Shown piece by piece: positions 1 to 64,000 of a stretch of 64,000 nucleotides of DNA. The stretch is taken from positions 1-64,000 of the IMG/VR virus record IMGVR_UViG_2609459856_000007; one strand, given 5' to 3'. Every line of letters starts with the position of its first letter. Positions within the stretch are counted from its first letter, which is position 1. The notes below the pieces were generated by a model, which was not told where the DNA came from, ran no database searches, and worked only from the letters and a program-made list of their open reading frames with translations. This stretch comes from a virus. Taxonomy: Duplodnaviria; Heunggongvirae; Uroviricota; Caudoviricetes. Made by a program: the position numbers and the translations under genes.

Positions 1-1222
1 GAATGGCCACCTGTAAGCTCCAGATGACCATTTTTGTTATTCTCCACAACGAGTTAGTTCTTCTTTTCGGATCCGGCACTTCTGGGGGGGAAATCCAGCG
101 ATGGCTGGATTATGTCGTCAATTAAAAATGCGGCGAGTAGATTAGCAAATATCCACGCTTTCGCGAGTTCAGGTTCCTTTGCACGCAAAGCATCCAGGTG
201 CAGCAAACTTTTGAGCCGCTTAAAAGCCAGTTCAATTTGCCATCGCAGACGGTAACAATCAGCCACTTGCTCTGCTGAATATTCATCTTCCGGTAATGAT
301 GTTAGCAATAGCACATGGCCCGCTGCTTCCAGCGTTTCCGCCTGAACTACTCGTCCTTTTCGACGATTCTCGCTGAGCAGTCGGGTTTTACTGATTAATG
401 CTTTTTCGGGAGGAAGTGATACGGCAATGAGACGTGCCGGAAAGGGAGCTCCGGCTTTTTTATTACCTGAATTGCCTATCATTACAGTGGTTTCACCGTT
501 CTTACCGCAATCCAGCCCGCGCAGAAAACCCATCATGTCAAAGCGCATTCCTTCTGCAGTTAACCAGCGCAATCCTCGCCAGTGAACCCGGACGATATAA
601 TCAGCTTCTCCAAAAGCAAGTGAGCGGATACATTCGGGACGCGAACCGAATCCCCGGTCAGCAATGCGTATCTCGTCTGCCGTTTGCGCAAATCGGTCCA
701 GCCGTTCAGCGTCTCTGCTGTCGGTTAGCTCAAAATCAGTGAACTGACAGGTATGAGGATCATATCCCATATGTAGTCGCCATTCAGCGCTGCCGCCCCC
801 GGGCGCACTGATTGCTGTTCCATCGACAAGACGCAATCTCTTTCCGCTTGTACAACCCGTAACTGCGGCGCGTACAGCAAGTGTTTGTGCGGCAAGTATG
901 CCAAACCAGTCGGCGGCATTCCGCAGCCGCTTCAGGAGAGCCACGTCAGATAATGTTGCAACGTCATGGAGCTGAGCCCATGCAGTGACTTCACGTAATG
1001 ACATCCCCCCGGGGCCGCAAGCCAGCCCCAGACGTAGCAGAGTTGCAGCATCACGAATTTCGCGGCGGCGGGTTAGAGCCCCGGCATTACGTGCCGAAGT
1101 ATCCAGTTCTTCGGGCTTACCAATATGGGCCAGAATTGCTGACCAGTTATCGTGAGAGTAATTCATCGGCACGTTAAATCATATCAGGCGTAATACCACA
1201 CCCCTTAAGTTAGCGCTTATGG
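1..1222 (-). mobile_element. IS186 (IS4 family) insertion sequence, partial copy truncated by the window edge; right terminal inverted repeat ends near 1222
   Basis: Transposase ORF matches IS186 transposase as recalled (MNYSHDNWSAILAHIG...RLRWQIELAFKRLKS); terminal sequence CATAAGCGCTAACTTAAGGGG on the minus strand at 1202-1222. Confidence 0.8.
54..1172 (-). CDS. IS186 transposase (IS4-family DDE transposase)
   Basis: 372-aa ORF with DDE-type motifs (DGTAIS, DRGFGS, YRLRWQIELAFKRLK). Confidence 0.85.
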   Translation of the reverse strand: MPMNYSHDNWSAILAHIGKPEELDTSARNAGALTRRREIRDAATLLRLGLACGPGGMSLREVTAWAQLHDVATLSDVALLKRLRNAADWFGILAAQTLAVRAAVTGCTSGKRLRLVDGTAISAPGGGSAEWRLHMGYDPHTCQFTDFELTDSRDAERLDRFAQTADEIRIADRGFGSRPECIRSLAFGEADYIVRVHWRGLRWLTAEGMRFDMMGFLRGLDCGKNGETTVMIGNSGNKKAGAPFPARLIAVSLPPEKALISKTRLLSENRRKGRVVQAETLEAAGHVLLLTSLPEDEYSAEQVADCYRLRWQIELAFKRLKSLLHLDALRAKEPELAKAWIFANLLAAFLIDDIIQPSLDFPPRSAGSEKKN

Positions 1223-1280
1223 GAGAGATCCCCGCCACTCTTCGTGTGTCAGGTATCCTCAATGCACCCTTTCCTCTCCA

Positions 1281-1308
1281 AATAAAAAAGCTCCCGAAGG
1301 AGCTTTAA
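1281..1308 (-). terminator. rho-independent terminator downstream of the minus-strand operon ending at 1326
   Basis: Hairpin GCTCC-TTCG-GGAGC followed by a T-run when read on the minus strand. Confidence 0.6.
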
Positions 1309-1325
1309 AATACAAGGGATGACTC

Positions 1326-1835
1326 TTAATCCCAATCAATCCAGTTGTAGACGATACGAAGTGACGGGCGCACAGCAGCAGTCACATCTTCGGTACTAAA
1401 GTCGATTGCATCACTGTAGATTTTGCAGTCCAACATTTCAATTGTTGTAGCAGCTTTTGTCACAGCGTTAACCCCGGAAGATTTGGATTCAGGGGTAGCA
1501 GCCATCGTGATATCAACATAGTCCTTCGCCGCAATGCGATCCTTAATGAACTGAAGAATATCGCCTTCGATAGTCTCCACGCACTGGACCTGGATTTCCC
1601 CAGAGTTTCGAATTGGACCGTGCTGGTTGAACTTCACACCATTCGGACCATAGTCCTCCACATCCTCGCGGGTCATTTCAGGAATTTGCGACGTGCGAAC
1701 CAGTACGCTGATATCTTCATGGCCTGCAAAAGTGAGCTGGAATTCAGAAGATACCAGTCGTTCGCCTTTGGCCGCGTTGGCAGTATAGCGGCCCTTAATA
1801 AATTTACGGTTTCCCTTAGTGTTATTGTGCCCCAT
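1326..1835 (-). CDS. putative phage tail tube-like protein (contractile tail), low confidence
   Basis: 169-aa ORF; size and composition resemble myovirus/pyocin tube proteins; gene order after a sheath-sized gene; no search run. Confidence 0.35.
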   Translation of the reverse strand: MGHNNTKGNRKFIKGRYTANAAKGERLVSSEFQLTFAGHEDISVLVRTSQIPEMTREDVEDYGPNGVKFNQHGPIRNSGEIQVQCVETIEGDILQFIKDRIAAKDYVDITMAATPESKSSGVNAVTKAATTIEMLDCKIYSDAIDFSTEDVTAAVRPSLRIVYNWIDWD

Positions 1836-1846
1836 ATAAAATCCTT

Positions 1847-2311
1847 TTACTGGAACGCCCGAACAATATCGGAGCTGTTATATATCGAAGAACCGGTCAA
1901 CTGGAGGTTGACGGTGTTTTTCAGGAAATGCCCATTGCTGTCCCTGGGCGCATCGAGATCGAAACTTATGTCCTGGATAGCGACATCAATGATGTTGATC
2001 CGGCGACCAATGTTTAGCGTCACACGCTCCGGGATTCGACCACCAATACTGGCATCTTTAAGTTCCGGGCTAATCATCGCTGATAATGCGGCGATAGCGC
2101 CTGAAACCTCCATGAATGGGTCAAACAAAGCGATGAAAGTTACTGGCAGCGTGAAAGTCGGCGGTGTTCCCCCCTCCCAAACCATTAAGCTGTTCCAACG
2201 GGCCACCGACGTTGTTTCAGTACCAACCTGCGCAAAACCACTGAAAGCACCAGCAACAGACCCCATGGACATACCGGTAAACGGCGCTTCCCAATTCTGG
2301 GCCATGTTCAT
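1847..2311 (-). CDS. hypothetical phage protein
   Basis: 154-aa ORF, start overlaps the upstream gene's stop (2308-2311). Confidence 0.4.
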   Translation of the reverse strand: MNMAQNWEAPFTGMSMGSVAGAFSGFAQVGTETTSVARWNSLMVWEGGTPPTFTLPVTFIALFDPFMEVSGAIAALSAMISPELKDASIGGRIPERVTLNIGRRINIIDVAIQDISFDLDAPRDSNGHFLKNTVNLQLTGSSIYNSSDIVRAFQ

Positions 2312-3837
2312 TGCCGCCCCCTGGCTGATATACCCGGATTTTCATCACGGACGTAGCACAGCACATCCATCGAGCTGAACTGAATGTTCTCTGTCGTTAA
2401 GTCCTTACAAATACCAGCAGGTACTTCGTACACTTTCACGTTACCGAACAGGGTACCGATGTAGTGAACATACGGAGTCTGGATATAGTCTTCGGCTGGC
2501 TGGAAGAAATCCTTCGGCAACTGTTTGAAGAAAGATGCTGCATCAGCACCAGCAAACATCCCCATCGCACCAGAAGATTTAACGCGCTCAATAATGTCGC
2601 GATATACAGTCTGGAATTTGCCACGAATGATGGTTGCCCATACATCAAAGGACTGGTTAACCGGCAGAGCGATGTCAAAGGTGTCGGTCGCAAGAGTACG
2701 CCAGATCATGATGCGAAGACGCAGCATATCCTGTTCATTAGACAGGTATTCCTTCAGGGTGCGGAACTGTAGGGAACCCAGGTCCAGACCAAATTCACGC
2801 TGTGCTTCATACGCCGCCTGTACCGTGTGCTCAGCCGCGATAACGAACTGACTTGGGAACAGGGTGTATTTCTTCATTTCGTGGTTGATCAGCGGGATAA
2901 GCTCAGGAGCGGCTTCAATATTGATTTCCGTCTCAATTGCGATCTCAGTGCCTTTATCCGGCGCTTTGGAGAACGACAGGGCAATCTGACCAATGTTGTA
3001 GTTCAGAGAGCAGGTAACAGTGATTTGCTCCCCAGCAGCATTAGTAAACGAGTGAAGTAGGCTGCCGGAGCCGTTATCAACAACAGACTTAATACGGTTA
3101 ACGTAGATGTTAGTGCGACCTTTGCGGATTGGGACATTCTGGCCTTCGAAGTCTTCCATTTTGAAGGTTGCGGTTTTGCTGGTGCCATCGGAGCTTGCCA
3201 CCAGCACATAGCGGCGGCGTAGCTGGCTGTACACACCAACGGATTGCATGTCCAGAACATCACCAGCAGCATAAGAACCAAAAGAAGACCCCGCCACGTT
3301 AAAGACTTCGTAGATGTCGGACTGGTCACGCGTAACCGGAATGAAGGTACACGCATCAGCGGTAGCTGCCCCCAACTGAACAGGCAGGATCATCGCCAGG
3401 AATAAAGGCAGACGCATAACACCGTCAGAAACACTCATCATCTCTGCCGCGACTGATTCCAGCATCGCTTTATTGGTGGAGTCCATGCTATTGCGGGTGG
3501 ACTCAATCAGGCAGTTTTCCAGCGTCTGGTGGCAGGAGGCCAGAATTTCCGGACGCGGCATAGATTTATGTGTTGCGGCATAGTCAGCCAGTGCACTTGC
3601 CCATGCGGTAGCAATTTGAGCGGTGGCATTATCAGAAATACCCGCAAAAATCGGGTCTTTGCGTGCAGCTTCAAGGATAGATGCGGCACGCGCGGCATCA
3701 TCTTTGATGAATTGGTTATCAGTACCGAACTGTACTGTACTTGCCCAGCCAAGAACGGCTTTAGAGCGTTTTGCGATATCTGCAATACGATTCTGGTATT
3801 CGCGTAAGTTACTCAAGTTACTCTTCCTTAAACACAA
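2308..3837 (-). CDS. putative virion structural protein (tail sheath-sized, ~56 kDa)
   Basis: 509-aa ORF co-directional with and immediately downstream of parS-parB; family assignment is by size and context only. Confidence 0.35.
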   Translation of the reverse strand: MCLRKSNLSNLREYQNRIADIAKRSKAVLGWASTVQFGTDNQFIKDDAARAASILEAARKDPIFAGISDNATAQIATAWASALADYAATHKSMPRPEILASCHQTLENCLIESTRNSMDSTNKAMLESVAAEMMSVSDGVMRLPLFLAMILPVQLGAATADACTFIPVTRDQSDIYEVFNVAGSSFGSYAAGDVLDMQSVGVYSQLRRRYVLVASSDGTSKTATFKMEDFEGQNVPIRKGRTNIYVNRIKSVVDNGSGSLLHSFTNAAGEQITVTCSLNYNIGQIALSFSKAPDKGTEIAIETEINIEAAPELIPLINHEMKKYTLFPSQFVIAAEHTVQAAYEAQREFGLDLGSLQFRTLKEYLSNEQDMLRLRIMIWRTLATDTFDIALPVNQSFDVWATIIRGKFQTVYRDIIERVKSSGAMGMFAGADAASFFKQLPKDFFQPAEDYIQTPYVHYIGTLFGNVKVYEVPAGICKDLTTENIQFSSMDVLCYVRDENPGISARGRQ

Positions 3838-4080
3838 GGCACTTGTGTGAATCCCTTTTCGGAAGAGATTTTATTGAAAGTCACTTGTTGACTTTCTCGC
3901 GAAAAGTAATTTTTTAAATTTTTTGTGCGGGGAAGTGGACGGTGAATGCAGGCGTTAAATCGTGGGAATTTCAGTCTGAAATTATCCTAAAAAACACATG
4001 CAAATCATAAGGTTAGTAATGAAATTAGTGCGGGACATTTTAGGAGGGGGAGGGGCTAACACCACCTCCCACCAGCGGGA
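3838..4080. promoter_or_regulatory. parS: putative parS centromere region of the P1-type partition system
   Basis: AT-rich noncoding stretch directly downstream of parB with ATTTCA-type heptamer-like boxes and TCGC(G/C)A hexamer-like boxes; position as in P1 parS. Confidence 0.45.
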
Positions 4081-5046
4081 TTATTCCCCAGCAGACATTT
4101 TCCCAATGATTTTTTTTATTGCTTCGTCAATTTCAGTTTGCACTTCAGACGGGAGTCTGGAGAACTCGTAGGCGACAACCCGTTTTTTCGGATCGGACTT
4201 CTTTCGAGCATATTGGCGACGGTCAGAGAAGTCTCGCAGCTTCTCAATCACCACAGATTTAACCGGCGCGGGCTTCAGGCTTTTGCTTTCCGCTTTGAAG
4301 ATAGCCAGTATCTTCGATTTATCCTCTTTCGCGCCCTCAGTCTCTGCAATTCGTTCGCGCACCGTATCAACCAGCTCTTCAATCGGCACGCTTTTAGCGT
4401 TAGCATCCTCGGCGATCTGGAGCAGTAACTGGTAATCTGGCAGGGCGAGATCGCTGGCAACAGGGAAGACAGCAATCATCTCATCCGGCACCGCGGCAGC
4501 CTGGAAAGCTCGCGTCACTTTAGCCTTTGAGATGTTCTCAGCTCGGGCGATCTCTTCTTTGGTCATATTCTTACCGTACATAACCTCGAAGCGTTTACCC
4601 AGCTCGCGCAGAGTGTGTTCGCGGGCTGTCTGGATATCAATGGCCAGCTGGCGTGCATCCGCCAGGCTGATCTCATCTTTCGTCACCAGAATCTCAAATT
4701 TCGTTTCATTGAAGATACACGCAGCGCGGCGACGTGATCCGTCCAATACCTCAATGCGCTCCCCAACCATACGACCGATAGCCGGGAAGAACTGTTGCAA
4801 TTTAATGGTGCGGGAAATATCGCTTACCGACTCAGGGGTGAGCAGAGACTGATCGCGGCCGTTAACTGCCGGGTCAACGAACGTGCGCGACTCAATCTCA
4901 CCACTCAGCACAACGGTAAGCAAAAATTTAGCCTGGCGGCCAGATTTTAGGGTAAAGGTTTTGGTGCCTTCACTGCCTTCAAGCATGCGAGCAAACTCGG
5001 AGCTATTCTTGCCCAGCACTCGTCCACGGGAAACTATTTTTTTCAT
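4081..5046 (-). CDS. parB: ParB partition protein (type Ia, P1/P7-like)
   Basis: 321-aa ORF, start overlaps the parA stop; ParB/Spo0J-like middle region; gene order repA-parA-parB. Confidence 0.8.
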   Translation of the reverse strand: MKKIVSRGRVLGKNSSEFARMLEGSEGTKTFTLKSGRQAKFLLTVVLSGEIESRTFVDPAVNGRDQSLLTPESVSDISRTIKLQQFFPAIGRMVGERIEVLDGSRRRAACIFNETKFEILVTKDEISLADARQLAIDIQTAREHTLRELGKRFEVMYGKNMTKEEIARAENISKAKVTRAFQAAAVPDEMIAVFPVASDLALPDYQLLLQIAEDANAKSVPIEELVDTVRERIAETEGAKEDKSKILAIFKAESKSLKPAPVKSVVIEKLRDFSDRRQYARKKSDPKKRVVAYEFSRLPSEVQTEIDEAIKKIIGKMSAGE

Positions 5047-6254
5047 GCCGCCTCACCCCTAACAAACTCAATTCGATCAAACACAGCCTTAGTGAAACGC
5101 TCGGCCTCGGTTCGTGCCTTCTTCAGCGCCTCTGCACTGCCTGGATACGATTGCGGGTTGGCACTGATTACGGTGTCGAAAGACTCGCCGCATCGCTCAA
5201 ATCCATCCAGACGAGGCAGAGAAGAGTCCAGAATGTTGCTGGCGTAAACCTCACGCGCAAGGCTGTGTGATGTCTCGTGATCTCGCTTGCCGGTCATCTT
5301 CGACATAAAACCAATGCTGGCGCTTAAACGCGGTTCTACGCCTTCCTCCTCCAGTTGCTCCAGCATTTCTGGCAGACGGGTGAGATATTTCAGTGTTGAG
5401 TGGAAGTCAACCTGGGCTGGTGGGGTAGGGGTAAGCAGCAAATCGCTGGCCGCCAGACCGTTGAGCAGGAACGGATCCAGGTGTGGACCGGTATCAATAA
5501 AGATAAAGTCATAATCATCCGCAACACGATCAATGATATTGCGTCGAAGGATTTCGTACTGATTTTGTCCGGGAAGATGCTCTTCAACCAGCTCTTTCCA
5601 TTGGCTGGCAACAAAGCCATCGTCGATAGAGGCTGGAATCACGTCTACGCCAGGAACGATGGTCGGACGAATCACCTCTTTGCGTAGCGTCTCCGCGTCC
5701 AGGTCGTTCAGCATCGCCTGCGCGGCGGTTTCCAGGATGGAACCAATACTGTGAGTATGGTCGAGGAACATTGTGCTGGATGCCTGAGGGTCAAGGTCAA
5801 TTACCAGAATGCGCAGATCGTGACGCAGTAAATCCTGATGCACACGCAGAGCGTGCGCCAACGTGACTGTGGAAACCGTTTTGGATACGCCACCCTTCAG
5901 GTTTACGACAAAAATAACGTAAGGCGATTTGTGAATGTCGCGATATTTGGGGATCTTACGGTGGGCATAGATATCAATGACGTTCTGGATGGTCAGCGCG
6001 TACTGTTCAACGTTACCGACCTGTTTCTTGTTGAACTGGTACCCATCATCTTCCATCTCTTTGATGGCCTGCTCCACAATGCGGCGGCTCAGCTTCGGCA
6101 ACTTTGCCACAGCGTTACGAGTGAACGTCTGATAATACTCGGTCTGATTGAACTCTTTGCGCTGATCTTCAATATCCTGACTCATGGCCTTAAGTAATGC
6201 GCTTGCACGAAGAGCTATGGTGCCGACACCGCCGTAATCGCGTTTCATCATCAT
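5043..6254 (-). CDS. parA: ParA partition ATPase (type Ia, with N-terminal regulatory extension)
   Basis: 403-aa ORF; deviant Walker A NLKGGVSKT; P1-ParA-like length and C-terminus (LPRLDGFERCGESFDTVISANP). Confidence 0.9.
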   Translation of the reverse strand: MMMKRDYGGVGTIALRASALLKAMSQDIEDQRKEFNQTEYYQTFTRNAVAKLPKLSRRIVEQAIKEMEDDGYQFNKKQVGNVEQYALTIQNVIDIYAHRKIPKYRDIHKSPYVIFVVNLKGGVSKTVSTVTLAHALRVHQDLLRHDLRILVIDLDPQASSTMFLDHTHSIGSILETAAQAMLNDLDAETLRKEVIRPTIVPGVDVIPASIDDGFVASQWKELVEEHLPGQNQYEILRRNIIDRVADDYDFIFIDTGPHLDPFLLNGLAASDLLLTPTPPAQVDFHSTLKYLTRLPEMLEQLEEEGVEPRLSASIGFMSKMTGKRDHETSHSLAREVYASNILDSSLPRLDGFERCGESFDTVISANPQSYPGSAEALKKARTEAERFTKAVFDRIEFVRGEAA

Positions 6255-6359
6255 CTCCTTATCATTTCGTATGAGTGAATTGTACGTTTGATTCTGCTAC
6301 GTGCAACTTTTTTTGATTCGTGCGTCAATTATTGCACGTAAAGAAATGGCGATGAGGCC

Positions 6360-6650
6360 ATTAGATGTGTGCTGGAGGGATGATGCAGGACCAGAATGTG
6401 CGATAGAGGGAAGTCGCATTGAATTATGTGCTGTGGAGGGATCGCTGGTATCAAATATGTGTGCTGGAGGGAAAGATAGAAGATTAGATGTGCGCTGGAG
6501 GGAAACTTGGATGGTTAGATGTGTGCTGGAGGGAATGTCTTGGCAAACTGCGTGGCGCAACCCTCCAGCGCACACCAAAAACAGGAAAATGGGCAGGCAT
6601 TCCCGGCAGCGCACATTTTTCAAATGCAGCTGCCCTCCAGCACACACTTA
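6360..6650. repeat. incA-like iteron array downstream of repA (about 8-9 copies of a 19-bp iteron, both orientations)
   Basis: Repeated GATGTGTGCTGGAGGGAAA-like units at about 6364, 6425, 6457, 6484, 6516 and inverted copies at about 6561, 6600, 6627. Confidence 0.8.
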
Positions 6651-7508
6651 TTCGGGAAGTTTCAGCTTTGGATTGCGAGAATGGACGATTACAAAACTTT
6701 CCCGGCCTTTCTTCTCAATTGAACAGTCGAGATAGCCGATTGTTTTAAGCTGTTCTATCGCTTTCTTAATGATACGGTTTTGCTCGCCAACAGCTGACTG
6801 CAAAGCCAGGCGCTCACGGATTCGCGCGAACGATAGCGGCAACGGGTTCTGCGGAAGGCTTTCGATGAAAGTGTAAATGGCTTGTGCAGCTTCTTTCTTC
6901 GGAAGGGCACGCAAGGCGTGGTGTTGCAACAGAACGCGATAATCAAGCTGGAACAGCTCCCAGAGCTTCGAATCGGCCTCCAGCTCTATCAGATCAAGGT
7001 CAGCATCAAAACGCCCGACCTTCAGCAGACCAGTCTGATAGCCGCCTTTAGCATCTTTTCCGCGCTTAAAAGCGATACCCTTGTTACGCAAGCGTCCAAG
7101 TGATTCATGAATGGTTAAACGCAGTTTCGCATCCAGACGTTTTGAGGGGAAACCACAGGCTTTAGCGAACTCCTGAAACGATAACTGGATGGTGTTTGAA
7201 GAAAAGCCGTATTTGCTGAACGCGTAGATGACACCGATCCACGTTTTGAAATCAGTATCCATATCGAGTCGAGGACCAGTGATTTTAATATCATCGTAAC
7301 CCTCGGCTTTAGCTATCTCCAGCTGGGAAAACGCTTTGGTGGCATCAATCTCTTTACTTTCTCCTTTGCTCTTTGATGGCTTCGGAACGAATACCCCCAA
7401 GCGCATCAACGCCACAGGCTGCACAGTGTTGTTTGAATTAACTGTTAGTTCTTTTGCCTTACTTTCAATGTCTGCGTAAAGAATATCGGAGATAAATGAT
7501 TGATTCAT
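6648..7508 (-). CDS. repA: RepA replication initiator (P1/RepFIB-type, iteron-binding)
   Basis: 286-aa ORF flanked by iteron arrays on both sides. Confidence 0.9.
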   Translation of the reverse strand: MNQSFISDILYADIESKAKELTVNSNNTVQPVALMRLGVFVPKPSKSKGESKEIDATKAFSQLEIAKAEGYDDIKITGPRLDMDTDFKTWIGVIYAFSKYGFSSNTIQLSFQEFAKACGFPSKRLDAKLRLTIHESLGRLRNKGIAFKRGKDAKGGYQTGLLKVGRFDADLDLIELEADSKLWELFQLDYRVLLQHHALRALPKKEAAQAIYTFIESLPQNPLPLSFARIRERLALQSAVGEQNRIIKKAIEQLKTIGYLDCSIEKKGRESFVIVHSRNPKLKLPE

Positions 7509-7554
7509 ATTACTTTTTCCGAATTATGTGGATAGTTTTTATAAGTGATGATAA

Positions 7555-7670
7555 CTACCCAGGCTTTCCCGTCAGCACACATCCTATATCCCGCCAGCAC
7601 ACATTAGCAACCCGTCAGCACACATTTTTATCCCGCCAGCACACATCGTTTTCCCTCCAGCACACATCGC
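7555..7670. repeat. incC-like iteron array (5 direct copies) overlapping the repA promoter/origin
   Basis: Five evenly spaced copies of CCAGCACACAT-containing 19-bp units, the reverse complement of the incA iteron. Confidence 0.8.
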
Positions 7671-7679
7671 GATACACTT

Positions 7680-7790
7680 CTAGGCCAGACGTGGCGCGGC
7701 CTGCAACGATCAGGGATCTATATGGATCTAATTGGGATCTGTATGGACCTAATTATTGGATCTATCCAGTGGATAATGTGGATAAGTGAA
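7680..7790. promoter_or_regulatory. oriR-like origin core: GATC cluster plus tandem DnaA boxes
   Basis: GATC sites between about 7715 and 7755; DnaA boxes AGTGGATAA (7768-7776) and TGTGGATAA (7777-7785). Confidence 0.7.
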
Positions 7791-7818
7791 AAACCGGCCA
7801 ACATAGCCGGTTGGAAGG

Positions 7819-8169
7819 AAGGGTATTATTCTACGCTTTCGATAAGAAGACCATGTTCATAACATTTAAGCTCATCGCCTTCGTACAGGAATTGGTATCC
7901 AATACCACCATTTTCATGGACATTAGGGAATAACTCATAACTCACTGAAGAGCAAATCACACCAATGCAGCGATCAACGCCTTCTCGTTCTTCAGTGCTG
8001 AAAAAATCCTCTTCGGTAAGGACATGAGTACATTGCTCATCAGCATAGGTCGGAAATACATGCTCGATGCAATCCGGGTGTTTTAAACCAAGCTGATCGG
8101 CAAGCTCGAAAGCACGACGGTATTGTTCAGATCCTGGCTTGCCAACAGTGATTTGCTCAATTTTGTAGA
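7819..8169 (-). pseudogene. open reading frame without a start codon, continuing in another frame from 8170-8658; probable frameshifted gene
   Basis: 116 codons open on the minus strand with no ATG/GTG/TTG; the upstream ORF ends in a Gly/Ser-rich linker over a G/C tract. Confidence 0.3.
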
Positions 8170-8658
8170 TTAAAGTCGCTTTGTTGTTAGTGCTGGTGGG
8201 GGAGTGGCAGTGCCGCCGCCTGAACCAGAGCCTGACGAGCTTCCTGAGCCAGTGTTAAGGGTCTGGTTAATCTCCCCCATAGCAGCGACTAAACTTGATG
8301 TATTAAGCGCGTTTACAGCGTCCTCAAGCGATTTAGTAATAGTCACATCACCAATGGCAATAGAGATCGGCAGTTCTGAAACTTCTCGCTCATTAGCACG
8401 ACAGTAAACATCCCAACCAATATCGAGTTGAAGGAGCATTGACAGATCAGCATAACCAGCCAACAGGTCCGCGTGCTGAGTTGCCAGCCCTCCAATATTC
8501 GTTAAACCGGTTGCGGTTGTTCTGATCGTTGAAACATAGCTGGTAATAGTGTCGGGATAGACAATTGTATCCAGAATTAATCCGGTCAATTCTTCTGCAA
8601 GCAGTTTTGCTGTGTTAGCACTGTTTCGTGCCGATGTTATGGCACCAGGTGTTTTCAT
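8170..8658 (-). CDS. hypothetical protein with C-terminal Gly/Ser-rich linker
   Basis: ORF 8170-8715 in the track; internal ATG at 8658 gives an ATGA overlap with the stop of the upstream gene. Confidence 0.45.
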   Translation of the reverse strand: MKTPGAITSARNSANTAKLLAEELTGLILDTIVYPDTITSYVSTIRTTATGLTNIGGLATQHADLLAGYADLSMLLQLDIGWDVYCRANEREVSELPISIAIGDVTITKSLEDAVNALNTSSLVAAMGEINQTLNTGSGSSSGSGSGGGTATPPPALTTKRL

Positions 8659-9008
8659 CCCACCGGCGGCGGCCAATTTTTTATATGCGGATAACTGGTA
8701 GTCTTTTTCCAGCATGATATCTCCTTACTTACCTGAACCAGGCCGTCTCCGGCTGCAACGGTAGAGCCGCATAAAACAGGATCACCAACGCATACGATCC
8801 CTTTCCCGTTGACGGTAAACCATGCCCTGGTTGATATAGCTTGCCCGCCGTGCGTGCTGTTCCCATCGGTATGCTGTGCATATTGCTTACCATCAACTAA
8901 CACTTCGACTCCGTTGACTTTAAGTAGTGGTTCGCTCTCTACGGGAGGCCTGGATGGGAATCCTCCGTGCCCCGAACAAATGCTGTCTTTTGTTGCAATA
9001 CTTGCCAC
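8655..9008 (-). CDS. PAAR-like repeat protein (putative spike-tip protein)
   Basis: 117-aa ORF with Gly/Cys-rich PAAR-like segments (ICSGHGG, VCVGDPVLCGSTVAAGDG); assignment by motif only. Confidence 0.35.
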   Translation of the reverse strand: MASIATKDSICSGHGGFPSRPPVESEPLLKVNGVEVLVDGKQYAQHTDGNSTHGGQAISTRAWFTVNGKGIVCVGDPVLCGSTVAAGDGLVQVSKEISCWKKTTSYPHIKNWPPPVG

Positions 9009-9105
9009 GTCATCACCAATGATTTGCTCTGATTTTCGTTATTTTAACTTAGGTTATTTGTGGTCTGCATGGCGTTTACTTATTGCAAAATTGCTATAAT
9101 AAATA

Positions 9106-9462
9106 TTGTTTTTTATGTCGTGTTTTCGGTACCATTCAGCCATCGCCCTTCAATGGGCATTTGTTTGGAGTCGTCAGATGCAGATGGAGCTAATAAGCCG
9201 CAAGGAGTTCGATAGCCGTGTAACCAGCGGTGAACTCGACAACTTGCAGGCTATCAAGGTGAAAGAAGGCTTTTGCCTCATTGGGAATCAGAGCGGAACA
9301 AATCACGTTTTTATGCTTCGCCGTACGGATTTGAAGCCATTTGTCTGGAAGAACGAAATTGGTCCCAGCTCATACGCTCAAACGAGGGGGTGCTACAACC
9401 TGGCCTTTTTCTACAAAGACGAGCTTTCTGTGGTTGATATTCAAGGGTTACAACATGTTTAA
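9106..9462 (+). CDS. hypothetical protein
   Basis: 118-aa ORF, no recognisable motif. Confidence 0.3.
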   Translation: MFFMSCFRYHSAIALQWAFVWSRQMQMELISRKEFDSRVTSGELDNLQAIKVKEGFCLIGNQSGTNHVFMLRRTDLKPFVWKNEIGPSSYAQTRGCYNLAFFYKDELSVVDIQGLQHV

Positions 9463-9652
9463 GCACTGGAAAAACATTTCTATTTATAAAGTTTCTTGTG
9501 AGGCGGATCTGACCGACTTAGAAGATAAAAATAAAATGATCCTATTCACGCCATGCGGTAGCCAGGATATGGCCAAGTTCGGTTTTGTATCGCCATTTGG
9601 TGATAATTCCGAAGTGATCGCTATGCATGGAAATGGCTTTACCCGATGTTAA
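9455..9652 (+). pseudogene. RdgC-like recombination-associated protein, N-terminal ~65-aa fragment
   Basis: MFKHWKNISIYKV...FTPCGSQDMAKFGFVSPFG matches the RdgC N-terminus as recalled, then terminates. Confidence 0.55.
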
Positions 9653-10037
9653 AGAACGTGAAGTCAGAGACGGCGTTCTGTGCTTCCGTCGTGTGGCTGA
9701 ACGTGGCATGGAGCCAAAAAATACGAATTCTCCCGAGTGGTGGGCGTGGCGCTGGTCCGGACATTTCGGCCTTTGCGAAGATGAGAATGAAATTGCCAGC
9801 GGCAATAGTGCATATGGTGCTCTGAACCTGGCTTTCCATATCGGATTCAAACATGTAGCCCTGGTGGGCGTTGACGCTACGCAAGAACCACGAGTTCACT
9901 CCGGCGGCACGCCAAAAAATCTAAGTCACCTACCTTTGTTATTCCAGTCTGCGCGTGAACAGATTGACGTTGTTTCATGCGGGAAAATGGGAGGTATTCC
10001 GCAGATGACTCTTAAAGAATGGCTGAAGAATACATGA
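9627..10037 (+). CDS. hypothetical protein
   Basis: 136-aa ORF; could be a remnant. Confidence 0.3.
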
Positions 10038-10330
10038 TGGCACCCACAATTTATCACCGTATCGACGGTACCAAATACAGGAATGTCTGGGTTGTTGGTG
10101 ATCTGCATGGTTGCTACACCAGACTGATGTCCGAACTCCATCGTGTGGATTTTGACCCGGCGCAGGATTTACTGATATCGGTCGGCGACCTTATCGATCG
10201 CGGTACTGAAAATGTCGAATGTCTGGAACTATTGCAGATGCCCTGGTTCAGGGCAGTGATGGGGAACCATGAGCGGCTGATGATTGATGCGTTAAGTCCA
10301 GATGGCAACGTGAATAAACAAATTGGGTGA
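10019..10330 (+). pseudogene. lambda-type Ser/Thr protein phosphatase, N-terminal half only (homology ends about 10315)
   Basis: Metallophosphatase motifs GDLHG, GDLIDRG, GNHE; alignment with lambda PPase as recalled ends at ...GNVN, followed by 4 unrelated codons and a stop. Confidence 0.8.
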
Positions 10331-10433
10331 AGACAAAGGTATCGGTGAAGTTGTCGGCGTTGGCCGTCAGTGGACTGGTCTGAATACCGAGCTGTACACC
10401 TCTCTTTAAGTCATCTGAAATGACTCTGAGGTG

Positions 10434-10481
10434 TCTGTTAAACCTGTGGCGATTCAGTCTATTAAACCTGTAGCGATTCAC
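10434..10481. repeat. tandem 24-bp direct repeat (2 copies) upstream of hsdM
   Basis: TCTGTTAAACCTGTGGCGATTCAG / TCTATTAAACCTGTAGCGATTCAC; preceded by hairpin AGTCAT-CTGAA-ATGACT (about 10408-10426). Confidence 0.6.
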
Positions 10482-10641
10482 TTTATGGTGTCATAAACTT
10501 AAATCTAGCGCCGGGTAGAACAAGTTAATCGAACGATGTAGCGGCCATTTAGGCGTTACAGAAAGAACAGAATTTTAAATTTATAGTGAAGCCGTTGCAG
10601 CAACTTTGTGGGGTGCAACCAACACTGAACAGGAAAAGAAA

Positions 10642-13065
10642 ATGGATCATAGTGTACATAACAAGCTCATCTCATTTATTTGGAACATTGCCGACGACTG
10701 TTTACGTGATGTGTACGTTCGCGGTAAGTACCGCGATGTGATTTTACCTATGGTGGTATTACGACGTTTAGATACGTTACTTGAACCCACCAAAGAAGCC
10801 GTGCTTGAAGAGGTCAAGTTCCAAAAAGAAGAGATGCAAGCCACGGAGCTTGATGATGAACCATTGAAGGCGGCTAGTGGTTATGTTTTTTACAATACAT
10901 CTAAATGGACCCTGAAATCCCTGTTCAACACCGCAACGAATAACCAACAGATATTACTCGCCAACTTTGAAGAGTACCTGCTTGGCTTTAGCGATAATGT
11001 TAAAGAAATCATTGAATGCTTTAACCTCAAGTCGCAAATTCGTCACATGGCCTCAAAGCAAGTCCTTCTTGATGTCGTCGAAAAGTTTGTTTCCCCTTAC
11101 ATCAACTTAACTCATGAAACGGTCGAAGACCCAGATGGCAACAAGATGCCAGCCCTTACTAACCTGGGTATGGGGTACGTGTTCGAAGAGTTGATCCGTA
11201 AGTTCAACGAGGAGAATAACGAAGAAGCCGGTGAGCACTTTACACCTAGGGAAGTGATTGAGCTGATGACACACTTGGTTTTTGACCCAGTGAAAGAGCA
11301 GCTACCATTGACCATGACCGTTTACGACCCTGCGTGTGGTAGCGGTGGTATGCTCACTGAATCTCAAAACTTCATTGAAGAGAAATACCCGAACGACAGC
11401 CGAGATATTTACCTTTACGGCAAAGAGATCAATGACGAGACCTACGCGATTTGTAAATCGGACATGATGATCAAAGGTAACAACCCTGAGAACATCAAGG
11501 TAGGCTCAACCTTGTCTACCGACGAGTTTGCGGCTTCACGCTTTGACTTTATGTTGTCTACCCCGCCATACGGTAAGAGTTGGGCGTCTGAACAGAAGTA
11601 CATTAAAGACGGCAGTGATGTGATTGACCCGCGTTTTAAGGTTAGCCTGAAAGACTATTGGGGAAATCTCGAAGTGGTGGATGCCACGCCACGTTCGAGT
11701 GATGGCCAGCTGCTTTTCTTAATGGAGATGGTCAACAAGATGAAAGATCCGAGCGTAAGTCCATTAGGCAGCCGGATTGCCTCTGTTCATAACGGCTCAT
11801 CGCTCTTTACCGGTGATGCGGGCGGTGGCGAAAGTAATATTCGTCGCTTCATCATTGAAAACGACATGCTAGATGCCATCGTTCAGTTACCTAATAACCT
11901 GTTCTATAACACTGGCATTACCACTTACATTTGGGTGTTGAGCAACAATAAACCTGAGGCGCGTAAAGGTAAGGTGCAATTAATTGATGCCAGCTTGCTC
12001 TACCGTAAGTTGCGCAAGAACTTAGGTAACAAAAACTGCGAATTTGCGCCTGAGCACATCACGGAAATTACCGATACTTACCTCGCGTGTAAGGATGTTG
12101 AAAGAGCACTGGATGCAAACAATGATCCTGTTGGCATCGCCAGTAAGGTATTCAGCAATGACGATTTTGGCTACTACAAAGTCACTATCGAGCGCCCAGA
12201 TCGCCGCAAAGCCAAGTTTACTCAAGATGCCATAGCCCCACTGCGTTTTGATAAGCAACTTAGTGAAGTGATGGAGTACGTGTACGCAGAGCACGGCGAA
12301 CGTGTTTACGAAAAAACTGGCTACGGGTCAGATCAGAAAAAGAGCTTCTTAAAATCCATCGAGAAAGACATTCTTTCTTGGTGTGAAGATAACGACATCA
12401 GTCTCAATGCTAAGGCTAAGGCCAAACTGCTTGATGTGAAACACTGGCTGGCGCTAAAAGCATTGCTTGAAACTGCACAAACGCTGATGGCTGACATCGG
12501 TAGCATTGAATTTGATGACTTCAATAGCTTTAAAACCCAAGTTGATAAATCGCTAAAAGCCCATGCTATTAAGCTTTCAGCACCTGAGAAAAATGCCATT
12601 CTTCACGCGGTGAGCTGGTATGACGAAACCGCCAAGAAAGTGGTTAAAAAGGTAGTTAAATTAACGGGTGATAAATTAAACGACCTGCTGGAGCGCTATG
12701 AGTGTGAAGTCGCTGACTTGCCAGATTTTGGTTATTACCCCGTTCCTTCAGCAGAAGGCGGTAAAAAAGGCGAGTATATCACTTACGAGACCAATTCAGA
12801 CCTGCGAGATACAGAATCTGTTCCATTAAAGCAAAGCATTTACCAGTACTTCCTAGATGAAGTGAAGCCTCATGTCGATGAAGCATGGATAAACCTAGAT
12901 ACGGTAAAAATTGGCTATGAAATCAGCTTCAATAAGTATTTCTACCGTCATAAACCGCTGCGTAGTTTAGAAGAGGTCGCAACCGACATCATCAACCTAG
13001 AACAAAAAGCCGAAGGTTTGATTGCGCAGATTCTTGGTGCGGAAGTAAAAAAGGTTCAGGGGTAA
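10642..13065 (+). CDS. hsdM: Type I restriction-modification methyltransferase subunit HsdM (long form with C-terminal extension)
   Basis: N6-adenine methyltransferase motifs (DPACGSGGM, STPPYG); track ORF starts at 10606 but ATG at 10642 with upstream GGAAAAG is the likelier start. Confidence 0.85.
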   Translation: MDHSVHNKLISFIWNIADDCLRDVYVRGKYRDVILPMVVLRRLDTLLEPTKEAVLEEVKFQKEEMQATELDDEPLKAASGYVFYNTSKWTLKSLFNTATNNQQILLANFEEYLLGFSDNVKEIIECFNLKSQIRHMASKQVLLDVVEKFVSPYINLTHETVEDPDGNKMPALTNLGMGYVFEELIRKFNEENNEEAGEHFTPREVIELMTHLVFDPVKEQLPLTMTVYDPACGSGGMLTESQNFIEEKYPNDSRDIYLYGKEINDETYAICKSDMMIKGNNPENIKVGSTLSTDEFAASRFDFMLSTPPYGKSWASEQKYIKDGSDVIDPRFKVSLKDYWGNLEVVDATPRSSDGQLLFLMEMVNKMKDPSVSPLGSRIASVHNGSSLFTGDAGGGESNIRRFIIENDMLDAIVQLPNNLFYNTGITTYIWVLSNNKPEARKGKVQLIDASLLYRKLRKNLGNKNCEFAPEHITEITDTYLACKDVERALDANNDPVGIASKVFSNDDFGYYKVTIERPDRRKAKFTQDAIAPLRFDKQLSEVMEYVYAEHGERVYEKTGYGSDQKKSFLKSIEKDILSWCEDNDISLNAKAKAKLLDVKHWLALKALLETAQTLMADIGSIEFDDFNSFKTQVDKSLKAHAIKLSAPEKNAILHAVSWYDETAKKVVKKVVKLTGDKLNDLLERYECEVADLPDFGYYPVPSAEGGKKGEYITYETNSDLRDTESVPLKQSIYQYFLDEVKPHVDEAWINLDTVKIGYEISFNKYFYRHKPLRSLEEVATDIINLEQKAEGLIAQILGAEVKKVQG

Positions 13066-13071
13066 GTCGTT

Positions 13072-14346
13072 ATGATGAAGATTTCTGAAATGCCGAAATA
13101 TGAGGTTTATAAGGATTCAGGTGTTGAATGGCTAGGGGATATTCCTGCGTCTTGGAGCTTATTAGCTAATAAGCACATCTTTCGCTTGAAGAAAAAACAG
13201 GTTGGAAAACGCTCAAGCGAATATGATTTGCTATCGCTTACTCTCAGAGGTGTGATTAAGCGTGATATGGAAAACCCAGAGGGTAAGTTCCCAGCAGAGT
13301 TCGATACTTATCAAGAAGTGCAGTGTGGAGATTTCATTTTCTGCTTGTTCGACGTGGAAGAAACACCCAGAACTGTTGGGTTGTCGCCATTTAATGGGAT
13401 GATTACTGGTGCATATACCGTTTTTGAACTAAATGACAATTTTGATAATAGGTTTTTATACTATTTTTATATGAACCTTGATGCAAAAAAGATGCTTAAA
13501 CCGCTTTATCGTGGCCTGAGAAATACAATTCCTAAAGATTCATTTCTGAGTTTTAAGACGTTTGTTCCTCCCCATGAGCAACAAACCCGTATCGCCAACT
13601 TCCTAGACAAGAAAATCGCTCTAATCGACGAAGCGATTTCGATCAAAGAAAAGCAAATTAATCTGTTAAAAGAACGTAAGCAGATCATCATCCAACAGGC
13701 GGTGACCCAAGGGCTTGATCCCAATGTGCCAATGAAAGACTCCGGTGTGGATTGGATTGGTAAGATTCCAGCGCATTGGAACTTAATGTCATTGAGATAT
13801 GCGTTTGAGTTTCTTAACAGTAGAAGAGTTCCAATAAGCGCAGTTGAGAGAGAGTCGAGACAGGGCGTATATCCGTATTACGGAGCAAGTGGTGTTATCG
13901 ATTATGTTGATGACTACATCTTTGATGAAGATTTAATCTTGATCGCTGAAGATGGCGCGAATTTGCTAAGCAAGTCAACACCATTGGCTTTTGTTGCAAC
14001 TGGAAAGTATTGGGTGAATAACCATGCACATATTATTAAGCCAAAATTTCATGGTTTTAAATACTGGGCCGAATTATTAAGCGGATTGGACTATACGGTA
14101 TATATTTCTGGTGCGGCACAGCCAAAATTAACAAGGGATCGTCTTGCAAGTGTATTGGTTCCAGTGCCACCAAAAGATGAAATTCAAGAAATAATTTCGT
14201 TCATTGAAGGAATTGAGCCAGATCTGAATCGCACGATTGATATCCAAAAGTCGCAGATTGAAAAGCTTAAAGAATACAAAACCACCCTGATCAACAGCGC
14301 CGTGACAGGAAAAATAAAAATCACCCCAGAAATGGTTGAGCAATAG
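13072..14346 (+). CDS. hsdS: Type I R-M specificity subunit HsdS
   Basis: 424-aa ORF between hsdM and hsdR with two-TRD-like repeated architecture and a conserved central coiled region. Confidence 0.8.
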   Translation: MMKISEMPKYEVYKDSGVEWLGDIPASWSLLANKHIFRLKKKQVGKRSSEYDLLSLTLRGVIKRDMENPEGKFPAEFDTYQEVQCGDFIFCLFDVEETPRTVGLSPFNGMITGAYTVFELNDNFDNRFLYYFYMNLDAKKMLKPLYRGLRNTIPKDSFLSFKTFVPPHEQQTRIANFLDKKIALIDEAISIKEKQINLLKERKQIIIQQAVTQGLDPNVPMKDSGVDWIGKIPAHWNLMSLRYAFEFLNSRRVPISAVERESRQGVYPYYGASGVIDYVDDYIFDEDLILIAEDGANLLSKSTPLAFVATGKYWVNNHAHIIKPKFHGFKYWAELLSGLDYTVYISGAAQPKLTRDRLASVLVPVPPKDEIQEIISFIEGIEPDLNRTIDIQKSQIEKLKEYKTTLINSAVTGKIKITPEMVEQ

Positions 14347-14355
14347 GACGCGAAT

Positions 14356-15519
14356 ATGTTCACGGTAAATCATCAAACTAACAGGATTAGTCCTGTTAGG
14401 ACAAAGAAGTTCAGTGAGTTGGGCTTTACTGAGCGCAAGCATCTTCAGGAGTGGTTGGCACACGAACCTTCCGCATTGGGTGAAGAGTTGTTGATTATTC
14501 AAAAAGAGTTCGATGGCTTTGATGACACCCGTGAACGATTAGATTTACTGGCACTGGATAAAGATGGCAACTTGGTCATTATTGAAAATAAGCTGGACGA
14601 CAGTGGCCGAGATGTGGTGTGGCAGGCCCTTAAATATGCCTCTTACTGTGCCAGTTTAACCAAAGCACAAATAGTTGACATTTACCAGCAGTACTGAGAT
14701 CGCTATGAGCCTGTAACAGCAGAGGTTGACCTGTTAAATGCCCCTGCAAGTGCTTCGGCGAGAATATGTGAATTTTTGGATGCGCCCGATCTGGATGAGT
14801 TAAAGCTCAACCTGGGTAACAGCCAGCGCATTATGCTAGTTGCGGCGAACTTTCGCAAAGAAGTAACCAGCACAGCGCTGTGGTTATTGGGTCAAGGCAT
14901 TAGCATTGCCTGCTTCAAAATCACTCCTTATTCACTGGGTGAACAGCTACTGATTAATATTGACCAGATCATCCCAACGCCAGAAGCGAAAGAGTTGATG
15001 ATCGGCATTAATGCCAAGGAAGCGGAAGAAAAAACCACCGAAGTGGTACTAAAAAACCGCCATACGGTGCGTCGCGAGTACTGGGAGCGTGCCTTAGAGG
15101 CGTTTCAGAAAAGCGCTTGCCAACTCTATAACAATATTAGCCCAAGCAAAGATCATTGGTTATCAGCAGGCTCAGGGTTAAGTGGGTGTCCGTATAACCT
15201 GATATTTCTGCAAAAAGAGCTTCGAGTAGAGCTTTGGATCAGCCGTGGGGTTACCGAAGAGAATAAATACCTTTTTGACTTGTTGAGTCAGTCCAAACAG
15301 GACATTGAACATGCTTTTGGTGCAGAACTTGAGTGGATGAGGCTGGATGAGAAGAAATCTTGCCGTATTCAGTTTTCGACCAAAGCTGATGGGTTTAATA
15401 AAGAGACGTGGCCCCAAGCGGTTGCGTGGCACTTAGAGCAGATGACAAAGTTAGAAAAAGCCTTGAAAGGACCGCTGCAAAAAGCGGCTGAGGCAATGAA
15501 ACAGAAGAATTTTGATTAA
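14356..15519 (+). pseudogene. PD-(D/E)xK nuclease-like protein (DUF4268-like) embedded between hsdS and hsdR, interrupted by an in-frame TGA at 14695-14697
   Basis: Track ORFs 14356-14697 and 14776-15519 are in the same frame and separated only by one TGA; N-terminal motif DLLALD...IIENK. Confidence 0.6.
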
Positions 15520-15533
15520 GGGAATTTACAATT

Positions 15534-19252
<3,719 letters not shown>

Positions 19253-19432
19253 CCACTTCATCTACACTCGCGGCATTGGAAGCAAAGATATGGTCGTCTG
19301 GCACCTGATGCACATTGATAAGGCTATCAACCACACGCTGGAGAAGTTCTTTCCACCAGCCTGAACACAATGATTGTGCGCCTTATAGCGCCCATTAAGA
19401 TAGATAAGTACTTACCAACAAGGAGAAAACAC

Positions 19433-20056
19433 ATGAAGACTTTGGTTCGCATTTCATCTAGTACCGACTATGACGTTTACCCGTTGTTCATGATCAAGTG
19501 CGACGGGCTGAACGATGAAGAAATTCAAGCGGCAATTGAACGCAATCTAGTTGAATACACAGGAATGGATGCGGATTCTATTTATATCGATGATGACGGT
19601 GTTTGTTGGCACAACGGTAGCTGCTGGTACGTATACGACACAATGCTGGTACCCAAAATCCTGCGCACCAGAATCCATCTCCCTGCGACCAAAACGTCAA
19701 AAACGACTCGTGATATCACTCAAAAACAGAAGCGCTCAGAAGCGCTCCCGTTGCGTTATATTTGGCATCTAAACAAATTGTTTTCAGGTATAAGAAAACA
19801 AGTTAACAACCCCCACAGGAAACCCAGAGACGCCATTACCCACAATCCCGGAAACATCCACCTCTTCCTGTCAGGCTACCGAAAAGACCCACCTCATTGC
19901 CCCAGGCTACAGACCACCCACCTAATATTCCCAGGCAACCGAGAACGCGGTTCGCACGCGCAAACCCCGATACGTCATTACCCAATACACGGAGAAGAAC
20001 AGCCAGAACGAAACCCCGGACAAACCCAGACAAGAACAGGAGCCGTCACAATCTAG
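19433..20056 (+). CDS. hypothetical protein; 3' part runs into repeat DNA and may be over-extended
   Basis: ATG at 19433 with AAGGAG 8 nt upstream; C-terminal third is low-complexity translation of the 19970-20235 repeats. Confidence 0.35.
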   Translation: MKTLVRISSSTDYDVYPLFMIKCDGLNDEEIQAAIERNLVEYTGMDADSIYIDDDGVCWHNGSCWYVYDTMLVPKILRTRIHLPATKTSKTTRDITQKQKRSEALPLRYIWHLNKLFSGIRKQVNNPHRKPRDAITHNPGNIHLFLSGYRKDPPHCPRLQTTHLIFPGNRERGSHAQTPIRHYPIHGEEQPERNPGQTQTRTGAVTI

Positions 20057-20235
20057 TTTACCCACCATTACCCCGAAAGAGAGCGCAAATTCCTGAATAG
20101 CAGGGAACGCCATTACTTCATATGCGGAGAACAACTAAAGCGCCCTACTGCCATTACCCACACTTTCATCATTTCACGTAAACGAAGAGAAAAGCGCACC
20201 TGCCATTACTCCATACACGGAGAAGAACAATCACC
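19970..20235. repeat. direct repeats GCCATTAC(C/T)...ACGGAGAAGAAC (about 4 copies)
   Basis: Copies near 19975, 20111, 20150 and 20201. Confidence 0.55.
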
Positions 20236-20514
20236 AAAACGACGAGAACAACCCAGACGAAAACACAGAGAAGAACCACCTCAAGAAGAACGAAACCACA
20301 TACGCCGGTAGAGAGTACAAACCACCCATTTCACCCACAGGAATAGTCGCCGTATTGAGCGTTATCAGAGAGAAGGTTTATGCCCACATAAGAGAGAAAA
20401 TTCGTGGGAGGTATAAGTGGGAAGGGGAAGAGGGGTATCGCTACTTTTTCCGTATAAATTCAAGCCATAGTTTTCATCCCCCGTAACGTCCCTTTCCACC
20501 CCTTCGGTCAGCCT

Positions 20515-20700
20515 TCGGGCCATCCAGGGAAAAGGCCATGTCCCTTTTCAGAAACGGGAGCGTCGCCGCAGGGAAAAGGCTGGAGGTTTTCAGGGAAACG
20601 GTGGGAATCCCGCTATACGAACCGGGAAAAGGCTGGCTGCCGGTCGGGAAACGGGTACATCCCGGTACAGAGTGAGGGACGACTGCGAGAGCGGTGCGGG
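20515..20700. repeat. cluster of GGGAAA(A/C)GG direct repeats (6 or more copies)
   Basis: GGGAAAAGGC at about 20528, 20570, 20623; GGGAAACGG at about 20593, 20647. Confidence 0.6.
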
Positions 20701-21039
20701 AAATCTTCGGGAGTGCGCCTTGCTCTTCGCTCGCCTGAAAATCGCGAGGGAGTGTCGTTCCCTCTCGTGCAGCTGCTGAACTCCATTCTGCCAGACCATC
20801 CTCGGGTCTCAAGCGATTTCAGTAGGTTTTCGGGGAGAAGAAAATTCTGCCCACCAGCCCTGCGGCGCGCGTAGAGCAGAATATCGTAAATACTGGTTCC
20901 CGTGTCGTTCCCGGATATTCACTGCCCAGCCTGGCTTTCACGACATAAAATCCTTTTTCGCCTTTGTCTTATTGCGACAATAACACCAACAAGTAAACAA
21001 CATGTTTAGACGTTATATAAACGAAGTGAGGATGAAGGG

Positions 21040-21258
21040 ATGATTAAGATGCCTGTGACGGTTGAGGTGTGGGGCGTGGATTCCCTGGCTGAGTGTCTGG
21101 ATGCAGTGGGGCCGGAGTTGTACCGCAAGTTGTGGTCGTTCGTCCCGGCAGAAGGGGAATCGCCCAAAGGGAAGGATATCTGGCACCTGCTTAGTGAAGA
21201 TGAAAAGCGGGAGCTGGTGGACGCGGTACACAGCGAGTTCCCGGACGACGAAGATTAA
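21040..21258 (+). CDS. small acidic hypothetical protein (72 aa)
   Basis: ORF preceded by operator motif at 20994-21008 and a GAGGA ribosome-binding site. Confidence 0.5.
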   Translation: MIKMPVTVEVWGVDSLAECLDAVGPELYRKLWSFVPAEGESPKGKDIWHLLSEDEKRELVDAVHSEFPDDED

Positions 21259-21397
21259 GAGTGAGACCACCAGCACGGTGGCTTTTGTCGCTATTAACCT
21301 CCGGGGCAGCGCAGCACCGTAACGATATACTTTGTGGCCGTTTTCTTACTGGTATTGTTTACGCAATTCAGAAAACAACATGTTTAAGGATTGCTTT

Positions 21398-21727
21398 ATG
21401 TTTGCAAATATCGACATCAACCAAATCAAGAAAATGACTCAAAAAGAGTTTGACCAGTTTTATGAGTTAGAAGGTTGGTCTTCCACGCTGATCAATTCGC
21501 GCTGGGTGCTTGAGCTGATGACTCGTGATGATGCTCCTGCTTTGATTATTTGCGACATGGGTGAAGATGCTGACTTTATGGATATGAGCGAATTTTGTGT
21601 GGACACATACAACCGCAGCCAGAAGTACTACTTCACATGCGATAGCGAGAATGACGTGATTTCTAAGCTCTATCTTCACCTTGTCCAGCATTGGGACGTG
21701 CAGGAATTCCTTGAGTTATTCGCGTAA
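21398..21727 (+). CDS. small hypothetical protein (109 aa)
   Basis: ATG at 21398 downstream of operator motif 21372-21386; track ORF 21332-21727. Confidence 0.5.
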   Translation: MFANIDINQIKKMTQKEFDQFYELEGWSSTLINSRWVLELMTRDDAPALIICDMGEDADFMDMSEFCVDTYNRSQKYYFTCDSENDVISKLYLHLVQHWDVQEFLELFA

Positions 21728-21887
21728 GCCCAACCAAAGCCAGCACCGCCTGCTGGCTTAACTTCTCTGTAGCCGCAGGGCAGAACCACCTTTAGATAAT
21801 TCATGTGCCTGAGCAATATGCTTTGTAGCCGTTTTTACACTGGTATTATTTACGCCATTGAGAAAACAATTTGTTTACGGAGTGGTG

Positions 21888-22199
21888 ATGAATACTTCAT
21901 TGGTGCTGGGTCTTGCTGAAGGCCAGGAGAGAAAAGAAAAACCAACCTTAATGGGGCATCTCACATTGCTGGATATCGTAGCGAATGGGACTTCTATCCG
22001 TCTGTTTCGTGAAAAAGCCATTACCTTCGACGCGGGCAATTTTACGCGCTATGTGATGGTAGTTCGTCGCCAGCGTGGAAGAGGGTGGATGTCGGTCCAG
22101 AAAATGTGGCCAGAGGACCAGCTTGAACTGGCGCTGATGGAAGCCAACCGTGTCGCCCAACAAGAGATCCAACGAGCGTCTGTTCAGGCGGTAGCTTAA
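21888..22199 (+). CDS. small hypothetical protein (103 aa)
   Basis: ATG at 21888 downstream of operator motif 21863-21877. Confidence 0.5.
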   Translation: MNTSLVLGLAEGQERKEKPTLMGHLTLLDIVANGTSIRLFREKAITFDAGNFTRYVMVVRRQRGRGWMSVQKMWPEDQLELALMEANRVAQQEIQRASVQAVA

Positions 22200-22320
22200 A
22201 CATGTGCAAGCAGTAGTTAGTCGACCCTACGACAGCCCCGTCCATCCTTCGGGGCTTTTTTGTATTGTAAGTACTTACTTATGATAATAAAATTAAAAAT
22301 TAAACACTAAGGAGAGTGAA

Positions 22321-22716
22321 ATGACCGTTAAACGCGAAAATCTGACCCTGGATATGTATTATGCATCAGAGACGGAAAATGGAGACAAAGTTGCAAAAAT
22401 TACAATTGTGCTACGCGATAATGCCTCCGGCGAAGAAGTTCACACCAGTACCTTAACTCGCACCGGCGAGGCGACAAAGGGGAAATATTCGGTGCGTTAC
22501 CAAAGCATCAGTAATGCTTCTGACCCTTTACTGATAAAACTGGAAACTCATTTCCGTGGCGCGGATCAGACGTTGTTTGAAAATTTGATGAAAAAGGTCG
22601 ATACGGTTTATACATCGAGTTTAAATACCAATAGTACCTGGATGGGACAACACGGTCTGCGAATAATCTCCGGCGAAAAGATCGACACCATTGTCCCTGA
22701 AAGCGTATTCGCTTAA
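22321..22716 (+). CDS. small hypothetical protein (131 aa)
   Basis: Strong ribosome-binding site AAGGAGAG; followed by a terminator. Confidence 0.55.
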   Translation: MTVKRENLTLDMYYASETENGDKVAKITIVLRDNASGEEVHTSTLTRTGEATKGKYSVRYQSISNASDPLLIKLETHFRGADQTLFENLMKKVDTVYTSSLNTNSTWMGQHGLRIISGEKIDTIVPESVFA

Positions 22717-22726
22717 TCCTCTTTGA

Positions 22727-22754
22727 ATGGCGCGTATCCCGCGCCATTTTCTTA
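22727..22754 (+). terminator. rho-independent terminator
   Basis: GGCGCG-TATCCC-GCGCC hairpin followed by ATTTTCTT. Confidence 0.6.
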
Positions 22755-22833
22755 TCCCCGATAACAAAATGTTTTCTGCCTTATCTGATTTGTGAAAATG
22801 ATTTCACTGAAGCAACTTAATAAGGAAACCATC

Positions 22834-23208
22834 ATGGGACTTGATATCTATATCGAGACGCAGCCTAAAAACGATCTGAATAACGAGGCATCCAGAAAGC
22901 AGGTTGCTTACTTCCGTAAGTTCAATGCGCTCGTTGGGTGGATGGAGCGCAACGTAGGTGAAGTCGAAAATTGTGAGCTTTTAGAATTAACGATGAATGA
23001 CATTTGTTTTCTGAAGGCTCATTTGATGCACATAAACGAAAGTAATTGCGAAGAGTACTTGCCTACCCAGGAAGGTTTTTTCTTCGGCAGTCAGGAGTAC
23101 GATGAAGGTTACTGGCATGACGTGGGGGAGTTGAAAGAGATTGTGGAAGATCTGATTAAGAACCACGACTTTCACAATAATAGACTGACCTTCTGCGCCT
23201 GGTGGTAA
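22834..23208 (+). CDS. small hypothetical protein (124 aa)
   Basis: ATG at 22834 with AAGGAAAC ribosome-binding site; operator-like AACA-N3-TGTT at 22762-22776. Confidence 0.5.
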   Translation: MGLDIYIETQPKNDLNNEASRKQVAYFRKFNALVGWMERNVGEVENCELLELTMNDICFLKAHLMHINESNCEEYLPTQEGFFFGSQEYDEGYWHDVGELKEIVEDLIKNHDFHNNRLTFCAWW

Positions 23209-23537
23209 ATATGGGCGATTTCAAGAAACGCCTGAAGGAGAGAGCCGAGATGGTCAGAAAGCGAAACGCCTCTTCTGTCATAAGATACGCAAGGCAGTTT
23301 AGTCGCAACAACAAATCAGTTGAGGAAAAGATCCTTAGCGTAATCGGGCGATAATTATTAAGGCCAGCAGCATTGGTGGTCTTAAATGACTTTTAATAAC
23401 CGAAGGTTAGTTTGAAACCTGGCTATCAACTTCCAGAACCTTTCTTGTGTATTCAGCCTGTATTAACTTCTTTTATGCCTTATCTACACTGCGATAATTA
23501 CACCAACAAGAAAACAATATGTTTACGCAGTGAGGAT

Positions 23538-23825
23538 ATGCTCATGACTGATTTCACCATTACCCCTAAAGCACAAAATGTATTCCTTGAATCATGGCTG
23601 GACTTGCCGGAAACAGAACAGCAAGAAATGGATCATGTGGAATATGACGAGCAGGTAAGCACGCGATTCTTCCACTTTGAGGGCTGCGTTTACGACATTG
23701 CCGACTTCATGCGAGATGACCGCTTCCCTGAATGGCACGCAAGCTATCCACTAAACGCCTTCGCCATGCTGATGATCCGTGTGGATGATTCAGGGGATAC
23801 CATCGACATCGGTCTGCTCCACTAA
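23538..23825 (+). CDS. small acidic hypothetical protein (95 aa)
   Basis: ATG at 23538 downstream of operator motif 23511-23525; followed by GGCCACCA...TGGTGGCC hairpin (23828-23852). Confidence 0.5.
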   Translation: MLMTDFTITPKAQNVFLESWLDLPETEQQEMDHVEYDEQVSTRFFHFEGCVYDIADFMRDDRFPEWHASYPLNAFAMLMIRVDDSGDTIDIGLLH

Positions 23826-24029
23826 AGAGTAAGGCCACCAATGCTGGTGGCCTTAAATGACCATCCTGTTTCCCGCAGGCTAAAAACACCAACCTCTTAC
23901 CTCCAGGCAACCGACAAACCCACCTGTTCCCGTCCGGCTACCGCAACTTTCCACTTTGACGCCTTATTCGTACAACGATAATTAAAACCAACAAGAAAAC
24001 AATTTGTTATTTACGATAAGGAATTAATC

Positions 24030-24512
24030 ATGAATTTTATCGCTATTGTAAACGCACCCGCACATGGCAATATCGCTGTAACGTTCTCTGACATTGAAAA
24101 ACGAGTACTTGGTGCATGGCGCGACAATGAGACGGTAGAACTGTCAGCACAAGAAAAATGCATTATTGCACGCGACATCATTTGCAATCGTCGTTACTCA
24201 CGGGTAATTGAGAAAGCGTATGTCGCAAATTCTGGCTTCGGAACATTTGTCTTCCCGGTGCGCTCCGGGCGATTCTGCCAGTCCAAGCTGATTGAGTTCG
24301 CTACGCAGATTTCTGTCTGGATTAAAACTCAATCGTCGTTCAAATTTTCCGACGATGAAGCAGTATCGCAGGGGATGCGGATCGCCAACAATGCAATAAA
24401 ATACAAAAACATTACGTATGCCGCTGGCGTTGACACATGGAAACTGTTTTGCGCTAACTTTATGCTGAATGTATACGCAAGCAACCGCATCCACATCCTT
24501 GATGGCGTGTAA
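24030..24512 (+). CDS. hypothetical protein (160 aa)
   Basis: ORF downstream of operator motif 23997-24011. Confidence 0.5.
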   Translation: MNFIAIVNAPAHGNIAVTFSDIEKRVLGAWRDNETVELSAQEKCIIARDIICNRRYSRVIEKAYVANSGFGTFVFPVRSGRFCQSKLIEFATQISVWIKTQSSFKFSDDEAVSQGMRIANNAIKYKNITYAAGVDTWKLFCANFMLNVYASNRIHILDGV

Positions 24513-24544
24513 CTGAGAAGAGGGCCAGAAACGGCCCTTTCTCT

Positions 24545-24660
24545 ATAGCCACCAGCTGCCGCAGGGAAATTTTCAGAAACGGCGAGGAACGCATTCATGA
24601 GCCGAAGGGAAACGACCATGAAATTTTCTGGAAACGGCGGGGGGCGCCTTTATGTAGAAA
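24545..24660. repeat. second cluster of GGGAAA/GAAACGG repeats, homologous to 20515-20700
   Basis: CCGCAGGGAAA...TTTTCAGAAACGG shared with the first cluster; GGGCCATCCAG also present in both. Confidence 0.55.
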
Positions 24661-25284
24661 ACTGAGCGGGAGAAACCCGGAATCGCGCCAGAAATTGCGT
24701 AGCGGCGCTGGGGTAGCGCTGGTGGGGTTTCAGCCCCTGGGCCATCCAGATAGCTTTCGCTATGTGATTATGTGAATCCGTGGGTAAATCACTGTAAGCG
24801 CGTACACGTTGCCCAACGTGGCAATCATATGCGAGCGGATACAAAACAACACAAAGAGCCGATCCGCGCCGACAAATAAACGCGGATCACATAGCAAGAC
24901 TAAAAGCCAATGATTAACTATACTCTATAGCGCAATATAACGCGTTTTAAGCGCGTTAATGTGTTAAGTAATGGGTATATACTGACAAGGATATAAAAGC
25001 GCGTCTATGGCGTTATTTTGGTGCTTATTTTTATGTTGTTGGAGTGAGTTAAAGACAATAAAAAACGCGCCAATGATGGTGCGTTATGGTGGGAGTATTG
25101 GAAACGAAAAAAGCGCCCATGGGGGGCGCTCGATTTTATTTGTGTAAACTAATTTTGAATCCCATTTCTACAAACGCTTTTAACATTAAAAATATATCAG
25201 CGTCGTTCACGTCTGCTTTTTTTCGCTCCTGGTCGTTCAATAAGTCAATTTTGCGCGTTGTTTCATTTATAAACTCGACTGCGC

Positions 25285-25311
25285 GCCCAGCGATCCCAGC
25301 GATCCCAGCGA
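25285..25311. repeat. perfect tandem repeat (CCCAGCGAT)x3
   Basis: Three contiguous 9-bp units. Confidence 0.8.
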
Positions 25312-25416
25312 TGCGATTAACATAATATTCATTATGGACGTTAACGCCAGCGATAAGAACAAACATGATTAAGCTCCTTAAAACTAGCTCCCATAGTGGG
25401 CGCTATATCCATCTAA

Positions 25417-26067
25417 TTACGCTTTGAAAGCATCAGCCAGATAGTTATAAAAATCATTTTTAACGAAGCGATATTGCTGTGATCCGTTTTTCGCTGCACC
25501 CATTCCTTTGATTTTTTCGACCAGTCCCAGACGTTCGCAAAGATTGATAAGCTGATTTGCTTGAGTGTATCCAGCGTCTAATTTTATTTCGTTGGCTTTT
25601 TTCGCTTCATTCATTAAATCGAAAACAGCGCCATTAGTGAACGTGTCGATCTCGTCGTTAATCATATCGATTAACGCGAATACACGAGATCCGGACATAT
25701 CAGCGACGGAATAAACGCATTTACCAGATTTAATTGATTTAACCAGATAAACCAGTTTTTCCAGAGAATAACTATTTGTCATAGCTTCGCGGAAAAACAC
25801 TTCTGGCGCTTGTTTGCTTGCTTTAATCGCGTAGTAAAAGACACCAGCTAATTTCTCATCATTAACAGCGTTTAAAACGTTGTTGGTGAAGTATGCTAGT
25901 TTGGTAGACGCTGCAAGCATGTTGGCTTTATCCGCTTTTGTGTGCGTACCATTCTGATAATGATTGTTATAAGTCTGAGTAGCGTTGTTGGCTGCAACTT
26001 GTAACTCATTAGCGATAACCACAGCAGCGTCGACGATGGTTTTTTTAGAAATGGTAACGTTAGACAT
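25417..26067 (-). CDS. hypothetical protein (216 aa from ATG 26067)
   Basis: Track ORF 25417-26202; internal ATG at 26067 has an AAGGA ribosome-binding site. Confidence 0.5.
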   Translation of the reverse strand: MSNVTISKKTIVDAAVVIANELQVAANNATQTYNNHYQNGTHTKADKANMLAASTKLAYFTNNVLNAVNDEKLAGVFYYAIKASKQAPEVFFREAMTNSYSLEKLVYLVKSIKSGKCVYSVADMSGSRVFALIDMINDEIDTFTNGAVFDLMNEAKKANEIKLDAGYTQANQLINLCERLGLVEKIKGMGAAKNGSQQYRFVKNDFYNYLADAFKA

Positions 26068-26381
26068 GATGTTAATCCTTAATAAGAGTAAAAATAAAAT
26101 TCTTGTATCGTTAGCGTGTTCGCTTTCGATGTGAGTAATTATCGATATGCAGAAATTAAAATCAAGAGTTTTTTTACGCGGGAACGAAAAATTTTTATTC
26201 AATAAAAATCAGAGTCTTAGAAATAAAACGCGTTTTCTCGAAGGTGTTGCCTAAATAAATTCCCTATTCGGTCAATCACCCTTATATATTTAAAGTGGAA
26301 TCGGGGTTAGGGAAAATAAATATAACGGGAAGTGACACATAAAATAATAACCGGACTTAGCCGGTTATCACCCTTATAGAT

Positions 26382-26906
26382 TTAAAACGGTAAAATCCGT
26401 TCGACCCAATCGAAGAGAACTATCGTTCGTCCGCGCTCGCCAACTCTCATTGCGACCTGACAGGCATCAACGCCTAACGAACACCCCTCAATTTCACGGC
26501 CATCCGCCATGTAGACCCTTATAGACTTTTGCGCCTCATGAGCTTGACGACAAATTTTGAAGAAATCGCGGCGTGATGGCCGATTGTCCACATAGTCAGG
26601 GTGTACAGTGAGCCTACCTGTAAACATCTTGTCCACTTCGACAGGTGTAATTGTTTCTATGGTGCTAACTCGCTCCAATGGAAGACGAACACGATGTTCT
26701 TTACTTCCTATAACGGGAGAAAGATCTAGCTTATTGCGTGCGGTAAGCAGACCAATAACGTAAAGACAAAACGTCTGACCATCATCGATCGTGACCCTTA
26801 CAGGTATATTCCTTGCCCGTAGGAACTGCAAACTAAACTCCACGTTAGAGTAGTCGCGGGGCCAGACCTCTGCTGGGATGCCGTATGTAATGTCTGTGAT
26901 CGTCAT
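26382..26906 (-). CDS. hypothetical protein (174 aa)
   Basis: ORF; start overlaps the upstream gene's stop (ATGA at 26906). Confidence 0.5.
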   Translation of the reverse strand: MTITDITYGIPAEVWPRDYSNVEFSLQFLRARNIPVRVTIDDGQTFCLYVIGLLTARNKLDLSPVIGSKEHRVRLPLERVSTIETITPVEVDKMFTGRLTVHPDYVDNRPSRRDFFKICRQAHEAQKSIRVYMADGREIEGCSLGVDACQVAMRVGERGRTIVLFDWVERILPF

Positions 26907-27496
26907 TAGTCTACCTTAAGTGGCGTGTCGAGAAGCCCAAACTTAAACTGCTTGCTACCTGCCACGAGGAAGGGGGCTTCGATGTAAATGGTTTTGTTGT
27001 CGATATCTGATTTTGCGGTCTTTTTGATGTCTTTTAGAAGCCTAATTGTTGCTGCGTTGTCCAGAACAAGTACTTTGCCGGTCGCATCATTGCCGATTTT
27101 GCCGTATGTCGTGAACGATTCATTACTGCCAACGCGGATATGAATCGGGCAACCGCTCTTGGCGATCTCATCACAGTACATAGTTCCATCAATCACATTT
27201 AGTAGACCGTAGGTTGGAACAAGAGCCTTGCCAGAGTTGGTGCTTGTTCCTTCTTTGACAGCTGTACCCATGATTTGAAGGCGCATATGTTCTGATTCAC
27301 CGGAAATCAGTGTTTCTTCCGCGTTATCGGAATACCTGAACCATACAGGTTGAACTGTTCCTCTGGCCTCGTATTTTACATTGTCTAGGGTAGTGAACTT
27401 GCTGTACGTTTTTTGCATGTCAGCAACCATATCTGACACTGCATTGGCAGAGAATGATAGAATATAGGTGGTTACTAAGATGGCTAAACGAGTCAT
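26906..27496 (-). CDS. predicted secreted/periplasmic protein (196 aa)
   Basis: N-terminal signal-peptide-like segment MTRLAILVTTYILSFSANA. Confidence 0.5.
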   Translation of the reverse strand: MTRLAILVTTYILSFSANAVSDMVADMQKTYSKFTTLDNVKYEARGTVQPVWFRYSDNAEETLISGESEHMRLQIMGTAVKEGTSTNSGKALVPTYGLLNVIDGTMYCDEIAKSGCPIHIRVGSNESFTTYGKIGNDATGKVLVLDNAATIRLLKDIKKTAKSDIDNKTIYIEAPFLVAGSKQFKFGLLDTPLKVD

Positions 27497-27793
27497 TCTG
27501 ACCTCAAATTAACGATATGCTATTTCCAACAGAAGATGCTGCTTATAAACGCCTCAAGATGAAATCTGAATAATTTGTCTTTGAAAAACTTTCTCGCCAT
27601 GAGTGATTTTACGCTCTAGCGAATTAAGAATTTCGTTAATGGAAATATTCATCCACCACCTCTGGCTCAAATTCCTCGGTTGTGAAGCCTACAAATATTC
27701 GTCAACCGATCAAGAATTTTTTTTCAGCCGGAGGCGTGCGAAAGTGTGATATAAATCACATGCTGACATCTACAGACGCCAGCATGTTGATGA

Positions 27794-28333
27794 TTATTTG
27801 TCCAGCACTTTGTACTTGTTCGTAATCAAACGCTCACCCTTTCTGGTAACTGTAAAACCAAACGGCGCTTTGCTGTTTTTACGTAACACGCTTTCAGCGA
27901 GCGCTTCATCGGTAGGTTGTATAGTTGAATTGTCTATCCAGTCGATGAGGGTAAGAAAGTTTAAAAGTTTCATGCTCGTGACGCCCATCTTACAGGCTAT
28001 GTCACGGACGGTACGAATCTGCCTGCATTTTGTTTCATGTGCTGCGATAGGTGTCTTTGAATTGTTTGGTGTCAGTAACGTATCCAGTGTATTAAAGAAC
28101 CCCCTTGCGGATTCAGACTTAATAAGACCTGAGTCGCTCATATCACACGCGATACGGTACAGAATATTGCTGTTGTTCATGAAGGGATAGTTCTCAACGA
28201 ATCTGACGAATGCTTGTGCATTTTTCTCTCCGCATTTGTAATCCAGCGGATTATCTACGCGCCAGAAAAATGCACTGTTGTTTTTTGCGTCAAAGATATC
28301 AACAAATGGTAGTTCAGCTAAATAGTTCATCAT
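27794..28333 (-). CDS. hypothetical protein (179 aa)
   Basis: ORF in the minus-strand operon downstream of the helicase. Confidence 0.45.
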   Translation of the reverse strand: MMNYLAELPFVDIFDAKNNSAFFWRVDNPLDYKCGEKNAQAFVRFVENYPFMNNSNILYRIACDMSDSGLIKSESARGFFNTLDTLLTPNNSKTPIAAHETKCRQIRTVRDIACKMGVTSMKLLNFLTLIDWIDNSTIQPTDEALAESVLRKNSKAPFGFTVTRKGERLITNKYKVLDK

Positions 28334-28395
28334 GTGCTCCTTTGTAACTTGACGAGCACATGATGAACTACGAAATAAGGGGAAAAAGTGGAAGA

Positions 28396-28674
28396 TTACG
28401 GCAGCCGTTTGAGAATATCGGCCAGATCTTCTTTGGTCATACCCGAGTTTTCGTAAATCTTCATGACCTTTTCACGAGCCTTTGCAGTAGTCTCTAATGA
28501 CGTAGCTATCTTATCAAAATCACCCATCGTCATATTGGACAGCACCAGATTGATGATGTCTGCCTTTGACAGTTTTATGCTGCGTTCACGCAGTCGATTC
28601 TGAAAGGTCTCTAGTTTATCGTTTGCTTTTTCGGTTAACTGAACCTGGCAGTGTATAGCGCGTTTCTCGCTCAT
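28396..28674 (-). CDS. small hypothetical protein (92 aa)
   Basis: ORF immediately downstream of the helicase (2-nt gap). Confidence 0.45.
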   Translation of the reverse strand: MSEKRAIHCQVQLTEKANDKLETFQNRLRERSIKLSKADIINLVLSNMTMGDFDKIATSLETTAKAREKVMKIYENSGMTKEDLADILKRLP

Positions 28675-28676
28675 GC

Positions 28677-30236
28677 TTACTCTCTATTTAAAACAGTGAA
28701 ATCGAATGTGCTGCCAACCGGCAAGACCCCCTCGGCAAACCCAGGCGTCGTGTCGATAATGTGTTTCCGCTCATATGAATGCGACATGAGGTATTTGTTG
28801 CTCACGTCGATGAAGTCGGTAATAAAGCACACGTTAGCCTGATTCTTTTTGGCTCGAAGACCGCGACCCACACGTTGACGCATCTCCACTTCGGCTTTGC
28901 CGCCACCACCCAGAATCACCGCGCCTACGCTTGGAACGTCGACACCAACATCCAGAATGGTTGAACCAATGAGAACATCTATCTTGCCTGCCGCCAGACT
29001 ATTAAGTTTTGCTTGTCGGGTAGTCTGGTTTGATTCTCCGTAGATGAAATCGACCTTGAGGCCACTCTCTTTCATCATTTCCATCAAGATCTGACCATGA
29101 CGCTTCAGACGAACCAATGTCATACAGTTCAGACCGTGACTCTTGTACATTAGCGCTTCACGCACAATAGCTTCGTTGCGGCCCAGATTATAGACGATGC
29201 CTAACTGATAGGCTTTCTGGTAAGCCGTGCTCATTCCAACCCGAAAATTCAGGTGTTTTGAAGCAAGTTCGGCTCTAATCCGCGCCTCATCTGGAGTGTA
29301 CGCGATTTTATGATATAAAAAGTATGGTTTCGCTAAAATACCTCTGTCGATCAAATATTTCTCCGTTACTTTTATCTCGATGCGACCCGCAACGGCCATG
29401 AGACGCATATTTGCTTCAGTCGAGTCCTTCATGAACGGCGTTGCTGTCAGCGCCAGACGGTAGTCGGCATTGATGCACAACCGGGCGATGTCGTAGAAGT
29501 TAGAACCAGATGATTCGTGTGCCTCTTCCAGAATCAGCAGAGAAACGCTGGACAGGAAGCGTTTAACCAGTTCCCGGCGCTTCAGGTGGTACTGTTTTTT
29601 CTCCGGTGATGCGTCGCGCGGTGGCTCTTCGAGAAAACTGGCCAGGGTCTGCACCGTGGCAACGTTGATATGGCGCGAGACCTGGAACTCACCCGATCCA
29701 ATCACCCCAACTCTCTGACCTTTCAGCCACGGCTCGCCATTCTCCGCGCGGTAGTCGATGGATTTCTGGAAGTTCTCTGCCATCTGGAACATCAGAACCG
29801 ATCGCGTGGTTAAAAACAGCGTCATACGACCAATGCGAGCAGCAGCCTTACACGCTACGTTCGATTTACCGCCACCCGTCGCAATCTGGGCAATCATCAT
29901 CCCTTCGCGCACCAGTGTTTCCACTGTCTGATCCTGATACGCGTAGTCCGGGTTATACGGGAATGGGTTAACCACCGGATTCGGCTTACCCAGCGCGGGA
30001 GCTTTTTCCTTGCGAACATGCACGCATTTGATGCCAGCTTTCAGAAGATTGGTCGCAACTGGCTTCGCAAACCCAGCCGGGAACGCGTTTTTACTCCAGT
30101 TGAACATCGTGCTGGTCCCTTTCCAGTCACCAGCCTCCACTTCATAGCTCAACATCTCCTGAACAAGCCGTTTCACGTTGTCATCAGCGCCAGAAATCAG
30201 CGCATTGACTGCATTTGATACAATCCGAACAGTCAT
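28677..30236 (-). CDS. SF2 DEAD/DEAH-box family helicase
   Basis: Motifs GGGKS (Walker A), LEEAHE (DEAH-like), TATP, QRVGRGLR. Confidence 0.8.
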   Translation of the reverse strand: MTVRIVSNAVNALISGADDNVKRLVQEMLSYEVEAGDWKGTSTMFNWSKNAFPAGFAKPVATNLLKAGIKCVHVRKEKAPALGKPNPVVNPFPYNPDYAYQDQTVETLVREGMMIAQIATGGGKSNVACKAAARIGRMTLFLTTRSVLMFQMAENFQKSIDYRAENGEPWLKGQRVGVIGSGEFQVSRHINVATVQTLASFLEEPPRDASPEKKQYHLKRRELVKRFLSSVSLLILEEAHESSGSNFYDIARLCINADYRLALTATPFMKDSTEANMRLMAVAGRIEIKVTEKYLIDRGILAKPYFLYHKIAYTPDEARIRAELASKHLNFRVGMSTAYQKAYQLGIVYNLGRNEAIVREALMYKSHGLNCMTLVRLKRHGQILMEMMKESGLKVDFIYGESNQTTRQAKLNSLAAGKIDVLIGSTILDVGVDVPSVGAVILGGGGKAEVEMRQRVGRGLRAKKNQANVCFITDFIDVSNKYLMSHSYERKHIIDTTPGFAEGVLPVGSTFDFTVLNRE

Positions 30237-30300
30237 AAACCTCTTTCCTTCGTGCCTTTTGTATGGTAATTGGCTATTATGTTAAGTAAGTGCTTACACA

Positions 30301-30999
30301 ATGTATTGTATCAAAAATATGGATGTGAAAATTACGATTCTACAGGTGGAAGTCGCGAACCTGCGTCCGAACCCCTGGAATACCAACTCCGTTGGGGCGC
30401 AAAACTTCGAAAAACTGAAAGGTTCCATCGAAAAGTTGGGCTTTTTTAAGCCAATTCTGGCGCGAGAGCTGGACGGCGGCATTTTTGAGATTCTCGGTGG
30501 CGAACATCGCTGGCGTGCCGCGATGGAGCAGGGCATTTCAACGGTTCCCGTCATCTCCGTGGGCAAAATTAACGACCTGGTGGCCAAACAGATGTCCCTC
30601 GTCGACAACGAGCGCTACGGCGAAGACGATCAGGTCGCTTTGCAGCGCTTAATCGAAGAAATCCAGTCTGAAATCGACTACCGGTTGTCCGATATCGCCC
30701 CGTATGACGACGAAATGGCGGCAACACTCGCCAAAGCGTCCGTTATCGATCTTGAAGCGCTGGAAGCGCTCTCCCGTGGCGATGACGAGCCGGTCGATGA
30801 GGACAAACGCGAGAAAACCGAGCGAGTCGGCGCTGAACACCAGACGATGCGCTTCAAGGTGACGTTTGATGCGTCAGATCGGGTCGCCGACACCATCAAA
30901 ACCATCATCAAAGAGCAGGGAATCAATACCGGTAACGAAATGGAGAACGCCGGGGAAGCCCTGGTGTGGCTGGTCGACTACTACAAGGAGCGTATGTAA
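30301..30999 (+). CDS. ParB-like nuclease (ParB/Srx N-terminal) domain protein with acidic C-terminal region
   Basis: ParB-box-like LGGEHRWRAA; 232 aa. Confidence 0.65.
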   Translation: MYCIKNMDVKITILQVEVANLRPNPWNTNSVGAQNFEKLKGSIEKLGFFKPILARELDGGIFEILGGEHRWRAAMEQGISTVPVISVGKINDLVAKQMSLVDNERYGEDDQVALQRLIEEIQSEIDYRLSDIAPYDDEMAATLAKASVIDLEALEALSRGDDEPVDEDKREKTERVGAEHQTMRFKVTFDASDRVADTIKTIIKEQGINTGNEMENAGEALVWLVDYYKERM

Positions 31000-31667
31000 T
31001 GACCAAAAACTTTGAAATCGTCTATCGAAACCCGGCAGAACTCATCCCGTATGAGATGAACGCCAAAAAACATGACGAACAGCAGATCCGCGATCTGGCG
31101 GCCGCCATCAAAAAGCGCGGTTTTGACCAGCCGATCACGGTCGACAAGCACGACGTCATCATTACTGGCCACGGTCGTCGCGAGGCGGCTCTTCTGGCTG
31201 GTCTGGAGCGTGTGCCGGTCATTGTTCGCGACGATCTGAGCGAAGAAGAAGTGAAGGCTAAGCGTCTGGAAGACAACCGCCTGGCCAGTATTGACTACGA
31301 CGCCATCAAATTGCAGCAGGAACTGGAATCCCTGGTGCTGGGCGACGTCGAGGTCTTCGGTTTTGAAGAGCGCGAGCTGAACGTGCTTGTCGGCAGCATG
31401 ACCGAAGAGATGGAAACCGGCTCTCTGGTGCTCGATCTGGGCGAAGAGACGGAGCGCCAGAAGGAAGAGCACACCGAGATCAGTCGCGAAGTGGCCTCTG
31501 AAGAAGTCCGCGTCATCGACGTATTGGGCTTTAAAACGCTCCCTGCTGGCTCTGCCATTGTGGTTGGGGATTTGCTTGCCCACATGGAAGAAATCACGGG
31601 AGAGAGCGGGGTAGACGCTTTCGTGGCGTATGCGGAGAAAGTTTCTTCTGGTGAGCTGGCCGCATGA
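30999..31667 (+). CDS. ParB-like domain protein, paralogous to the preceding gene
   Basis: ITGHGRREAA motif; ATG at 30999 with AAGGAG ribosome-binding site overlapping the upstream stop. Confidence 0.65.
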   Translation: MTKNFEIVYRNPAELIPYEMNAKKHDEQQIRDLAAAIKKRGFDQPITVDKHDVIITGHGRREAALLAGLERVPVIVRDDLSEEEVKAKRLEDNRLASIDYDAIKLQQELESLVLGDVEVFGFEERELNVLVGSMTEEMETGSLVLDLGEETERQKEEHTEISREVASEEVRVIDVLGFKTLPAGSAIVVGDLLAHMEEITGESGVDAFVAYAEKVSSGELAA

Positions 31668-32302
31668 GCAAATACACCATCAACGTATCGTTTCAGACCC
31701 GCGTGAACAAAACCACGCGCACGCTGGAGATTGCCGAATCGTTCGGTCTTGGCCTGGACGAAAAAGAGTGGACGCTTTACGACAATCTGGAGCTGGAAGT
31801 GAAGCAGGGCGATGTGGTGTACATCACCGGCCAATCCGGTTCCGGTAAATCCGTTGTGCTGCGCGAGCTGCAACGCCAGATGAAGGATGAAGGGCTTTCT
31901 GTAGCCTCCATCGATGACTTTGCCTTCGACAATGAGGTTAACGTCATTGACCAGCTGGGCAAAACCACCAGCGAAGCGCTGGGGCTGCTGTCTATGGCCG
32001 GATTGAATGACGCCTATCTCTTTGTGCGTAAGCCATCCGAGATGTCTGACGGCCAGAAATACCGTCTCAAGATCGCCAAGCTGATCGAGTCCGGCGCGAA
32101 AGTCTGGGCTGCCGACGAATTTGGCGCTGTTCTCGACCGTGTAACCGCCCAGGTTGTGGCGTCGAACCTCCAGCGTGCCGCCCGTAAGGTTGGTGCGACG
32201 GTAATGGTGGCGACGACCCACGAAGACCTGAAGAACGCGCTGCGCCCGGATATGCAGATCACCAAGCACTACAAAGAACGCGTGAAGGTGGAATATGCCT
32301 GA
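31664..32302 (+). CDS. compact ABC-type ATPase (nucleotide-binding domain only)
   Basis: Walker A GQSGSGKS, signature-like SDGQKYR, Walker B VWAADEF, H-loop TTHED; 212 aa. Confidence 0.65.
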   Translation: MSKYTINVSFQTRVNKTTRTLEIAESFGLGLDEKEWTLYDNLELEVKQGDVVYITGQSGSGKSVVLRELQRQMKDEGLSVASIDDFAFDNEVNVIDQLGKTTSEALGLLSMAGLNDAYLFVRKPSEMSDGQKYRLKIAKLIESGAKVWAADEFGAVLDRVTAQVVASNLQRAARKVGATVMVATTHEDLKNALRPDMQITKHYKERVKVEYA

Positions 32303-32549
32303 TTTGAAGATCGTAGAGCTGAAGCCATCGAAAGAGGCTGACAACAACAACGTTGAAGTCATCCGCCTGCTGGAAGAAGCACTCCAGTACGCCAGAGAAG
32401 GCAAAAGCCAGAGCCTGGCACTGCTGATGATCAACAACGACGGCAGTGTGCTGGATTGCTGGCATAACGGTGGGCGTCCATACGTCATGGTTGGGGCGAT
32501 GGAATCGCTTCGCCTGGACTTCATCAATGCCAATATCGAGCGTAGGTGA
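32295..32549 (+). CDS. small hypothetical protein (84 aa)
   Basis: Overlapping starts/stops with both flanking genes. Confidence 0.45.
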   Translation: MPDLKIVELKPSKEADNNNVEVIRLLEEALQYAREGKSQSLALLMINNDGSVLDCWHNGGRPYVMVGAMESLRLDFINANIERR

Positions 32550-33472
32550 TCGACATGACAGGCATCATCATCAAACGCTACCGCCCGGAAGAGTTCCCGC
32601 GTCATCTGGACTTTCTGGAGCGTATGACCGTTACCAAAGGCACGGTTGAAGACTGGCACGCGCTGAAGTCGCTGCACTACAAGACGGATGGTAAGCCGTT
32701 TGCGCCAACGTATTATCGCTGCGAACTGGACGACCGGCTGGTGGGCGTCGTGGTTATGGCTTACCCGAAACTGCTGCTGGCGCCTCGCCATCGCATGTTT
32801 CCTAAGCTGAAGCCAACCACCAATACCACCGTGGCCAACCAGTATTGGGGGCGGTACGTGAACAACAACTTTGCGGTGATCAGCCGTTCCGTTGTGGACA
32901 CTCAGTACCGCGGTGTCGGCGTCTCCTATCGAATGATTAACCTGGTTAGCAGGATGCACGACCGGCCAATCATCGAGATCCAGTCGTCGATGAGCAAATA
33001 CAACCCGTTCGCCATGAAAGCAGGGTTCCAGTTCATCCGTCCGGAGCGTCCGAAGAGCTATGAGAGTGCGTTGCGTGTCTTCCAGCGTCATTTCCGTTCC
33101 GACCCTGGCGACAACGAAGCGATCGTCAAAGAGCTGTTTGCCATGAGTGAGTCTCGCCGTCGTCGTGCGCTGCGTGATCTGGTCGCTGACTACCACAAGA
33201 ACAGTTCCCTGGCCAAAGCCGGGCGTAATCGTGGCACGACGATTCAGGACATTGCCGACAGCCTGGTGGACGAGGCCAGCATCGTGAAGCTGCTCAAGGA
33301 CATTCACAACCTGAGCTTCACGTCTCCGCTGTATGGCGTGTACCGAAACCCGGACTTTGGTCGTCAGCTGCCGGACACGCTGCCACTGCTGGCATTCGAC
33401 AAACAGCCTTTGAATAACCCTCTTGAAATTGCATTATCCGAAGAAGCCCCCGCCGATCGCAGACCGTGTTAA
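32546..33472 (+). CDS. GNAT-fold acetyltransferase-like N-terminal domain protein with uncharacterised C-terminal domain
   Basis: GNAT motif-A/B-like QYRGVGVSYRM and NPFAMKAGFQFI; 308 aa. Confidence 0.5.
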   Translation: MIDMTGIIIKRYRPEEFPRHLDFLERMTVTKGTVEDWHALKSLHYKTDGKPFAPTYYRCELDDRLVGVVVMAYPKLLLAPRHRMFPKLKPTTNTTVANQYWGRYVNNNFAVISRSVVDTQYRGVGVSYRMINLVSRMHDRPIIEIQSSMSKYNPFAMKAGFQFIRPERPKSYESALRVFQRHFRSDPGDNEAIVKELFAMSESRRRRALRDLVADYHKNSSLAKAGRNRGTTIQDIADSLVDEASIVKLLKDIHNLSFTSPLYGVYRNPDFGRQLPDTLPLLAFDKQPLNNPLEIALSEEAPADRRPC

Positions 33473-33695
33473 CGCAGTGAACCGCATGTTGATGAGTGCC
33501 TCGGGCGAAACCCGGTTGTACATCGATCCGAAGTGCAAACACCTCATCGACTCGCTGGAGAAGGTGATCTACAAGCCAGGCTCACGCGATATGGATAAGA
33601 CTGGCGGCATCGAACACAGTGCGGATGCGTTAGGTTATCCGGTTCATCGTAGGTATCCGGTGAAAAATCGTGTTATTCTTGGTGGATCTAGATAG
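33414..33695 (+). pseudogene. terminase large subunit, C-terminal ~70-aa remnant
   Basis: RLYIDPKCKHLIDSLEKVIY...DKTGGIEHSADALGY is typical of a TerL nuclease-domain C-terminus; only about 93 codons are open upstream-to-stop in this frame. Confidence 0.55.
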
Positions 33696-33728
33696 GTAAG
33701 TACTTACCTAATAGGAAAAGAAAATCAA

Positions 33729-35303
33729 ATGGAATTGACTGACAAGCAAATCAAAGACCTTGTGGCACGACGCCACCCAGAATATGAGAAGAAAAAAGAA
33801 CATTGGGACTTCCTCGCCAGCACCTACGCTGGCGGGCGTGCCTGGTTCAACGACAATATCTTCCGTTACTTCAAAGAGGGCGATCAGGAGTTCAAAGAGC
33901 GCCTGGAACGCGCTTATCGCTTCAACCATACGCGCGAAGTGGTAAACCTCATCAACAAATACCTCTTCAAAGAGGTCATTCACCGCAACACTGATGAAGC
34001 ACCGGAGCAGATCCGCAATTTCTGGAAGCGAGCCACGCGCCAGAACGCCTCCATCGATGCGTTTATGGCGGCTATCGATCTGCAATCATCCATTTATGGC
34101 CGTATCTGGGTTGTCGTGGATAGCACGATGAACGTCGATGTTGAGTCTGTTGCAGACGAGAAGAAAAATGATGCGCGTGCCTACGCTTACTGGATTTCGC
34201 CGCAGCAGCTGCTTGATGTTGCCTGGGATGAAGACGGCAATATGTTGTGGGCGCTGATTGTTGAAATCGCGCGCGACGACGAAGATCCGTTCACTTCAAC
34301 CGGGCAGGAATACCAGCGTTACCGTCTGTGGACGCAAAACGAGTGGTATCTGTTCCGTGAAGAAGTGAAGAAGGGTTCCGGAAATAGCGGTCGCCGTCAG
34401 GCCAAAGTCGTTCTGGAGGATAGCGGCCAGCATAATCTGGGCGTGGTGCCGGTGTTCCCGGTGGATTGCATTGGTGAAAGCGAGTCTCCGTATTTTAGCC
34501 CGTCGTTGATTGACGATATTGCCTATCTTGATCGCGCCGTGGCCAACTACCTGTCGAACCTTGACGCGATTATTCAGGATCAGACATTCAGCCAGTTAGC
34601 GATTCCGGTTCAGTCCCTGCTGCCGGGCGATGAAAACCACACCAAAGTGCTCGAAATGGGGACAAAACGTGTCTTCACCTTCGATTCTGAGAGCGGTAAT
34701 CAGCCATTCTATCTGTCTCCAGACCCGAAACAGGCTCAGATGATCATCACCACGATTAAGACGGTGATTAATGAGATCTACCATTCCGTTGGTGTGGCTG
34801 GTGAGCGAACCAAGCAGGATAACGCGCAGGGTATCGACAACTCTTCGGGGGCAGCGAAGATGTACGACTTCCAACGTATTAACAGTCTGTTGGTGACAAA
34901 AGCAGAGCGCCTCGAAAGGGCAGAACGCCAAATGATGGAGTTGGCTGCGAAATGGATGGGCATCGAATTGGATGAAGACCACTCTCTGATCGCTTACCCG
35001 GAGAGTTTCGATATTCGTGGTCTGACTGACGAATTTGCCGTCGCTGAGAAATTGTCGCTGTTACAGGCGCCTGATTCTGTACGTCGTCATCAGATGGAAA
35101 TGCTCATAGAAAAGATCTTCCCGAATATTTCCGAAGCGATGCAAAAGGAATTTAAAAAAGATCTCTTGAAATTTCCTCTAAAAAATGCTCCTGGCGCCCT
35201 TGAAAATAAGTCAGTACTTACTTATGATCGAGATACAGTCCAAGAAAGCGGACAAGATCAACCCCGAGGGAATGGGGACTCATCTACTCAAGAGACCGAG
35301 TGA
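33729..35303 (+). CDS. phage portal protein
   Basis: 524-aa ORF immediately after the terminase remnant and before scaffold/capsid genes. Confidence 0.65.
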   Translation: MELTDKQIKDLVARRHPEYEKKKEHWDFLASTYAGGRAWFNDNIFRYFKEGDQEFKERLERAYRFNHTREVVNLINKYLFKEVIHRNTDEAPEQIRNFWKRATRQNASIDAFMAAIDLQSSIYGRIWVVVDSTMNVDVESVADEKKNDARAYAYWISPQQLLDVAWDEDGNMLWALIVEIARDDEDPFTSTGQEYQRYRLWTQNEWYLFREEVKKGSGNSGRRQAKVVLEDSGQHNLGVVPVFPVDCIGESESPYFSPSLIDDIAYLDRAVANYLSNLDAIIQDQTFSQLAIPVQSLLPGDENHTKVLEMGTKRVFTFDSESGNQPFYLSPDPKQAQMIITTIKTVINEIYHSVGVAGERTKQDNAQGIDNSSGAAKMYDFQRINSLLVTKAERLERAERQMMELAAKWMGIELDEDHSLIAYPESFDIRGLTDEFAVAEKLSLLQAPDSVRRHQMEMLIEKIFPNISEAMQKEFKKDLLKFPLKNAPGALENKSVLTYDRDTVQESGQDQPRGNGDSSTQETE

Positions 35304-35325
35304 TAAGTAACGAAAAGGTATTTCT

Positions 35326-36222
35326 ATGAATCTGTGGCAAATGCTTATGGCCCGTCGTGGCCTGATGGATGTAGCCGAAGCGCATGAGCGCGGCGGCGCT
35401 GGTGGCGGTGCTCCTGCTGGAGACAATGAGCAGAGCATTCAAGACCCAGGCAAACAGGGCGAGCAAAAAGAGCAACCGAAGGGTGACGACGATGAGTATG
35501 CCGGTATGACTCAGGAAGAGTTGCTGGCAGAACTGCGTAAGTCTAAGAAAGCCGGTGCTGATCTGTTGAAAGAGAACATGAAGCGCAAGGAGAAAGAGCG
35601 CACATTGGCCGATCAGCTGGCTCAGTACGGTGATATTGACCCGACGCGTGCTCGTCAGCTTCTCGAAGCTGAACAAGCCGCAGAAACCGCACGTCGGGAG
35701 GCGGAGCAGGCTGAACTGGAACGTCGTGGTGAGTTCGATGCTGTGAAAAAGCAGATGATCGAAGCACACCAGACTGAACTGGCACAGCGCGACGAACGCT
35801 ACTCCGCTCTGGAGAGCGAGAACGCCGCACTGAAGGCTCAACTGGTCGAAATGACTGTTGGTGTTTCCTTCAGCAGTTCTGCTTTCCTGCGTGACAAAGT
35901 TCTGATGACTCCGGCTAAGGCACGCGTTATCTACGGCTCTCATTTCGAAGTGGGTGAAGACGGTAGTGTTGTGGGCTTTGATAAGCCAGCCGGTCAGAAA
36001 GAACGTGCAGTTCTGGTTGACGGTGAAGGCAAGCCGTTACCGTTCGAATCCGCGATTGAGCGCATTCTGCGTGCAGATCCGGAAGCTGACGCACTGTTGC
36101 GTAGCGAAGCCAAGCAGGGTGCTGGTTCCAATAGCAAACCGACCCACAAAGTAAGCCAGCCGAAGAGCAAGTCGACTATGGATAAGTTGACCTCCGGTCT
36201 GGGAAAAATCGGACTCAAGTAA
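35326..36222 (+). CDS. phage scaffolding protein
   Basis: 298-aa charged, coiled-coil-rich ORF between portal and capsid genes. Confidence 0.6.
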   Translation: MNLWQMLMARRGLMDVAEAHERGGAGGGAPAGDNEQSIQDPGKQGEQKEQPKGDDDEYAGMTQEELLAELRKSKKAGADLLKENMKRKEKERTLADQLAQYGDIDPTRARQLLEAEQAAETARREAEQAELERRGEFDAVKKQMIEAHQTELAQRDERYSALESENAALKAQLVEMTVGVSFSSSAFLRDKVLMTPAKARVIYGSHFEVGEDGSVVGFDKPAGQKERAVLVDGEGKPLPFESAIERILRADPEADALLRSEAKQGAGSNSKPTHKVSQPKSKSTMDKLTSGLGKIGLK

Positions 36223-36248
36223 CATCTTAAATCATAGGGAAATGAAAG

Positions 36249-37124
36249 ATGCCATTACTGCGTGATGAAGCTGAAAAGCTGTCTAATAACGAACTTGAGC
36301 AGGGTGTGATCGAGACCATCATCGATCGCGATGACCTGTTCGCTATTCTGCCTTTCATGAAGATTAATTCTAAGGCATACCTTTACAACCGCGAAGCTAC
36401 CCTGAGCGAAGCTACCTTCATTGATGTGAACGACACCATCACTGAAGGCGCAGCAACCTTCAGCGAACACGTTGCGAAGCTACGTATCCTGGCAGGCGAC
36501 GTAGACGTCGACAAATTCCTGGCGACCACTATGTCCGACACCAACAACCAGCTGGCAATCCAGGTTCGTCAGAAGGTGAAAGGTCTGGCTCGCGCATTCC
36601 GCCGCAATCTGATTCTGGGCGACTCCAGCACCAACACCAAAGCGTTCGACGGTATTCCGAAACTGATGCACGACGATCAGAAGATCGACATCGAAGGCGC
36701 TTCCATGACCTTCTCCATGTTCGACGAACTGGTCGACGCGGTGAAAGATCTGGGTGCGGACTGCATCATGATGCGCTCCGAGCATCTGCGTGCTTATCGC
36801 GCTCTGCTGCGTACCGTTAATATCGGCCCGTCCGAAATTATGATGGAAAACTTCGGTCGACCGATGTTGTGCCACAACGGTGTACCTTTCATCGTGAACG
36901 ACTTCATCCCGACTGACGCGGGCAAAGCAAGCATCTACTGTCTGCACCTGTCCGAAGAGAACGGTGTGACCGGTCTGTATGGCGGTGAAAACGCTGGTAT
37001 CGTTGTTGAGAACATCGGTACTGTTCAGAACAAAGACGCAACCCGTACCCGCGTTAAGTGGTACTGCTCTCTGGCGAACAAGCACGACAAAGCTATCGCC
37101 GCGCTGACCAATGTAAAAATTTGA
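36249..37124 (+). CDS. major capsid protein
   Basis: 291-aa ORF following the scaffold gene, followed by a strong terminator. Confidence 0.65.
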   Translation: MPLLRDEAEKLSNNELEQGVIETIIDRDDLFAILPFMKINSKAYLYNREATLSEATFIDVNDTITEGAATFSEHVAKLRILAGDVDVDKFLATTMSDTNNQLAIQVRQKVKGLARAFRRNLILGDSSTNTKAFDGIPKLMHDDQKIDIEGASMTFSMFDELVDAVKDLGADCIMMRSEHLRAYRALLRTVNIGPSEIMMENFGRPMLCHNGVPFIVNDFIPTDAGKASIYCLHLSEENGVTGLYGGENAGIVVENIGTVQNKDATRTRVKWYCSLANKHDKAIAALTNVKI

Positions 37125-37157
37125 TCAGAATGATAGGTAAGTAGTTATCTACTTAAT

Positions 37158-37186
37158 ATGGGTGGGCTATACGCCCACCTTTTTTG
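37158..37186 (+). terminator. rho-independent terminator after the capsid gene
   Basis: GGTGGGC-TATAC-GCCCACC hairpin followed by TTTTTT. Confidence 0.7.
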
Positions 37187-37198
37187 TAGGAGCGATAA

Positions 37199-37525
37199 AT
37201 GCCAGAACAAAAGATGAAAATCATGGAGGAGACGTTTGCGGATTTCACAGGGCATATGTGCCGTGCCGGATTCACCAACTCCGTCTCCAACGAGCCTCTG
37301 AGCGAGCGCCAGCAGAACCATCTTGCGGCTTGCTTCCGGACAGTTCCGTTCACGCAGTCTGTCAGCGTGGAGTCTGTTGCTCTGACTCCTGATTCTGTCT
37401 CTGTTGAGAAGGGGAAGTCAGTCAAATTGCGAGTTGATGTGCAACCGTCAAACGCAACCAATCAAAAAGTCACCTGGACTTCTCAAAATAGCGACAAAGC
37501 GACCGTGGATCAGAACGGTATCTGA
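37199..37525 (+). CDS. Big_2 (bacterial Ig-like) domain protein, apparently truncated
   Basis: VKLRVDVQPSNATNQKVTWTSQNSDKATVDQNG matches the first half of a Big_2 domain; ends abruptly. Confidence 0.45.
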   Translation: MPEQKMKIMEETFADFTGHMCRAGFTNSVSNEPLSERQQNHLAACFRTVPFTQSVSVESVALTPDSVSVEKGKSVKLRVDVQPSNATNQKVTWTSQNSDKATVDQNGI

Positions 37526-38687
37526 AGAAAAAAACGCCCGAGCAACTGCCGACGAATCTTTGGCACAACAGATAACTACATTGAAGAGTCAAACGGGCAA
37601 GGATATTAAGGCGGCTGTAGCTGAAGAGACGAAAGCCAGAACTGATGCTGATTCCGCTTTGGCTTCTAATATCACTAATCTACAGGCTCAAACGAGCAAA
37701 GATATTCATGCTGCGATTACATCTGAAGCGACTGCGCGTACAAGCGCCGACAATGCACTAAGTGGGAGAGTTGACACCTTAAAAGCATCAGTAGATGGAA
37801 ATACAGCAACAATTCAACAACAGGCCACAGCTATTGCTGATACGAACAAGAAGGTATCAACAGCCTGGACGCTGAAAATGGAAACCTCCACCAGCGGAGG
37901 CCAAAAATATGTTGCCGGCATAGCGTTGGGCATCGACACAACAGGTCTATCGCAGTTTTTGGTGCAGGCAGATCGCTTTGGTTTGGTGAACTCCGTTAAT
38001 GGGAAAATTACAACGCCATTCGTTATTGATGCCGGTGTGGCTTATATGAACGGAGCTTATATCAAGAACGGCACCATTGATAACGCCAAAATAGGCAACT
38101 TCATTCAGTCCAACGATTACTCAAGCGGGATGACGGGGTGGCATATTAATAAAAACGGGAACTCAGAGTTTAACAATGTAACTGTTAGAGGCACCGTTTA
38201 CGCAACGAATGGCAAATTCACAGGAGAAATACAGGCTACCAGCGGAACATTCAGAGGCACGGTACAAGCAGATCACTTCGTAGGCGATGTCGCTAACATG
38301 TATGTGGGCAATGACTTCTCAGTTCGTTACAACGGCACATATACAATGACATATACAGACTCTTCTTCGTCTGCATTGCCCAAAAATATTTATGTGGCAA
38401 TAAATGTATATACGGGGGGCGTCGGCCCTGTTGCAGCCCAATTTACCTGCAATGGAGTGACGAAGACCGCAACCACTGGTAAGGGGACAACATACAGAGA
38501 CCCTGATCTTAATTCAACAAGATCTACAGGCGTCGGTGGCACTCTTTACGCTGCTTTTAACAATGTTACCTCAAGAACTGTTGCTGTTACGGTAAAAGTG
38601 ACCAGTTCATCACAGACACATATTTATTCGCCCGTGATGCTAATCAGCCGTGGAAGTGGCGCATTTTCCATGTCGGGCATCAGTTAA
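37526..38687 (+). pseudogene. tail fibre protein segment lacking its own start codon (5'-truncated or frameshifted)
   Basis: Track ORF 37404-38687; fibre-like repeats (TDADSALASNITNLQAQTSKDIHAAITSEATARTSADNAL); no in-frame ATG until about 37878; A7 tract at the junction. Confidence 0.5.
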
Positions 38688-38822
38688 TTGATGGGAATAA
38701 TGAGCAGCAATGTATACAGCGTGTTTTCTTAGTGCAAAAGGATTTTGTATCATGGATAATAAGTAAGTATATACCTATTTGTGTGGGCAAGGACGCCCAC
38801 ACTTCAAGGAGTGAAAAAGAAC

Positions 38823-41800
38823 ATGTGGTACAGGGAAGGTACTGTTACATTTACAAAAGGAAGCGACACAATATCAGGCATCGGAACACGTTGGAATTTG
38901 ACCGAAAACGGCGTGTTACCGGGCATGATTGTCATTGGTCCTGACAATAAGTTGTATGAGGTCAAGCGCGTAACCAGTGATACGGTCATTGTCCTCTCAG
39001 AACCTTATACCGGCGAAACTCAATCTAAAGTTCCGTGCCGAATCATTACGACCTATGAAGGCGACTTAACTCAGTTTAGTGCGCGCTTTACTGCACTAAT
39101 GTCGCGTATGTCGGCTGATTCCAAGTCCATGCGCAGTTGGTTGACCGCTCTGGATGATGTGACAATCGAGCGTGAAGACGGTACAGAAGTGACCGTTAAG
39201 CCGCTAATGCAGATCGTCAACGAGCATAACGAAAACGTTGAGTGGTATAAAAATAACACCGATGCGATTGAGGCCGCTGGAGACAAAGCTCGGGAGGCGG
39301 CGGCCAGTGCTGTCGCTGCGGCAGAAAGTGCCAACACTGCTGTAGAAAAAGCCTCTCAGGCATCTCAAAGTGCATCCGCTGCGGTATCTTCACAAAGTGC
39401 GGCGAGTGAGAGTGCAGCTGCTGCGGAAAAATCTGAAACAAACGCAGAAGCGGCAAAAGAAGCGGCAGCAGAATCAGCATCTGTGGCGTCGACTAAAGCA
39501 TCGGAGGCAGCCACATCAGCGTCCAGTGCCTCTGCATCTAAGGATGCGGCTAAATTATCAGAGACTAACGCTTCATCGAGTGCAAACGCGGCAGCATCAT
39601 CAGCTACAGAAGCTGCAAATTCATGTAAGGCAGCAAAAGCATCAGAGACAAACGCAAAAGCGTCTGAAGCTGCTGCCGAACAGAGTGCATTGTCTGCAAA
39701 CAGTTCGAAATCTGCGGCAGAAACGTCAGCGAGCGCGGCCTCAGTAAGCGCGGATAGTGCTTCATCAAGTGCAACGTCGGCAGAAAAGTCTGCGGAAAGC
39801 GCTTCGTTATCCGCGGCAAATGCCACCGCTAAAGCGACAGAGGCGACGAAACAGGCAACAGCTGCGGAAAAGTCAGCAGAGGCGGCAAAATCTTCTGAAA
39901 CCAATGCAAAGACTTCAGAAGACAATGCCGCTGCTTCTAAGGAGACAGCAGCCGAATCTGCAAGCTCTGCCTCTGTTTCAGCTTCCTCGGCGTCATCTTC
40001 AAAAGATGAGGCCGCTCGCCAGGCGTCAGCGGCAGCAGAGAGTGCGACAACGGCATCAACGAAGGCGACGGAAGCGGCAGACAGTGCGACGGCGGCTGCG
40101 CAGAGCAAAAATGCGGCAGAATCCGCGGCAACACGCTCTGAGACAGCGGCAAAACGAGCTGAGGATATTGCATCCGCCGTGGCGCTTGAGGATGCAAGCA
40201 CGACGAATAAGGGAATAGTACAACTTAGTAGCTCAACTAATAGCGAATCGGAGTCATTTGCAGCCACCCCAAAAGCAGTAAAGACAGCATATGATCTTGC
40301 TAATGGCAAATACACTGCACAGGACGCCACCACGTCGCAAAAGGGGCTTGTTCAGCTTAACAGTGATACCAACAATAGCAGTGAAAGTTATGCGGCCACA
40401 TCAAAGGCCGTGAAGGCCGCATACGACAATGCTGAAACACGCCTTCGGAAAGACCAGAATGGCGCGGATATACCTAGCAAAGACACCTTCGCAAAAAATA
40501 TTGGCGCAGCGAAAGCTGCTGGCGGCAGTATCAGTATTGGGGGAGACAGCAACAACTGGACGACGGCGCAATTTATTGAGTGGTTGGAGTCTCAGGGGGC
40601 ATTCAATTATCCATACTGGATGTGCAAAGGCTCTTGGTCTTACGCTGCCAATAAAATCATCACGGATACCGGTTGTGGGAATATACAACTCGCTGGCGCT
40701 GTAGTTGAAGTTATGGGGGTTCGGGATGCTATGACGATTCGCGTCACTACCCCCACGACGGCAACGAATGGCGGAACCGTCAAGGCTCAGTTTACCTACA
40801 TCAACCACGGTGACTCTTATGCGCCAGGCTGGAGGCGCGACTTTAATCGAGCTGGCGATTCAATGTCAGGCCAATTGACTTTGGCGAATATGTCGCAGCC
40901 ATTAAGATCACCTGGTGGTGGTATATTTGCCAATGATGGCAACGTGTATATCAATAAACCGGGTTTCGCTGGATGGATTGATGCACTCTTTTTGAAATTA
41001 ACCGGAGGAACTTTAACCGGGTCACTTGGATTTCAAAATTCAAACGGGAAAGTATTCAGGGTGCAGACTACTGAAACTCCGTCACTGAATACTTATATGC
41101 AGGTATGGGGAAATTCTTCAAGGCCAACGGTAATTGAATTCAAAGACGATCAAGGCTATCACTTTTACAGTCAGAGAAACACTGACAATACTATTACAAT
41201 GAGTATAAATGGAGAGGTGGTTTCCGAAACAGCAAATGCTTTCCGTGCAGTATATGGGAATTATGGCTTCTTCATTCGAAATGATGGGGCGAATACTTAC
41301 TTTCTGTTGACAAATTCAGGTGATCAACATGGAAGTTGGGGACCTTTACGTCCACTATATATTAGCAATACAACAGGACGAGTGACACTTGGAAATGGCG
41401 TTGATATTAGTAATGGGGCAGTAATTAACGGTAGCGTCGGATTAGGGGTGTCGAATGCGCTTGGCGGAAACTCTATCGTATTAGGCGATAATGATACTGG
41501 CTTAAAACAGAATGGTGATGGCATTCTTGATGTTTATGCAAATAATGCCCATGTTTTTCGGTTCACTAATGGCACGTTGCAAAGTCTTAAGCCGTTGAGT
41601 GTAACGGGGGATATCACGTCAAGTGCATGGGTTTATGCCAACAGCTACTCTATCAACAGCGGTTCTGGCGCATGGATCGATATGCGGAGCCAGAACGTCA
41701 TCTTCGGGAAGAATGCTGTAAGCACAAGCTCTGCACAAGCGTTGTTGAGACAAGACCACGCGGATCGCAAATTCTTTGTGGGTGGCTTGGGAAACAGTCA

Positions 41801-42212
41801 GTTTGGTTTTTACATGATCAACAACTCACGTACCGCGAATGGCACGGATGCGAACGCATATCTTCAAAATGATGGTACTTGGGTTTGTGGAGGTAATGGT
41901 AACTTTAACGATGTTTATATCCGCTCTGATGCCAGACTTAAAAGTAACTTCGCACCGATTAAAAATGCTCTGAGTAAGGTGAAAGTACTGAGCGGATTAA
42001 TTTACGATAAAAAGGAAAATTTTCAATCTAGTACGGTTCGTCGTGAGGCGGGTGTTGTTGCTCAGGAACTCCAAAAGGTTTTACCGGAAGCTGTTTCAGC
42101 TTACAAAGATGCAAATGGCGAAGATGTTCTGACTATTTCAAATTCTGCACAAATAGCACTTCTTATTGAGGCTGTTAAAGAGCTGGCAGCAATCATTGAA
42201 CAAAAAATATGA
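38823..42212 (+). CDS. long tail fibre protein with Ala/Ser-rich repeat shaft and C-terminal intramolecular chaperone (peptidase S74-like) domain
   Basis: ATG 38823 with AAGGAG ribosome-binding site; repeats (SESFAATPKAVK, SESYAATSKAVK); C-terminal LSGLIYDKKENFQ...REAGVVAQELQKVLPEAV. Confidence 0.75.
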   Translation: MWYREGTVTFTKGSDTISGIGTRWNLTENGVLPGMIVIGPDNKLYEVKRVTSDTVIVLSEPYTGETQSKVPCRIITTYEGDLTQFSARFTALMSRMSADSKSMRSWLTALDDVTIEREDGTEVTVKPLMQIVNEHNENVEWYKNNTDAIEAAGDKAREAAASAVAAAESANTAVEKASQASQSASAAVSSQSAASESAAAAEKSETNAEAAKEAAAESASVASTKASEAATSASSASASKDAAKLSETNASSSANAAASSATEAANSCKAAKASETNAKASEAAAEQSALSANSSKSAAETSASAASVSADSASSSATSAEKSAESASLSAANATAKATEATKQATAAEKSAEAAKSSETNAKTSEDNAAASKETAAESASSASVSASSASSSKDEAARQASAAAESATTASTKATEAADSATAAAQSKNAAESAATRSETAAKRAEDIASAVALEDASTTNKGIVQLSSSTNSESESFAATPKAVKTAYDLANGKYTAQDATTSQKGLVQLNSDTNNSSESYAATSKAVKAAYDNAETRLRKDQNGADIPSKDTFAKNIGAAKAAGGSISIGGDSNNWTTAQFIEWLESQGAFNYPYWMCKGSWSYAANKIITDTGCGNIQLAGAVVEVMGVRDAMTIRVTTPTTATNGGTVKAQFTYINHGDSYAPGWRRDFNRAGDSMSGQLTLANMSQPLRSPGGGIFANDGNVYINKPGFAGWIDALFLKLTGGTLTGSLGFQNSNGKVFRVQTTETPSLNTYMQVWGNSSRPTVIEFKDDQGYHFYSQRNTDNTITMSINGEVVSETANAFRAVYGNYGFFIRNDGANTYFLLTNSGDQHGSWGPLRPLYISNTTGRVTLGNGVDISNGAVINGSVGLGVSNALGGNSIVLGDNDTGLKQNGDGILDVYANNAHVFRFTNGTLQSLKPLSVTGDITSSAWVYANSYSINSGSGAWIDMRSQNVIFGKNAVSTSSAQALLRQDHADRKFFVGGLGNSQFGFYMINNSRTANGTDANAYLQNDGTWVCGGNGNFNDVYIRSDARLKSNFAPIKNALSKVKVLSGLIYDKKENFQSSTVRREAGVVAQELQKVLPEAVSAYKDANGEDVLTISNSAQIALLIEAVKELAAIIEQKI

Positions 42213-42274
42213 TAATGTTGGAGAGGCTAAGACCTCTCCCATAATAAACTGTCATAATATTTGAGAGGGTTATT

Positions 42275-42532
42275 GTGTCAATTTCAAATGTTCCAGGATG
42301 GATAGGATCATCAGCGGTTTCCGAAACAGGGCAACGTTGGATGAGTGCTGCCCGTATTGGCCTTGCACAAATTGCTGACGTTATGCCTCAAGTTTCTGCC
42401 GCAATGGATAAAGCGCAAGGCAATATCTCCAGTGGAGATACGGTACGCATCATCTTTGGCGTAGCTACCATTCTTGTGGCAGCATTCATTGCCTGGTCCC
42501 AGGTTCGCAAGCACCAGAAAGGATTAGTGTAA
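42275..42532 (+). CDS. putative holin / small membrane protein
   Basis: 85-aa ORF with one C-terminal hydrophobic helix, directly upstream of the spanin pair. Confidence 0.4.
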   Translation: MSISNVPGWIGSSAVSETGQRWMSAARIGLAQIADVMPQVSAAMDKAQGNISSGDTVRIIFGVATILVAAFIAWSQVRKHQKGLV

Positions 42533-42534
42533 GT

Positions 42535-42786
42535 ATGTTCGACGGCCTGTTGTTCAAAATGAAATCCGCTTTGTTCACTCTGGCCGCCGTCATTCTAGTC
42601 CTTGTCGGCGCATACTCCTATGGCGGGGATATGGCCAGACGCAGTATGGAAGAGAAAGAACGGCGGGAAGATAACAAGCGTCTTCAAAGCACAGTGGAAG
42701 TGGTGAATGAGACGAACAGTGAAATACGTCAGAAAGATGCTTCTGCCATTCATCGTGAGCTGCATGATAAGTGGGTGCGTAATTAA
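42535..42786 (+). CDS. inner-membrane spanin (Rz-like)
   Basis: N-terminal transmembrane segment followed by a charged coiled-coil region; overlapped by the o-spanin gene. Confidence 0.6.
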   Translation: MFDGLLFKMKSALFTLAAVILVLVGAYSYGGDMARRSMEEKERREDNKRLQSTVEVVNETNSEIRQKDASAIHRELHDKWVRN

Positions 42787-42922
42787 GCCACAGACCACCA
42801 GCGTGTTGTTCTGCGATGGCGCTGAACCTATTTATATCAGCAATGACGATGTAATGACCGAAGAAACCGAACGCCAAATCCTTTTTCACAATACGATGGG
42901 AGAGAGAGTTTGCGGTTGGTGA
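42707..42922 (+). CDS. outer-membrane lipoprotein spanin (Rz1-like), overlapping the Rz-like gene in another frame
   Basis: Signal peptide with lipobox ISGC; 71 aa. Confidence 0.6.
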   Translation: MRRTVKYVRKMLLPFIVSCMISGCVIKPQTTSVLFCDGAEPIYISNDDVMTEETERQILFHNTMGERVCGW

Positions 42923-42954
42923 TGTCGAAGTTCCCCTCAAATGAGGGGGACACA

Positions 42955-43476
42955 TTATTCTTCGAACAATTTTTCGATAGATTTTGTTGGATAGAACAAA
43001 GAACGATCGTTGTTACCAACCAGCTGGATAAAGCCCAAACTTTTATAAAACGCCCTGGCTTTATCGTTCAACGCCTCAACGAAAAGCCCATGAATGCCTA
43101 CCGCAAGAGATGCATTGTACACAACACGCATTGCGTGAGTTACAAGCATTGAGCCAAGCCCCTGACCTTGAAGAGATTTGTCCAAAGCCAGTCTGCCTAA
43201 AGTGATACTTGGGACATGCCGATAAGGCACTTTCTTTTGCTGACTCTTTGAAGGTAAGTTTTCTTTCTCAAAGCAGCTGCCTGACAAAGTGTAATAACCT
43301 AATACCTTTGGTATTTCTTCTTTAGTGCAAAGCACATAAGCGCGAAGAATTTTTCCTTCATGCTGTCTTTTTAAGTGGTTGGTCAAAAATGCGTTTAGTG
43401 ACTCTTCGCCGCAATCAAAACCGTTTAGATCATAATCTTTCTCTCCAGAGAAAATCTCGATCGTCGTATTGCTCAC
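42955..43476 (-). CDS. GNAT-family acetyltransferase toxin (TacT/AtaT-like)
   Basis: 173-aa GNAT ORF (LGRLALDKSLQGQGLGSML) paired with a DUF1778-type gene. Confidence 0.7.
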   Translation of the reverse strand: MSNTTIEIFSGEKDYDLNGFDCGEESLNAFLTNHLKRQHEGKILRAYVLCTKEEIPKVLGYYTLSGSCFEKENLPSKSQQKKVPYRHVPSITLGRLALDKSLQGQGLGSMLVTHAMRVVYNASLAVGIHGLFVEALNDKARAFYKSLGFIQLVGNNDRSLFYPTKSIEKLFEE

Positions 43477-43483
43477 GAGTAAA

Positions 43484-43753
43484 TTACTCCATGCTTTTCA
43501 GACGATTGGCAGCTCGTTTCAGCTTGTCGTTCGGTGCCGGAGGATTGCTTATAGCATCCATAACCAGATTCCAGGACTCTTCACTTAGAACCAGTCTACG
43601 GTGTTGCTCTATCACCTTCACGGCACGTTCGGATGCACTGCTAACCATGAACTGGGTAATGCTCTGGTTAGACATTGCGGCAGCTTCCTCGATGATGCTT
43701 TTATCGTCATCGGTTAATCTCAAATCGATGCGCTGCTTTTTCAGTGCGGACAT
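43484..43753 (-). CDS. DUF1778-type antitoxin (TacA/AtaR-like)
   Basis: 89-aa ORF immediately upstream of the GNAT gene on the same strand. Confidence 0.7.
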   Translation of the reverse strand: MSALKKQRIDLRLTDDDKSIIEEAAAMSNQSITQFMVSSASERAVKVIEQHRRLVLSEESWNLVMDAISNPPAPNDKLKRAANRLKSME

Positions 43754-44072
43754 GTGTACCCCCTGATGGCCGGTGATGTAGGAAGGCCATCATTGCTCTC
43801 TATTTAAACTGAGTTTTCGACTCAAAGGTTATTTAACTGGGCTATAGCCCATTGCGTATGTGTCATCAAATTGTGTACGGCAATTTACCGTACACGTAAT
43901 ATAGAGATGATTGTCACTTTTTTCAACAGACAAATGAAAACAGTTACTAGCAATAGGCAATAACAACCTACTAAATAACCTTTACACCGCAGCCGTAGGC
44001 ATTTAGGCTATATCACATATAAGAAAACAAGTTGTTTCAGACGATAATTATATACGCAAAGGGAACTCTCCA

Positions 44073-44741
44073 ATGACCAAGATCTTTGTGGTTGGCGGCA
44101 CAAAGGGCGGGCCTGGCAAATCCACTGTTGCCCAGCAAATTGCCGTTTGCCTGAAAGTCAAAAAGAAGAAGAAGGTTTATATCACTGATATAGATATTCA
44201 GCGCACGACAACAAGCTGGTGTGAAGACCGTCGACAGAACGAAGACCTTGAGCTGATTCCTTTTGCATACGTTCAGGATGACATCATTAAGCACCTAAAA
44301 TCGCTTCAGGGTAGAGCTGAGTTTGTAGTGGTAGATGCTGGTGGCTTTGACTCCGAAATTCAGCGACAAGCGATGCTGATGGCCGACGTTATCATTATCC
44401 CGCTTCGTCCTAAGCGTCGTGATTTGAAATCTCTGCGTGACATCGATCCTATTATCGACAATGTTCGTAATGTAAACGATAAAGTGAAGGTCCGCGCGGT
44501 CATGAACCAGTGCCCGGCTTTGCCATCACAAGTGTCTCGCATTTTGGCGGCTAAAGAGATTGTCGAGACGGTTGGCATCGAGTCTGCGCCAGTCAATTTA
44601 TATAACCGCAACGTCTATGATGATGCGGAAGAGTCTGGTCGTTCTATCTTTGAAATGACCGGTAGCGAGCGCGACAAAAAGGCGGAAGCCGAGTTTGAAG
44701 AATTTGTAGATTATCTGTTGAGTCTGGAGGAAGAAGAATAA
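44073..44741 (+). CDS. ParA/ParF-like small partition ATPase (type Ib)
   Basis: Deviant Walker A GGTKGGPGKST; 222 aa; operator motif at 44024-44038. Confidence 0.75.
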   Translation: MTKIFVVGGTKGGPGKSTVAQQIAVCLKVKKKKKVYITDIDIQRTTTSWCEDRRQNEDLELIPFAYVQDDIIKHLKSLQGRAEFVVVDAGGFDSEIQRQAMLMADVIIIPLRPKRRDLKSLRDIDPIIDNVRNVNDKVKVRAVMNQCPALPSQVSRILAAKEIVETVGIESAPVNLYNRNVYDDAEESGRSIFEMTGSERDKKAEAEFEEFVDYLLSLEEEE

Positions 44742-45100
44742 TGTCCATGAAAATGGGTGACCTAGCAAAGCGCAAAGAGCCTGATGCACCGGCCAAGAAC
44801 ACAACTCCTTTGCGCCAACCAGTCAGACCACAGGGACGCCCGACTCGTGGCAAAGAGAAAATTAAAAGCCGCACAATGTCACTGGAGGACGAATACTTCG
44901 AACTGCTGGAAATGATGAAGTTCATCCCTCGTTTCGAGAAGTTCACCCGTTCTGACGTGATTCGCGCAGCCATTTTCCATCTGGCAGAGAAGTCACCGCA
45001 GGAAATCGAGGACATCGTGAAACTTAACGAGGCGATCACAGCTGCCGATGTCACGATGCGTACCGATGAAATCAAACGAGAGTTGATGAAGAAAGGTTAA
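44741..45100 (+). CDS. ParG-like centromere-binding protein (putative)
   Basis: 119-aa ORF translationally coupled to the ParA-like gene; basic N-terminus. Confidence 0.5.
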   Translation: MSMKMGDLAKRKEPDAPAKNTTPLRQPVRPQGRPTRGKEKIKSRTMSLEDEYFELLEMMKFIPRFEKFTRSDVIRAAIFHLAEKSPQEIEDIVKLNEAITAADVTMRTDEIKRELMKKG

Positions 45101-45152
45101 AAATTATGCATTGGCGCAATGTACGCGCCAATGCATAAGTACAGTGTCAGCT

Positions 45153-45920
45153 TTATGCCGCGCTAACACTATGTTCATTCCTAACCACCCCAACCTTCAC
45201 AAAAGGGCTGCCGTAGCTTGGTGGCTTCTTGATTAATTTGCCTACATACAGTTTTCTAATATGCTCATCGGCTATTCTGCCAACAAATTCATAACGTTTT
45301 GTGTCGGGGCCAAGAGCTATATCCCTTGTAAAGTACTGCTGAGAACCGGCTTTGACCCAGCATTCAATCTGATAAACTTCCATTATCAGGCCCCCATATG
45401 TAGCGTAGGCATATTTGAGATTCTCGTCTCTTGGAACCTTTGCCCATACGCCACGCGTAGCTTCATATAATGCCAGAGCGGACATTCCTGACTTGTAGGT
45501 GCTGTTTAGCAGGAAGGCAAGACCGGCGTGCTCAGGAGCAATTTCAGTTTCCTCTTGCAGCACTAAGTGATGGTAGGCGTCCAGTGATATTCTGCCCATC
45601 ATGGAACCACTTCCTCGTACCTTATTCGTAAGCTCTCCGACCCCCATAAGGTCGATGCATGTCGCCTCAACAAGTTTGGCTGTGGTTTCATCCATACCAT
45701 GACGAAGAATATCTATGCCTAATTTTTTATTAGCCAAAAGTTCTTTGATCCGCATGGATTTGGGAGAGTCATCGGGATACTTGATGTGATCGAGACAACG
45801 AGTCGATTTGCCTTTTCCTATGTAAAACGGTCTTTTCATCTTGTCTTCTGTATCATAGAGACAGTAAACATAGTATTTAGCCTTATCCAATGATTTCGCG
45901 TATACCGATAAATCGTCCAT
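45153..45920 (-). CDS. GIY-YIG nuclease domain protein
   Basis: N-terminal YYVYCLYD...FYIGKGK GIY-YIG motif; 255 aa. Confidence 0.65.
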   Translation of the reverse strand: MDDLSVYAKSLDKAKYYVYCLYDTEDKMKRPFYIGKGKSTRCLDHIKYPDDSPKSMRIKELLANKKLGIDILRHGMDETTAKLVEATCIDLMGVGELTNKVRGSGSMMGRISLDAYHHLVLQEETEIAPEHAGLAFLLNSTYKSGMSALALYEATRGVWAKVPRDENLKYAYATYGGLIMEVYQIECWVKAGSQQYFTRDIALGPDTKRYEFVGRIADEHIRKLYVGKLIKKPPSYGSPFVKVGVVRNEHSVSAA

Positions 45921-46293
45921 TATTGCATCTCTTAGCTACTGACTAATGCGTTCTATTTTACACATAAGTGTTTAATCAATTTTACAGGCTCAAAGTGTAG
46001 AGCTTCTGGGTGTCTAAGACGACAAGTTATGCCTGTTTCTGTATATAAATAATAAGTAACTTATTAAATATATACGGAAGCAGGTCTTTTAAAAGACACC
46101 CACCAGAACAACTCCCTTCCGTTTCCACTTCCCAAAAATATCTCCAGTCGCTATGATTCGCTAACTTAGATAAGTAAGTACATACCTATTAAAGGGAATC
46201 ATGTGAGCCAGATCTTCTTCAACACTATCGACAATGACCAGTACGATTTCATGACAGAGTGGAATACTGATACCGGTTTACGATCTGGATGGC

Positions 46294-46836
46294 GTGATGA
46301 AGACCTTCCAGGGTCGTGACATTACCGGTGCAGCAGAACGCCGGTATCTGTTCCCCATGCAGCTGCCAGCATCGGGTAAATTTCTCTACAACGGCCACAA
46401 TGCAGTCGGCAAACAGACTGTAGTTGTCTGTGAGGGGGCGTTCGATGTTATGGGGGTTAAACGAGCTATTTTTGATGAAGAAACATTACGCGATTACGTG
46501 GAACCGATAGGAACGTTCGGGATGCATCTATCTGGTAACACCACTCAGGATGCAGAAGATCAGTTGGGCGCGTTCCTGACGCTCAAGGCGCGTGGATTAC
46601 GTAATGTGATTATGATGTGGGATAGTGAAAAGCAAGCTATACGCAACACGATGGCCGCAGCCAGGCGACTGACCAGTATCGGTCTTAATGTCAAAGTAGC
46701 GTGTTTGGGCGAGGAAGGACTCGACCCCGGCGATGCGACACCGGGGCAGATTATCAAAGCCTACTATTGCGCAAAACCTTATTCACGACAGCTTGAACTT
46801 TTAAGCAAGGTAAAAGGCATAGCTGCATTAGTTTGA
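46294..46836 (+). CDS. Toprim-domain protein (primase-like), possibly 5'-frameshifted
   Basis: VVVCEGAFDVMG Toprim-like motif; an upstream 39-codon ORF (46203-46319) in another frame overlaps the start. Confidence 0.45.
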   Translation: MMKTFQGRDITGAAERRYLFPMQLPASGKFLYNGHNAVGKQTVVVCEGAFDVMGVKRAIFDEETLRDYVEPIGTFGMHLSGNTTQDAEDQLGAFLTLKARGLRNVIMMWDSEKQAIRNTMAAARRLTSIGLNVKVACLGEEGLDPGDATPGQIIKAYYCAKPYSRQLELLSKVKGIAALV

Positions 46837-47973
46837 ACCAGTATTAGTCACATACACATTGACCGAAAATGATTTAACTTCAGTATTGAAGTTGTCAGTC
46901 ATTACCGCGAGGTAGGCATTCTTGGTATCTCTGAATTGCTTCAGGATGATTTGAACGTTATCGGTGCAAACAAACGAGGTAGCCAGATTGCCTCCTTTCT
47001 CTGAAAAATCCTTCAGGAAGGTGCAGTCAACTTTGCCATCATTAGCGGTGAAGGTAGCATCATCACCCTGCCAGGTAAATGTAGCGTTAACGCCCTTATC
47101 AATGGATTTAGCAATAAGTCGCTGGGTGGCGGATTTTGTTTTGGCTTTGGAAGCCGGCGCTCGATATTTGCCGCTTTCTTTCAGTTCAGCAATGTATTTA
47201 CAGCCGCTTTTATCTCCTTTATCGCAAGCGGCCTGATAAAAATCGGCTGCTTTTTTATAATCCTTTTTAACACCCTCGCCATTCTCATACATAATGCCAA
47301 GATTTGTCATGGCATCGACGTTTCCGAGTTCAGCAGCTTTTTTATACCACTTAATTGCTTCGGCATCGTTTCGTTTAACACCTAAACCATCATCGTATAA
47401 GGTGCCTAATGCGAACATACCATCTGAACTACCTTGATCCGCCGCTTTTTTGTAATAAGCAAAAGCCTTTTTATAACTCTTTTGTACATTTTTACCATGT
47501 TGGTAATACACCCCAAGAAGGTAAGTAGCCTTAACATACCCGGCATCAGAGGCTAATTTGAAGTATTTAATGGCGAGTGCATGATCTACTTTACCAAGCA
47601 TCCCCTTTTGATAAATAGCACCAAGATTGTTGTAGGCTCTACCTTCACGGGCATCTCCCGCAAGTTTGTAGTACTCAACAGCTTTATTTAGGTCTTTATC
47701 TACACCCTCGCCAAATGTGTACATAACTCCAAGTGCATAATATGCTACTTTATCTCCCTTTTCTGCAGCTAGATCAATCCACTTCTTGGCCTCAACTACA
47801 TCCTTATCAAAACCATTGATACCATCAAAATAATTTGTCCCTAACTCACTTTGTGCTGCGGTATCCCCTGCGTTAGCGGCTTCTATCAGCGTTTGTTTAT
47901 TGTCTGCGTTAACGAATCCAGAGCTAAAAAGCAAAGTTAATGCCAGCAACGATGAAGATTTTATGTATTTCAT
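46828..47973 (-). CDS. secreted Sel1-like repeat protein
   Basis: Signal peptide MKYIKSSSLLALTLLFSSGFVNA; repeated Sel1/TPR-like units; track ORF extends to 48018. Confidence 0.7.
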   Translation of the reverse strand: MKYIKSSSLLALTLLFSSGFVNADNKQTLIEAANAGDTAAQSELGTNYFDGINGFDKDVVEAKKWIDLAAEKGDKVAYYALGVMYTFGEGVDKDLNKAVEYYKLAGDAREGRAYNNLGAIYQKGMLGKVDHALAIKYFKLASDAGYVKATYLLGVYYQHGKNVQKSYKKAFAYYKKAADQGSSDGMFALGTLYDDGLGVKRNDAEAIKWYKKAAELGNVDAMTNLGIMYENGEGVKKDYKKAADFYQAACDKGDKSGCKYIAELKESGKYRAPASKAKTKSATQRLIAKSIDKGVNATFTWQGDDATFTANDGKVDCTFLKDFSEKGGNLATSFVCTDNVQIILKQFRDTKNAYLAVMTDNFNTEVKSFSVNVYVTNTGSN

Positions 47974-48205
47974 ATTTTTTGTTCTGTTGATATAGGATGA
48001 ACAGTTTAGACGCGGCAAGCGTCAAGTGTGCGAAAAGGGTACTTAAATTTAGTTAATATGTCAGCTTTGTTGATTTAGTTTATGGTCGGTAAAGTTACTG
48101 GGAAACTAATAACCATAAGAAATAGTACGCCATTTAATTATTGTGGCACTGCTCGTGTTTTGATTAACTAATACCTGCGATAAATATAAATAAAGGGAAG
48201 CCAAC

Positions 48206-48619
48206 ATGAGCAAAAATAAGCTGATTTTAACAGGAGCTTTATTGTCTTTGTTTGCTTTAGTGGGGTGTAAGCCTACAGACGAGAAGGCTATTGCTCTGGG
48301 CCAACAAGCAATTGCGGATGATATGAAAGATCCCACGTCGGTGATGTTTAGGAAAGATAAGTTTGTCAGGACTGATCATAATGACGGGAGAGTTACCGGT
48401 TTTGTGTGTGGTGAATTAAACGCCAAAAATGGCTTTGGTGCATACGTGGGCTACCACTCATATGTTGTCGAACTTGAAATGAAACCAAAGGGCATGTTTT
48501 CTAAAGGTGTGGAATACAAAATCCTCATGAAGTCATTGGCACCAAACGAGCCTCATGATTTACAGCGTTATAAGCAGGTCTACAGAGAGATGTGCAACAG
48601 TGAGGCTGTAGCTCATTAA
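48206..48619 (+). CDS. lipoprotein (hypothetical)
   Basis: Signal peptide with lipobox LVGC. Confidence 0.55.
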   Translation: MSKNKLILTGALLSLFALVGCKPTDEKAIALGQQAIADDMKDPTSVMFRKDKFVRTDHNDGRVTGFVCGELNAKNGFGAYVGYHSYVVELEMKPKGMFSKGVEYKILMKSLAPNEPHDLQRYKQVYREMCNSEAVAH

Positions 48620-48743
48620 TGTGAATGCCGGGCTTATCGTCTGCCTGGCTTCTTCGTATAGCAGACTATTGCGCCCGATATAATAAGTAGATACTTACTT
48701 ATTTTTCTGAAAGAATACTTTCATCTGTTAGTCAGGAGTTGCT

Positions 48744-49556
48744 ATGAAAGAAGAATTTCAGAAGTTAGTCTGCGACATCATCGACAAATCCGGCGTAGAA
48801 ATTGATGCAGAAGAGCGCCAGAAGATTATCGACGAGGCGATCCAAACTGCGCTGGAGCATATCGCCACGTCCGTGAGCGCCGCACCTCTTTCGGAAGGCT
48901 CGAAATACATGCAGGTCTGGGTTCGTTTTGGAGAGTCCCCGGAGTTGCCAGGTGTTAAGCAGAAACGCGCGGCACTTGTGGCGTTCTCTCGCGAGATGAA
49001 AGACGCAACGGTCGAAGTGAGTACCGGTGCATGGTACGACGGCCGCATTGTCTACACTAATCAGGCTGTCTACACCAATCAGACTGTGTGCAATGAAGGT
49101 GAACGGTTTGAGGATATTGTCGACGCAACTCTTCGCACGCTCAAAGTCAGAGCTGAAGTGGCGGATGACCCGTCCATCGCGGCGTTCCTGAGTATTGTCG
49201 AACAGTCTGAAGTTACCGAGCGCGTAACAGATCTGACAACTCCACCTGGTTTGCTGGAATTGGTGGTCAGTGGCGATATCAAAAAAGCCGTTGAGCGCAT
49301 TCGTGAGGTGGAATACGGCATTATCTGCGATATGTGCCGCAGCGACTTAGACCTGGTGCGCATCATTGTCGACGCGGGTCAGGCATGTGACGGAGTACTC
49401 GCCAGTTTTGCAGGGCAAGTGGCTCGTCTGGCCAACGAATTACCCATGATTAAACAAGAAGCCAAATCCTACGCCGTCCACCATGCCAACGATTTACTGG
49501 ACCCATACCGGTTCGAAGCTGCTCAGGACAAAATGACTGGCTGGGCGACCTGGTAA
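48744..49556 (+). CDS. hypothetical protein (270 aa)
   Basis: ORF followed by GCCCC-CTCGT-GGGGC hairpin (about 49575-49598). Confidence 0.5.
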   Translation: MKEEFQKLVCDIIDKSGVEIDAEERQKIIDEAIQTALEHIATSVSAAPLSEGSKYMQVWVRFGESPELPGVKQKRAALVAFSREMKDATVEVSTGAWYDGRIVYTNQAVYTNQTVCNEGERFEDIVDATLRTLKVRAEVADDPSIAAFLSIVEQSEVTERVTDLTTPPGLLELVVSGDIKKAVERIREVEYGIICDMCRSDLDLVRIIVDAGQACDGVLASFAGQVARLANELPMIKQEAKSYAVHHANDLLDPYRFEAAQDKMTGWATW

Positions 49557-49637
49557 GCCTCGATAAAACATTTAGCCCCCTCGTGGGGCTTCTTTAAACT
49601 GCGATTAATAAGTAAGTACAAGATTACGGTTAGAAGC

Positions 49638-50114
49638 ATGTCCACAAGAACAGATTTGTCGAAAATCCCGTCTATCTCCGGAAACAACGGTTATTCGCTG
49701 CGCTGCCCGGAAGTGAAGCTCAACGGCCATGAGGCTCATTGCAGCTATACAGTCTGCCAACACACGATCCTCGCCTATAAAGAAAAACGTCTCCCGGCTA
49801 CATCGTTCCAGTCCTGTGCTGCGGCTATTGCTGCTGGTAAATGTCAGGCACTGAAAATGATGGTCGAAGAGATCCGCAAAGGCGAACAGCTCTACTTCAT
49901 CGATATGTCTTCACTTATCAAAGAAGTGGAAGAGCAAAACGACCATGCCAGAACGCTCCCCCGGAAGCGAAACACCGCGACAATTGACAGTCTTATTCAT
50001 CGCACGAAGAAAACAGAACCTGCTAAATCCGAAACCAAGCCCACCGATTCACTGGCGCCGGTCACTGACGTGTACGCGGCACTCATTGAAGAAGCAACCA
50101 AAGAAAACACATGA
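49638..50114 (+). CDS. hypothetical protein (158 aa)
   Basis: ORF preceded by a TAAGTA-type palindrome. Confidence 0.45.
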   Translation: MSTRTDLSKIPSISGNNGYSLRCPEVKLNGHEAHCSYTVCQHTILAYKEKRLPATSFQSCAAAIAAGKCQALKMMVEEIRKGEQLYFIDMSSLIKEVEEQNDHARTLPRKRNTATIDSLIHRTKKTEPAKSETKPTDSLAPVTDVYAALIEEATKENT

Positions 50115-50148
50115 AAACTCCCGAGCGACCGATGGAGGTTAAACACTA

Positions 50149-51471
50149 ATGGAAAAACTGATCGCCCTAAAGCACAAGCTAGATGCTATTAAAACGATGG
50201 GAACCAACGCCAAGAAAGAGGCGCTGGCCAATCTGGATGAATTTGAACAGAGCATGGTCTCGCTAATGCTCAATCCATTCATTCGATTCGGTGTGAAGAA
50301 GTACAAAGTGGCCGAGCCACTCGATACTTCCGTACCCAGCGACCAGAAGGTAGTAGATCTGCTGGAGAAGCTGGCAGCGCGCGAACTGACCGGGAACATC
50401 GCTATTGCTGCTGTCGAATCACTCGTTGCCTCGATGTGCGCTGACGGGCAGGACGTGTTTCGTCGCTTCCTGCTGAAAGATCCGAAAGCCGGTGTCGGCA
50501 TCAGCCTGTGCAACAAGGTGTTCGCAAACCCAATTCCGAAGTTTGAGGTACAGCTGGCGTCTCCGTACAAGGAGAAAGGCGACAAATACCCATTTAAACC
50601 AAATCCAAAGGCCAAGTGGCCAATGATCGGCAGTCTCAAACTCGATGGTCTCCGGGTTATCTGCGAAGTCATCGTGGACGAGGGTGAGGTCAATTTCCTG
50701 ACGCGCACCGGCAATCCGATTACGTCACTCGATCACCTTAAACCAGCCATGCTGGAGCGGGGCAGACTCTCCGGCTTCAATCACATCTTCTTCGATGGAG
50801 AGGGCACTGCAGATACATTCAACCAGTCAGTGTCGGCGCTTCGTAAGAAGAACGTGAAAGCCATTGGTGCCGTTTACCACATTTTCGATTTCTTCTTACC
50901 GGAGTGGCGTGCTCAGGCAAAAAGCAAAGAGTACCTGAAGACCGGTATGAAGCTGAAAGAGCGCCTGGCTATGCTGGTGGCGTTGTTCCGCAACACTTGC
51001 GTGGAAGATTATGCGCAAGATATCCACCTTCATCCGTTCTACATCATCCATAACCATGAAGACTTTATCGAACGCTTCATGAAGCGCCTGGACGAGAACG
51101 AAGAGGGAGAGATGGGCAAAGATCCGGATTCTGTTTACGAGTTCAAACGCACCCGCAGCTGGTGGAAGCTGAAAGACGAGGATTCAGAAGACGGTGAAAT
51201 CATCGACTTCGAGCCTGGCGATCCGGATTCTGGATTTGCGCATACGCTAGGCAAGATAGTGATTCGTCTGGAGAACGGCGTCATCGTTCGTGCCAGCGGT
51301 ATCAAGCATAAATACCTGGATGAAATCTGGAACAATCAGGAGAAGTATCGTGGACGCATCGTTGAGGTTCACTGCCATGAGAAAACGCCAGATGGTAGCT
51401 TGCGTCATCCACGTCTGAAGTGGCCTAAATGTCTTCGAGATACCGAAGATCGTATTGGAGATAAGGAATGA
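50149..51471 (+). CDS. ATP-dependent DNA ligase
   Basis: Nucleotidyltransferase motif I KLDGLR (adenylation lysine) and downstream ligase-like motifs; 440 aa. Confidence 0.75.
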   Translation: MEKLIALKHKLDAIKTMGTNAKKEALANLDEFEQSMVSLMLNPFIRFGVKKYKVAEPLDTSVPSDQKVVDLLEKLAARELTGNIAIAAVESLVASMCADGQDVFRRFLLKDPKAGVGISLCNKVFANPIPKFEVQLASPYKEKGDKYPFKPNPKAKWPMIGSLKLDGLRVICEVIVDEGEVNFLTRTGNPITSLDHLKPAMLERGRLSGFNHIFFDGEGTADTFNQSVSALRKKNVKAIGAVYHIFDFFLPEWRAQAKSKEYLKTGMKLKERLAMLVALFRNTCVEDYAQDIHLHPFYIIHNHEDFIERFMKRLDENEEGEMGKDPDSVYEFKRTRSWWKLKDEDSEDGEIIDFEPGDPDSGFAHTLGKIVIRLENGVIVRASGIKHKYLDEIWNNQEKYRGRIVEVHCHEKTPDGSLRHPRLKWPKCLRDTEDRIGDKE

Positions 51472-51647
51472 TGCTCGGCTGGATGTTTGTATTTTTAGTC
51501 GTCGGCATTGTTATCGGAAGTCTGGTTATGTCCAGCTGTATCCACGATTACGTAAAAGCCGGTGTCATGCAAAGGCGAGGTCGTATTTATCGCATAGTAG
51601 ATATCACGGACACACTGAAGGAGATTAAGGATGATCATGTTAAGTAA
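51468..51647 (+). CDS. small membrane protein (59 aa), low confidence
   Basis: ATG overlapping the ligase stop; one hydrophobic helix; below the ORF track size cutoff. Confidence 0.3.
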   Translation: MMLGWMFVFLVVGIVIGSLVMSSCIHDYVKAGVMQRRGRIYRIVDITDTLKEIKDDHVK

Positions 51648-51843
51648 ACGAGAGAAGGAAACCCTGCGTGAAATCAGCAAGTGGAAGGAGTTCTACGCCA
51701 ACTGGAAGCCGAAGACCAGAGCCAAACTGGAGCGCATGAATCTTGTCGCCAACGTTTCTCCAAAGGGATGTATTGAGAACTATCAACTGACTGAAAAAGG
51801 TTATTTGTTGTTGCAGCAATTGACTGAGGCGGGGGCATACTGA
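51631..51843 (+). CDS. small hypothetical protein (70 aa)
   Basis: ORF. Confidence 0.4.
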   Translation: MIMLSKREKETLREISKWKEFYANWKPKTRAKLERMNLVANVSPKGCIENYQLTEKGYLLLQQLTEAGAY

Positions 51844-51991
51844 TGATTCCATACATCATTTTATCATTCACTGGTGGCGTGGGCCTCGGCCTCGCAATCT
51901 GCCGCGCCCTGGTCCAGCAGGAACTGAAAACCAAAACACTTCGTGTCGGTAAGCGTGTGTATCGGGTTGTTCACGAGACGGGAGTGCGAAA

Positions 51992-52297
51992 ATGAGCAAT
52001 TTGACTTCCTTCGACTGGTGGCTGGCAACCTACCTTGTTGCGGCCGGCTTCGGATTTGCCTTTTACGTTGGTCAGTTAATCGTAAAGCTACTGCTGATCA
52101 GATTCCCCAGCCATAAACGCATAGACGACGGTCTGTGGCGTCTGGGGTCCCTGTTAGAGACGCATTACGGCGAACTCAAGGAAAACGAAACTATCACTAT
52201 TCAAGCGAAGCGTTTTACCGCCATCATCACGAGAACTCCGGAACAAAAGGGGAGCCTGATCAAAAAGATAGCAACTAAACGCATTACAGATAGATAA
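51992..52297 (+). CDS. small membrane protein (101 aa)
   Basis: N-terminal hydrophobic helix. Confidence 0.4.
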   Translation: MSNLTSFDWWLATYLVAAGFGFAFYVGQLIVKLLLIRFPSHKRIDDGLWRLGSLLETHYGELKENETITIQAKRFTAIITRTPEQKGSLIKKIATKRITDR

Positions 52298-53040
52298 GTA
52301 TTTACTTACTTATCTAATATGTATAAGATCACTTTGTTTTCGTTGAGATGCGACTGTTTGAACGTTAAATATAACTGCAAACGAAGATGCATACCTGGCA
52401 GTAGCCTAAGAAGCCAAACACCAGCGAGGTCAGTTTCCAGCCTCGTTACCAAAATGGGACACACTGAGCGAGTGTGATTGCAGAACGCAGAATAGGGCAT
52501 ATTGCACCATCCATGCCCTATTCAATGAAGTAACAGAATGGGCGGTTGGTTTCATCATTCCATTCATCCATCCCGGTTTCAGCTGACCGTCCATTCTGTT
52601 ACGTCATTTCCATTACTTATGTCGTTTATACTTGGGTTAAAAGCGGCGACGTAACCCGGCTGACTTGGTTAGTCAGCACATAACGTTGAGATCACTGATT
52701 TTTCTTAAAATCATACAGGCGATTCCACATAGCTGTAGCGACTGATCAATATGTTGGGTTGAACATTAATCGGTTCAGTGATCTCAACGTTGTGAAAGCA
52801 GGATTAATTAACCCTCTAGTGAAAACATTGTTGCCTTTATTGCCCCTGGCTTCACAACATGTATGATTCCATACATCCAATAAGATCGAAGAATCTAACG
52901 GCAATCAACCACCGAGAAAGATTCCAGATCTTCGCTCATATGAGCGAGCCACATGCCTCGTCTGGTACTAACGTAAAGTGCAAGTTGCGGGAAAGTTTCT
53001 GGCTGCCTGGTTGTCCATAAGCTAGTACCGCCGCGAAAAT

Positions 53041-53115
53041 GATGGTGTAGCTCAGTGGTAGAGCGGTTGACTGTTAATCAACTGGTCGGTGGTTCGAGTC
53101 CACCCACCATCGCCA
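53041..53115 (+). tRNA. tRNA-Asn (anticodon GTT)
   Basis: Cloverleaf folded by hand: acceptor GATGGTG/CACCATC, D-arm GCTC/GAGC, anticodon stem GTTGA/TCAAC with loop CTGTTAA, T-arm GGTGG-TTCGAGT-CCACC, discriminator G plus CCA. Confidence 0.85.
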
Positions 53116-53267
53116 ACATAGCGCTGAACGGTTTGGATTCGCCACCACCGTCCGAACGAAAGACTCCGCAAATGTCGCCAGACCGTTCAGCGCTGTGATA
53201 GACACGGCAGACGTTTTTTAACCATTGCTTCTAAGCATCGTAGCAACACTTTTTTCAGCGCAAAATC

Positions 53268-53291
53268 CAAAGGGGCTTCGGCCCCTTTTTG
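53268..53291 (+). terminator. rho-independent terminator
   Basis: AGGGGC-TTCG-GCCCCT hairpin followed by TTTTTG. Confidence 0.65.
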
Positions 53292-53311
53292 CTATCTTAT
53301 CTCTTGGTAAT

Positions 53312-54088
53312 ATGGGAAACAAACGTAAACAGGCGCGTCGCGCAGTCCGACAGGCACTGAAGTCAAAGCCACGTATCCAGGACTACGAAATTGATACAAT
53401 CATCGTTAACGAGCAGGCTGTACACCCTACTCTGCCACCCACCAAGCCTAAACGCGACAAATCCCCCATCGAAGCGCTTAACGAGGCCCAGGCTCACTAT
53501 CTTATCTCCCTAGATACCAAAGCTCTGACTTTCGCCACTGGTGAAGCAGGTTGCGGTAAGACTTACCTGGCTGCCACCGTCGCTGCGCAGCGTCTGTTGG
53601 ATAAGGAAGTCGAGAAGATCATCGTTACGCGTCCCGTATTGCAAGCAGAAGAAGATCTGGGCTTCCTTCCGGGTGACATGAGCGAGAAGTTCGCTCCGTT
53701 CTTTCGTCCCGTTTATGACGTGCTAAAGAAGCGTTTGGGTGGCTCATTCCTTGAATATTGCTTAAAGCCAGAGGTGGCCAAAGTAGAAATTGCTCCCTTC
53801 GCTTATATGCGTGGGCGCACGTTCGAGAACGCAGTAGTCATTCTTGATGAGGCGCAAAACGTTACAGCGTCACAAATGAAAATGTTCCTGACCCGTATGG
53901 ACGAGAATGTTACCGTCATTGTGAACGGTGATATTACTCAATGTGATCTGCCCGGTAACGTTAAGTCTGGTCTGGAAGATGCTCTGGCTCGTTTTAGACC
54001 TTCCGCCCATGTTGGCCTTGTTGAGTTTACGACCGAAGACTGCGTGCGATCAGAACTATGCAAAATCGCACTGGAAGCCTATCAGTAA
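53312..54088 (+). CDS. PhoH-family ATPase
   Basis: Walker A GEAGCGKT, Walker B VVILDEAQN; track ORF starts at 53225 but ATG 53312 lies after the terminator. Confidence 0.75.
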   Translation: MGNKRKQARRAVRQALKSKPRIQDYEIDTIIVNEQAVHPTLPPTKPKRDKSPIEALNEAQAHYLISLDTKALTFATGEAGCGKTYLAATVAAQRLLDKEVEKIIVTRPVLQAEEDLGFLPGDMSEKFAPFFRPVYDVLKKRLGGSFLEYCLKPEVAKVEIAPFAYMRGRTFENAVVILDEAQNVTASQMKMFLTRMDENVTVIVNGDITQCDLPGNVKSGLEDALARFRPSAHVGLVEFTTEDCVRSELCKIALEAYQ

Positions 54089-54145
54089 GAGAGTTATACA
54101 GCCTCGATATCCAGCCATTTGGTGGCTCTCCCAGATTAAACCCAA

Positions 54146-54178
54146 CAAAAAGCCCCTTACGGGGCTTATTTATTTTTG
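54146..54178. terminator. bidirectional rho-independent terminator between convergent genes
   Basis: AAAAAGCCCC-TTAC-GGGGCTT hairpin flanked by A-run and T-run. Confidence 0.65.
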
Positions 54179-54663
54179 GCTGTTACTAGAACGCGTCGTT
54201 TCTGTCTACCAAAACCTCTAGTAGTAACGACTCTGACTTTCTGAGCGACATCACTTTCATTTACAGGAACCATCTGCCCCGTACTTGCATCATAAGTAAA
54301 AAGCTGCCCATCTCGAGGCTCATTCGGTGAGATCAATGCCGCAGCTTTAACATTCATATGTGGTCTAAATGCGTACGCAACACCTGTAGCGGTTGCACTT
54401 TTGCGTCCCCGACCATCAGTAATCAAGCCAGTAAACATTCCAAATTTTCTCGGTACAATTCGGCGACGAAATTTTGGTGTAGAATTTTCAATGATTGTTT
54501 TTATGGCAGAGGTAGTAGTGCGGGCAGGCTCCGCATTTTCAGAAGAGGATGCGACTACTGTAGTTTGGCCCGCATCGATGGCTCGATTCATAGCATCGAT
54601 ACGTTCAGCCTGGCGAGCACGATATTGCTCAAGCCGTGTAGAATTTTGGCGTTCGTAAGACAT
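54166..54663 (-). CDS. hypothetical protein (165 aa)
   Basis: ORF. Confidence 0.45.
   Translation of the reverse strand: MSYERQNSTRLEQYRARQAERIDAMNRAIDAGQTTVVASSSENAEPARTTTSAIKTIIENSTPKFRRRIVPRKFGMFTGLITDGRGRKSATATGVAYAFRPHMNVKAAALISPNEPRDGQLFTYDASTGQMVPVNESDVAQKVRVVTTRGFGRQKRRVLVTAKNK

Positions 54664-64000: not shown

Follow-up and report, generated by a model that had tools for sequence, protein, structure and literature searches.

The window, by which we mean the whole 64-kb stretch of DNA analysed (64,000 nucleotides), is an E. coli phage-plasmid of the SSU5/pHCM2 type. Between positions 21040 and 24512 it carries seven small plus-strand genes that are annotated in RefSeq relatives and encode proteins of 72–160 aa, as an earlier note on this DNA had claimed, together with one ORF of 47 codons. 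Each unit is built from a promoter with an extended −10, a ribosome-binding site, a small ORF and a hairpin terminator. The separate ribosome-binding sites described in that note were recovered in seven of the eight ORFs (GGAG/AAGGA type, at most 20 nt from the start; g5b has none), and the products said to be acidic are those of g1, g2, g5 and g6, with net charges of −11 to −15. The cassettes, with the operators O1 and O2 described below, are as follows.

20953..21281, plus strand: cassette g1; −10 TGCGACAAT at 20973-20981, O1 at 20995-21007, coding sequence 21040-21258 (72 aa, charge −11; phrog_6757, function not assigned), hairpin at 21267-21281
21325..21757, plus strand: cassette g2; −10 TGGTATTGT at 21350-21358, O1 at 21373-21385, coding sequence 21398-21727 (109 aa, charge −13), hairpin at 21739-21757
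21816..22261, plus strand: cassette g3, a core gene found at nearly all loci; −10 TGGTATTAT at 21841-21849, O1 at 21864-21876, coding sequence 21888-22199 (103 aa, basic), terminator at 22236-22261
22262..22751, plus strand: cassette g4, a core gene; AT-rich promoter TTGTAA-17-TAAAAT with O2 in the spacer, coding sequence 22321-22716 (131 aa), terminator at 22729-22751
22762..23383, plus strand: cassette g5 + g5b; O1-like TAACAAAATGTTT at 22762-22774 over the −35, −10 TGTGAAAAT at 22791-22799, coding sequences 22834-23208 (g5, 124 aa, charge −13) and 23211-23354 (g5b, 47 aa, basic, annotated in phage Cyrano only), hairpin at 23360-23383
23462..23854, plus strand: cassette g6; −10 TGCGATAAT at 23490-23498, O1 at 23512-23524, coding sequence 23544-23825 (93 aa, charge −15), hairpin at 23831-23854 with a plus-strand Chi site
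23954..24544, plus strand: cassette g7, a core gene; −10 AACGATAAT at 23974-23982, O1 at 23997-24009, coding sequence 24030-24512 (160 aa, basic), terminator at 24522-24544

The array is mosaic, since 77 loci show 15 patterns of presence and absence, with cassettes gained or lost among relatives, and g4 is 38–100% identical between them. Homologues of g6 are restricted to SSU5/pMT1-like elements, while the g5 family comprises 2539 clusters in a library of 1.84 billion proteins, all assigned to phrog_7971 (function not assigned). The array and its flanking iterons were not found described in the literature searched.

The operator reported to be common to most of these genes is present in six units (g1, g2, g3, g5, g6 and g7) as O1, a palindrome of 13–15 bp with the form AAACAA-N-TTGTTT; g4 has instead a different palindrome, O2 (GTAAGTACTTAC, 22267-22278). 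Allowing at most one mismatch, AAACAANNTGTTT gave 17 strand-hits in the window against 2.45 expected. O1 lies 9–14 nt past the −10, in the early transcribed region, in five cassettes and over the −35 in one (g5), a position also seen in three promoters of KpPF25 p2, a distant relative whose proteins are only 32–52% identical. An O1 over the −35 is absent from the mRNA, so recognition at these sites must be at the DNA level. Among relatives, O1 was found upstream of g2 (37/37), g3 (74/75), g5 (39/39) and g7 (77/77), with conserved arms and a free centre, and O2 upstream of g4 in 70/74. KpPF25 p2 has O1 at 22 places, some of them in front of TerS, parA, dnaB and cargo genes, and in Cyrano it precedes the DnaB helicase gene. 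A motif scan of the window located two further sites away from the array and its upstream region.

44006..45100, plus strand: parA operon with its promoter, same regulon but outside the array, with O1 at 44025-44037
44073-44741, plus strand: small ParA ATPase, behind the O1 promoter
44741-45100, plus strand: ribbon-helix-helix-like ParA partner, parA operon
57387..57420, plus strand: promoter/O1 module with O1 at 57408-57420 (replication operon in relatives), followed by a 32-codon ORF, a CobT-like VWA gene and an AAA_5 gene

Upstream of the array lies a conserved non-coding unit of about 1.3 kb, in which an O1 promoter is followed by 550 nt of 70% A+C. Two repeat clusters, one on either side of the array, complete the locus.

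19752..19795, plus strand: promoter-like element TGCGTTATATT of the extended −10 type, then O1 at 19771-19783
19795..20345, plus strand: A/C-rich non-coding segment (A 37%, C 33%, G 17%, T 13%; C/G about 2–2.8)
19832 and 20150, plus strand: GCCATTAC alone, in the A/C-rich segment
19855-19945, plus strand: 31-nt repeats CACCT-N8-CCAGGCWACCGA, in the A/C-rich segment
19974, 20109 and 20202, plus strand: three 27-nt units GCCATTAC-N7-ACGGAGAAGAAC, from a repeat search
20400..20500, plus strand: G-rich segment GGTATAAGTGGGAAGGGGAAGAGGGG ... CCGTATAAATTCAAG ... CCCCCGTAAC, conserved in the conservation profile
20508..20660, plus strand: cluster 1, six direct repeats of consensus C(A/G)GG(G/A)AAA(A/C)GGCTGG, with unit starts at 20525, 20547/9, 20569, 20591, 20622 and 20644
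20780..20885, no strand assigned: highly conserved block (conservation 0.92–0.93)
20812 to 20785, minus strand: sigma70-like promoter TTGAGA-16-CAGAAT with TG, predicted by promoter scan and pointing into cluster 1
20851-20858, minus strand: Chi site in the conserved block
23887..23947, plus strand: another two 31-nt CACCT...CCAGGCWACCGA repeats, ahead of the g7 promoter
24545..24750, plus strand: cluster 2, with repeats at 24562-24700, weaker by the strict motif
24562, 24574, 24605 and 24628, plus strand: cluster 2 units CAGGGAAAT, CAGAAACGGCG, AAGGGAAACGAC and CTGGAAACGGCG, respectively, followed by degenerate units as far as about 24700
24549-24556, minus strand, and 24718-24725, plus strand: Chi sites of cluster 2
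24730-24749, plus strand: TCAGCCCCTGGGCCATCCAG, at cluster 2

The predicted promoter at 19752-19795 points rightward into the A/C-rich segment and is conserved in the alignment of relatives. The composition of this segment lies 6 SD off the window mean, and blocks within it reach a conservation of at least 0.9 in 23 non-redundant relatives. No consistently open frame was found in it, and it is left without annotation in nearly all of 838 relatives. The further repeat set claimed for 19970-20235 corresponds to the three 27-nt units. Conserved RNA structure was detected on neither strand of the upstream region (structure conservation index <0.5). Despite its protein divergence, KpPF25 p2 keeps the order of O1 promoter, A/C-rich segment, G-rich stretch, iterons, Chi and cassettes, the same −10/O1 layout (45536-45572) heading the equivalent region.

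Both clusters proved to be real and homologous, as had been claimed, being made of direct repeats of about CRGGRAAAMGGCTGG with 22-bp phasing. The six units of cluster 1 are spaced by 22, 22, 22, 31 and 22 bp; this cluster is conserved in three subfamilies, and in the Klebsiella group a 9-nt deletion restores the 22-bp spacing. GGGAAA(A/C)GG occurs five times on the plus strand within 20527-20646 and only once elsewhere in the window, counting both strands, and TCAGCCTTCGGGCCATCCAG, which precedes cluster 1 units, recurs at 24730. The 13-mer TTTTCAGAAACGG has exactly two copies in the window, one per cluster (0.01 expected). Cluster 2 sits between convergent terminators, those of g7 and of a minus-strand operon, and its position in relatives holds canonical CGGGAAACGGCTGG units. 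Conservation of both clusters extends to all subfamilies, the motif and its phasing (two helical turns) being kept while spacers drift, and the search for a conserved RNA or ssDNA fold in them gave none (structure conservation index of cluster 1 <0.5). These properties suggest that the clusters behave like protein-binding DNA. One of the two roles proposed for them, protein binding, is consistent with the data; the other, single-strand initiation, is not supported, and conserved hairpins of the ssi or Frpo kind were not found. The RepA iterons (CTCTCTATAGTGGATA) differ from the cluster repeats.

Expression was assessed from RNA-seq of a lysogen, the only state covered, of Cyrano, a 91%-identical relative. 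Homologues of the array genes gave values of 6–25 against a background near 10, compared with 50–89 for the parA operon and 96 for the CI-like repressor (PMC9928086, table S1). The homologue of g5b, CYRAN_109, stood at 6 times background, and Cyrano ORFs overlapping the upstream non-coding region were at background level. O1 does not equal full silence, since the parA operon, which has this operator, reaches 5–9 times background. The operator-bearing units and their almost silent homologues fit an early or establishment set, early arrays being one of the comparisons made in the earlier note. The other comparison, with the leading region of conjugative elements, does not hold well: 755/786 relatives are typed as non-mobilizable phage-plasmids. 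This copy of the element is a plasmid plus a defective phage. TerS and DnaB are missing from it, as are parts of TerL and of the primase gene, so that here the module is able to act only in the plasmid state.

Taken together, we consider the region to be an accessory early or establishment module, that is, a repressed regulon of orphan cassettes bracketed by predicted protein-binding sites (probability about 0.55). Candidates for binding O1 are a ribbon-helix-helix ParG-like, a CI-like HTH and a FljA-like protein, all of which persist in the distant relative where O1 is unchanged. A possible, though tentative, alternative is that O1 is both operator and dispersed centromere of a type Ib partition system, whose ribbon-helix-helix partner would autoregulate parA and repress about 10–20 promoters. 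Omega of pSM19035, KorB of RK2 and the SopB sites of N15 are precedents. With seven O1 sites in 4.3 kb, the array would be where the partition complex chiefly forms. O1 lies about 10 nt past the −10 of the parA promoter both here and in KpPF25 p2, and the par operon, expressed in the Cyrano lysogen, has no other repeats able to serve as a centromere. The ParA partner joins a basic tail to a ribbon-helix-helix-like core (weak NCBIfam match to a ribbon-helix-helix family), its putative DNA-contacting strand is identical in a 52%-identical homologue, and its species distribution is that of the upstream non-coding region, both being missing from Yersinia pMT1. However, ribbon-helix-helix centromere proteins usually need arrays of short subsites in tandem, whereas O1 is a single 13-bp palindrome at each promoter, and the occurrence of O1 ahead of TerS and dnaB in relatives better suits a lysogeny repressor. 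A CI-like HTH protein, expressed in the lysogen, is equally available. Moreover, pMT1 keeps O1 at g6, g7 and TerS without the partner, although it is a recent derivative. That the cassettes form an anti-defence island, making inhibitors of R-M or other immunity, e.g. acidic DNA mimics, at once on entry, appears doubtful. It would agree with the four small, strongly acidic products, with an array that is mosaic, fast-evolving and, to judge from Cyrano, repressed in lysogeny, and with the adjoining variable cargo/defence region, which holds HsdR in the window and, in relatives, genes for a restriction endonuclease, DUF4942 and HD-domain proteins. Recognised anti-defence genes were otherwise not found in SSU5-group elements, so any present must be unrecognised. 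Yet the array proteins matched nothing in Pfam, NCBIfam, PADLOC or the PDB. Convincing homologues among housekeeping or structural proteins were not found either. In the structure comparison proposed for mimicry folds, g7 matched no fold, anti-CRISPR and Ocr-like folds included, and the quality of the g6 AF2 model (pLDDT 63) does not allow mimicry to be assessed. Of the three core genes, g3 and g7 encode basic proteins, and net charges between −11 and −15 do not approach the charge density of Ocr.

The clusters and the upstream unit invite other readings. It is unlikely that the clusters constitute an origin for lytic or secondary replication of the phage with a distant cis partner, comparable to ori and crr in the satellite phage P4 and activated by O1-controlled transcription from the upstream unit. 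The phased six repeats, the second cluster of the same motif and orientation 4 kb away, the O1 promoter directed into cluster 1 and the AT-rich stretch with hairpins after cluster 2 are in keeping with an origin. So is the way in which the motif travels with the phage backbone and not with the plasmid replicon, which differs among relatives (IncFIB, rep_cluster_488, rep_cluster_2469), and a family that encodes T4-like replication and recombination genes needs some origin. Against this, the clusters contain neither DnaA boxes nor IHF sites nor clustered GATC, no initiator gene adjoins them, no AT-rich unwinding element flanks cluster 1, and GC skew does not switch at the clusters beyond the local A/C bias. 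Very improbable is a long non-coding RNA, formed by the upstream region and clusters, that titrates a host RNA-binding protein. The region is headed by an O1 promoter, its 550-nt stretch is rich in C, poor in G and not translated, and potential ligands can be named: CsrA (GGA motifs, e.g. AUACACGGAG and CAGGGAA), Hfq (A-R-N runs) and Rho (the 550-nt C>G stretch). The conserved units ATACACGGAGAAGAAC also resemble the CsrA SELEX consensus, RUACARGGAUGU. Nevertheless, no Rfam family matched, CsrB/RsmZ types included, conserved secondary structure is absent from both strands, and the overlapping Cyrano ORFs stay at lysogen background; the most conserved repeat core, GAAAMGG, together with the strict 22-bp phasing and several units that have no GGA, indicates DNA recognition. 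We regard sites for single-strand initiation or of the Frpo type, like those that conjugative plasmids carry in their leading regions, as extremely improbable: only the general layout of small genes beside repeats recalls them, whereas the predominance of non-mobilizable relatives, the lack of relaxase/oriT context among annotated relatives and of a conserved hairpin on either strand, and the duplex form in which tailed-phage DNA would enter cells all argue against them.

For the repressed regulon, we propose that, while the element is in its plasmid state, one element-encoded, dimeric DNA-binding repressor sits on O1 and obstructs RNA polymerase. Upon entry into a repressor-free cell, or induction, all O1 promoters would fire together. 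The first O1-controlled transcription unit would be the 1.3-kb non-coding unit, its A/C-rich, untranslated RNA running in the direction of cluster 1, and the clusters may bind another element-encoded protein, separate from the O1 repressor, as a cis-acting site that marks or organises the module (replication origin, enhancer or boundary). Furthermore, the conserved 65-bp promoter/operator modules could provide the homology for cassette swapping. In such an early burst of the array, which we infer, the small, mostly acidic orphan proteins would then target the host, in takeover or possibly in anti-defence.

The seven small ORFs described in the earlier note were all recovered: g1 to g7 lie on the + strand, encode 72-160 aa and match RefSeq-annotated genes in relatives. 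An eighth ORF of 47 aa, g5b, is annotated in Cyrano alone, a relative for which lysogen RNA-seq is available. The products of g1, g2, g5 and g6 have net charges of -11 to -15, in agreement with the description of several as acidic, and each ORF was said to have its own ribosome-binding site, which is recognisable in 7/8 ORFs, all but g5b (none within 20 nt upstream). The 47-codon g5b ORF is basic, overlaps the g5 stop and is unannotated in RefSeq relatives.

Array region and related loci (window coordinates)
19795-20345, A/C-rich part of the 1.3-kb non-coding unit upstream of g1
about 20508-20660, cluster 1, GGGAAA[AC]GG repeats
21040-24512, + strand, region of the small genes g1-g7
22834-23208, + strand, g5
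23211-23354, g5b
about 24545-24750, cluster 2, homologous repeats
26382-26906, - strand, FljA-like protein gene
44073-44741, small Walker-type ParA gene
44741-45100, ParG-like protein gene
55371-56474, integrase gene
56469-56858, CI-like protein gene

The shared operator proposed for these genes is the palindrome O1 (AAACAA-N-TTGTTT), and 7/9 of its window sites lie within 19771-24009. The pattern AAACAANNTGTTT gives 17 strand-hits in the window, at nine sites, against 2.45 expected. A conserved 65-bp module 5' of g1, g2, g3, g6 and g7 (repeat families D1, D2, D5 and D6) consists of an extended -10 (TGnGATAAT-like) followed 13-14 nt downstream by O1, which therefore spans roughly +6 to +19. 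The exception is g5, where the palindrome lies over the -35. The g4 promoter is AT-rich, unrelated to those of the other cassettes, and has a 12-bp palindrome, O2 (GTAAGTACTTAC), in its spacer. Every cassette is closed by a GC-rich hairpin.

Conservation of O1 was scored over 70 IMG/VR loci and the fetched plasmids; it was found upstream of g2 (37/37), g3 (74/75), g5 (39/39), g7 (77/77) and g6 (46/57). Its arms are conserved and its central bases free to vary, the signature of a dimeric DNA-binding protein, and since some copies sit over a -35 and are untranscribed (g5 and three KpPF25 promoters), O1 is recognised at the DNA level. Away from the array, O1 occurs at 44025, in the promoter of the small ParA ATPase and its ribbon-helix-helix-like partner, and at 57408, ahead of a CobT-like/AAA_5 operon that runs on into DNA polymerase III alpha in relatives; in Cyrano it is also found 5' of the DnaB helicase gene. 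The distant Klebsiella relative KpPF25 p2 (identity to the window 32% for g7, 52% for the ParG-like protein and 37% for the FljA-like protein) has 22 O1 sites with at most one mismatch, mostly before annotated genes including parA, dnaB, TerS, cargo and array genes, which indicates that O1 is a global operator of the family. Sequence and comparative data lend good support to repression through a palindromic operator that covers the start site. The replication operon's O1 promoter is directly preceded by a perfect 12-bp inverted repeat (57345-57377, CTGTACGAACAG-N9-CTGTTCGTACAG), which may be a terminator or an additional operator.

Gene content is mosaic, with 15 presence/absence patterns among 77 loci, in which g3, g4 and g7 are near-constant and g1, g2, g5/g5b and g6 variable. 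Neighbouring array genes differ in identity level between relatives, and the repeated promoter modules would offer an obvious substrate for cassette shuffling. An integron gene-cassette array, in which attC recombination sites separate promoterless cassettes and an IntI integrase comes with attI/Pc, was rejected: here every cassette brings a promoter and a terminator of its own, the repeats between cassettes correspond to promoter modules and not to attC-like imperfect inverted repeats, and the sole integrase is 30 kb off.

RNA-seq of E. coli LF82 with Cyrano gave 6-25 normalised counts for the array homologues, with a prophage background near 10 (PMC9928086, table S1). Counts in the same lysogen were 58 for the g5b homologue CYRAN_109, about six times background and above its neighbours, 50-89 for the parA operon and 96 for the CI-like repressor (PMC9928086, table S1). 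The array is essentially off in the lysogen, and we infer that it fires on entry or induction.

Morons of lambdoid phages such as HK97 and HK022 are independent promoter-gene-terminator units, typically expressed from the repressed prophage and of benefit to the host. The cassettes are likewise self-contained, with their own promoter and terminator, lie between conserved backbone and are variably present; unlike morons, they have a common operator, their homologues are near background in a lysogen, and they are grouped in one array with near-identical promoter modules. C1 of P1 has many operators scattered over the phage-plasmid, asymmetric 17-mers bound by monomeric C1. O1 is similarly dispersed over many phage-plasmid promoters, including those of replication genes, but is a 13-15-bp palindrome, and no C1 homology was seen. 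The description that fits the array best is that of a repressed regulon made up of orphan single-gene cassettes inside a conserved cis-acting frame, and it is treated here as combining known kinds, namely moron-like units, dispersed-operator regulons and iterons. The feature picked out in the earlier note is real, with more structure than was seen at the time.

Three regulators of the element are candidate binders of O1. Autoregulation logic favours the ParG-like protein as the putative binder: at the parA promoter, in two distant genomes, O1 is the sole repeated or palindromic element, and no other centromere candidate lies nearby. The locus has the type Ib partition layout, in which the small Walker-type ParA (ParA/MipZ/CbiA Pfam matches) is followed by a small partner, here of 119 aa with a basic N-terminal tail and a ribbon-helix-helix-like core (NCBIfam ribbon-helix-helix match below cutoff). 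In loci of this type the partner autoregulates, and the repeated promoter sites to which it binds double as centromere. Immunity logic favours the CI-like HTH protein as a candidate, but the region upstream of its own gene has O2-like sites instead of O1. The FljA-like protein (PF03614, E 6e-69, full-length) adjoins the array in all relatives examined. Canonical FljA, the flagellar phase-1 repressor, targets the Salmonella fliC leader; within this leader (L086 2700-2760) lies CAAGTTGT, which forms the core of the most frequent O1 variant, and the match, for which chance was estimated at about 0.04, provides a weak lead to the FljA-like protein as a possible O1 binder. A co-variation comparison with one distant relative, KpPF25 p2, could not single out the binder because O1 is unchanged there and the ParG-like, CI-like and FljA-like proteins are all kept.

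Global regulators doubling as partition proteins are exemplified by omega of pSM19035, KorB of RK2 and the SopB sites of N15. As in these systems, the operator of the par-operon promoter, O1, recurs at many other promoters, and the ParA partner resembles such partition regulators in its core and basic tail. There is a single O1 palindrome per promoter, in contrast to the heptad arrays of omega, and KorB, a protein with the ParB fold, differs in recognising a 13-bp OB site.

The second palindrome, O2 (pattern GTRAGYRCTYAC, or GTAAGT(A/G)CTTAC), has four exact sites in the window against 0.03 expected. It is located at the g4 promoter, beside the CI-like repressor gene, in the interval that separates the helicase gene from the ParB-like gene, and ahead of the portal gene, and stands upstream of g4 in 70/74.

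Copies of O2 in the window
22267-22278, exact
30286-30297, exact
33696-33707, exact
56891-56902, exact
19404, 35210, 46174 and 59107, one mismatch each

Binding sites of SlmA are 12-bp palindromes with G, T, A and G at positions 1, 2, 4 and 5, a purine at position 3 and a pyrimidine at position 6 (Tonthat et al. 2011, PMC3020112). O2 follows these rules (GTGAGTACTCAC) and is a candidate site for SlmA, the E. coli nucleoid-occlusion factor. Every O2 copy in KpPF25 p2, from Klebsiella, reads GTAAGTRTTTAC, with one SlmA half-site broken, and this concerted change suggests an element-encoded binder rather than SlmA.

The 1.3-kb region upstream of the array aligns full-length at 66-70% identity in hundreds of relatives, almost none of which annotate a gene there, and the conservation profile of 23 non-redundant sequences has discrete blocks at 0.9 or above. 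The region starts with a rightward promoter/O1 module (19752-19783), present in textbook form in KpPF25 p2. Over the next 550 nt, A and C make up 70% of the + strand, a composition 6 SD away from that of the window on average (C/G about 2-2.8), and two repeat families are present; the further repeats noted earlier at 19970-20235 are present as three copies of GCCATTAC-N7-ACGGAGAAGAAC units. A block rich in G follows, then cluster 1, then a highly conserved stretch that bears Chi and a plausible - strand promoter. This sigma70-like promoter with an extended -10 (TTGAGA-16-CAGAAT; 20785-20812, - strand) is directed leftward into cluster 1 from a block conserved at 92%; it would converge with the O1 promoter at 19752, an arrangement suggestive of transcription of the non-coding unit in both sense and antisense. 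Part of the A/C-rich unit, 470 bp long (window 19727-20194, 73% identity), is found in K. pneumoniae NZ_CP055163.1 (L009 7001-7467) and similar 150-260-kb multireplicon Klebsiella plasmids, among IS elements and away from any SSU5 backbone, and is uninformative.

No reading frame in the non-coding regions is consistently open. RNAalifold was applied to both strands of the upstream and downstream regions, with 23 and 22 non-redundant relatives, respectively. Sliding windows over the upstream region in the 23 relatives gave no conserved fold (index at most 0.48), and Rfam returned nothing relevant for the whole window at gathering score or for the region at E up to 5. The earlier suggestion of single-strand initiation sites is not supported, as no conserved hairpins were found upstream (structure conservation index below 0.5). 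A CsrB/RsmZ-type sponge RNA was rejected, with no Rfam match, no conserved structure and several repeat units without GGA. In the downstream region, terminator-like hairpins were found at 25054-25131 only, with a structure conservation index of 0.87 on both strands at 25054-25129. Three conserved hairpins, each after an A-run (AAAAGCGCG..., AAAAAACGCGCC... and AAAAAAGCGCCC...), lie in an AT-rich stretch at 24994-25131; the last is a bidirectional terminator, and the set might also represent a small RNA gene or belong to an origin.

Chi (GCTGGTGG) is present in 25 copies over the 64 kb, on both strands, against 1.45 expected. Of these, seven fall within 19353-24725, and several of the seven are in conserved non-coding blocks or terminator hairpins.

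Chi copies within the array region
20851, - strand
21213, + strand
21267, - strand
23843, + strand
24549, - strand
24718, + strand

Cluster 1 contains GGGAAA[AC]GG five times on the + strand in 120 bp (20527-20646), and the motif occurs once elsewhere in the window on either strand. The homology claimed between the clusters is borne out by TTTTCAGAAACGG, of which the window has exactly two copies, one in each cluster (0.01 expected), and by a 20-mer common to both (20508 and 24730). Cluster 2 is looser than cluster 1, and relatives have canonical CGGGAAACGGCTGG and CGGGAAACGGCCAGG units there; it lies between the convergent terminators of g7 and the - strand operon, with Chi on both sides. Cluster 1 comprises six direct repeats at 22-bp spacing with one 31-bp gap, which a 9-nt deletion converts to 22 bp in a Klebsiella subgroup, where three units are exactly GGAAACGGCTGG-like. 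Retention of motif and phase while the spacers drift indicates protein binding to duplex DNA. Of the functions first suggested for the repeats, a sequence-specific protein site is the best-supported description, given the conserved motif and 22-bp phase.

That the clusters form an origin or enhancer is possible, though we consider it unlikely. Iteron arrays mark plasmid and phage origins, and P4 has an ori/crr pair. Like these, the clusters are direct repeats at two-helical-turn spacing, and cluster 1 has the at least three helix-phased direct repeats of 17-22 bp expected of iterons; as in P4 ori/crr, two clusters share one motif and one orientation, at a distance of about 4 kb from each other. 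Unlike iteron origins, the clusters have no adjoining Rep gene and no DnaA or IHF sites, and the RepA iterons of the element differ and lie elsewhere. TTWTNCACA, the IHF consensus and GATC clusters were absent from both non-coding regions, and the sole AT-rich stretch is found 250 bp past cluster 2. An iteron origin with an adjacent Rep gene was rejected, the flanking genes being orphan cassettes and RepA being elsewhere in relatives, as were the RepA iterons as source of the GGGAAA repeats, their sequence being different. Lambda R sites share GGAAACGAC; a reading of the clusters as small-terminase cos/pac sites is unsupported because about 7 kb, including an operon on the opposite strand, separates them from the terminase genes.

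The 5.9-kb stretch around the array matches 786 plasmid records, mainly from Klebsiella, Escherichia, Enterobacter, Yersinia and Salmonella, the closest being E. coli pRHB17-C02_4 (99.2%); among phages, CMS-2020a, PhiR41_1 and Cyrano match at about 91% and SSU5 at 82%. Annotated relatives place the element in the SSU5/pHCM2/pMT1 phage-plasmid family. Gene order is identical in all of them: cargo, non-coding region, array, non-coding region and - strand operon. The leading cargo region is variable (HsdR and an IS fragment in the window; R-M genes, DUF4942, HD-domain genes or metG in relatives) and is followed by about 1.3-1.5 kb without an annotated gene; 3' of the array, about 0.6 kb of non-coding DNA precedes the - strand operon, which includes the FljA-like regulator and a UvsW-like helicase. 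Most relatives are similar only from 19650 on, so that the cargo region stops at the edge of the conserved non-coding unit. In the window, this cargo (15534-19650) includes HsdR, a Type I restriction subunit of 1005 aa, and part of an IS3-family transposase (18566-19252).

About 2.1 kb that pMT1 has, with the gene for the small terminase and the 5' portion of that for the large terminase, is missing from the window near 33436. Relative to pRHB17-C02_4, about 2.8 kb is missing near 46262, with a hypothetical gene, a DnaB-like helicase gene and the 5' part of a primase gene; the primase remnant (ORF 46294-46836) retains only the Toprim domain. The element is a deletion derivative and is probably incapable of forming virions.

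Searches of all eight cassette products against Pfam, NCBIfam, PADLOC and PHROGs matched PHROGs of unknown function alone. Membership of the ArdA/Ocr family was rejected by sequence, with no Pfam-A or NCBIfam match for g1-g7 at E up to 0.1. The best PADLOC hit was g6 against Dsr1 (E 0.021, below threshold), with no other match, and PDB sequence searches with g2, g5, g6 and g7 and a g5-family profile search gave nothing meaningful. The AF2 model of g6, the only acidic product modelled, had a pLDDT of 63, too poor for fold comparison with Ocr/ArdA-type DNA mimics, elongated dimers whose strong surface acidity imitates B-DNA, and no sequence or fold similarity to known leading-region or phage-early anti-defence members was found. 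The g5 product is a member of a very large protein family that has no name and numbers 2539 clusters (E up to 0.001). The motifs M-G-L-D, Y-x-R-K-x-N and P-x3-G-F-F-F-G and a C-terminal W are conserved in this family, which has no Pfam model or solved relative.

Anti-defence islands are found in plasmid leading regions (ardA/psiB/ssb) and among phage early genes (T7 0.3, T4 arn). Like them, the array genes are small, partly acidic and fast-evolving, adjoin a defence/cargo hotspot and should be expressed at once on entry; unlike leading-region islands, the array has no ssDNA promoters and most relatives are typed non-mobilizable. The likeness to a leading region drawn in the earlier note is not supported, with 755/786 relatives typed non-mobilizable and no transfer genes in annotated relatives.

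A broader reading, to which we assign a probability of roughly 0.15, is that in SSU5-type phage-plasmids the non-coding unit, both clusters and the O1 cassettes make up a single cis-acting 'establishment domain', for which there is no earlier description. The seven O1 sites would be occupied by a partition-type ribbon-helix-helix protein that serves as global repressor and centromere binder at once; a second protein, bound to the bracketing repeats, would loop the domain, insulate it or trigger an origin activated by transcription. In that case a single stretch of DNA would couple segregation of the plasmid with lytic replication and with a burst of orphan proteins directed at the host.

Phage-plasmids of the SSU5/pHCM2/pMT1 type are common in E. 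coli, Klebsiella, Salmonella Typhi, Shigella and Yersinia pestis and carry resistance genes. No description of their regulatory circuitry was found in the literature searched, and a search for an SSU5 operator or repressor gave nothing specific. The present map offers a global operator (O1), a second palindrome (O2), co-regulated orphan genes expected to fire on entry, two conserved candidate protein-binding arrays and a large conserved non-coding unit. If the cassettes prove to be host-takeover or anti-defence factors they would be new families, that of g5 alone exceeding 2500 sequence clusters; should the repeats prove to be an origin or centromere, they would explain the switch between plasmid and phage replication and give handles for curing or tracking these elements.

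What the first reader, a model, noticed from the sequence alone, without database searches (positions are those of the whole stretch)
25417..30236. Uncharacterised six-gene minus-strand operon led by an SF2 helicase
The DEAH-type helicase is followed on the same strand by five genes with no recognisable motifs, one of which has a signal peptide (26906-27496), with very short intergenic gaps and an ATGA overlap. The region is AT-rich compared with its flanks. A helicase paired with a secreted protein and unknowns could be a replication module or an unrecognised defence or exclusion operon.
Basis: inference. Interest (0 to 1): 0.5.

Follow-up and report, generated by a model that had tools for sequence, protein, structure and literature searches.

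The report
Phage-plasmid backbone genes, not one operon
The "operon" is an ordinary, widely sequenced stretch of an SSU5/pHCM2/pMT1-type phage-plasmid: a conserved phage DNA helicase with a small partner gene, a swap-in slot for exported proteins, a flagellin-repressor-family RNA-binding protein, and a separate conserved gene of unknown function.

Summary
The six ORFs exist, but they are not an uncharacterised novelty or a demonstrable single operon. The window is an E. coli SSU5-like phage-plasmid, 99% identical to known plasmids and 93% to Salmonella phage SSU5.

- **Gaps:** only two junctions are tight (2-nt gap, 1-nt TAATG overlap). The others are 62, 297 and 314 nt. Strong hairpins follow p92, p179, the FljA-like gene and p76.
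- **Helicase:** a UvsW/XPB-like SF2 phage DNA helicase under very strong purifying selection. Its deepest conserved neighbours are the divergently transcribed ParB–ParB–ATPase–portal genes, down to 39% identity in alphaproteobacterial relatives.
- **FljA-like gene:** one "unknown" is a clear FljA-family member (PF03614, 6e-69). I model it as a tandem Sm/Hfq-like fold.
- **Conserved order:** helicase → p92 → variable slot → FljA-like → p216 holds in 70–72 of 72 related loci.
- **Variable slot:** it carries lipoproteins or secreted proteins. The signal-peptide gene is rare cargo and p179 is a shell gene.
- **Defence:** nothing matches a known defence system or a replicative helicase plus loader.

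Mildly interesting: the FljA-like gene is persistent and selected even in phage-plasmids of non-flagellated Klebsiella. Overall this is ordinary.

The parts
28677..30236 (-). SF2 DNA helicase, 519 aa, UvsW/XPB-like; persistent backbone gene
   Evidence: Pfam DEAD, ResIII and Helicase_C. phrog_16 'DNA helicase' 1.6e-93. PDB sequence hits XPBII 2e-12 and T4 UvsW 3e-7. Phage homologues are annotated DNA, recombination or UvsW helicase. Median dN/dS 0.024.
28396..28674 (-). p92, a small conserved partner gene starting 2 nt after the helicase stop; function unknown
   Evidence: phrog_1466, unknown function, 2e-50. Found after the helicase in 70 of 72 loci. dN/dS 0.074. No PDB or Pfam match. The beta-alpha-alpha (ribbon-helix-helix-like) N-terminus is only my reading of the sequence.
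28323..28370 (-). 17-bp perfect inverted repeat (RNA hairpin, -29 kcal/mol) covering the SD and ATG of p179; it marks the end of the helicase-p92 unit
   Evidence: z -7.4. Kept through a compensatory C-G to G-C change in the 42%-identity p179 class. A hairpin or classic terminator follows p92 in all variants examined.
27794..28333 (-). p179, a shell (accessory) gene of unknown function
   Evidence: phrog_13473. Present in 183 plasmid records and 19 of 72 loci, and absent from SSU5, pMT1 and pHCM2. No PDB or Pfam match.
27758..27787 (-). Terminator-like hairpin just after p179
   Evidence: 13-pair stem; -21.6 kcal/mol, z -5.2.
26906..27496 (-). sec196, a Sec-signal-peptide protein; rare cargo of the variable slot, translationally coupled to the FljA-like gene
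   Evidence: Signal peptide read directly and conserved in the alignment. Only 65 plasmid records and 15 protein clusters carry it. In 10 of 72 loci. No PDB, Pfam or PADLOC match.
26382..26906 (-). FljA-family protein (174 aa), modelled as a tandem Sm/Hfq-like fold; probable RNA-binding translational repressor
26345..26372 (-). Hairpin followed by a U-rich tract just after the FljA-like stop codon (terminator-like)
   Evidence: Read. Fold -15.7 kcal/mol, z -3.0, followed by UUAUUAUUUUAU. The consensus terminator scan did not list it.
26138..26165 (-). Sigma-70-like promoter TTGATT-16-GATAAT upstream of p216
   Evidence: It is a consensus match only; the total number of promoter-like sites in the region is not above chance.
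25417..26067 (-). p216, a persistent lineage-specific all-helical protein of unknown function; probably its own transcription unit with p76
   Evidence: phrog_1513 3e-143. Present in 72 of 72 loci. dN/dS 0.067. AF2 pLDDT 91.5. No informative structural relative.
25136..25366 (-). p76, a small same-strand gene 50 nt after p216 that the finding omitted
   Evidence: phrog_1585 1.5e-36. Present in 35 of 72 loci.
25111..25131 (-). Canonical intrinsic terminator (GC stem followed by six U residues) ending the minus-strand array
30301..32302 (+). Divergently transcribed ParB-like, ParB-like and ABC-type ATPase genes; the helicase's deepest conserved neighbours
   Evidence: Pfam ParB_N twice and ABC_tran. 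PHROGs. Adjacent and divergent to the helicase in every relative down to 39% identity.

Best explanation
The region is conserved backbone plus one accessory hot spot of an SSU5/pHCM2/pMT1-type phage-plasmid. It is best read as three or four expression units, not one functional operon.

1. **Helicase and p92.** The helicase is a UvsW/XPB-like SF2 enzyme with the 92-aa gene immediately after it. I infer that it is an ATP-driven DNA translocase and branch-remodelling enzyme. It would serve phage replication and recombination and clear branched DNA before packaging. It is transcribed from a 64-nt divergent control region shared with the ParB-ParB-ATPase-portal genes, which are its real long-term partners.
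2. **Variable slot.** After a strong hairpin comes a hypervariable slot. Here it holds p179, whose SD and start codon are buried in that hairpin, and a secreted 196-aa protein. In relatives the slot holds lipoproteins or other exported proteins. These look like moron-type lysogenic-conversion or surface-exclusion cargo (inferred).
3. **FljA-family protein.** The slot's last gene is translationally coupled to it. I model this protein as two Sm/Hfq-like domains. By homology it should bind an mRNA leader and block translation. In this E. coli host the likeliest target is fliC (inferred, about 40%). An element-internal RNA target is nearly as likely.
4. **p216 and p76.** These form a separate conserved unit of unknown function.
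For: **Identity of the element**
- 99% DNA identity over 100% of the region to E. coli plasmids of 106-120 kb, and 93% to phage SSU5.
- The same gene order is annotated in SSU5, pMT1, pHCM2 and Klebsiella and E. coli plasmids.

**Synteny**
- Of 72 loci with enough flank, 72 have the FljA-like gene and p216 downstream of the helicase in order. 70 also have p92.
- p179 is in 19 and sec196 in 10.
- The slot ranges from 91 to 2932 nt. It usually ends in a lipobox or signal-peptide gene 0-7 nt before, or overlapping, the FljA-like start.

**Helicase**
- Family, PDB and phage matches.
- It lies divergent to ParB1-ParB2-ABC212-p308 in Rhizobium phage RHEph10 and in Paracoccus, Roseospira, Faunimonas, Photobacterium, Xenorhabdus and Morganella contigs.
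- In those relatives p92, the FljA-like gene and p216 fade out.

**Transcript structure**
- Four hairpins, z -3 to -7.4.
- A hairpin after p92 is a general feature. In the p179 class it is kept by a compensatory change.

**FljA-like protein**
- Family, motifs, model and fold matches.
- Canonical FljA sits directly after a flagellin gene.
- FljA-type repressors block fliC mRNA translation (PMC2652032).

**Selection**
- All four core genes are under purifying selection, with median dN/dS between 0.02 and 0.11.
Against: - No expression data. Promoters and terminators are consensus or folding predictions, and the promoter-like count is not above chance.
- The hairpins after p92 and p179 lack good U-tracts, so read-through from the helicase promoter into p179, and even into sec196 and the FljA-like gene, is possible.
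- The helicase reaches no equivalog cutoff: XPB scores 47.7 bits against a cutoff of 610. Identity to UvsW is only about 23%. Its substrate is therefore inferred.
- The FljA-like gene is not next to a flagellin gene. It persists under purifying selection in phage-plasmids of non-flagellated Klebsiella, which argues against fliC as the only target.
- No function could be assigned to p92, p179, sec196 or p216.
Confidence: 0.75

Rival explanations
1. The six genes form one anti-phage defence or superinfection-exclusion system. The helicase would be its motor and the secreted protein its sensor or effector.
For: - Weak PADLOC matches of the helicase core to PbeA (1.6e-22), type IV restriction enzymes, DruE and DpdF.
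- The distal part is AT-rich.
- Exported proteins and lipoproteins in temperate phages are often exclusion factors (general knowledge).
Against: - The PADLOC hits cover only generic helicase domains. None of the five partners hits any defence model.
- The helicase is a persistent, slowly evolving backbone gene (dN/dS 0.024). It holds a fixed position next to the packaging genes as far out as alphaproteobacterial phage-plasmids. That is unlike mobile defence islands.
- The putative partners vary independently of it: sec196 is in 10 of 72 loci and p179 in 19 of 72.
- Hairpins and 300-nt gaps split the array.
Confidence: 0.05
2. The helicase and p92 are a replicative helicase and its loader, forming the core of the element's replisome.
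For: - The helicase sits at the head of a gene array in a replicon that must replicate.
- The small gene is tightly coupled to it with a 2-nt gap.
Against: - The protein is a monomer-type SF2 enzyme (DEAD/ResIII plus Helicase_C). It is not a DnaB- or RecA-fold hexameric helicase. There is no DnaB, DnaC, gp59 or P-type loader match for any gene.
- The closest characterised relatives are the repair and recombination helicases XPB, UvsW, UvrB and RecG.
Confidence: 0.03
3. The FljA-like protein has nothing to do with host flagellin here. It would be a phage-plasmid-internal post-transcriptional regulator, for example of the coupled exported-protein gene, of p216, or of lysis-lysogeny or copy-number genes. 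Chromosomal FljA would then be a later recruit from this phage-plasmid family.
For: - Present in 72 of 72 loci, and in 341 Klebsiella and 62 Yersinia plasmid records. Those hosts are non-flagellated or non-motile (general knowledge).
- dN/dS is 0.10-0.19 within the Klebsiella-type clade for pairs with dS at least 0.04.
- Divergence within phage-plasmids (26-38% identity) is as deep as divergence from chromosomal FljA (37%).
- In 80% of 200 neighbour-joining bootstraps, chromosomal FljA groups with the main phage-plasmid clade rather than outside all phage-plasmid clades.
- It is never next to a flagellin gene in these elements.
Against: - No candidate internal target was found. Nothing in the 64-kb window resembles the fliC 5' leader.
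- The tree root is assumed, so nesting is not proven.
- Most hosts of the family (E. coli, Salmonella, Enterobacter, Citrobacter, Cronobacter) are flagellated.
- The residues invariant in chromosomal FljA are kept, so fliC repression remains plausible.
Confidence: 0.35
4. The helicase belongs functionally to the divergent ParB-ParB-ABC-ATPase module. That would make a DNA-processing, condensation or packaging-initiation complex rather than a general replication and recombination function.
For: - Invariant divergent adjacency with a short shared intergenic region (64 nt here, 87 nt in RHEph10) across relatives from 39% to 100% identity.
- An 11-nt inverted repeat flanks the control region.
- The module runs straight into a TerL-like fragment and the portal gene.
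Against: - Conserved gene order in phages often reflects ancestry and timing, not physical interaction.
- Helicase homologues in Herelleviridae and T4-like phages sit in replication and recombination modules and are annotated accordingly.
- There is no direct evidence of interaction.
Confidence: 0.2

Closest known systems
Backbone of SSU5-supergroup phage-plasmids (Salmonella phage SSU5 genes SSU5_120-124; S. Typhi pHCM2; Y. pestis pMT1; pKpn and pSLy3 groups; Pfeifer et al. 2021, PMC7969092)
   Same: - Same genes in the same order next to the ParB-ParB-ATPase-portal genes.
- 93% DNA identity to SSU5 over the shared parts and 99% to several E. coli plasmids.
   Different: - This variant carries p179 and the 196-aa secreted protein in the variable slot. 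SSU5, pMT1 and pHCM2 have a 140-aa lipoprotein there.
- Its FljA-like protein is only about 71% identical to theirs.
T4 UvsW and archaeal/bacterial XPB (Rad25) SF2 helicases; 'DNA/recombination helicase' of SPO1-, K- and A511-like and Vi01-like phages (phrog_16)
   Same: - Two RecA-like domains carrying motifs I, II, III and VI.
- Similar size to UvsW: 519 aa against a 510-residue PDB chain.
- Significant sequence matches.
   Different: - Only about 23% identical to UvsW homologues and 33-37% to Herelleviridae helicases, and only over the C-terminal half for the latter.
- Far below NCBIfam equivalog cutoffs.
- The first ~95 residues are unassigned.
- Activity is untested.
FljA, repressor of phase-1 flagellin (Pfam PF03614) of Salmonella fljBA, E. 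coli flagellin islands and pBSSB1
   Same: - Full-length family match (231.6 bits against a cutoff of 24).
- Shared invariant motifs TYG..AEV.PR.Y, RDFF.IC and DWV.RI.
- It is the second gene after a gene for an exported surface protein.
   Different: - 36-38% identity to chromosomal FljA.
- The upstream gene is not a flagellin but a Sec-secreted protein or lipoprotein.
- It is a persistent backbone gene of a phage-plasmid lineage, including elements of non-flagellated hosts.
Hfq / Sm-like (LSm) RNA-binding fold, and WYL domains
   Different: - There are two Sm-like units in one chain, not a homohexamer subunit.
- No significant sequence similarity (E 0.7-1.5).
- Oligomeric state and RNA-binding face are unknown.
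Moron / lysogenic-conversion slots of temperate phages that carry lipoproteins or exclusion proteins (for example T5 Llp and the Cor proteins; from my own knowledge)
   Same: A short AT-rich, hypervariable segment between conserved backbone genes. It carries small lipoproteins and secreted proteins of several unrelated families, bounded by hairpins.
   Different: - No sequence relationship to any characterised exclusion protein was found.
- No phenotype is known.

Membership tests
SSU5-supergroup phage-plasmid backbone | High DNA identity and collinear gene order with SSU5, pHCM2 and pMT1-type elements of about 100-120 kb | tested here: met
   93% identity to SSU5 and 99% to E. coli plasmids over 100% of the region. 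Same gene order, and in 70-72 of 72 loci.
SF2 helicase (DEAD/DEAH-ResIII plus Helicase_C) | N-terminal RecA-like domain with motif I (GxGKS/T) and motif II (DExH) | tested here: met
   Pfam DEAD 7e-15 and ResIII 2.1e-14, both above gathering cutoffs. The sequence reads ATGGGKS and LILEEAHE.
SF2 helicase (DEAD/DEAH-ResIII plus Helicase_C) | C-terminal RecA-like domain with motif VI (QRxGRxxR) | tested here: met
   Helicase_C 4.6e-13, 49.8 bits against a cutoff of 23.5. The sequence reads QRVGRGLR.
T4 UvsW / XPB equivalogs | Score above the curated equivalog cutoff, or clear orthology to the characterised enzyme | tested here: not met
   NF045503 XPB scores 47.7 bits against a cutoff of 610. UvsW 2oca matches at 2.7e-7 over the C-terminal domain only. 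Identity to annotated UvsW genes is about 23%. So it is UvsW/XPB-like, not an orthologue.
T4 UvsW / XPB equivalogs | Branch-migration, fork-regression or R-loop-unwinding activity | not testable with these tools
   Needs purified protein on model DNA substrates.
Replicative helicase plus loader (DnaB/DnaC, gp41/gp59, P-type) | Hexameric DnaB-family or RecA-fold SF4 helicase domain with a recognisable loader next to it | tested here: not met
   No DnaB or loader family hit for any of the six proteins in Pfam, PHROGs or NCBIfam.
Known anti-phage defence systems (PADLOC-DB) | Matches to all core components of a system, not only a generic helicase domain | tested here: not met
   Only the helicase hits, and only over its helicase core (PbeA 1.6e-22 and weaker). 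The five partners have zero hits.
FljA / Flag1_repress (PF03614) | Full-length match above the Pfam gathering score | tested here: met
   231.6 bits against a cutoff of 24; residues 5-171 match profile positions 1-170 of 170.
FljA / Flag1_repress (PF03614) | Conserved core residues shared with flagellin-linked chromosomal FljA | tested here: met
   32 invariant columns across phage-plasmid and chromosomal members. The chromosomal member P0094 was confirmed to lie 92 nt after a flagellin gene.
FljA / Flag1_repress (PF03614) | Encoded immediately downstream of, and co-transcribed with, an alternative flagellin gene | tested here: not met
   Upstream gene here is a 196-aa Sec-signal protein. Relatives have lipoproteins or nothing there. 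No tabulated upstream product in the 85 loci resembles a flagellin; 20 loci lacking a Sec-signal or lipoprotein gene upstream show only alternative-start spurious ORFs.
FljA / Flag1_repress (PF03614) | Binds the fliC mRNA leader and blocks its translation | not testable with these tools
   The function is known for the family (PMC2652032). Here it is supported only by homology and by the Sm/Hfq-like model.
Sm/Hfq-like fold | N-terminal helix followed by a five-stranded, strongly bent beta-sheet | tested here: met
   [not shown]
Sm/Hfq-like fold | Ring-shaped oligomer with RNA-binding faces | not testable with these tools
   Only the monomer was modelled.
Single operon (one promoter, one terminator) | Short gaps throughout, no internal terminators, and co-variation of all members across genomes | tested here: not met
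   Gaps are 2, 62, 297, -1 and 314 nt. There are four strong hairpins. p179 and sec196 vary independently of the core genes. Actual transcripts were not measured.

The most novel reading that the evidence does not exclude
The FljA family is known only as the flagellar phase-variation repressor. It may instead be primarily a tandem Sm/Hfq-like RNA-binding regulator native to SSU5-type phage-plasmids.

- It is a persistent backbone gene there, always placed as the last gene of a cassette slot for exported proteins.
- It stays under purifying selection even in elements of non-flagellated Klebsiella.
- So it may control an RNA target other than, or in addition to, fliC. The Salmonella and E. coli fljA genes would then be domesticated offshoots.
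- In flagellated hosts, carrying the phage-plasmid would silence flagellin. That would affect motility, H-antigen expression, flagellin sensing by the immune system and sensitivity to flagellotropic phages.
Probability: 0.3. Interest if true: 0.55.

Novelty: already known. Interest (0 to 1): 0.25.

Why it matters
For the genome scan, this finding can be closed. It is a well-sampled phage-plasmid backbone, not a new defence or replication system.

Two residual points could matter.

1. SSU5-type phage-plasmids are common in clinical E. coli, Klebsiella, Salmonella and Y. pestis. All of them carry an FljA-family protein that I model as a tandem Hfq-like RNA binder. If it silences flagellin or another host or element mRNA, carriage would change motility, H-antigen typing, innate immune recognition and susceptibility to flagellotropic phages.
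2. The helicase has an invariant divergent pairing with a ParB-ParB-ATPase set from enterobacteria to alphaproteobacteria. That marks an uncharacterised conserved DNA-handling module at the replication-packaging interface of this phage lineage.

Tried and rejected
1. **Defence system.** PADLOC gave only generic helicase-core hits and nothing for the partners. Rejected.
2. **Replicative helicase plus loader.** No DnaB or loader families were found. Rejected.
3. **fliC-leader mimic.** I looked for one in the element as an internal FljA target. blastn-short of the K-12 fliC 5' UTR and start against the 64-kb window gave only chance 9-12-mers.
4. **p216.**
   - The PDB profile search found nothing.
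   - Foldseek against BFVD found nothing at E below 0.06. A few non-significant partial matches were to small wHTH/MarR-like proteins.
   - The afdb50 library was unavailable.
5. **p92 as a ribbon-helix-helix protein.** Neither PDB nor Pfam profile searches supported it. I keep it only as a reading of the sequence.
6. **p179 and sec196.** No PDB or Pfam relatives. The sec196 family has only 15 clusters in 5.8 billion proteins.
7. **Other slot cargo in relatives.** All orphans, apart from one HNH-domain protein and a sub-threshold BiPBP_C hit.
8. **Literature.** No paper in the held library links SSU5, pHCM2 or pMT1 with fljA, or FljA with an Sm-like fold. One preprint on SSU5-like heteroresistance was not held.
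9. **Rfam.** No RNA family lies in the region.
10. **Technical problems.** One dN/dS script timed out and was re-run.

Full report
**What the window is.** The 4.8-kb region matches 790 plasmid records. It is 98-99% identical over its full length to several non-mobilizable E. coli plasmids of 106-120 kb, and 93% identical to Salmonella phage SSU5 over 63% of its length. The annotated records of SSU5, Y. pestis pMT1, S. Typhi pHCM2, and a K. pneumoniae and an E. coli plasmid show the same layout:
- two ParB-like genes and an ABC-type ATPase on one strand;
- divergently, a 519-aa DEAD/DEAH helicase, a ~92-aa protein, a small variable gene, a ~175-aa 'transcriptional regulator', a gap, a 216-aa protein and a small protein.

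The window is therefore a member of the SSU5 supergroup of phage-plasmids described by Pfeifer et al. 2021 (PMC7969092).

**Checking the observation.**
- The six minus-strand ORFs are real, and all have plausible ribosome-binding sites.
- The helicase call is right: Pfam DEAD 7e-15, ResIII 2e-14, Helicase_C 5e-13, with motifs ATGGGKS, LEEAHE, TATP and QRVGRGLR.
- The signal peptide at 26906-27496 is right: MTRLAILVTTYILSFSANA|VSD, conserved in homologues.
- The last gene most likely starts at 26067 (216 aa), not at the TTG at 26202.
- Gaps along the array are 2, 62, 297, -1 (TAATG) and 314 nt, so 'very short gaps' holds for only two junctions.
- A seventh same-strand gene (p76) lies 50 nt beyond p216, before the only canonical terminator.
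- AT-richness is real only for the distal 3.26 kb (GC 0.420, lowest 1% of same-size windows). The helicase is 0.507 and the whole region is unremarkable at the 22nd percentile.
- 'No recognisable motifs' is wrong for 26382-26906, a full-length Pfam Flag1_repress (FljA) match at 6.4e-69.

**One operon or several units?** RNA folding of the minus-strand transcript shows four hairpins that are much more stable than shuffled controls:

| Position | Stability | Notes |
|---|---|---|
| After p92 | -29 kcal/mol, z -7.4 | 17-bp perfect stem |
| After p179 | -21.6 kcal/mol, z -5.2 | |
| After the FljA-like stop | z -3.0 | followed by a U-rich tract |
| After p76 | z -3.2 | followed by six U residues |

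- The first hairpin buries the Shine-Dalgarno sequence and ATG of p179. It is kept in the 42%-identity p179 class through a compensatory C-G to G-C change.
- Every variant I examined has a hairpin or a classic terminator right after p92, whether or not p179 follows.
- A TTGATT-16-GATAAT promoter-like site precedes p216. This is weak evidence, because promoter-like sites in the region are not above chance.
- I infer these units: [helicase-p92], [p179, probably read through and translationally gated], [sec196-FljA-like, translationally coupled] and [p216-p76]. This is an inference, since no transcript data exist.

**Comparative genomics.** I compared 85 related loci with helicase identity of 71-100%. 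Of these, 72 have at least 5.5 kb downstream of the helicase.
- All 72 have the FljA-like gene and then p216, in that order. 70 also have a detectable p92.
- p179 is in 19 and sec196 in 10.
- The segment between p92 and the FljA-like gene ranges from 91 to 2932 nt.
- It usually ends in a gene for an exported protein, 0-7 nt before or overlapping the FljA-like start. Most loci have a 140-aa lipoprotein with a lipobox. The window's class has the 196/197-aa Sec-signal protein.
- Some loci have a 118/119-aa signal-peptide protein 50-55 nt before the start. Others have 145-aa or 259-266-aa lipoproteins on the opposite strand, or an empty slot.
- Across PLSDB, the FljA-like gene occurs in 831 plasmids, p179 in 183 and sec196 in 65.
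- sec196 has only 15 clusters among 5.8 billion proteins.
- Median dN/dS is 0.024 for the helicase, 0.067 for p216, 0.074 for p92 and 0.107 for the FljA-like gene.

So there are four persistent, selected backbone genes with a hypervariable accessory hot spot between them.

**The helicase and its real partners.**
- PHROGs places it in phrog_16 'DNA helicase' (1.6e-93).
- The best PDB sequence matches are XPBII (2e-12), Rad25, UvrB, T4 UvsW (3e-7) and RecG. NCBIfam equivalog cutoffs are far from met.
- tblastn against phages finds 1128 records. Rhizobium phage-plasmid RHEph10 matches at 39% over the full length.
- Herelleviridae 'DNA/recombination helicase' genes match at 33-37% over the C-terminal half. 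T4-like and Vi01-like UvsW genes match at about 23% over 75% of the query.
- I then examined relatives at 39-59% helicase identity. These are RHEph10 and ~100-110-kb contigs of Xenorhabdus, Morganella, Photobacterium, Faunimonas, Roseospira, Paracoccus and Qipengyuania.
- In all of them the helicase lies divergently next to homologues of ParB1, ParB2, the ABC-type ATPase and p308. Most also keep p90 and the portal gene.
- p92 and p216 are detectable only as far as Xenorhabdus and Morganella (~33%). The FljA-like gene appears at 26% in one Xenorhabdus contig. None of the three is found in the alphaproteobacterial relatives.

The helicase therefore does not 'lead' a functionally linked set of downstream genes. 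Its oldest linkage is with the opposite-strand packaging-side module. From what is established about UvsW-type enzymes (my own knowledge), I infer an ATP-driven branch-remodelling role. It would serve replication and recombination and prepare DNA for packaging. It is not a DnaB-type replicative helicase, and no partner resembles a loader. PADLOC hits (PbeA 1.6e-22 and weaker) cover only the generic helicase core, and no partner hits any defence model.

**The FljA-like protein.**
- Homologues are almost all on ~105-112-kb contigs, meaning phage-plasmids.
- Chromosomal 'phase 1 flagellin repressor' proteins are 36-38% identical. They share 32 invariant positions, including TYG..AEV.PR.Y, RDFF.IC and DWV.RI.
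- I confirmed that the Atlantibacter member lies 92 nt downstream of a flagellin gene, inside a prophage-like island.
- AlphaFold2 with a 23-sequence alignment gives pLDDT 83 and pTM 0.81. The model has two tandem units of one helix plus five strands.
- A sequence-profile search of the PDB also returned only Hfq-like proteins, though not significantly.
- This fits the published post-transcriptional action of FljA-type repressors on fliC mRNA (PMC2652032). I found no paper in the held library that describes this fold for FljA.

**What the FljA-like protein may target.**
- The gene is never next to a flagellin gene in these elements.
- It is present in 341 Klebsiella and 62 Yersinia plasmid records.
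- It shows dN/dS of 0.10-0.19 within the Klebsiella-type clade for pairs with dS at least 0.04.
- Its divergence within phage-plasmids (26-38%) equals its distance to chromosomal FljA.
- In neighbour-joining bootstraps, chromosomal FljA groups with the main phage-plasmid clade in 160 of 200 replicates. The root is assumed, so nesting is only suggestive.
- No fliC-leader-like sequence occurs in the window.

I therefore commit to 'RNA-binding translational repressor'. I put about 40% on host fliC as the target in this E. coli element, and about 35% on an element-internal or additional target.

**The remaining genes.**
- p216 is persistent and lineage-restricted: 113 clusters, all from Enterobacterales-type elements, with identity of at least ~48% among the near-full-length hits.
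- It is confidently modelled as all-helical, with a long helical hairpin and a small C-terminal beta-hairpin region.
- It has no informative structural or sequence relative.
- p92, p179 and sec196 have no detectable relatives of known function.
- Exported proteins and lipoproteins in a hypervariable AT-rich slot fit moron-type lysogenic-conversion or surface-exclusion cargo. That is an analogy only and was not tested.

**Verdict.** The helicase is replication/recombination-type, and an exclusion role for the slot cargo is possible. The region is an already known, heavily sequenced backbone segment of SSU5-type phage-plasmids. It is not a new system, not a replisome core, and not demonstrably a single operon. 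Interest is low (0.25). The most novel reading not excluded is that the FljA family is natively a tandem Sm-like RNA regulator of this phage-plasmid lineage, with targets beyond flagellin.

Noticed in passing
[not shown]
   Followed up: yes
window 28323-28339 / 28354-28370: A 17-bp perfect inverted repeat (-29 kcal/mol) sequesters the SD and start codon of p179. It is conserved with a compensatory change in distant p179 variants. The same core, CATGTGCTC..GAGCACATG, follows p92 even in loci that lack p179. It could be a translational gate, a transcript-end structure or a palindromic operator.
   Followed up: partly
window 30301-35303 (+) and loci L087, L093-L102: The divergent module ParB-like, ParB-like, ABC-type ATPase, p84, p308, p90 and portal is conserved next to the helicase, from enterobacterial to alphaproteobacterial phage-plasmid-like contigs at 39% helicase identity. 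Its function is uncharacterised.
   Followed up: partly
window 33423-33695 (+): The 90-aa ORF matches only the C-terminal third (positions 143-225 of 228) of a 'terminase large subunit' PHROG. It overlaps the end of the 308-aa ORF by 50 nt. No ordinary full-length TerL lies between the ATPase and the portal gene, so the terminase may be split or otherwise unusual.
   Followed up: no
window 26275-26294 and 26367-26386: A 20-nt direct repeat, ATCACCCTTATA(T/G)ATTTAAA, occurs twice 92 nt apart. One copy overlaps the FljA-like stop codon and the other lies past the hairpin. It could be a module-exchange boundary or a protein-binding site.
   Followed up: no
window 30214-30224 and 30305-30315: A perfect 11-nt inverted repeat, TTTGATACAAT / ATTGTATCAAA, brackets the 64-nt divergent control region between the helicase and ParB1. 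Each arm lies in the first codons of one gene. It is a candidate shared operator.
   Followed up: no
window 25281-25312 (within p76): Three tandem 9-nt units, GCGATCCCAGCGAT-like, encode IAGIAGIAG in the 76-aa protein.
   Followed up: no
window 53041-53112 (+): A tRNA gene. It is the only Rfam match at gathering threshold in the whole 64-kb window.
   Followed up: no
plasmid hits H13-H15 and H27 (NZ_CP079773, NZ_CP079776, NZ_CP141793, NZ_AP027538): In near-identical plasmids the same region is interrupted by an IS5-like ISKpn26 insertion. The match spans about 6.76 kb instead of 4.82 kb.
   Followed up: no
loci L096, L091 and L098: Contigs binned as Bacillota, 'Candidatus Fimivivens' and Saccharibacteria MAGs carry this module at 100%, 83% and 43% helicase identity. 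They are probably mis-binned phage-plasmid contigs.
   Followed up: no
locus L062 8614-9747 (+); loci L025, L023 and L062 (opposite-strand lipoproteins): In relatives the variable slot also carries a 377-aa HNH-domain protein and 259-266-aa lipoproteins. The lipoproteins share an 'L.DP.SA.F...C..VN..N..G.YTG' motif with the 118-aa signal-peptide protein. This suggests a second exported-protein family cycling through the slot.
   Followed up: no
window 24562-24599 and 24617-24654: A 38-nt direct repeat (71% identical, 55-nt spacing) lies in the intergenic region left of the array.
   Followed up: no

What the first reader, a model, noticed from the sequence alone, without database searches (positions are those of the whole stretch)
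30301..33695. Candidate undescribed five-gene module: two ParB-like proteins, a compact ABC ATPase, a small protein and a GNAT-domain protein, sitting where the terminase genes should be
Five tightly coupled genes (overlapping stops and starts) encode two paralogous ParB/Srx-fold proteins with acidic tails, a 212-aa stand-alone ABC-type nucleotide-binding domain (Walker A, signature-like SDGQKYR, Walker B, H-loop), an 84-aa protein and a 308-aa protein with a GNAT-like N-terminal domain. The operon ends by overlapping a roughly 70-aa remnant of a terminase large-subunit C-terminus directly upstream of portal, scaffold and capsid genes. I do not recognise this combination as any described partition, packaging, DNA-modification or defence system. 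It may be an unusual packaging/initiation module or an inserted accessory system that replaced the terminase.
Basis: partly seen in the sequence, partly recalled or inferred. Interest (0 to 1): 0.75.

Follow-up and report, generated by a model that had tools for sequence, protein, structure and literature searches.

The report
ParB/ABC-GNAT phage cassette beside deleted terminase
The five genes are real, but they are a standard conserved block of SSU5-type phage-plasmids that normally sits just upstream of intact terminase genes; this copy has simply lost those genes through a private 2.1-kb deletion, and the block's function has only been predicted, never tested.

Summary
Five tightly coupled genes at 30301-33472 encode two ParB/Srx-like proteins, a 212-aa ABC ATPase, an 84-aa protein and a GNAT-fold protein. 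An 87-codon terminase large subunit (TerL) C-terminal remnant follows, just before the portal gene.

The reading that the module replaced the terminase is wrong. The window is 98-99.7% identical to Salmonella phage SSU5 and E. coli plasmid NZ_CP032074. It lacks 2,123 bp that all comparable relatives keep. That stretch holds the last 2 codons of the GNAT gene, an 88-aa gene, a palindromic probable cos site, the small-terminase-like gene and the first 331 codons of TerL. A second gap of about 14.8 kb removes the tail genes, so this element is a defective phage-plasmid.

The ABC and GNAT genes are a split version of a fused ABC-GNAT protein family (hhalign E 1.9e-69 and 6.6e-41). A ParB gene followed by ABC-GNAT, usually next to the terminase, recurs in unrelated phages of Streptococcus, Gordonia and Leptospira. 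The 84-aa gene is optional.

The ABC-GNAT enzyme was already predicted in the literature to acylate a DNA base. I found no experiment testing this. A packaging-linked, ParB-assisted DNA acyltransferase is my best inference, at moderate confidence.

The parts
28677..30236 (-). UvsW-like DEAD/DEAH helicase, the conserved divergently transcribed left neighbour of the cassette
   Evidence: Pfam DEAD/ResIII/Helicase_C. The same neighbour is found in Dyella and Hyphomonas prophages, Pseudomonas phage nickie and Rhizobium phage RHph_N1_15.
30301..30999 (+). ParB/Srx-like protein 1 (232 aa, pI 4.6)
   Evidence: ParB_N E 9.2e-14. phrog_723 E 3.4e-86 over its full length. Aligns to T. thermophilus Spo0J 1vz0 residues 23-172. 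The GGEHRWRAA motif is readable. The region after the N-domain is acidic, pI 4.05.
30999..31667 (+). ParB/Srx-like protein 2 (222 aa from the ATG; alternative GTG start at 30966), pI 4.55
   Evidence: ParB_N E 1e-8. phrog_930 E 4e-115. Second-best matches include the N-terminal ParB part of ParB-methyltransferase fusions, phrog_498 at 7.7e-33, and PADLOC MTase_II at 6.5e-18. 27% identical to protein 1.
31664..32302 (+). Stand-alone ABC-type ATPase (212 aa). It corresponds to the N-terminal half of fused ABC-GNAT proteins.
   Evidence: ABC_tran E 4.9e-13. hhalign against the fused family A2, columns 8-214: E 1.9e-69, 48% identity. No permease gene is adjacent.
32295..32549 (+). 84-aa variable accessory gene (phrog_796). 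It is not part of the conserved core.
   Evidence: phrog_796 E 1.2e-46. No Pfam, NCBIfam or PADLOC hit. Detected in 38 of 80 close IMG/VR relatives. Absent from the Dyella prophage and replaced by other small genes in nickie and the Rhizobium phages.
32555..33472 (+). GNAT-fold acyltransferase-like protein (pI 9.8). Native length is 296 aa. Here it is 294 native residues plus 11 foreign residues read out of frame from terL DNA.
   Evidence: phrog_886 E 3.8e-165. AF2 model pLDDT 87.8. Foldseek top PDB hits are NAT10, TmcA, polyamine N-acetyltransferases, Mu Mom and RimI at E about 1e-4. R119-G-x-G122 is invariant. hhalign of A1 against fused family columns 208-467: E 6.6e-41. The C-terminal change is shown.
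33433..33440 (.). Junction of a private 2,123-bp deletion (4-bp microhomology ATTA). It removed the GNAT stop codon, the 88-aa winged-helix-like gene, the palindromic probable cos site, the terS-like gene and codons 1-331 of terL.
   Evidence: blastn against NZ_CP032074: window 30001-33440 = L001 1301-4739, and window 33433-36000 = L001 6855-9422. Junction sequences. The junction is contiguous in 0 of 436 plasmid records and 0 of 237 E. coli genomes. Every IMG/VR locus whose DNA reaches the portal has at least 2,333 bp between the GNAT gene and the portal gene, against 293 bp here.
33433..33695 (+). Remnant of the terminase large subunit: the last 87 codons of the nuclease domain C-terminus, with no ATPase domain
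   Evidence: Collinear, 99.5% DNA identity with the 3' end of terL of NZ_CP032074. phrog_10250 'terminase large subunit' E 6.4e-21, profile positions 143-225 of 228.
33729..35303 (+). Portal protein, the first intact head gene after the deletion
   Evidence: phrog_145 portal E 5.1e-140. Syntenic with the relatives.

Best explanation
**Shown.**
- The window carries an SSU5-type phage-plasmid.
- The block is the SSU5-supergroup form of a widespread phage cassette. A ParB/Srx-domain protein (here two paralogues) is followed by an ABC-ATPase/GNAT enzyme. Here that enzyme is split into a 212-aa ATPase gene and a 296-aa GNAT gene, with an optional 84-aa gene between them.
- In intact relatives the cassette lies directly upstream of a palindromic probable cos site, a small-terminase-like gene, terL and the portal gene.
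- In this window a private 2,123-bp deletion removed cos, terS and most of terL. A second gap of about 14.8 kb removed the tail genes. The element can no longer make or enter virions, and the cassette only appears to occupy the terminase position.

**Inferred mechanism.**
- The basic GNAT subunit is an acyl-CoA-dependent or similar acyltransferase. Its substrate is phage DNA, or something bound to it.
- The ABC ATPase dimer supplies ATP-driven substrate engagement, much as the ATPase module of TmcA/NAT10 supports RNA acetylation.
- The two acidic ParB/Srx NTPase-fold proteins act as obligatory partners or regulators. They would load or time the enzyme on replicated DNA around packaging, as ParB partners do for phage thymidine dioxygenases and for DpdA/DpdB.
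- The likely pay-off is an acylated base that protects virion DNA from host nucleases or marks DNA for packaging.
For: **Deletion and synteny**
-.

**The split genes are the two halves of one enzyme**
- Many 450-550-aa homologues carry ABC and GNAT in one chain.
- hhalign gives E 1.9e-69 for the ABC half and 6.6e-41 for the GNAT half.
- The fused model has pTM 0.79.

**Fusions and contexts that point to DNA**
- A ParB-ABC-GNAT fusion at L170 7011-9011.
- A family-B DNA polymerase-ABC-GNAT fusion on at least 24 contigs, inside a replication module.
- A C-terminal TFIIB repeat on one homologue and an intein in the ABC domain of another.
- A replication-module context in L094.

**Recurrent neighbourhood: ParB_N, then ABC-GNAT, then 0-3 small genes, then TerL and portal**
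- SSU5-like elements, Dyella and Hyphomonas prophages, Pseudomonas phage nickie and Rhizobium phages.
- S. pyogenes phiNIH1.1, Gordonia BiggityBass and Leptospira LE3. ParB followed by ABC-GNAT also occurs in Arthrobacter EastWest.
- In one metagenomic phage clade, TerL lies immediately upstream of the fused gene in roughly half of 80 loci.

**Fold and chemistry**
- GNAT fold with a conserved acyl-CoA loop. The top PDB neighbours include the nucleic-acid acetyltransferases NAT10 and TmcA and the DNA modifier Mom.
- GNAT pI is 9.8, against 4.6 for the ParB-like proteins.
- ParB-like 2 most resembles the ParB domain of ParB-methyltransferase fusions.

**Literature**
- ParB-dependent phage T-dioxygenases (10.1101/2025.08.14.668559; PMC13229309).
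- Mom is a GNAT-fold enzyme that modifies DNA adenine (PMC13219725).

**Not partition**
- A true ParA/ParB pair lies at window 4081-6254.
- The cassette also occurs in phages not described as plasmids (nickie, Rhizobium phages and others).
Against: - No modification has been shown for any phage carrying the cassette, and no experimental paper was found in ten literature searches.
- The structural similarity to NAT10, TmcA and Mom is no stronger than to protein and polyamine acetyltransferases. All are E about 1e-4 and TM about 0.3, so the substrate class is undetermined.
- The ABC domain resembles ordinary transporter nucleotide-binding domains rather than DNA-binding ABC proteins.
- The ParB-like proteins are acidic and show no recognisable basic helix-turn-helix, so direct DNA binding is unproven.
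- Some fused homologues have neither a ParB nor a terminase gene nearby.
- Many of the 80 metagenomic loci belong to one clade and are not independent.
- Adjacency to the terminase could simply reflect a position at the genome end, where accessory genes tend to accumulate.
Confidence: 0.45

Rival explanations
1. Packaging-initiation accessory without DNA modification. The ParB/Srx proteins, as NTP-regulated nickases or clamps, together with the ABC ATPase help the terminase find, bend or process cos and concatemer DNA. The GNAT subunit acetylates a packaging protein (small terminase, TerL or portal) or is purely structural.
For: The cassette is adjacent to terS/terL or to TerL in at least five unrelated phage lineages. 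It abuts the probable cos palindrome in SSU5-like genomes. The fused gene is the last gene before a contig end in 32 of 80 metagenomic contigs, against about 5.5 expected. ParB-domain proteins have reported nicking and NTPase activities (PMC5512222). The acidic ParB tails and acidic TerS contrast with the basic GNAT, TerL and 88-aa proteins, which would suit protein-protein contacts.
Against: The fused enzyme also occurs inside replication modules and fused to a DNA polymerase, far from terminase genes. The conserved acyl-CoA loop argues for catalysis. These phages have a conventional TerS-like protein and TerL, and no packaging system is known to need such factors.
Confidence: 0.2
2. Host-takeover or counter-defence acetyltransferase acting on a protein or small molecule, for example an RNA polymerase subunit as with phiKMV Rac, ribosomal proteins, or polyamines. 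The ABC and ParB-like proteins would act as regulators.
For: Foldseek neighbours include agmatine, polyamine and spermine N-acetyltransferases, RimI and protein acetyltransferases at the same E-values as the nucleic-acid enzymes. Phage GNATs that modify host proteins are known (PMC7824862). The slots between the core genes accept small accessory genes such as a DUF2829 protein in Rhizobium phages.
Against: It does not explain the repeated partnership and fusion with ParB, DNA polymerase B and TFIIB domains, or the conserved terminase and replication neighbourhoods. The cassette is a core, vertically conserved block, about 45% identical across Gamma- and Alphaproteobacteria with fixed synteny, rather than a mobile accessory gene.
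Confidence: 0.12
3. Plasmid partition or segregation system of the phage-plasmid: ParB-type centromere binders with an unusual ABC-type motor.
For: Two ParB_N-domain proteins sit next to an ATPase on a low-copy plasmid prophage. Database names read 'ParB-like partition protein'.
Against: The window carries a canonical ParA (HTH_54 plus AAA_31) and ParB (PF08775) at 4081-6254. The ATPase is ABC-type, not a ParA/MinD Walker ATPase. The ParB-like proteins score far below the NCBIfam partition-protein cut-offs and lack a basic helix-turn-helix. The cassette is conserved in phages not described as plasmids.
Confidence: 0.03
4. A non-canonical or split terminase, or an inserted system that replaced the terminase. 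A further variant is an ABC transporter 'auxiliary metabolic gene', as the database labels suggest.
For: The position in this window is directly upstream of a TerL remnant and the portal gene. PHROG and GenBank labels read 'ABC transporter'.
Against: Relatives keep the same block plus an intact terS-like gene and terL. The breakpoints define a simple deletion relative to those relatives, with no inserted DNA. The ATPase has an ABC fold, not a terminase fold, and the second protein has a GNAT fold, not an RNase H-like nuclease fold. No permease or transmembrane partner is present.
Confidence: 0.01

Closest known systems
Salmonella phage SSU5 genes SSU5_125-129, and the same block in about 785 enterobacterial phage-plasmids (for example E. 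coli p.CT29-P1, NZ_CP032074)
   Same: Same five genes in the same order, 98-99.7% DNA identity, with the same divergent helicase neighbour and the same downstream portal, scaffold and capsid genes.
   Different: The window lacks the 2,123 bp carrying the 88-aa gene, the palindrome, the terS-like gene and 331 codons of terL. Its GNAT protein has an altered C-terminus. It also lacks about 14.8 kb of head-completion and tail genes.
Fused ABC-ATPase/GNAT proteins (COG2401-type, 'ABC-type ATPase fused to a predicted acetyltransferase domain'). Iyer et al. 2013/2021 predicted these to be DNA-base acyl-modification enzymes, for example in Tenacibaculum phage pT24.
   Same: Both halves are clearly homologous (E 1.9e-69 and 6.6e-41), with shared family motifs FGLG, SDGQKYR, ATTHxDL, HY and YRGxG. 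They occur in phages and are often next to ParB and terminase genes.
   Different: Here the enzyme is split into two genes separated by an optional small gene. The GNAT subunit has a longer C-terminal domain (residues 170-294). Two ParB paralogues accompany it rather than one or none. The function of the whole family is predicted only (PMC7824862).
ParB-partnered phage DNA-modifying enzymes: ParB-methyltransferase fusions, ParB-dependent 5-methylpyrimidine (T) dioxygenases, and DpdB with DpdA
   Same: A ParB/Srx-domain protein is encoded with, or fused to, an enzyme, and is frequently found near terminase genes. ParB-like 2 is most similar to the ParB domain of ParB-methyltransferases.
   Different: The catalytic partner here is an ABC-GNAT acyltransferase, not a methylase, dioxygenase or transglycosylase. 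Dependence on ParB is untested.
TmcA / NAT10 (ATP-dependent RNA cytidine N4-acetyltransferases) and phage Mu Mom (GNAT-fold DNA adenine modifier)
   Same: A GNAT catalytic fold. For TmcA/NAT10, also an ATPase module coupled to a GNAT that acts on a nucleic-acid base. All are among the top Foldseek hits.
   Different: The ATPase in TmcA/NAT10 is a RecD-like helicase module, not an ABC domain. Mom has no ATPase and uses charged tRNA (PMC13219725). Similarity is at fold level only, E about 1e-4 and 9-12% identity.
ParABS plasmid and chromosome partition systems
   Same: ParB N-terminal domain with a GxxRxxA-type motif. ParB-like 1 aligns to Spo0J.
   Different: No ParA partner within the cassette, no basic helix-turn-helix, acidic proteins, and presence in phages not described as plasmids. 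The element's real ParAB pair is elsewhere in the window.

Membership tests
SSU5-supergroup conserved cassette (PHROGs 723, 930, 293, 796, 886) | Each protein matches its PHROG family, over the full length of the profile for four of the five | tested here: met
   E-values 3.4e-86, 4e-115, 1e-58, 1.2e-46 and 3.8e-165. Profile coverage is about complete for 723, 930, 796 and 886. The ABC protein covers positions 117-350 of the 1058-position phrog_293.
SSU5-supergroup conserved cassette (PHROGs 723, 930, 293, 796, 886) | Synteny: helicase (-) | ParB, ParB, ABC, (small), GNAT, 88-aa gene, terS-like, terL, portal | tested here: inconclusive
   The left part and the portal side are met. The 88-aa gene, terS-like gene and terL N-terminus are missing here because of the 2,123-bp deletion.
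Fused ABC-ATPase/GNAT family (COG2401-type) | N-terminal ABC ATPase domain homologous to the family | tested here: met
   hhalign E 1.9e-69, 48% identity, 206 columns.
Fused ABC-ATPase/GNAT family (COG2401-type) | C-terminal GNAT-like domain homologous to the family | tested here: met
   hhalign of A1 against A2: E 6.6e-41, columns 208-467.
Fused ABC-ATPase/GNAT family (COG2401-type) | Both domains in one polypeptide | tested here: not met
   Two separate genes (31664-32302 and 32555-33472) with an 84-aa gene between them. This is a split variant.
GNAT acyltransferase superfamily | GNAT alpha/beta fold | tested here: met
   AF2 model pLDDT 87.8. The 20 PDB matches with E at or below 0.001 are GNAT enzymes apart from one chain of an axonemal doublet-microtubule complex.
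GNAT acyltransferase superfamily | Acyl-CoA pyrophosphate-binding loop (R/Q-x-x-G-x-G/A) | tested here: met
   R119-G-V-G122 is invariant in 44 homologues, and the same YRGxG motif occurs in the fused family.
GNAT acyltransferase superfamily | Pfam GNAT model above the gathering threshold | tested here: not met
   Acetyltransf_10 scores 13.4 bits against a cut-off of 23.6.
GNAT acyltransferase superfamily | Acyl-transfer activity and identity of the acceptor | not testable with these tools
   Needs biochemistry.
Terminase large subunit (including a split form) | Terminase-type ATPase domain and RNase H-like nuclease domain | tested here: not met
   The 212-aa protein has an ABC fold and the 296-aa protein a GNAT fold. 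Only the 87-codon remnant at 33433-33695 is terminase-derived. Relatives have a separate intact TerL.
ParABS partition system | ParA/MinD-type Walker ATPase partner | tested here: not met
   The adjacent ATPase is ABC-type. The genuine ParA is at 5043-6254.
ParABS partition system | ParB with N-terminal domain plus centromere-binding helix-turn-helix, scoring above family thresholds | tested here: not met
   Only the N-domain scores. TIGR00180 gives 39-47 bits against a cut-off of 58.45. The region after the N-domain has pI 4.05.
ParABS partition system | parS sites and CTP-dependent clamping | not tested
   No parS search was done. CTP binding needs experiment.
ABC transporter (database label) | Nucleotide-binding domain with Walker A, signature, Walker B and H-loop | tested here: met
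ABC transporter (database label) | Associated permease or transmembrane subunit | tested here: not met
   No membrane protein gene lies in or next to the cassette here or in five other lineages.
Known anti-phage defence systems (PADLOC 2.0) | Significant match of the components to a defence-system model set | tested here: not met
   Only generic ParB-methyltransferase N-domain and P-loop matches were found. There is no hit for the GNAT or the 84-aa protein.
ParB-partnered DNA-modification systems | ParB/Srx protein genetically coupled to the enzyme | tested here: met
   Conserved adjacency in at least five lineages and one ParB-ABC-GNAT fusion.
ParB-partnered DNA-modification systems | A modified base in phage DNA that depends on the enzyme | not testable with these tools
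   No data were found in the literature searches.

The most novel reading that the evidence does not exclude
The ParB + ABC-GNAT cassette is a packaging-coupled, ATP-dependent DNA acyltransferase system that installs a so-far unidentified acylated base in the virion DNA of SSU5-type phage-plasmids. The same would apply to many unrelated phages of Streptococcus, Gordonia and Leptospira. The ParB/Srx proteins would act as obligatory loaders or timers. This would be a new chemical class of phage DNA modification, present on clinically common enterobacterial plasmids.
Probability: 0.3. Interest if true: 0.75.

Novelty: new member of a known kind. Interest (0 to 1): 0.35.

Why it matters
For this window, the result is mainly a correction. 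The striking 'module in place of the terminase' is a deletion scar in a defective SSU5-like phage-plasmid. It has lost its probable cos site, terS, most of terL and its tail genes, so the element is now a plain plasmid that cannot form virions or be packaged. That matters for anyone typing phage-plasmids or judging whether they can transfer.

More broadly, the cassette itself is worth attention. It is a core block of a very common family of enterobacterial plasmid prophages (Klebsiella, E. coli, Salmonella, Yersinia pMT1-like). In simpler form it recurs next to terminase genes in phages of at least four bacterial phyla. Its enzyme has been predicted to acylate DNA bases, but I found no experimental test. 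SSU5, nickie, BiggityBass and LE3 are all cultured, so the prediction can be tested directly.

Tried and rejected
- **Split or unusual terminase:** rejected on folds and on intact TerL in relatives.
- **Partition system:** rejected. A true ParAB pair lies elsewhere in the window, and the cassette occurs in phages not described as plasmids.
- **Defence system:** PADLOC gave only generic domain hits.
- **NCBIfam:** nothing for the GNAT, 84-aa, 88-aa or terS-like proteins.
- **PDB by sequence profile for the GNAT family:** no meaningful hit.
- **Foldseek of the fused ABC-GNAT model:** returned only transporter nucleotide-binding domains and no protein with the whole architecture.
- **Promoter and terminator scan of 29900-34000:** nothing above the shuffled expectation on the + strand.
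- **Homologue search with the ABC protein:** swamped by near-identical sequences and uninformative.
- **First IMG/VR scan with the GNAT alignment:** returned only close SSU5 relatives. It was useful only to show the deletion is private.
- **Literature:** 'COG2401' and 'predicted acetyltransferase domain' returned nothing. The SSU5, phage-plasmid and Nickievirus papers do not discuss these genes. The two key computational papers, Iyer 2013 (NAR gkt573) and Krishnan 2020 (PMC7544218), are not held. Their content is therefore cited only through PMC7824862.
- **Not attempted:** multimer modelling, because the tool folds single chains only.

Full report
**1. The observation**

- 30301-30999 (232 aa).
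- 30966/30999-31667 (233 aa from a GTG, or 222 aa from the ATG that RefSeq uses in relatives).
- 31664-32302 (212 aa).
- 32295-32549 (84 aa).
- 32546/32555-33472.

A short ORF at 33423-33695 follows, then the portal gene at 33729-35303.

The domain calls hold up:
- Pfam confirms ParB_N in the first two proteins (9.2e-14 and 1e-8) and ABC_tran in the third (4.9e-13). The GNAT call for the fifth is only sub-threshold.
- An AlphaFold model of the fifth protein, built on 44 homologues, is confident (pLDDT 87.8). Its PDB neighbours are GNAT enzymes. The R-G-x-G acyl-CoA loop is invariant.
- The two ParB-like proteins are 27% identical. Both are acidic (pI about 4.6), while the GNAT protein is basic (pI 9.8).
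- The short ORF hits a terminase-large-subunit PHROG over its C-terminal 83 positions (6.4e-21).

The description is therefore correct.

**2. What the locus really is**

The region is 98% identical to Salmonella phage SSU5. It matches 785 plasmid records, the best being E. coli p.CT29-P1 (NZ_CP032074) at 99.7%.

In every best hit, the 5.2-kb query spans about 7.3 kb of the record. Pairwise blastn gives the breakpoints: window 30001-33440 equals L001 1301-4739, and window 33433-36000 equals L001 6855-9422. The window therefore lacks 2,123 bp, with a 4-bp microhomology (ATTA) at the junction.

The missing DNA carries five things:
- The last two codons of a 296-aa GNAT-like protein.
- An 88-aa winged-helix-like gene.
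- A 195-bp spacer containing a palindrome with 24-nt arms.
- A 213-aa small-terminase-like 'DNA-binding protein'.
- Codons 1-331 of a 418-aa TerL.

The linear SSU5 record begins and ends inside that palindrome. Joining its ends reconstitutes the spacer at 193 of 195 positions. I therefore infer that the palindrome is the cos site.

The deletion is private:
- The junction is not contiguous in any of 436 plasmid records or 237 E. coli genomes that match it.
- Of 80 IMG/VR relatives, every one whose DNA reaches the portal has at least 2.3 kb between the GNAT gene and the portal gene. The window has 293 bp.

Whole-window comparison with the 108-kb relative shows two further gaps:
- About 14.8 kb at 37519/37520, covering head completion, tail tube, tape measure, tail tip and most of the central fibre.
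- About 580 bp at 57532-57535.

The element is a degraded phage-plasmid. The module did not replace the terminase.

**3. Anatomy and conservation of the cassette**

All five proteins belong to existing PHROG families.

One gene order recurs widely: helicase (-) | ParB, ParB, ABC, (small genes), GNAT, small gene, terS-like, terL, portal, scaffold, capsid. It is conserved at about 45% protein identity in prophages of Dyella and Hyphomonas, in Pseudomonas phage nickie and in Rhizobium phages. Among cultured phages, the full-length GNAT family occurs only in 31 records with genomes of about 84-122 kb.

The 84-aa gene was detected in 38 of 80 close relatives and is replaced by other small genes elsewhere. 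The conserved core is therefore four genes.

**4. ABC and GNAT are one enzyme**

A profile search of 1.84 billion representative proteins found many 450-550-aa proteins with the GNAT-like region at residues of about 200-480. Pfam shows an ABC domain in front of it.

Profile-profile comparison makes this quantitative:
- The window ABC protein against the N-terminal half of the fused family: E 1.9e-69, 48% identity.
- The GNAT family against the C-terminal half: E 6.6e-41.

The fused protein folds as one unit (pTM 0.79), but it has no full-length structural analogue in the PDB.

Further fusions point to DNA:
- A ParB-ABC-GNAT protein (L170 7011-9011).
- A family-B DNA polymerase-ABC-GNAT protein found on at least 24 contigs, inside a replication module.
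- A C-terminal TFIIB repeat on one homologue, and an intein inside the ABC domain of another.

**5. Neighbourhoods outside the SSU5 lineage**

In 80 IMG/VR loci retrieved with the fused family:
- Roughly half have TerL immediately upstream of the fused gene.
- The fused gene is often the last gene before a contig end. In 32 of 80 contigs the end lies within 700 bp downstream, against about 5.5 expected. None end within 700 bp upstream.
- Many of these loci are one clade, so the counts are not independent.

Among cultured phages, the fused query hits 80 records. One arrangement recurs in three unrelated lineages: a ParB_N protein, then ABC(-GNAT), then 0-3 small genes, then TerL and portal.
- Streptococcus pyogenes phiNIH1.1, which also has an ASCH-domain gene.
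- Gordonia phage BiggityBass, genes 1-4.
- Leptospira phage LE3, gp16-21.

ParB_N followed by ABC-GNAT also occurs in Arthrobacter phage EastWest.

Counter-examples exist. Nonlabens P12024S and locus L094 carry the fused gene in replication modules, and one Porphyromonas prophage carries it at a prophage end.

**6. Mechanism**

The following points are shown:
- A split ABC-GNAT enzyme with a conserved cofactor loop.
- A recurrent genetic partnership with ParB/Srx proteins.
- Recurrent placement next to packaging or replication genes.
- No transporter partner.
- A separate, genuine ParAB system in the same window (4081-6254).

The following points come from the literature:
- ParB-like partners are required by a subclass of phage thymidine dioxygenases (10.1101/2025.08.14.668559; PMC13229309).
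- Mom is a GNAT-fold enzyme that modifies adenine in DNA (PMC13219725).

From my own knowledge, unverified here: P1 pac cleavage is controlled by Dam methylation, and ParB-methylase genes commonly sit beside terminase genes.

My inference is that the cassette is a ParB-assisted, ATP-dependent acyltransferase acting on phage DNA around the time of packaging (confidence about 0.45).

The main rival is a packaging accessory that does not modify DNA (0.2). A protein or polyamine acetyltransferase for host takeover comes next (0.12). Partition, split-terminase and transporter readings are essentially excluded.

The evidence cannot fix the substrate. Foldseek scores for nucleic-acid, protein and polyamine acetyltransferases are all about 1e-4. 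The acidic ParB-like proteins have no evident DNA-binding helix-turn-helix.

**7. Novelty and verdict**

- The window's copy is one more member, and a damaged one, of a block present in hundreds of sequenced plasmids and in SSU5 (2012).
- Its key enzyme has a published computational prediction, but I found no experimental characterisation in ten literature searches.
- What remains interesting is general rather than specific to this window: a widespread, testable, still uncharacterised ParB + ABC-GNAT cassette tied to phage DNA packaging and replication.
- Interest is 0.35. Novelty is 'new member of a known kind'.

Noticed in passing
window 37519-37520: A second private gap of about 14.8 kb relative to NZ_CP032074 (record 88703 joined to 103486, 2-bp microhomology). 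It removes the rest of the Ig-like head-decoration gene, the head-completion, tail tube, tape-measure and tail-tip genes, and most of the J-like fibre. ORF 37404-38687 is a fusion remnant. The junction is contiguous in 0 of 22 matching plasmid records.
   Followed up: partly
window 57532-57535: A third gap of about 580 bp (3-bp microhomology) inside the gene annotated 'porphyrin biosynthesis protein' in the relative.
   Followed up: no
window 33436 and 37520 (right-hand sides of the junctions): The right-hand sides of deletions 1 and 2 begin with similar sequences (TA|TCCGAAGAAG and TA|TCTGAAGAAA). This could be coincidence or a hint of a common mechanism.
   Followed up: no
L001 5040-5108 (absent from the window): A palindrome with 24-nt arms and a 21-nt loop lies in the 195-bp spacer between the 88-aa gene and the terS-like gene. 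The linear SSU5 GenBank record starts and ends at the edge of its loop, which suggests it is the cos site. It lies inside the window's deletion.
   Followed up: partly
window 4081-6254 (- strand): A genuine type Ia partition pair: ParA with an N-terminal HTH_54 domain (5043-6254) and a P1/F-type ParB (4081-5046, PF08775).
   Followed up: partly
window 10606-18551: A type I restriction-modification system (hsdM 10606-13065, hsdS 13072-14346, hsdR 15534-18551) with a DUF4268 gene (14776-15519) inserted between S and R. It lies in a region that does not match the closest relative, which carries a different type I system.
   Followed up: no
window 31295-33307 (- strand): A 670-aa antisense ORF runs across the ABC, 84-aa and GNAT genes. 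It is most likely a shadow ORF of this GC-rich (53-54%) coding region and has no support as a gene.
   Followed up: no
L095-L174 (IMG/VR loci with the fused ABC-GNAT gene): In 32 of 80 contigs the contig ends within 700 bp downstream of the fused gene (about 5.5 expected), and none end within 700 bp upstream. This suggests the gene sits at a physical genome end or just before a terminal repeat. Many of these loci are related.
   Followed up: partly
L177/L178 8001-11783 (protein P0324); protein P0288 in L011 7001-9544: A 1,260-aa family-B DNA polymerase-ABC-GNAT fusion recurs on at least 24 contigs within a phage replication module. Another homologue carries a LAGLIDADG intein inside the ABC domain.
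   Followed up: partly
L180 5613-5990 (phiNIH1.1 p26); L093 10558-10818: ASCH-domain genes lie directly downstream of the ABC(-GNAT) gene in two unrelated contexts. From my own knowledge, ASCH domains have been proposed as readers of modified bases, and E. coli YqfB hydrolyses N4-acetylcytidine. This is a possible functional link.
   Followed up: no
L009 5037-5339 (Rhizobium phage RHph_N1_15): A DUF2829 gene is inserted between the ABC and GNAT genes. From memory, this is the family that includes the Thoeris anti-defence protein Tad2. It shows that the gaps between the core genes act as landing sites for small accessory genes, like the 84-aa gene here.
   Followed up: no

What the first reader, a model, noticed from the sequence alone, without database searches (positions are those of the whole stretch)
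33414..42212. Incomplete morphogenesis block: terminase remnant, no tail tube or tape-measure genes, mosaic fibre junction
Portal, scaffold and major capsid genes are intact and followed by a strong terminator. Only the last roughly 70 residues of a terminase large subunit remain at the 5' end. Between the capsid gene and the fibres there are no head-completion, tail tube, tape-measure or baseplate genes. A truncated Big_2 domain ORF abuts, out of frame and across an A7 tract, a fibre segment that has no start codon. The block may be a capsid-plus-fibre remnant that depends on genes elsewhere, or a decaying prophage region.
Basis: partly seen in the sequence, partly recalled or inferred. Interest (0 to 1): 0.55.

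Follow-up and report, generated by a model that had tools for sequence, protein, structure and literature searches.

The report
Decaying phage-plasmid capsid gene remnant
This is a leftover piece of an SSU5-type phage-plasmid whose packaging and tail genes were removed by two deletions, sitting inside an equally eroded P1-like plasmid; it is an ordinary case of a phage decaying into a plasmid.

Summary
Window 33435-42212 is collinear with, and 96-99.8% identical to, the morphogenesis module of SSU5/pSLy3-type phage-plasmids. Two clean deletions interrupt it.

- **J1 (33435-33440)** removes 2,117 bp: an 88-aa ORF, the TerS-like DNA-binding gene and TerL codons 1-332.
- **J2 (37519-37520)** removes 14,788 bp: the rest of the Ig-like gene, head completion, major tail, chaperones, tape measure, M, L, K, I and J residues 1-1135.

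Portal, scaffold, capsid and the 1129-aa fibre are intact. The gp38-like adhesin is also cut, by J3.

The window is bases 1-64000 of contig JNMN01000021.1 (GCA_000700365.1). An independent Logan assembly of SRR1186779, the only read set that carries this strain's private junctions, reproduces J2, and its contig ends 9 bp from J1. tblastn finds none of the missing genes in 73 of the contig's 92 kb.

The SSU5-like DNA plus a type I R-M system forms one 50-kb insert in the ppp gene of a P1-like (IncY) plasmid. That plasmid has itself lost genes 21, 22, 5, 6, 24, 7, 25 and 26, and part of 23. Sister contigs 99.98% identical in the flanks have lost the whole capsid remnant.

Verdict: a non-functional, recently decayed remnant. 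This kind of element is already known. The specific P1::pSLy3 chimera has no closed representative in the collections searched. Interest is low.

The parts
32555..33472 (+). phrog_886 gene (305 aa) read across J1. The last 2 codons of the native protein are replaced by 11 codons read out of frame from the TerL 3' end.
   Evidence: phrog_886, E 3.8e-165; residues 1-294 of 296 match the relative.
33435..33440 (.). J1: breakpoint of a 2,117-bp deletion, with 2-4 bp microhomology (TA, or ATTA with the SSU5 allele). It removed an 88-aa ORF, the 213-aa TerS-like DNA-binding gene and TerL codons 1-332.
   Evidence: All related plasmids carry about 2.1 kb more here.
33435..33695 (+). 3' remnant of the terminase large subunit gene (codons 333-418 plus stop). 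The largest ATG ORF is 33486-33695 (69 aa).
   Evidence: phrog_10250, profile 143-225 of 228.
33729..35303 (+). Portal protein gene, intact (524 aa).
   Evidence: phrog_145, E 5e-140; 99.4% over 524 aa.
35326..36222 (+). Scaffolding protein gene (DUF6651), intact (298 aa).
   Evidence: 99.3%.
36249..37124 (+). Major capsid protein gene (HK97 fold family), intact (291 aa).
   Evidence: phrog_212, E 1e-107; 100% identity.
37160..37180 (+). Intrinsic-terminator-like hairpin followed by a T6 run, downstream of the capsid gene.
37199..37525 (+). Truncated Ig-like (Big_2) head-decoration gene: codons 1-107, then one junction-derived codon and TGA.
   Evidence: Big_2, E 8.6e-17, profile 2-52 of 79.
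37519..37520 (.). J2: breakpoint of a 14,788-bp deletion, with 2-bp 'TA' microhomology. It removed the Ig-like C-terminus, head-completion genes, major tail protein, chaperones, tape measure, M, L, K (C40 peptidase), I and J residues 1-1135.
   Evidence: Reproduced in an independent Logan assembly of SRR1186779. Absent from PLSDB, RefSeq E. coli, INPHARED, IMG/VR and JGI metagenomes.
37518..38687 (+). C-terminal remnant (residues 1136-1524) of the gpJ-like tail-tip / central fibre gene, without its native start.
   Evidence: 99.5% over 389 aa; phrog_31 central tail fiber J, phrog_2589; Phage_Tail_Tip.
38823..42212 (+). Side tail fibre gene, full length (1129 aa; Phage_fiber_2, Gp34_trimer and Peptidase_S74 domains).
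   Evidence: 99.8% over 1129 aa.
42275..42532 (+). Fusion ORF across J3 (42354-42356, a 1.6-kb deletion). The first ~27 aa of the gp38-like adhesin are joined to the last 60 aa of a membrane protein, so the adhesin / receptor-recognising gene is lost.
   Evidence: J3 is shared by at least 5 samples.

Best explanation
The block is a non-functional remnant of the virion module of an SSU5/pSLy3-type siphovirus phage-plasmid.

**What the deletions did.** Two microhomology-mediated (illegitimate) deletions removed the packaging genes and the whole head-completion and tail region.
- J1 (2.1 kb) removed TerS-like and most of TerL.
- J2 (14.8 kb) removed everything from the Ig-like C-terminus through J residue 1135.
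- A third deletion, J3, removed the fibre adhesin.

Portal, scaffold, capsid and the side fibre survive intact, most likely because the deletions are recent (inferred). The surviving proteins are 99.3-100% identical to those of intact relatives.

**Where the remnant sits.** It lies in about 41 kb of surviving SSU5-like DNA. That DNA, together with a type I R-M system, forms one 50-kb insert in the ppp gene of a P1-like IncY plasmid. In the window the SSU5-like part lacks its own repA region, dnaE and DnaB-like helicase, and keeps only the 3' part of the primase gene.

**How the element is maintained (inferred).** It is presumably replicated and segregated by P1 repA and the parAB genes, and stabilised by phd/doc and a GNAT/TacA-type toxin-antitoxin pair.

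**Shown versus inferred.** Shown here: the homologies, the breakpoints, the absence of the missing genes from 73 kb of the contig, the reproducibility of J2, and the decay series in sister contigs. Inferred: that no particles are made, and that the capsid genes have no current function.
For: 1. **Collinearity and identity.** The block is 96% identical to phage SSU5 and 98.9-99.8% identical to p1919D62-2, with exact breakpoints.
2. **Uniform reference state.** Every related record listed from PLSDB and from complete RefSeq E. coli genomes carries the about 2.1 kb missing at J1 and stops matching at J2. No record covers either junction.
3. **No second copy.** tblastn with 26 morphogenesis proteins of the intact relative finds only the remnants listed, and no other copy, in contig 1-73082.
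4. **Source and reproducibility.** The window is JNMN01000021.1:1-64000. A separate Logan assembly of SRR1186779 runs without a break through J2, J3 and J4 and starts 9 bp after J1. J2 is therefore in the reads, J1 marks a real discontinuity, and no closely related intact copy forked the assembly graph at J2-J4.
5. **Stepwise decay.** Sister contigs (GCA_016673895.1, SRR25057515) are 99.98% identical in the flanks but lack window 32634-37617. That span is the entire capsid remnant. The right edge of their deletion lies only 98 bp past J2.
6. **Independent precedents.** Other pSLy3-like plasmids have lost parts of the same module independently: pYLPI6a and pRHB17-C02_4.
7. **Single insert in P1.** The SSU5-like block is one insert in P1 ppp. 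The P1 part is also eroded: genes 21, 22, 5, 6, 24, 7, 25 and 26 are absent and 23 is truncated.
8. **Literature.** Published work describes phage-plasmids becoming plasmids by gene loss, and describes hybrid or defective phage-plasmids (PMC10879196; bioRxiv 10.1101/2025.08.29.673033).
Against: - J1 itself is seen only in the NCBI contig. The Logan contig breaks next to it rather than crossing it.
- The last 19 kb of the 92-kb contig, and the other contigs of this draft genome, could not be read. A second, more divergent SSU5-like element or a helper phage in the same cell is therefore not excluded.
- The three head genes and the fibre carry no inactivating mutation. That is also what retention under selection would look like.
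Confidence: 0.87

Rival explanations
1. Helper-dependent (satellite-like) module. The retained portal, scaffold, capsid and fibre genes would be functional and would build particles using terminase, connectors and tails supplied by a co-resident SSU5-like phage-plasmid, or would re-target a helper through the fibre.
For: The head genes and the fibre are full length and 99.3-100% identical to functional relatives. A terminator and the gene order are preserved. A co-resident helper cannot be excluded, because only 73 of 92 kb of one contig was readable.
Against: - The breakpoints cut inside ORFs (TerL, Ig-like, J, adhesin) rather than at module borders.
- The fibre's adhesin is deleted by J3, and the J remnant lacks its start.
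- Sister elements 99.98% identical in the flanks have discarded the whole capsid block and are seen in at least two further samples.
- The Logan contig passes J2-J4 without forking, which argues against a near-identical intact copy in the same reads.
Confidence: 0.05
2. Assembly artefact. The junctions would be collapses or chimeric joins in a short-read draft assembly, and the real molecule would carry a complete module.
For: The source is a draft WGS contig. J1 is found only in that contig, and a second assembler breaks 9 bp from it.
Against: - J2, J3 and J4 are reproduced base for base by a different assembler (Logan) from SRR1186779, the only read set that carries this strain's private junctions.
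- J3, J5 and the P1/SSU5 junction occur in 5 to 7 or more other samples.
- A 2-bp overlap cannot be created by k-mer assembly unless reads span it.
- If TerL were intact, the Logan contig would continue into it rather than end at the breakpoint.
Confidence: 0.04
3. Ordinary phage with scattered modules. The terminase and tail genes of the same lineage would lie elsewhere on the replicon and virions would be made.
For: About 19 kb of the contig (73-92 kb) was not readable. P1 lpa, pacA and most of pacB are present at 70.2-73.1 kb.
Against: - Every listed SSU5-type relative carries these genes at this locus, and in SSU5 and p1919D62-2 the whole module is one contiguous block.
- The SSU5-derived DNA is a single insert bounded on both sides by the P1 ppp gene.
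- tblastn finds no second copy in 73 kb.
- pacAB belongs to the P1 lineage, and the P1 sheath and baseplate genes are also missing.
Confidence: 0.03

Closest known systems
Salmonella phage SSU5 and pSLy3-type E. coli phage-plasmids (e.g. p1919D62-2, NZ_CP046008.1)
   Same: The gene order TerL-portal-scaffold-MCP-Ig-like ... J-fibre is shared. Identity is 96% to SSU5 and 98.9-99.8% to p1919D62-2. The flanking ParB-like and ABC-ATPase-like genes are the same.
   Different: It lacks the TerS-like gene, TerL codons 1-332, all head-completion and tail genes, J residues 1-1135 and the adhesin. It also lacks the SSU5-type repA region, dnaE and the DnaB-like helicase, and keeps only the 3' part of the primase gene. 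It is embedded in a P1-like backbone.
Defective pSLy3-like plasmids pYLPI6a (NZ_CP074043.1) and pRHB17-C02_4 (CP057716.1)
   Same: They show independent deletions in the same morphogenesis module of the same plasmid family. Ilchenko et al. list NZ_CP074043 as a pSLy3-like element that failed the conserved-protein thresholds of their typing tool.
   Different: The breakpoints differ. pYLPI6a keeps M, L, K and I but lacks the TerL-to-TMP genes apart from a 228-bp scaffold-gene fragment. pRHB17-C02_4 lacks everything from ParB-like to fibre. Both keep their own IncFIB repA and are stand-alone plasmids.
P1-derived plasmids and defective or hybrid phage-plasmids (Pfeifer & Rocha 2024, PMC10879196; Ilchenko et al. 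2025 bioRxiv)
   Same: The process is the same: a phage-plasmid loses essential phage genes and persists as a plasmid. Co-integrates between phage-plasmids are anticipated in these papers.
   Different: This is a specific P1::pSLy3 chimera in which both parents are eroded. No closed representative was found in PLSDB or among complete RefSeq E. coli genomes.
Capsid-forming phage satellites (cf-PICI type)
   Same: The resemblance is superficial: capsid genes are present without tail genes.
   Different: Here the terminase is destroyed and the borders are mid-gene deletions.

Membership tests
SSU5-supergroup (pSLy3-type) phage-plasmid | Homology and synteny of conserved core genes with SSU5/pSLy3 elements | tested here: met
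   96-99.8% nucleotide identity and collinear gene order.
SSU5-supergroup (pSLy3-type) phage-plasmid | Complete virion module (terminase, portal, capsid, head completion, tail tube, tape measure, tail tip, fibres) | tested here: not met
   The TerS-like gene, the TerL N-terminal 332 aa, the head-completion genes, major tail, TMP, M, L, K, I and J residues 1-1135 are absent from contig 1-73082.
SSU5-supergroup (pSLy3-type) phage-plasmid | Own plasmid replication module (IncFIB-type repA region) | tested here: not met
   Reference region 62906-90072, which includes repA, has no megablast match in the window. No protein-level search for repA was run.
P1-like (IncY) phage-plasmid | P1-type repA plus a parAB partition locus | tested here: met
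   Window 4081-7508 carries ParB, ParA and RepA. repA (window 6361-8191) is 96% identical to P1. The parA/parB stretch (window 3984-6360) has no blastn match to P1 itself and is a divergent allele shared with IncY plasmid NZ_CP020936.1.
P1-like (IncY) phage-plasmid | Complete P1 morphogenesis gene set | tested here: not met
   P1 54466-57281 (pmgG N-terminus, 21, 22, 23 C-terminus) and 65709-80373 (including 5, 6, 24, 7, 25, 26) are absent at their syntenic positions. P1 17-53 kb was not seen in the 73 kb read.
P1-like (IncY) phage-plasmid | pacA/pacB packaging genes and the late activator lpa | tested here: met
   L020 carries lpa, pacA (397 aa) and pacB, the last cut by the locus end, at contig 70.2-73.1 kb, 93% identical to P1.
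Capsid-forming satellite (cf-PICI-like) | Own small and large terminase plus head-tail connector genes alongside the capsid genes | tested here: not met
   Only TerL codons 333-418 remain, and there are no connector genes. The list of defining features comes from my own knowledge.
Defective phage-plasmid / phage-plasmid-derived plasmid | Close relatedness to a functional phage-plasmid, together with loss of essential lytic genes while plasmid maintenance functions persist | tested here: met
   Definition as used in PMC10879196 and bioRxiv 10.1101/2025.08.29.673033.
Defective phage-plasmid / phage-plasmid-derived plasmid | Inability to produce virions | not testable with these tools
   This needs induction, TEM and sequencing of virion DNA.

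The most novel reading that the evidence does not exclude
The roughly 92-kb P1::pSLy3 chimera keeps P1 lpa, pacA (which in P1 contains the pac site), most or all of pacB, and the repA/parAB genes. Its contig length is close to the 94.8-kb P1 genome. It could therefore be a P1-helper-dependent, satellite-like plasmid that is packaged and transduced by headful packaging when a complete P1-like phage is present. Its repeated deletions, including those that shaped this block, might reflect selection to stay within P1 head capacity after the 50-kb insertion. On this reading the surviving SSU5 capsid genes would still be cargo awaiting loss.
Probability: 0.08. Interest if true: 0.5.

Novelty: new member of a known kind. 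Interest (0 to 1): 0.2.

Why it matters
The block adds a well-resolved example of how phage-plasmids decay into plain plasmids. It has base-exact breakpoints and a visible series of steps: the intact relative, then the J1+J2 state, then loss of the whole capsid block in sister contigs. This happened while the flanking sequence diverged by only about 0.02%. It also documents a chimera of two different phage-plasmid types, P1-like and pSLy3-like. The chimera is seen in about eight samples but has no closed representative in the collections searched. The practical point is that such remnants give hits to capsid, portal and fibre families and can be mis-scored as phages or phage-plasmids by annotation tools. 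No new mechanism or gene family is involved.

Tried and rejected
- **Programmed frameshift at the A7 tract joining the Ig-like ORF to the fibre segment.** Rejected. The Ig-like ORF ends at TGA 37523-37525, before the tract at 37528-37534. The tract is native J-gene sequence, and the join coincides with a deletion breakpoint.
- **Fibre-fibre mosaic recombination at 37520.** Rejected. The right side is the contiguous C-terminus of the gpJ-like gene of the same plasmid family.
- **IS-mediated or repeat-mediated deletion at J1 and J2.** No IS and no repeat longer than 2-4 bp lies at the breakpoints.
- **Transposition of the 50-kb block.** megablast suggested a 9-bp overlap, but the sequence shows only a 3-bp 'TAA' microhomology and no target-site duplication.
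- **Same junctions elsewhere.** No record with J1 or J2 was found in INPHARED, PLSDB or RefSeq E. coli. A J2-spanning pattern was also absent from IMG/VR and JGI metagenomes; J1 was not searched there. The J1 fusion protein is on record only for the source contig.
- **Closed chimera.** No closed genome carries the P1/SSU5 junction.
- **Literature on the source.** Searches for SRR1186779 and for JNMN / GCA_000700365 gave nothing relevant.
- **Rest of the contig.** Positions 73-92 kb could not be retrieved.
- **Encapsulin-like domestication of the capsid gene.** Pfam gives a weak SrpI-like hit. I take this as generic HK97-fold similarity, because the protein is 100% identical to the capsid protein of intact phage-plasmids.

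Full report
**1. What is at 33414-42212**

ORF listing and family scans identify the following features on the + strand.

| Window coordinates | Feature | Evidence |
|---|---|---|
| 33423-33695 | ORF matching only the C-terminal third of a TerL family | phrog_10250, profile 143-225 of 228 |
| 33729-35303 | Portal, 524 aa | phrog_145 |
| 35326-36222 | Scaffold, 298 aa | DUF6651 / phrog_206 |
| 36249-37124 | Major capsid protein, 291 aa | phrog_212 |
| 37160-37180 | Terminator-like hairpin plus T6 | |
| 37199-37525 | Truncated Big_2 ORF, 108 aa | |
| up to 38687 | Central-fibre J / Phage_Tail_Tip segment in another frame | |
| 38823-42212 | Fibre, 1129 aa (Phage_fiber_2, Gp34_trimer, Peptidase_S74) | |

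**2. Which element it comes from**

- megablast shows that 33433-37364 is 96% identical to Salmonella phage SSU5 across its TerL-to-Ig-like gene block.
- The same block is 98.5-99.7% identical to many non-mobilizable plasmids of about 106-120 kb, all Escherichia (mostly E. coli); the three read in full here type as IncFIB. These are the pSLy3-type members of the SSU5 supergroup.
- The fibre region is 99.8% identical to p1919D62-2 (NZ_CP046008.1).

I downloaded p1919D62-2 whole and aligned it to the window. This gave exact breakpoints.

- **J1.** Window 19843-33440 matches reference 90072-103665, and window 33435-37520 matches reference 105783-109865. J1 is therefore a 2,117-bp deletion.
  - It removes the last few bases of the phrog_886 gene, an 88-aa ORF, the 213-aa DNA-binding gene (SSU5_001, the likely small terminase) and TerL codons 1-332.
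  - Microhomology is 2 bp, or 4 bp ('ATTA') with the SSU5 allele.
- **J2.** Window 37519-42356 matches reference 10525-15362. J2 is therefore a 14,788-bp deletion across the origin of the circular reference, with 2-bp 'TA' microhomology.
  - It removes the rest of the Ig-like gene, eight head-completion, tail and chaperone genes, the tape measure, M, L, the C40 peptidase K, I, and residues 1-1135 of the 1524-aa J-like protein.
- **No frameshift site.** The Ig-like ORF terminates at a TGA 3 nt past the join. The A7 tract is native J sequence, so there is no frameshift site and no fibre mosaic.

**3. Are the missing genes elsewhere?**

The window is bases 1-64000 of contig JNMN01000021.1 (92,435 bp; GCA_000700365.1). 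Loci fetched by exact protein look-up have identical coordinates and sequence. This let me read the contig out to 73,082.

tblastn with 26 proteins of the intact relative finds only the remnants already listed. There is no second or divergent copy of the TerS-like gene, the TerL N-terminus, connectors, major tail, TMP, M, L, K, I, the J N-terminus or the adhesin.

The SSU5-like DNA is also a single contiguous block.

- P1 coordinates 80374-81058 lie at window 9633-10317.
- P1 81050-83858 resumes at window 60418-63227.
- So 50.1 kb sits inside the P1 ppp (metallophosphoesterase) gene. This insert is a type I hsdMSR system plus about 41 kb of SSU5-like DNA. Only a 3-bp microhomology marks the join.

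Beyond the insert the contig continues as P1: pmgQ, pmgR, pmgS ... humD, phd, doc, pdcB, lpa, pacA, pacB. The only complete terminase found therefore belongs to a different lineage.

**4. Is it real?**

- A Logan assembly of run SRR1186779 yields a 32.7-kb contig. It differs from the window at 3 positions and passes through J2, J3 and J4 without a break. This is the only read set found with the strain's private junctions J2 and J4.
- That contig begins at window 33449, 9 bp after J1. J1 is therefore a real discontinuity in the reads, although it is crossed only in the NCBI contig.
- An unforked path through J2-J4 also argues against a near-identical intact copy in the same cell.
- Other junctions of the element recur in independent samples. 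J3 occurs in at least 5 samples. J5 and the P1/SSU5 junction occur in at least 7.
- No record with J1 or J2 was found in PLSDB, complete RefSeq E. coli genomes or INPHARED, and a J2-spanning pattern was absent from IMG/VR and JGI metagenomes.

**5. Decay in progress**

The SSU5-like segment has several further losses.

- A 27-kb region that includes its repA.
- The roughly 10-kb dnaE region, at the site of recombination with P1.
- A 2.76-kb piece holding the DnaB-like helicase and the primase N-terminus (J4).
- 580 bp of the CobT-like gene (J5).
- The gp38-like adhesin (J3).

The P1 part has also been eroded. It has lost pmgG (N-terminal part), 21, 22 (sheath) and the C-terminus of 23. It has also lost a 14.7-kb block that includes dmt, ban and the baseplate and tail genes 5, 6, 24, 7, 25 and 26.

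Two sister contigs show a later stage. DADDCD010000022.1 (91.9 kb) and SRR25057515_98 are 99.98% identical to the window over more than 13 kb of flanks, yet they lack window 32634-37617. That 4,984-bp span contains J1, all three head genes and J2. The right edge of their deletion lies only 98 bp beyond J2. This proximity is most simply explained if the J1+J2 state came first and the orphan capsid block was then deleted. Those sisters still hold DNA at J4 that this strain has lost, so each branch continued to delete independently.

Other sisters have also lost lpa and full-length pacA/pacB from their position between pdcB and c1 (L019 and L021).

Independent erosion of the same module is seen in stand-alone pSLy3-like plasmids.

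- pYLPI6a lacks the genes from TerL to the tape measure, apart from a 228-bp scaffold-gene fragment.
- pRHB17-C02_4 lacks everything from ParB-like to the fibres.

**6. Mechanism**

The best explanation (confidence 0.87) is a defective remnant.

- Without TerS and the TerL ATPase domain no DNA can be packaged.
- Without connectors, tube, tape measure and tail tip no tail can form.
- Without the adhesin the side fibre lacks its receptor-binding partner.

The intact state of portal, scaffold, capsid and fibre most likely reflects recency. Their protein identity to functional relatives is 99.3-100%, and there is no sign of selection for retention. The replicon is presumably maintained by P1 repA and the parAB genes plus addiction modules (inferred from gene content).

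Rivals are listed with their evidence in their own section. They are helper-dependent function (0.05), assembly artefact (0.04) and scattered-module phage (0.03).

**7. Comparison with what is known, and novelty**

Conversion of phage-plasmids into plasmids by gene loss is described in PMC10879196 and in bioRxiv 10.1101/2025.08.29.673033. Those papers also describe hybrid, co-integrate and defective phage-plasmids. The second paper names pYLPI6a as a pSLy3-like element that fails its conserved-protein thresholds.

The present block is another member of this known kind. It fails the membership test for a functional SSU5-type phage-plasmid and also for a functional P1-type one. It meets the test for a defective phage-plasmid derivative.

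The particular P1::pSLy3 chimera recurs in about eight samples. It has no closed representative in PLSDB or among 5,426 complete E. coli genomes. That is a modest point of novelty.

**8. Limits**

- J1 rests on one assembly plus a coincident contig end in a second.
- No expression or particle data exist.
- The host species is not stated in any record I could read. All close relatives are Escherichia plasmids (E. coli and E. fergusonii).

Noticed in passing
window 10317-60418 (flanks 9633-10317 and 60418-63227): A 50.1-kb block (type I R-M system plus about 41 kb of SSU5/pSLy3-like DNA) is inserted in the P1 ppp (metallophosphoesterase) gene of a P1-like IncY plasmid, with only a 3-bp 'TAA' microhomology. 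This P1::pSLy3 chimera junction occurs in at least 7 other samples. No closed plasmid in PLSDB or complete RefSeq E. coli genomes carries it.
   Followed up: yes
window 1284-3983 and 9633-9654: The P1-like backbone is itself eroded. P1 54466-57281 (pmgG N-terminus, 21, sheath 22, C-terminus of capsid gene 23) and P1 65709-80373 (dmt, tRNAs, ban, dbn, 5, 6, 24, 7, 25, 26, pmgL-O) are missing. The truncated gene 23 product (502 aa) is found in 6 contigs from several samples.
   Followed up: partly
window 32634-37617 compared with L026 (GCA_016673895.1 DADDCD010000022.1) and L028 (SRR25057515_98): Sister contigs 99.98% identical in the flanks have a 4,984-bp deletion that erases the whole capsid remnant. 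They retain about 2.2 kb at J4 that this strain has lost. Deletions are therefore accumulating much faster than point substitutions in this lineage.
   Followed up: yes
window 46262-46267 (J4) and 57532-57535 (J5): There are two further deletions relative to all relatives. One is 2,760 bp and removes a hypothetical gene, the DnaB-like helicase and the primase N-terminus; it is private to this strain. The other is 580 bp inside the CobT_C 'porphyrin biosynthesis' gene, leaving a 516-aa ORF; it is shared by at least 7 samples.
   Followed up: partly
window 10606-18551: A complete-looking type I restriction-modification system: HsdM 819 aa, HsdS 424 aa, a DUF4268 protein and HsdR 1005 aa. It is followed by an IS integrase-core ORF at 18566-19252. 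The same block is found in many pSLy3-like plasmids and in conjugative plasmids.
   Followed up: partly
window 1-1281: The contig starts inside an IS4-family IS421 copy (transposase at 54-1172, minus strand). This is the likely reason for the assembly break, and it leaves open whether the molecule closes at about 92 kb.
   Followed up: no
window 33447-33451: The independent Logan contig of SRR1186779 starts at 33449, inside a C5 run 9 bp after J1. Three mismatches to p1919D62-2 cluster within the 11 bases after the junction; two of them match the SSU5 allele and the third is in neither SSU5 nor p1919D62-2.
   Followed up: partly
window 39345-40811: The middle of the 1129-aa fibre gene shares 72-84% nucleotide identity with side tail fibre (stf) genes of lambdoid E. 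coli and Salmonella phages. This is ordinary fibre mosaicism and is unrelated to the J2 junction.
   Followed up: no
window 31295-33307, minus strand: A 670-aa open reading frame runs antisense to the ParB-like, ABC-ATPase-like and phrog_886 genes. It is probably a shadow ORF, because the plus-strand genes have very strong family hits. I did not examine it.
   Followed up: no
L019 / L021 (GCA_053275535.1, GCA_032650805.1), locus positions about 18300-19400: In other members of the chimera lineage, P1 lpa, pacA and pacB are absent from their position between pdcB and c1. L019 has a 258-aa ORF there and L021 has no called gene. The lineage is therefore also losing the P1 packaging genes.
   Followed up: no

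Follow-up and report, generated by a model that had tools for sequence, protein, structure and literature searches.

The closest described models for the locus reported here are type Ib partition systems, and the mechanism that we propose is modelled on two of them, ParF/ParG of TP228 and delta/omega of pSM19035. Omega of pSM19035 is a ribbon-helix-helix (RHH) global regulator that acts on heptad arrays. Dispersed sites are known from other replicons: plasmid RK2, with its IncC/KorB system, has 12 dispersed 13-bp palindromic OB operators, and the phage-plasmid N15, with SopAB, has dispersed centromeres. KorB and SopB are HTH proteins of the ParB family; their ParA counterparts, IncC and SopA, are of the larger kind. 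The type Ib adaptor ParB of pCXC100 has an RHH fold and no recognisable sequence homology (PMC3074162).

Here we describe a small ParA-type ATPase gene and its downstream partner gene (the cassette) in a viral sequence of 64,000 nucleotides (IMGVR_UViG_2609459856_000007:1-64000), called the window throughout. The pair recalls ParF/ParG in its architecture. In our assessment it is probably the native type Ib-like partition module of SSU5-type phage-plasmids, brought into this molecule by a 50-kb segment.

A P1-type plasmid prophage with an SSU5-derived insert

The window is a chimera, a P1-type plasmid prophage that carries an SSU5-derived insert. By local BLAST, phage P1 matches positions 1284-10317 and 60418-64000 with 95-99% identity. 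The P1 homology ends at window position 10317 (P1 81058) and restarts at 60418 (P1 81050), within the phosphatase gene ppp. The foreign 50 kb between these breaks corresponds to the inserted segment in which the original prediction had placed the cassette.

10318 to 60417, no strand: SSU5-derived segment of 50.1 kb inside P1 ppp, carrying the cassette (BLAST against P1 and SSU5)

The segment is colinear with the phage-plasmid SSU5 except for large deletions (local BLAST). It lacks the SSU5 helicase and most of that phage's structural genes, and SSU5 RepA was not detected in the window, where its sole match was P1 RepA at 47% identity. A type I restriction-modification system and an IS3-family transposase remnant lie at the segment start. 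At the left junction CGTGAATAA is followed by ACAAATT, and at the right junction GGTTAAT-CGTGCGTAA is followed by CTGGCT; the two share 7/9 microhomology without a clean target-site duplication. A transposon-type insertion of the segment was considered and rejected, as the apparent 9-bp duplication is CGTGAATAA versus CGTGCGTAA and no IS is present at the ends. Searches of 5,426 complete E. coli genomes and 72,556 PLSDB plasmids found neither junction, and in the phage collection no record reached 80% coverage of window 1-25000 or 40000-64000.

Another partition locus lies on the P1 side.

4081 to 6254, minus strand: type Ia partition system, with parB at 4081-5046 and parA at 5043-6254 (tblastn against P1)
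6648 to 7508, minus strand: repA, 99.65% identical to P1 RepA and adjoining the type Ia parA/parB
about 3960 to 4040, no strand: parS-like region with an A-box beside the type Ia par, read from the sequence

The type Ia ParA (403 aa) and ParB (321 aa) are 58% and 43% identical to their P1 counterparts (tblastn). The P1-type par predicted next to repA is therefore of the P1/P7 family and does lie beside repA, but it is not P1's own and has another specificity. The features of such a type Ia system, an N-terminal HTH on a ParA of about 400 aa together with a ParB-family partner, are found at 4081-6254 and not at the 222-aa locus. No tblastn match was obtained between the 222-aa ParA and the type Ia proteins. 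The architectures are unrelated, and two unrelated partition systems are present, as had been claimed.

The P1::SSU5 chimera is a concrete case of two phage-plasmids fused, in which two partition systems were kept but only one replication initiator is found within the window. The replicon fusion proposed in the original prediction is partly supported: the foreign SSU5 segment is the obvious source of the second par, but the second replicon is not intact in the window, given the large deletions and the missing SSU5 RepA.

The gene pair and its distribution

The small ParA with KGGPGKST and the coupled basic 119-aa protein (pI 9.56) that had been predicted are both encoded by open reading frames at the expected place.

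44073 to 44741, plus strand: small ParA-type ATPase gene, 222 aa, beginning MTKIFVVGGTKGGPGKST
44741 to 45100, plus strand: partner gene, 119 aa, presumed centromere-binding adaptor
45104 to 45138, no strand: hairpin (inverted repeat) with a perfect 14-bp stem, between the convergent 119-aa gene and a GIY-YIG gene

The parA stop codon and the partner start codon share one base (TAATG), and GGAGG lies 10 nt upstream of the partner start. The hairpin is likely a bidirectional terminator; the terminator scan reported it on the minus strand.

The deviant Walker A motif KGGPGKST occupies residues 11-18 of the ATPase, with K11 as the signature lysine and K16 as the Walker A lysine. In the test of the Walker A' and B motifs, ITDIDIQ and FVVVDAGG aligned with the motifs of ParF. 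ParF of TP228 (4dzz) was the best PDB match (E=7e-11), and the alignment pairs residues 9-199 with ParF 8-189 and covers all nucleotide-binding motifs. The P-loop begins at residue 8, with no N-terminal DNA-binding (HTH/regulatory) extension before it. These Walker motifs, a length in the range of about 200-230 aa without an N-terminal domain and a small gene directly downstream are the marks of a type Ib ParA, the class of ParF, delta and pB171 ParA. PHROG 164 ('ParA-like partition protein') matched with E=4e-50. The NCBIfam model ParA_partition (NF041546) matched across its whole profile (E=3e-33), at 115 bits against a cut-off of 180, and the protein is a relative of that family and not an equivalog.

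The Pfam matches were MipZ, AAA_31 and CbiA. MipZ came top, with a match limited to residues 4-132, the N-terminal P-loop half, on a profile of 262 positions. The minD model reached 27.6 bits, where its cut-off is 212.9, and the acidic C-terminus (LLSLEEEE) is unlike the amphipathic membrane helix of the MinD type. The partial MipZ match, the low minD score, the acidic C-terminus and the plasmid-only locus place the protein outside the MinD/MipZ group. Some RefSeq records call the ATPase MipZ.

ParA is widely annotated already, and the partner is the uncharacterised piece. Its group is PHROG 5111 ('unknown function'), and Pfam has no family for it. Its family is a narrow, orphan one, with 25 clusters in a word-indexed search and 18 of 1.84 billion cluster representatives in a profile search. 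Residues 1-47 have a pI of 11.4 and residues 48-119 a pI of 5.0. Alignments of the family showed an invariant N-terminal MGDLAKR (G-x-L-x-K in the most distant members) and an invariant K10, then a variable linker, and then the invariant basic stretch PxRxPVRPQGRPTRGKxKIKSR. This stretch ends in IKSRTMS(L/I)EDE, and the second helix of the pair starts with (T/S)RSDV(I/F)RAA, a start that is the hallmark of RHH helix B.

The partner core is a probable RHH, with a strand at about residues 43-47 and helices at 48-60 and 70-84, and the RHH-like signature reads RTMSLEDEY...FTRSDVIRAAI. Two further helices follow on the C-terminal side of this unit. In AF2 monomer models (pLDDT 63 and 73), residues 1-47 are unstructured and residues 1-25 have a pLDDT below 50. 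RHH matches were obtained with aCcr1 (E=2e-4), with Pfam RHH_1 (E=0.005, in only 2 of 13 family members) and in an in-register alignment with CopG (E=0.015); they are weak, and consistent with this fold. Fold searches with the partner returned nothing informative.

The assignment to a ParA/ParG type Ib system had covered both genes. It holds for the ATPase, a type Ib-style ParA with ParF as its best match, but the partner is no ParG homologue and the likeness is an analogy of architecture only: Pfam ParG (PF09274) gave no match at E<=10 among 13 members of the partner family, and hhalign of the partner alignment against a 17-member ParG alignment returned a probability of 0.14%. We also sought a link to omega, CopG or any PDB chain, and nothing significant emerged. 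The partner is annotated 'hypothetical' and was once, in phage Cyrano, called a RelE/ParE toxin, a name that neither Pfam nor NCBIfam supports. A role of the pair in anti-phage defence was likewise set aside, as PADLOC yielded nothing meaningful.

Cassette DNA was detected in 724 PLSDB plasmids and in 264 of the 5,426 complete E. coli genomes, where all 326 places were on plasmids and none on chromosomes. The partner protein was found in 797 PLSDB plasmids (tblastn), with the ATPase gene adjoining in nearly all matches listed; no Yersinia plasmid in PLSDB had it by the same search. Nearly all 797 carriers are non-mobilisable, and those among the matches listed are mostly about 105-115 kb. In phage SSU5 the pair is SSU5_033/034 (86% DNA identity) and lies between the lysis and replication modules, as it does in phage Cyrano and Klebsiella phage pJN2-26. 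Morganella, Photorhabdus, Xenorhabdus and Moellerella carry a ParA 51-53% identical to that of the cassette with a partner homologue directly after it, on contigs of mostly about 100-110 kb. The gene pair is a backbone module of SSU5-type phage-plasmids. A recent survey takes the ParA as an SSU5 marker (bioRxiv 10.1101/2025.09.12.675607), and no experimental study of the cassette was found in the searched literature.

The original prediction had pointed to relatives that carry only one of the two loci. SSU5 is one on the scale of its whole genome, where the cassette's ParA is the single ParA homologue and type Ia ParAB is absent. The other cases are judged from stretches of 40-50 kb, in which no further ParA-type gene was annotated in pTB212, in a 62-kb derivative from E. 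albertii or in the 52-kb pRHB27-C06_3 of E. coli; the stretches of the two derivatives showed no virion genes either. As the cassette is the only ParA-type locus found in these elements, the presence of two par systems is most naturally traced to a fusion of a P1-type with an SSU5-type element.

Among the SSU5-type phage-plasmids are pHCM2 of S. Typhi and many plasmids of about 110 kb from E. coli, Klebsiella and Enterobacter. Clinical isolates often contain them, resistance genes can be part of their cargo, and their stable inheritance presumably depends on the cassette. The role of the partner and the centromere, once defined, would explain maintenance and incompatibility in this large plasmid group, and would also reveal whether the adaptor of a partition system is at the same time the global regulator of its element.

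Leader, shared palindrome and search for a centromere

Upstream of parA lie the following elements, among which the promoter hexamers were recognised by reading the DNA.

43978 to 44043, plus strand: near-invariant promoter/operator leader (alignment of 24 diverse relatives)
43981 to 43986, plus strand: candidate -35 TTTACA, with a 17-nt spacer to the -10
44004 to 44009, plus strand: candidate -10 TAGGCT
44018 to 44023, plus strand: alternative -10 TATAAG
43996 to 44000 and 44004 to 44008, plus strand: TAGGC direct repeats, 8 bp apart, in the leader
44025 to 44037, no strand: 13-bp palindrome AAACAAGTTGTTT, at about +9 to +21 of the likely transcript and about 15 nt past the candidate -10
43873 to 43895, no strand: palindrome GTGTACGG-N7-CCGTACAC, upstream of the leader and unique in the window

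Among the 24 diverse relatives, synteny is lost just upstream of about 43968, and from there to the ATG the DNA is nearly invariant. In 32 relatives with ParA identities below 95%, the 105 bp that precede the ATG average 87.6% identity, compared with 82.7% for coding DNA and 59.8% for parA third codon positions. The leader is therefore under strong selection. The TTTACA and TAGGCT hexamers are absent from the output of a consensus promoter scan. In a K. pneumoniae relative with a 52% identical partner, only TTTAGGCTAT and the 13-bp palindrome remain of the leader. The TAGGC repeats were dismissed as a conserved operator, since a diverged relative retains one copy only. The upstream palindrome at 43873-43895 is present in about half of the relatives and missing in the rest, and is thus probably dispensable for the cassette. 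A 12-nt inverted repeat, AAAGGTTATTTA, that flanks the intergenic region occurs in the window at chance frequency and was discarded.

Centromere repeats, which the original prediction had named as a feature to look for, were not found at the locus: TRF and a repeat finder detected no iterated repeats in 43400-45400, so that the counter-case named in that prediction, an ATPase with no centromere, keeps its force on this point. Elsewhere in the window, in SSU5 and in pTB212, no iterated arrays were detected except Rep iterons. Some Klebsiella-type relatives carry arrays 200-470 bp upstream of parA, among them L076 with 11.6 copies of the 7-bp unit TTTTCAG and L087 with 19.6 copies of a 14-bp unit.

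The 13-bp palindrome is the operator motif that had been described as shared, and the counts agree with that description. It belongs to an AAACAA-N1-3-TTGTTT family with 8 sites in the window, where shuffles predict 0.6, and all eight are inside the SSU5-like segment. SSU5 itself has 20 sites against 0.36 expected, and P1 has none or one. The sites in the window follow a -10-like hexamer by about 11-15 nt, and 7 of the 8 stand 10-35 nt before an ATG; the spacing to the extended -10-like elements is fixed. Genes for a helicase, CobT, NrdB, a methyltransferase and many small proteins lie downstream of them. Further sites lie near ant and at the SSU5 genome start, before the terminase operon (SSU5 56 and 81). 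In Morganellaceae relatives the par promoter lacks the palindrome, and no substitute shared dispersed motif was found in them. The arrangement of the sites resembles a regulon under a prophage master repressor. It is odd, for a function needed in the plasmid state, that a partition operon stands under an operator common to lytic-type genes. Two genes in the window are candidate regulators of the palindrome.

56469 to 56867: XRE-type gene, facing a palindrome-bearing promoter
26382 to 26906: gene for an FljA-like repressor

Partition, other roles and comparison with known systems

A working model of partition can be put together on the type Ib paradigm. A sigma-70 promoter (TTTACA-17-TAGGCT) would drive transcription of parA and the translationally coupled partner gene up to the 45104-45138 hairpin. 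The partner dimer would bind plasmid DNA through its RHH core, most likely at a cis site within the near-invariant 66-bp leader (43978-44043). Its long basic N-terminal arm would reach ParA, and the invariant tip (MGDLAKR, K10/R11) may stimulate ATP hydrolysis. ParA-ATP dimers would cover the nucleoid, and their removal by the partner would set up a gradient that separates plasmid copies. The deviant Walker motifs, the ParF match, ParA_partition, PHROG 164, the conservation of the pair, its restriction to plasmids and the conserved leader argue for partition, as do the disordered basic N-terminus, invariant tip and RHH-like signature of the partner, the architecture expected of an adaptor. The cassette's standing as the single ParA homologue of SSU5, the lack of another annotated ParA-type gene in the stretches of pTB212 and the two derivatives, and the pCXC100 precedent point the same way. 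Against partition stand the lack of an iterated centromere, the weak RHH matches, the NCBIfam score under its cut-off and the lytic-type operator at the promoter.

That operator could have another meaning, which we regard as rather unlikely: the 119-aa protein itself may bind the 13-bp palindrome, acting as a global repressor of about 20 SSU5 promoters whose dispersed sites would serve as centromeres with ParA. Besides the par promoter, 7 other promoters of the window carry the palindrome, SSU5 has 20 sites, and no other repeated site usable as a centromere was found. The palindrome's half-sites are 7 bp apart centre to centre, a spacing easier to reconcile with one RHH beta-ribbon lying in a single major groove than with a typical HTH dimer. 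The strand SRTMS(L/I)EDE and the palindrome are both kept in the relative with the 52% identical partner, and the paradox of a partition operon with a 'lytic' operator would be resolved. However, the fixed promoter geometry and the pre-terminase sites suggest a master repressor, comparable to P1 C1, and the XRE-type and FljA-like genes are present as candidates. The Morganellaceae pair, moreover, has no palindrome at its par promoter, and there is no covariation to exploit. If the partner did bind the palindrome, replication, nucleotide-metabolism, anti-repressor and packaging operons would be repressed in the plasmid state, and a clinical phage-plasmid family of wide distribution would join lysogeny control to partition in an omega/KorB-like way.

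It is improbable, in our judgement, that the ATPase serves something other than partition, be it the positioning or timing of phage replication or assembly, interference with host division in the manner of MipZ/MinD, or co-repression together with the small partner, with no centromere involved. ParA-like genes of some phages may serve other roles (Pfeifer et al., PMC7969092). MipZ as top Pfam match and as the name in some RefSeq records would fit such a role, together with the lack of a centromere array, the position between the lysis and replication modules and an operator common to replication and nucleotide-metabolism genes. Yet residues 4-132 are all that MipZ matches, in contrast to the full-length alignment with ParF, and the minD models scored far under their cut-offs on a protein with an acidic C-terminus. 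The pair is also kept in the 52-62 kb derivatives, where the stretches viewed lack virion genes, and no other recognisable partition gene occurs in those stretches or in the whole SSU5 genome. Still less credible to us is a silent passenger, with the type Ia ParABS partitioning the hybrid and the SSU5 cassette redundant, or crippled through loss of its true centromere or a regulator along with the deleted SSU5 DNA. The segment has indeed lost RepA, helicase and most structural genes of SSU5, the same molecule carries an intact type Ia par locus, and a centromere array was not found. On the other hand, cassette and leader are 99.9% identical to those of intact SSU5-type plasmids, both open reading frames are intact and 8 palindrome sites were kept. 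Our preferred reading is partition, with the cassette as the probable native ParF/ParG-style module of SSU5-type phage-plasmids.

Set beside the described systems, the cassette has several features in common with that of TP228. Its ATPase, like ParF, is a small ParA without an N-terminal DNA-binding domain, and ParF is its best solved match. The small downstream partner has a flexible basic N-terminal tail and a probable RHH core, and the proposed site overlaps the operon's own promoter, as at TP228. In contrast to ParG, the partner has no detectable homology to it, 119 instead of 76 aa and two extra C-terminal helices, and no upstream short-repeat array of the parH type was found. With delta/omega of pSM19035 the cassette has in common a small ParA with an RHH-type partner, which may also play a dual role over several promoters, and the 7-bp tandem arrays upstream of parA in some Klebsiella-type relatives recall the heptad arrays. 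The partner showed no sequence similarity to the omega sequence used for comparison, and in the window there is one 13-bp palindrome per promoter instead of heptad arrays, with partner binding only putative.

The 13-bp palindrome over about 20 promoters of an SSU5-type element, the par promoter included, also resembles the OB operators of RK2 and the dispersed sopC sites of N15, which like SSU5 is a phage-plasmid. Unlike KorB and SopB, the partner here is a small RHH-like protein, and its binding to the palindrome is putative. ParB of pCXC100 provides the precedent for an orphan adaptor whose RHH fold escapes sequence searches, although pCXC100 has a Gram-positive host, unrelated sequences and centromere repeats that were experimentally defined. 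The type Ia ParABS of the P1/P7/pMT1 kind, with its 403-aa ParA and 321-aa ParB, would do the same job on the same molecule with an unrelated architecture.

Replication modules and junctions of the hybrid

On the P1 side, the window carries repA beside a partition locus:

4081-7508, minus strand, repA with adjoining parA/parB (P1-side replicon)

Its RepA is 99.65% identical to P1 RepA, whereas the neighboring ParA and ParB share only 58% and 43% identity with those of P1. The partition module has been exchanged on a replicon that is otherwise P1-like. For comparison, the RepA proteins of SSU5 and P1 are 47% identical. At window positions 9633-9654, reference P1 position 65708 is fused to 80374 via an overlap of ~22 bp. 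Consequently, hrdC through pmgP are not at this location; this block of P1 genes includes ban as well as several that encode tail and baseplate proteins. Because both P1 pieces fall inside a 2.2-kb span of NZ_JBRNHF010000003.1, an E. coli plasmid resembling P1, this junction may be an arrangement of the lineage.

The SSU5-like segment begins with a complete type I restriction-modification system, followed by a transposase fragment:

10318-19252, left end of the SSU5-like segment
10606-13065, hsdM
13072-14346, hsdS
15534-18551, hsdR
18566-19252, IS3-family transposase fragment, after the restriction-modification system

Right after this fragment, colinearity with SSU5 skips from 57.9 kb to 90.6 kb, a jump through which the RepA of SSU5 was lost. 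The SSU5 primase survives only as its Toprim end (46294-46836), and the DnaB-like helicase gene is absent from the 46294-48018 region, where another gene takes its place:

46828-48018, minus strand, Sel1-repeat protein gene

With the primase cut to its Toprim end and the helicase gene missing, the SSU5 replication module is broken in the hybrid.

Surroundings of the par operon

The par operon is flanked on both sides by genes on the opposite strand:

42955-43753, minus strand, TacA (DUF1778) antitoxin and GNAT TacT-type toxin, divergent from the par operon
45153-45920, minus strand, GIY-YIG protein gene, convergent with the par operon

The intergenic region common to the tacA-tacT-type pair and the par operon contains the palindrome TGATGGCC...GGCCATCA, which is likely a TacA operator. 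The GIY-YIG protein matches the anti-phage defense gene PD-T4-3 (PADLOC, E=1e-23) and also Pfam LEM-3_GIY-YIG. Because other genes occupy that position in SSU5, this locus is an accessory island.

In two Klebsiella-type IMG/VR relatives (L076 and L087), tandem arrays lie 200-470 bp 5' of parA:

2188-2270 of L076, TTTTCAG x 11.6
2029-2304 of L087, TTTCAGTTTCTAGG x 19.6

These arrays look like centromeres, and their unit is similar to the right arm and flank of the 13-bp palindrome (TTGTTTCAG). No array of this type was detected in the window or in SSU5.

In phage Cyrano (OV696614.1), the 119-aa partner protein (CYRAN_29) is labeled 'RelE/ParE putative toxin'. No profile library supports this label, so it is probably a mis-annotation.

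Other regulator-like and ParB-like genes

Further regulator-like or ParB-like genes have counterparts in SSU5:

26382-26906, minus strand, FljA-type repressor-like protein, 174 aa (Pfam Flag1_repress, E=6e-69)
30301-31667, plus strand, two neighboring ParB N-terminal domain proteins, counterparts of SSU5_125/126

FljA-type repressors target phase-1 flagellin. The SSU5 counterpart of the first protein (SSU5_121) is annotated 'transcriptional repressor', and the protein is a candidate for regulating either the element or the flagellin of the host. SSU5_125/126 are annotated 'ParB-like partition protein'. The ParB-domain genes adjoin a DEAD-box helicase gene, with packaging genes downstream and no adjoining ParA gene; their products are probably not centromere binders.

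A dispersed promoter/operator unit

SSU5-type elements share a promoter/operator unit that recurs genome-wide, in which an extended -10-like element (TGnGATAAT) is followed after ~13 nt by an AAACAA-N-TTGTTT palindrome and then by an RBS and ATG. GCCTT...TACA often lies 5' of the unit and, at 57354-57386, forms one half of a perfect 12-bp hairpin.

13-bp palindrome sites in the window: 19771, 20995, 21373, 21864, 23512, 23997, 44025, 57408

These eight sites compare with 0.6 expected, and SSU5 (NC_018843) contains 20, against 0.36 expected.
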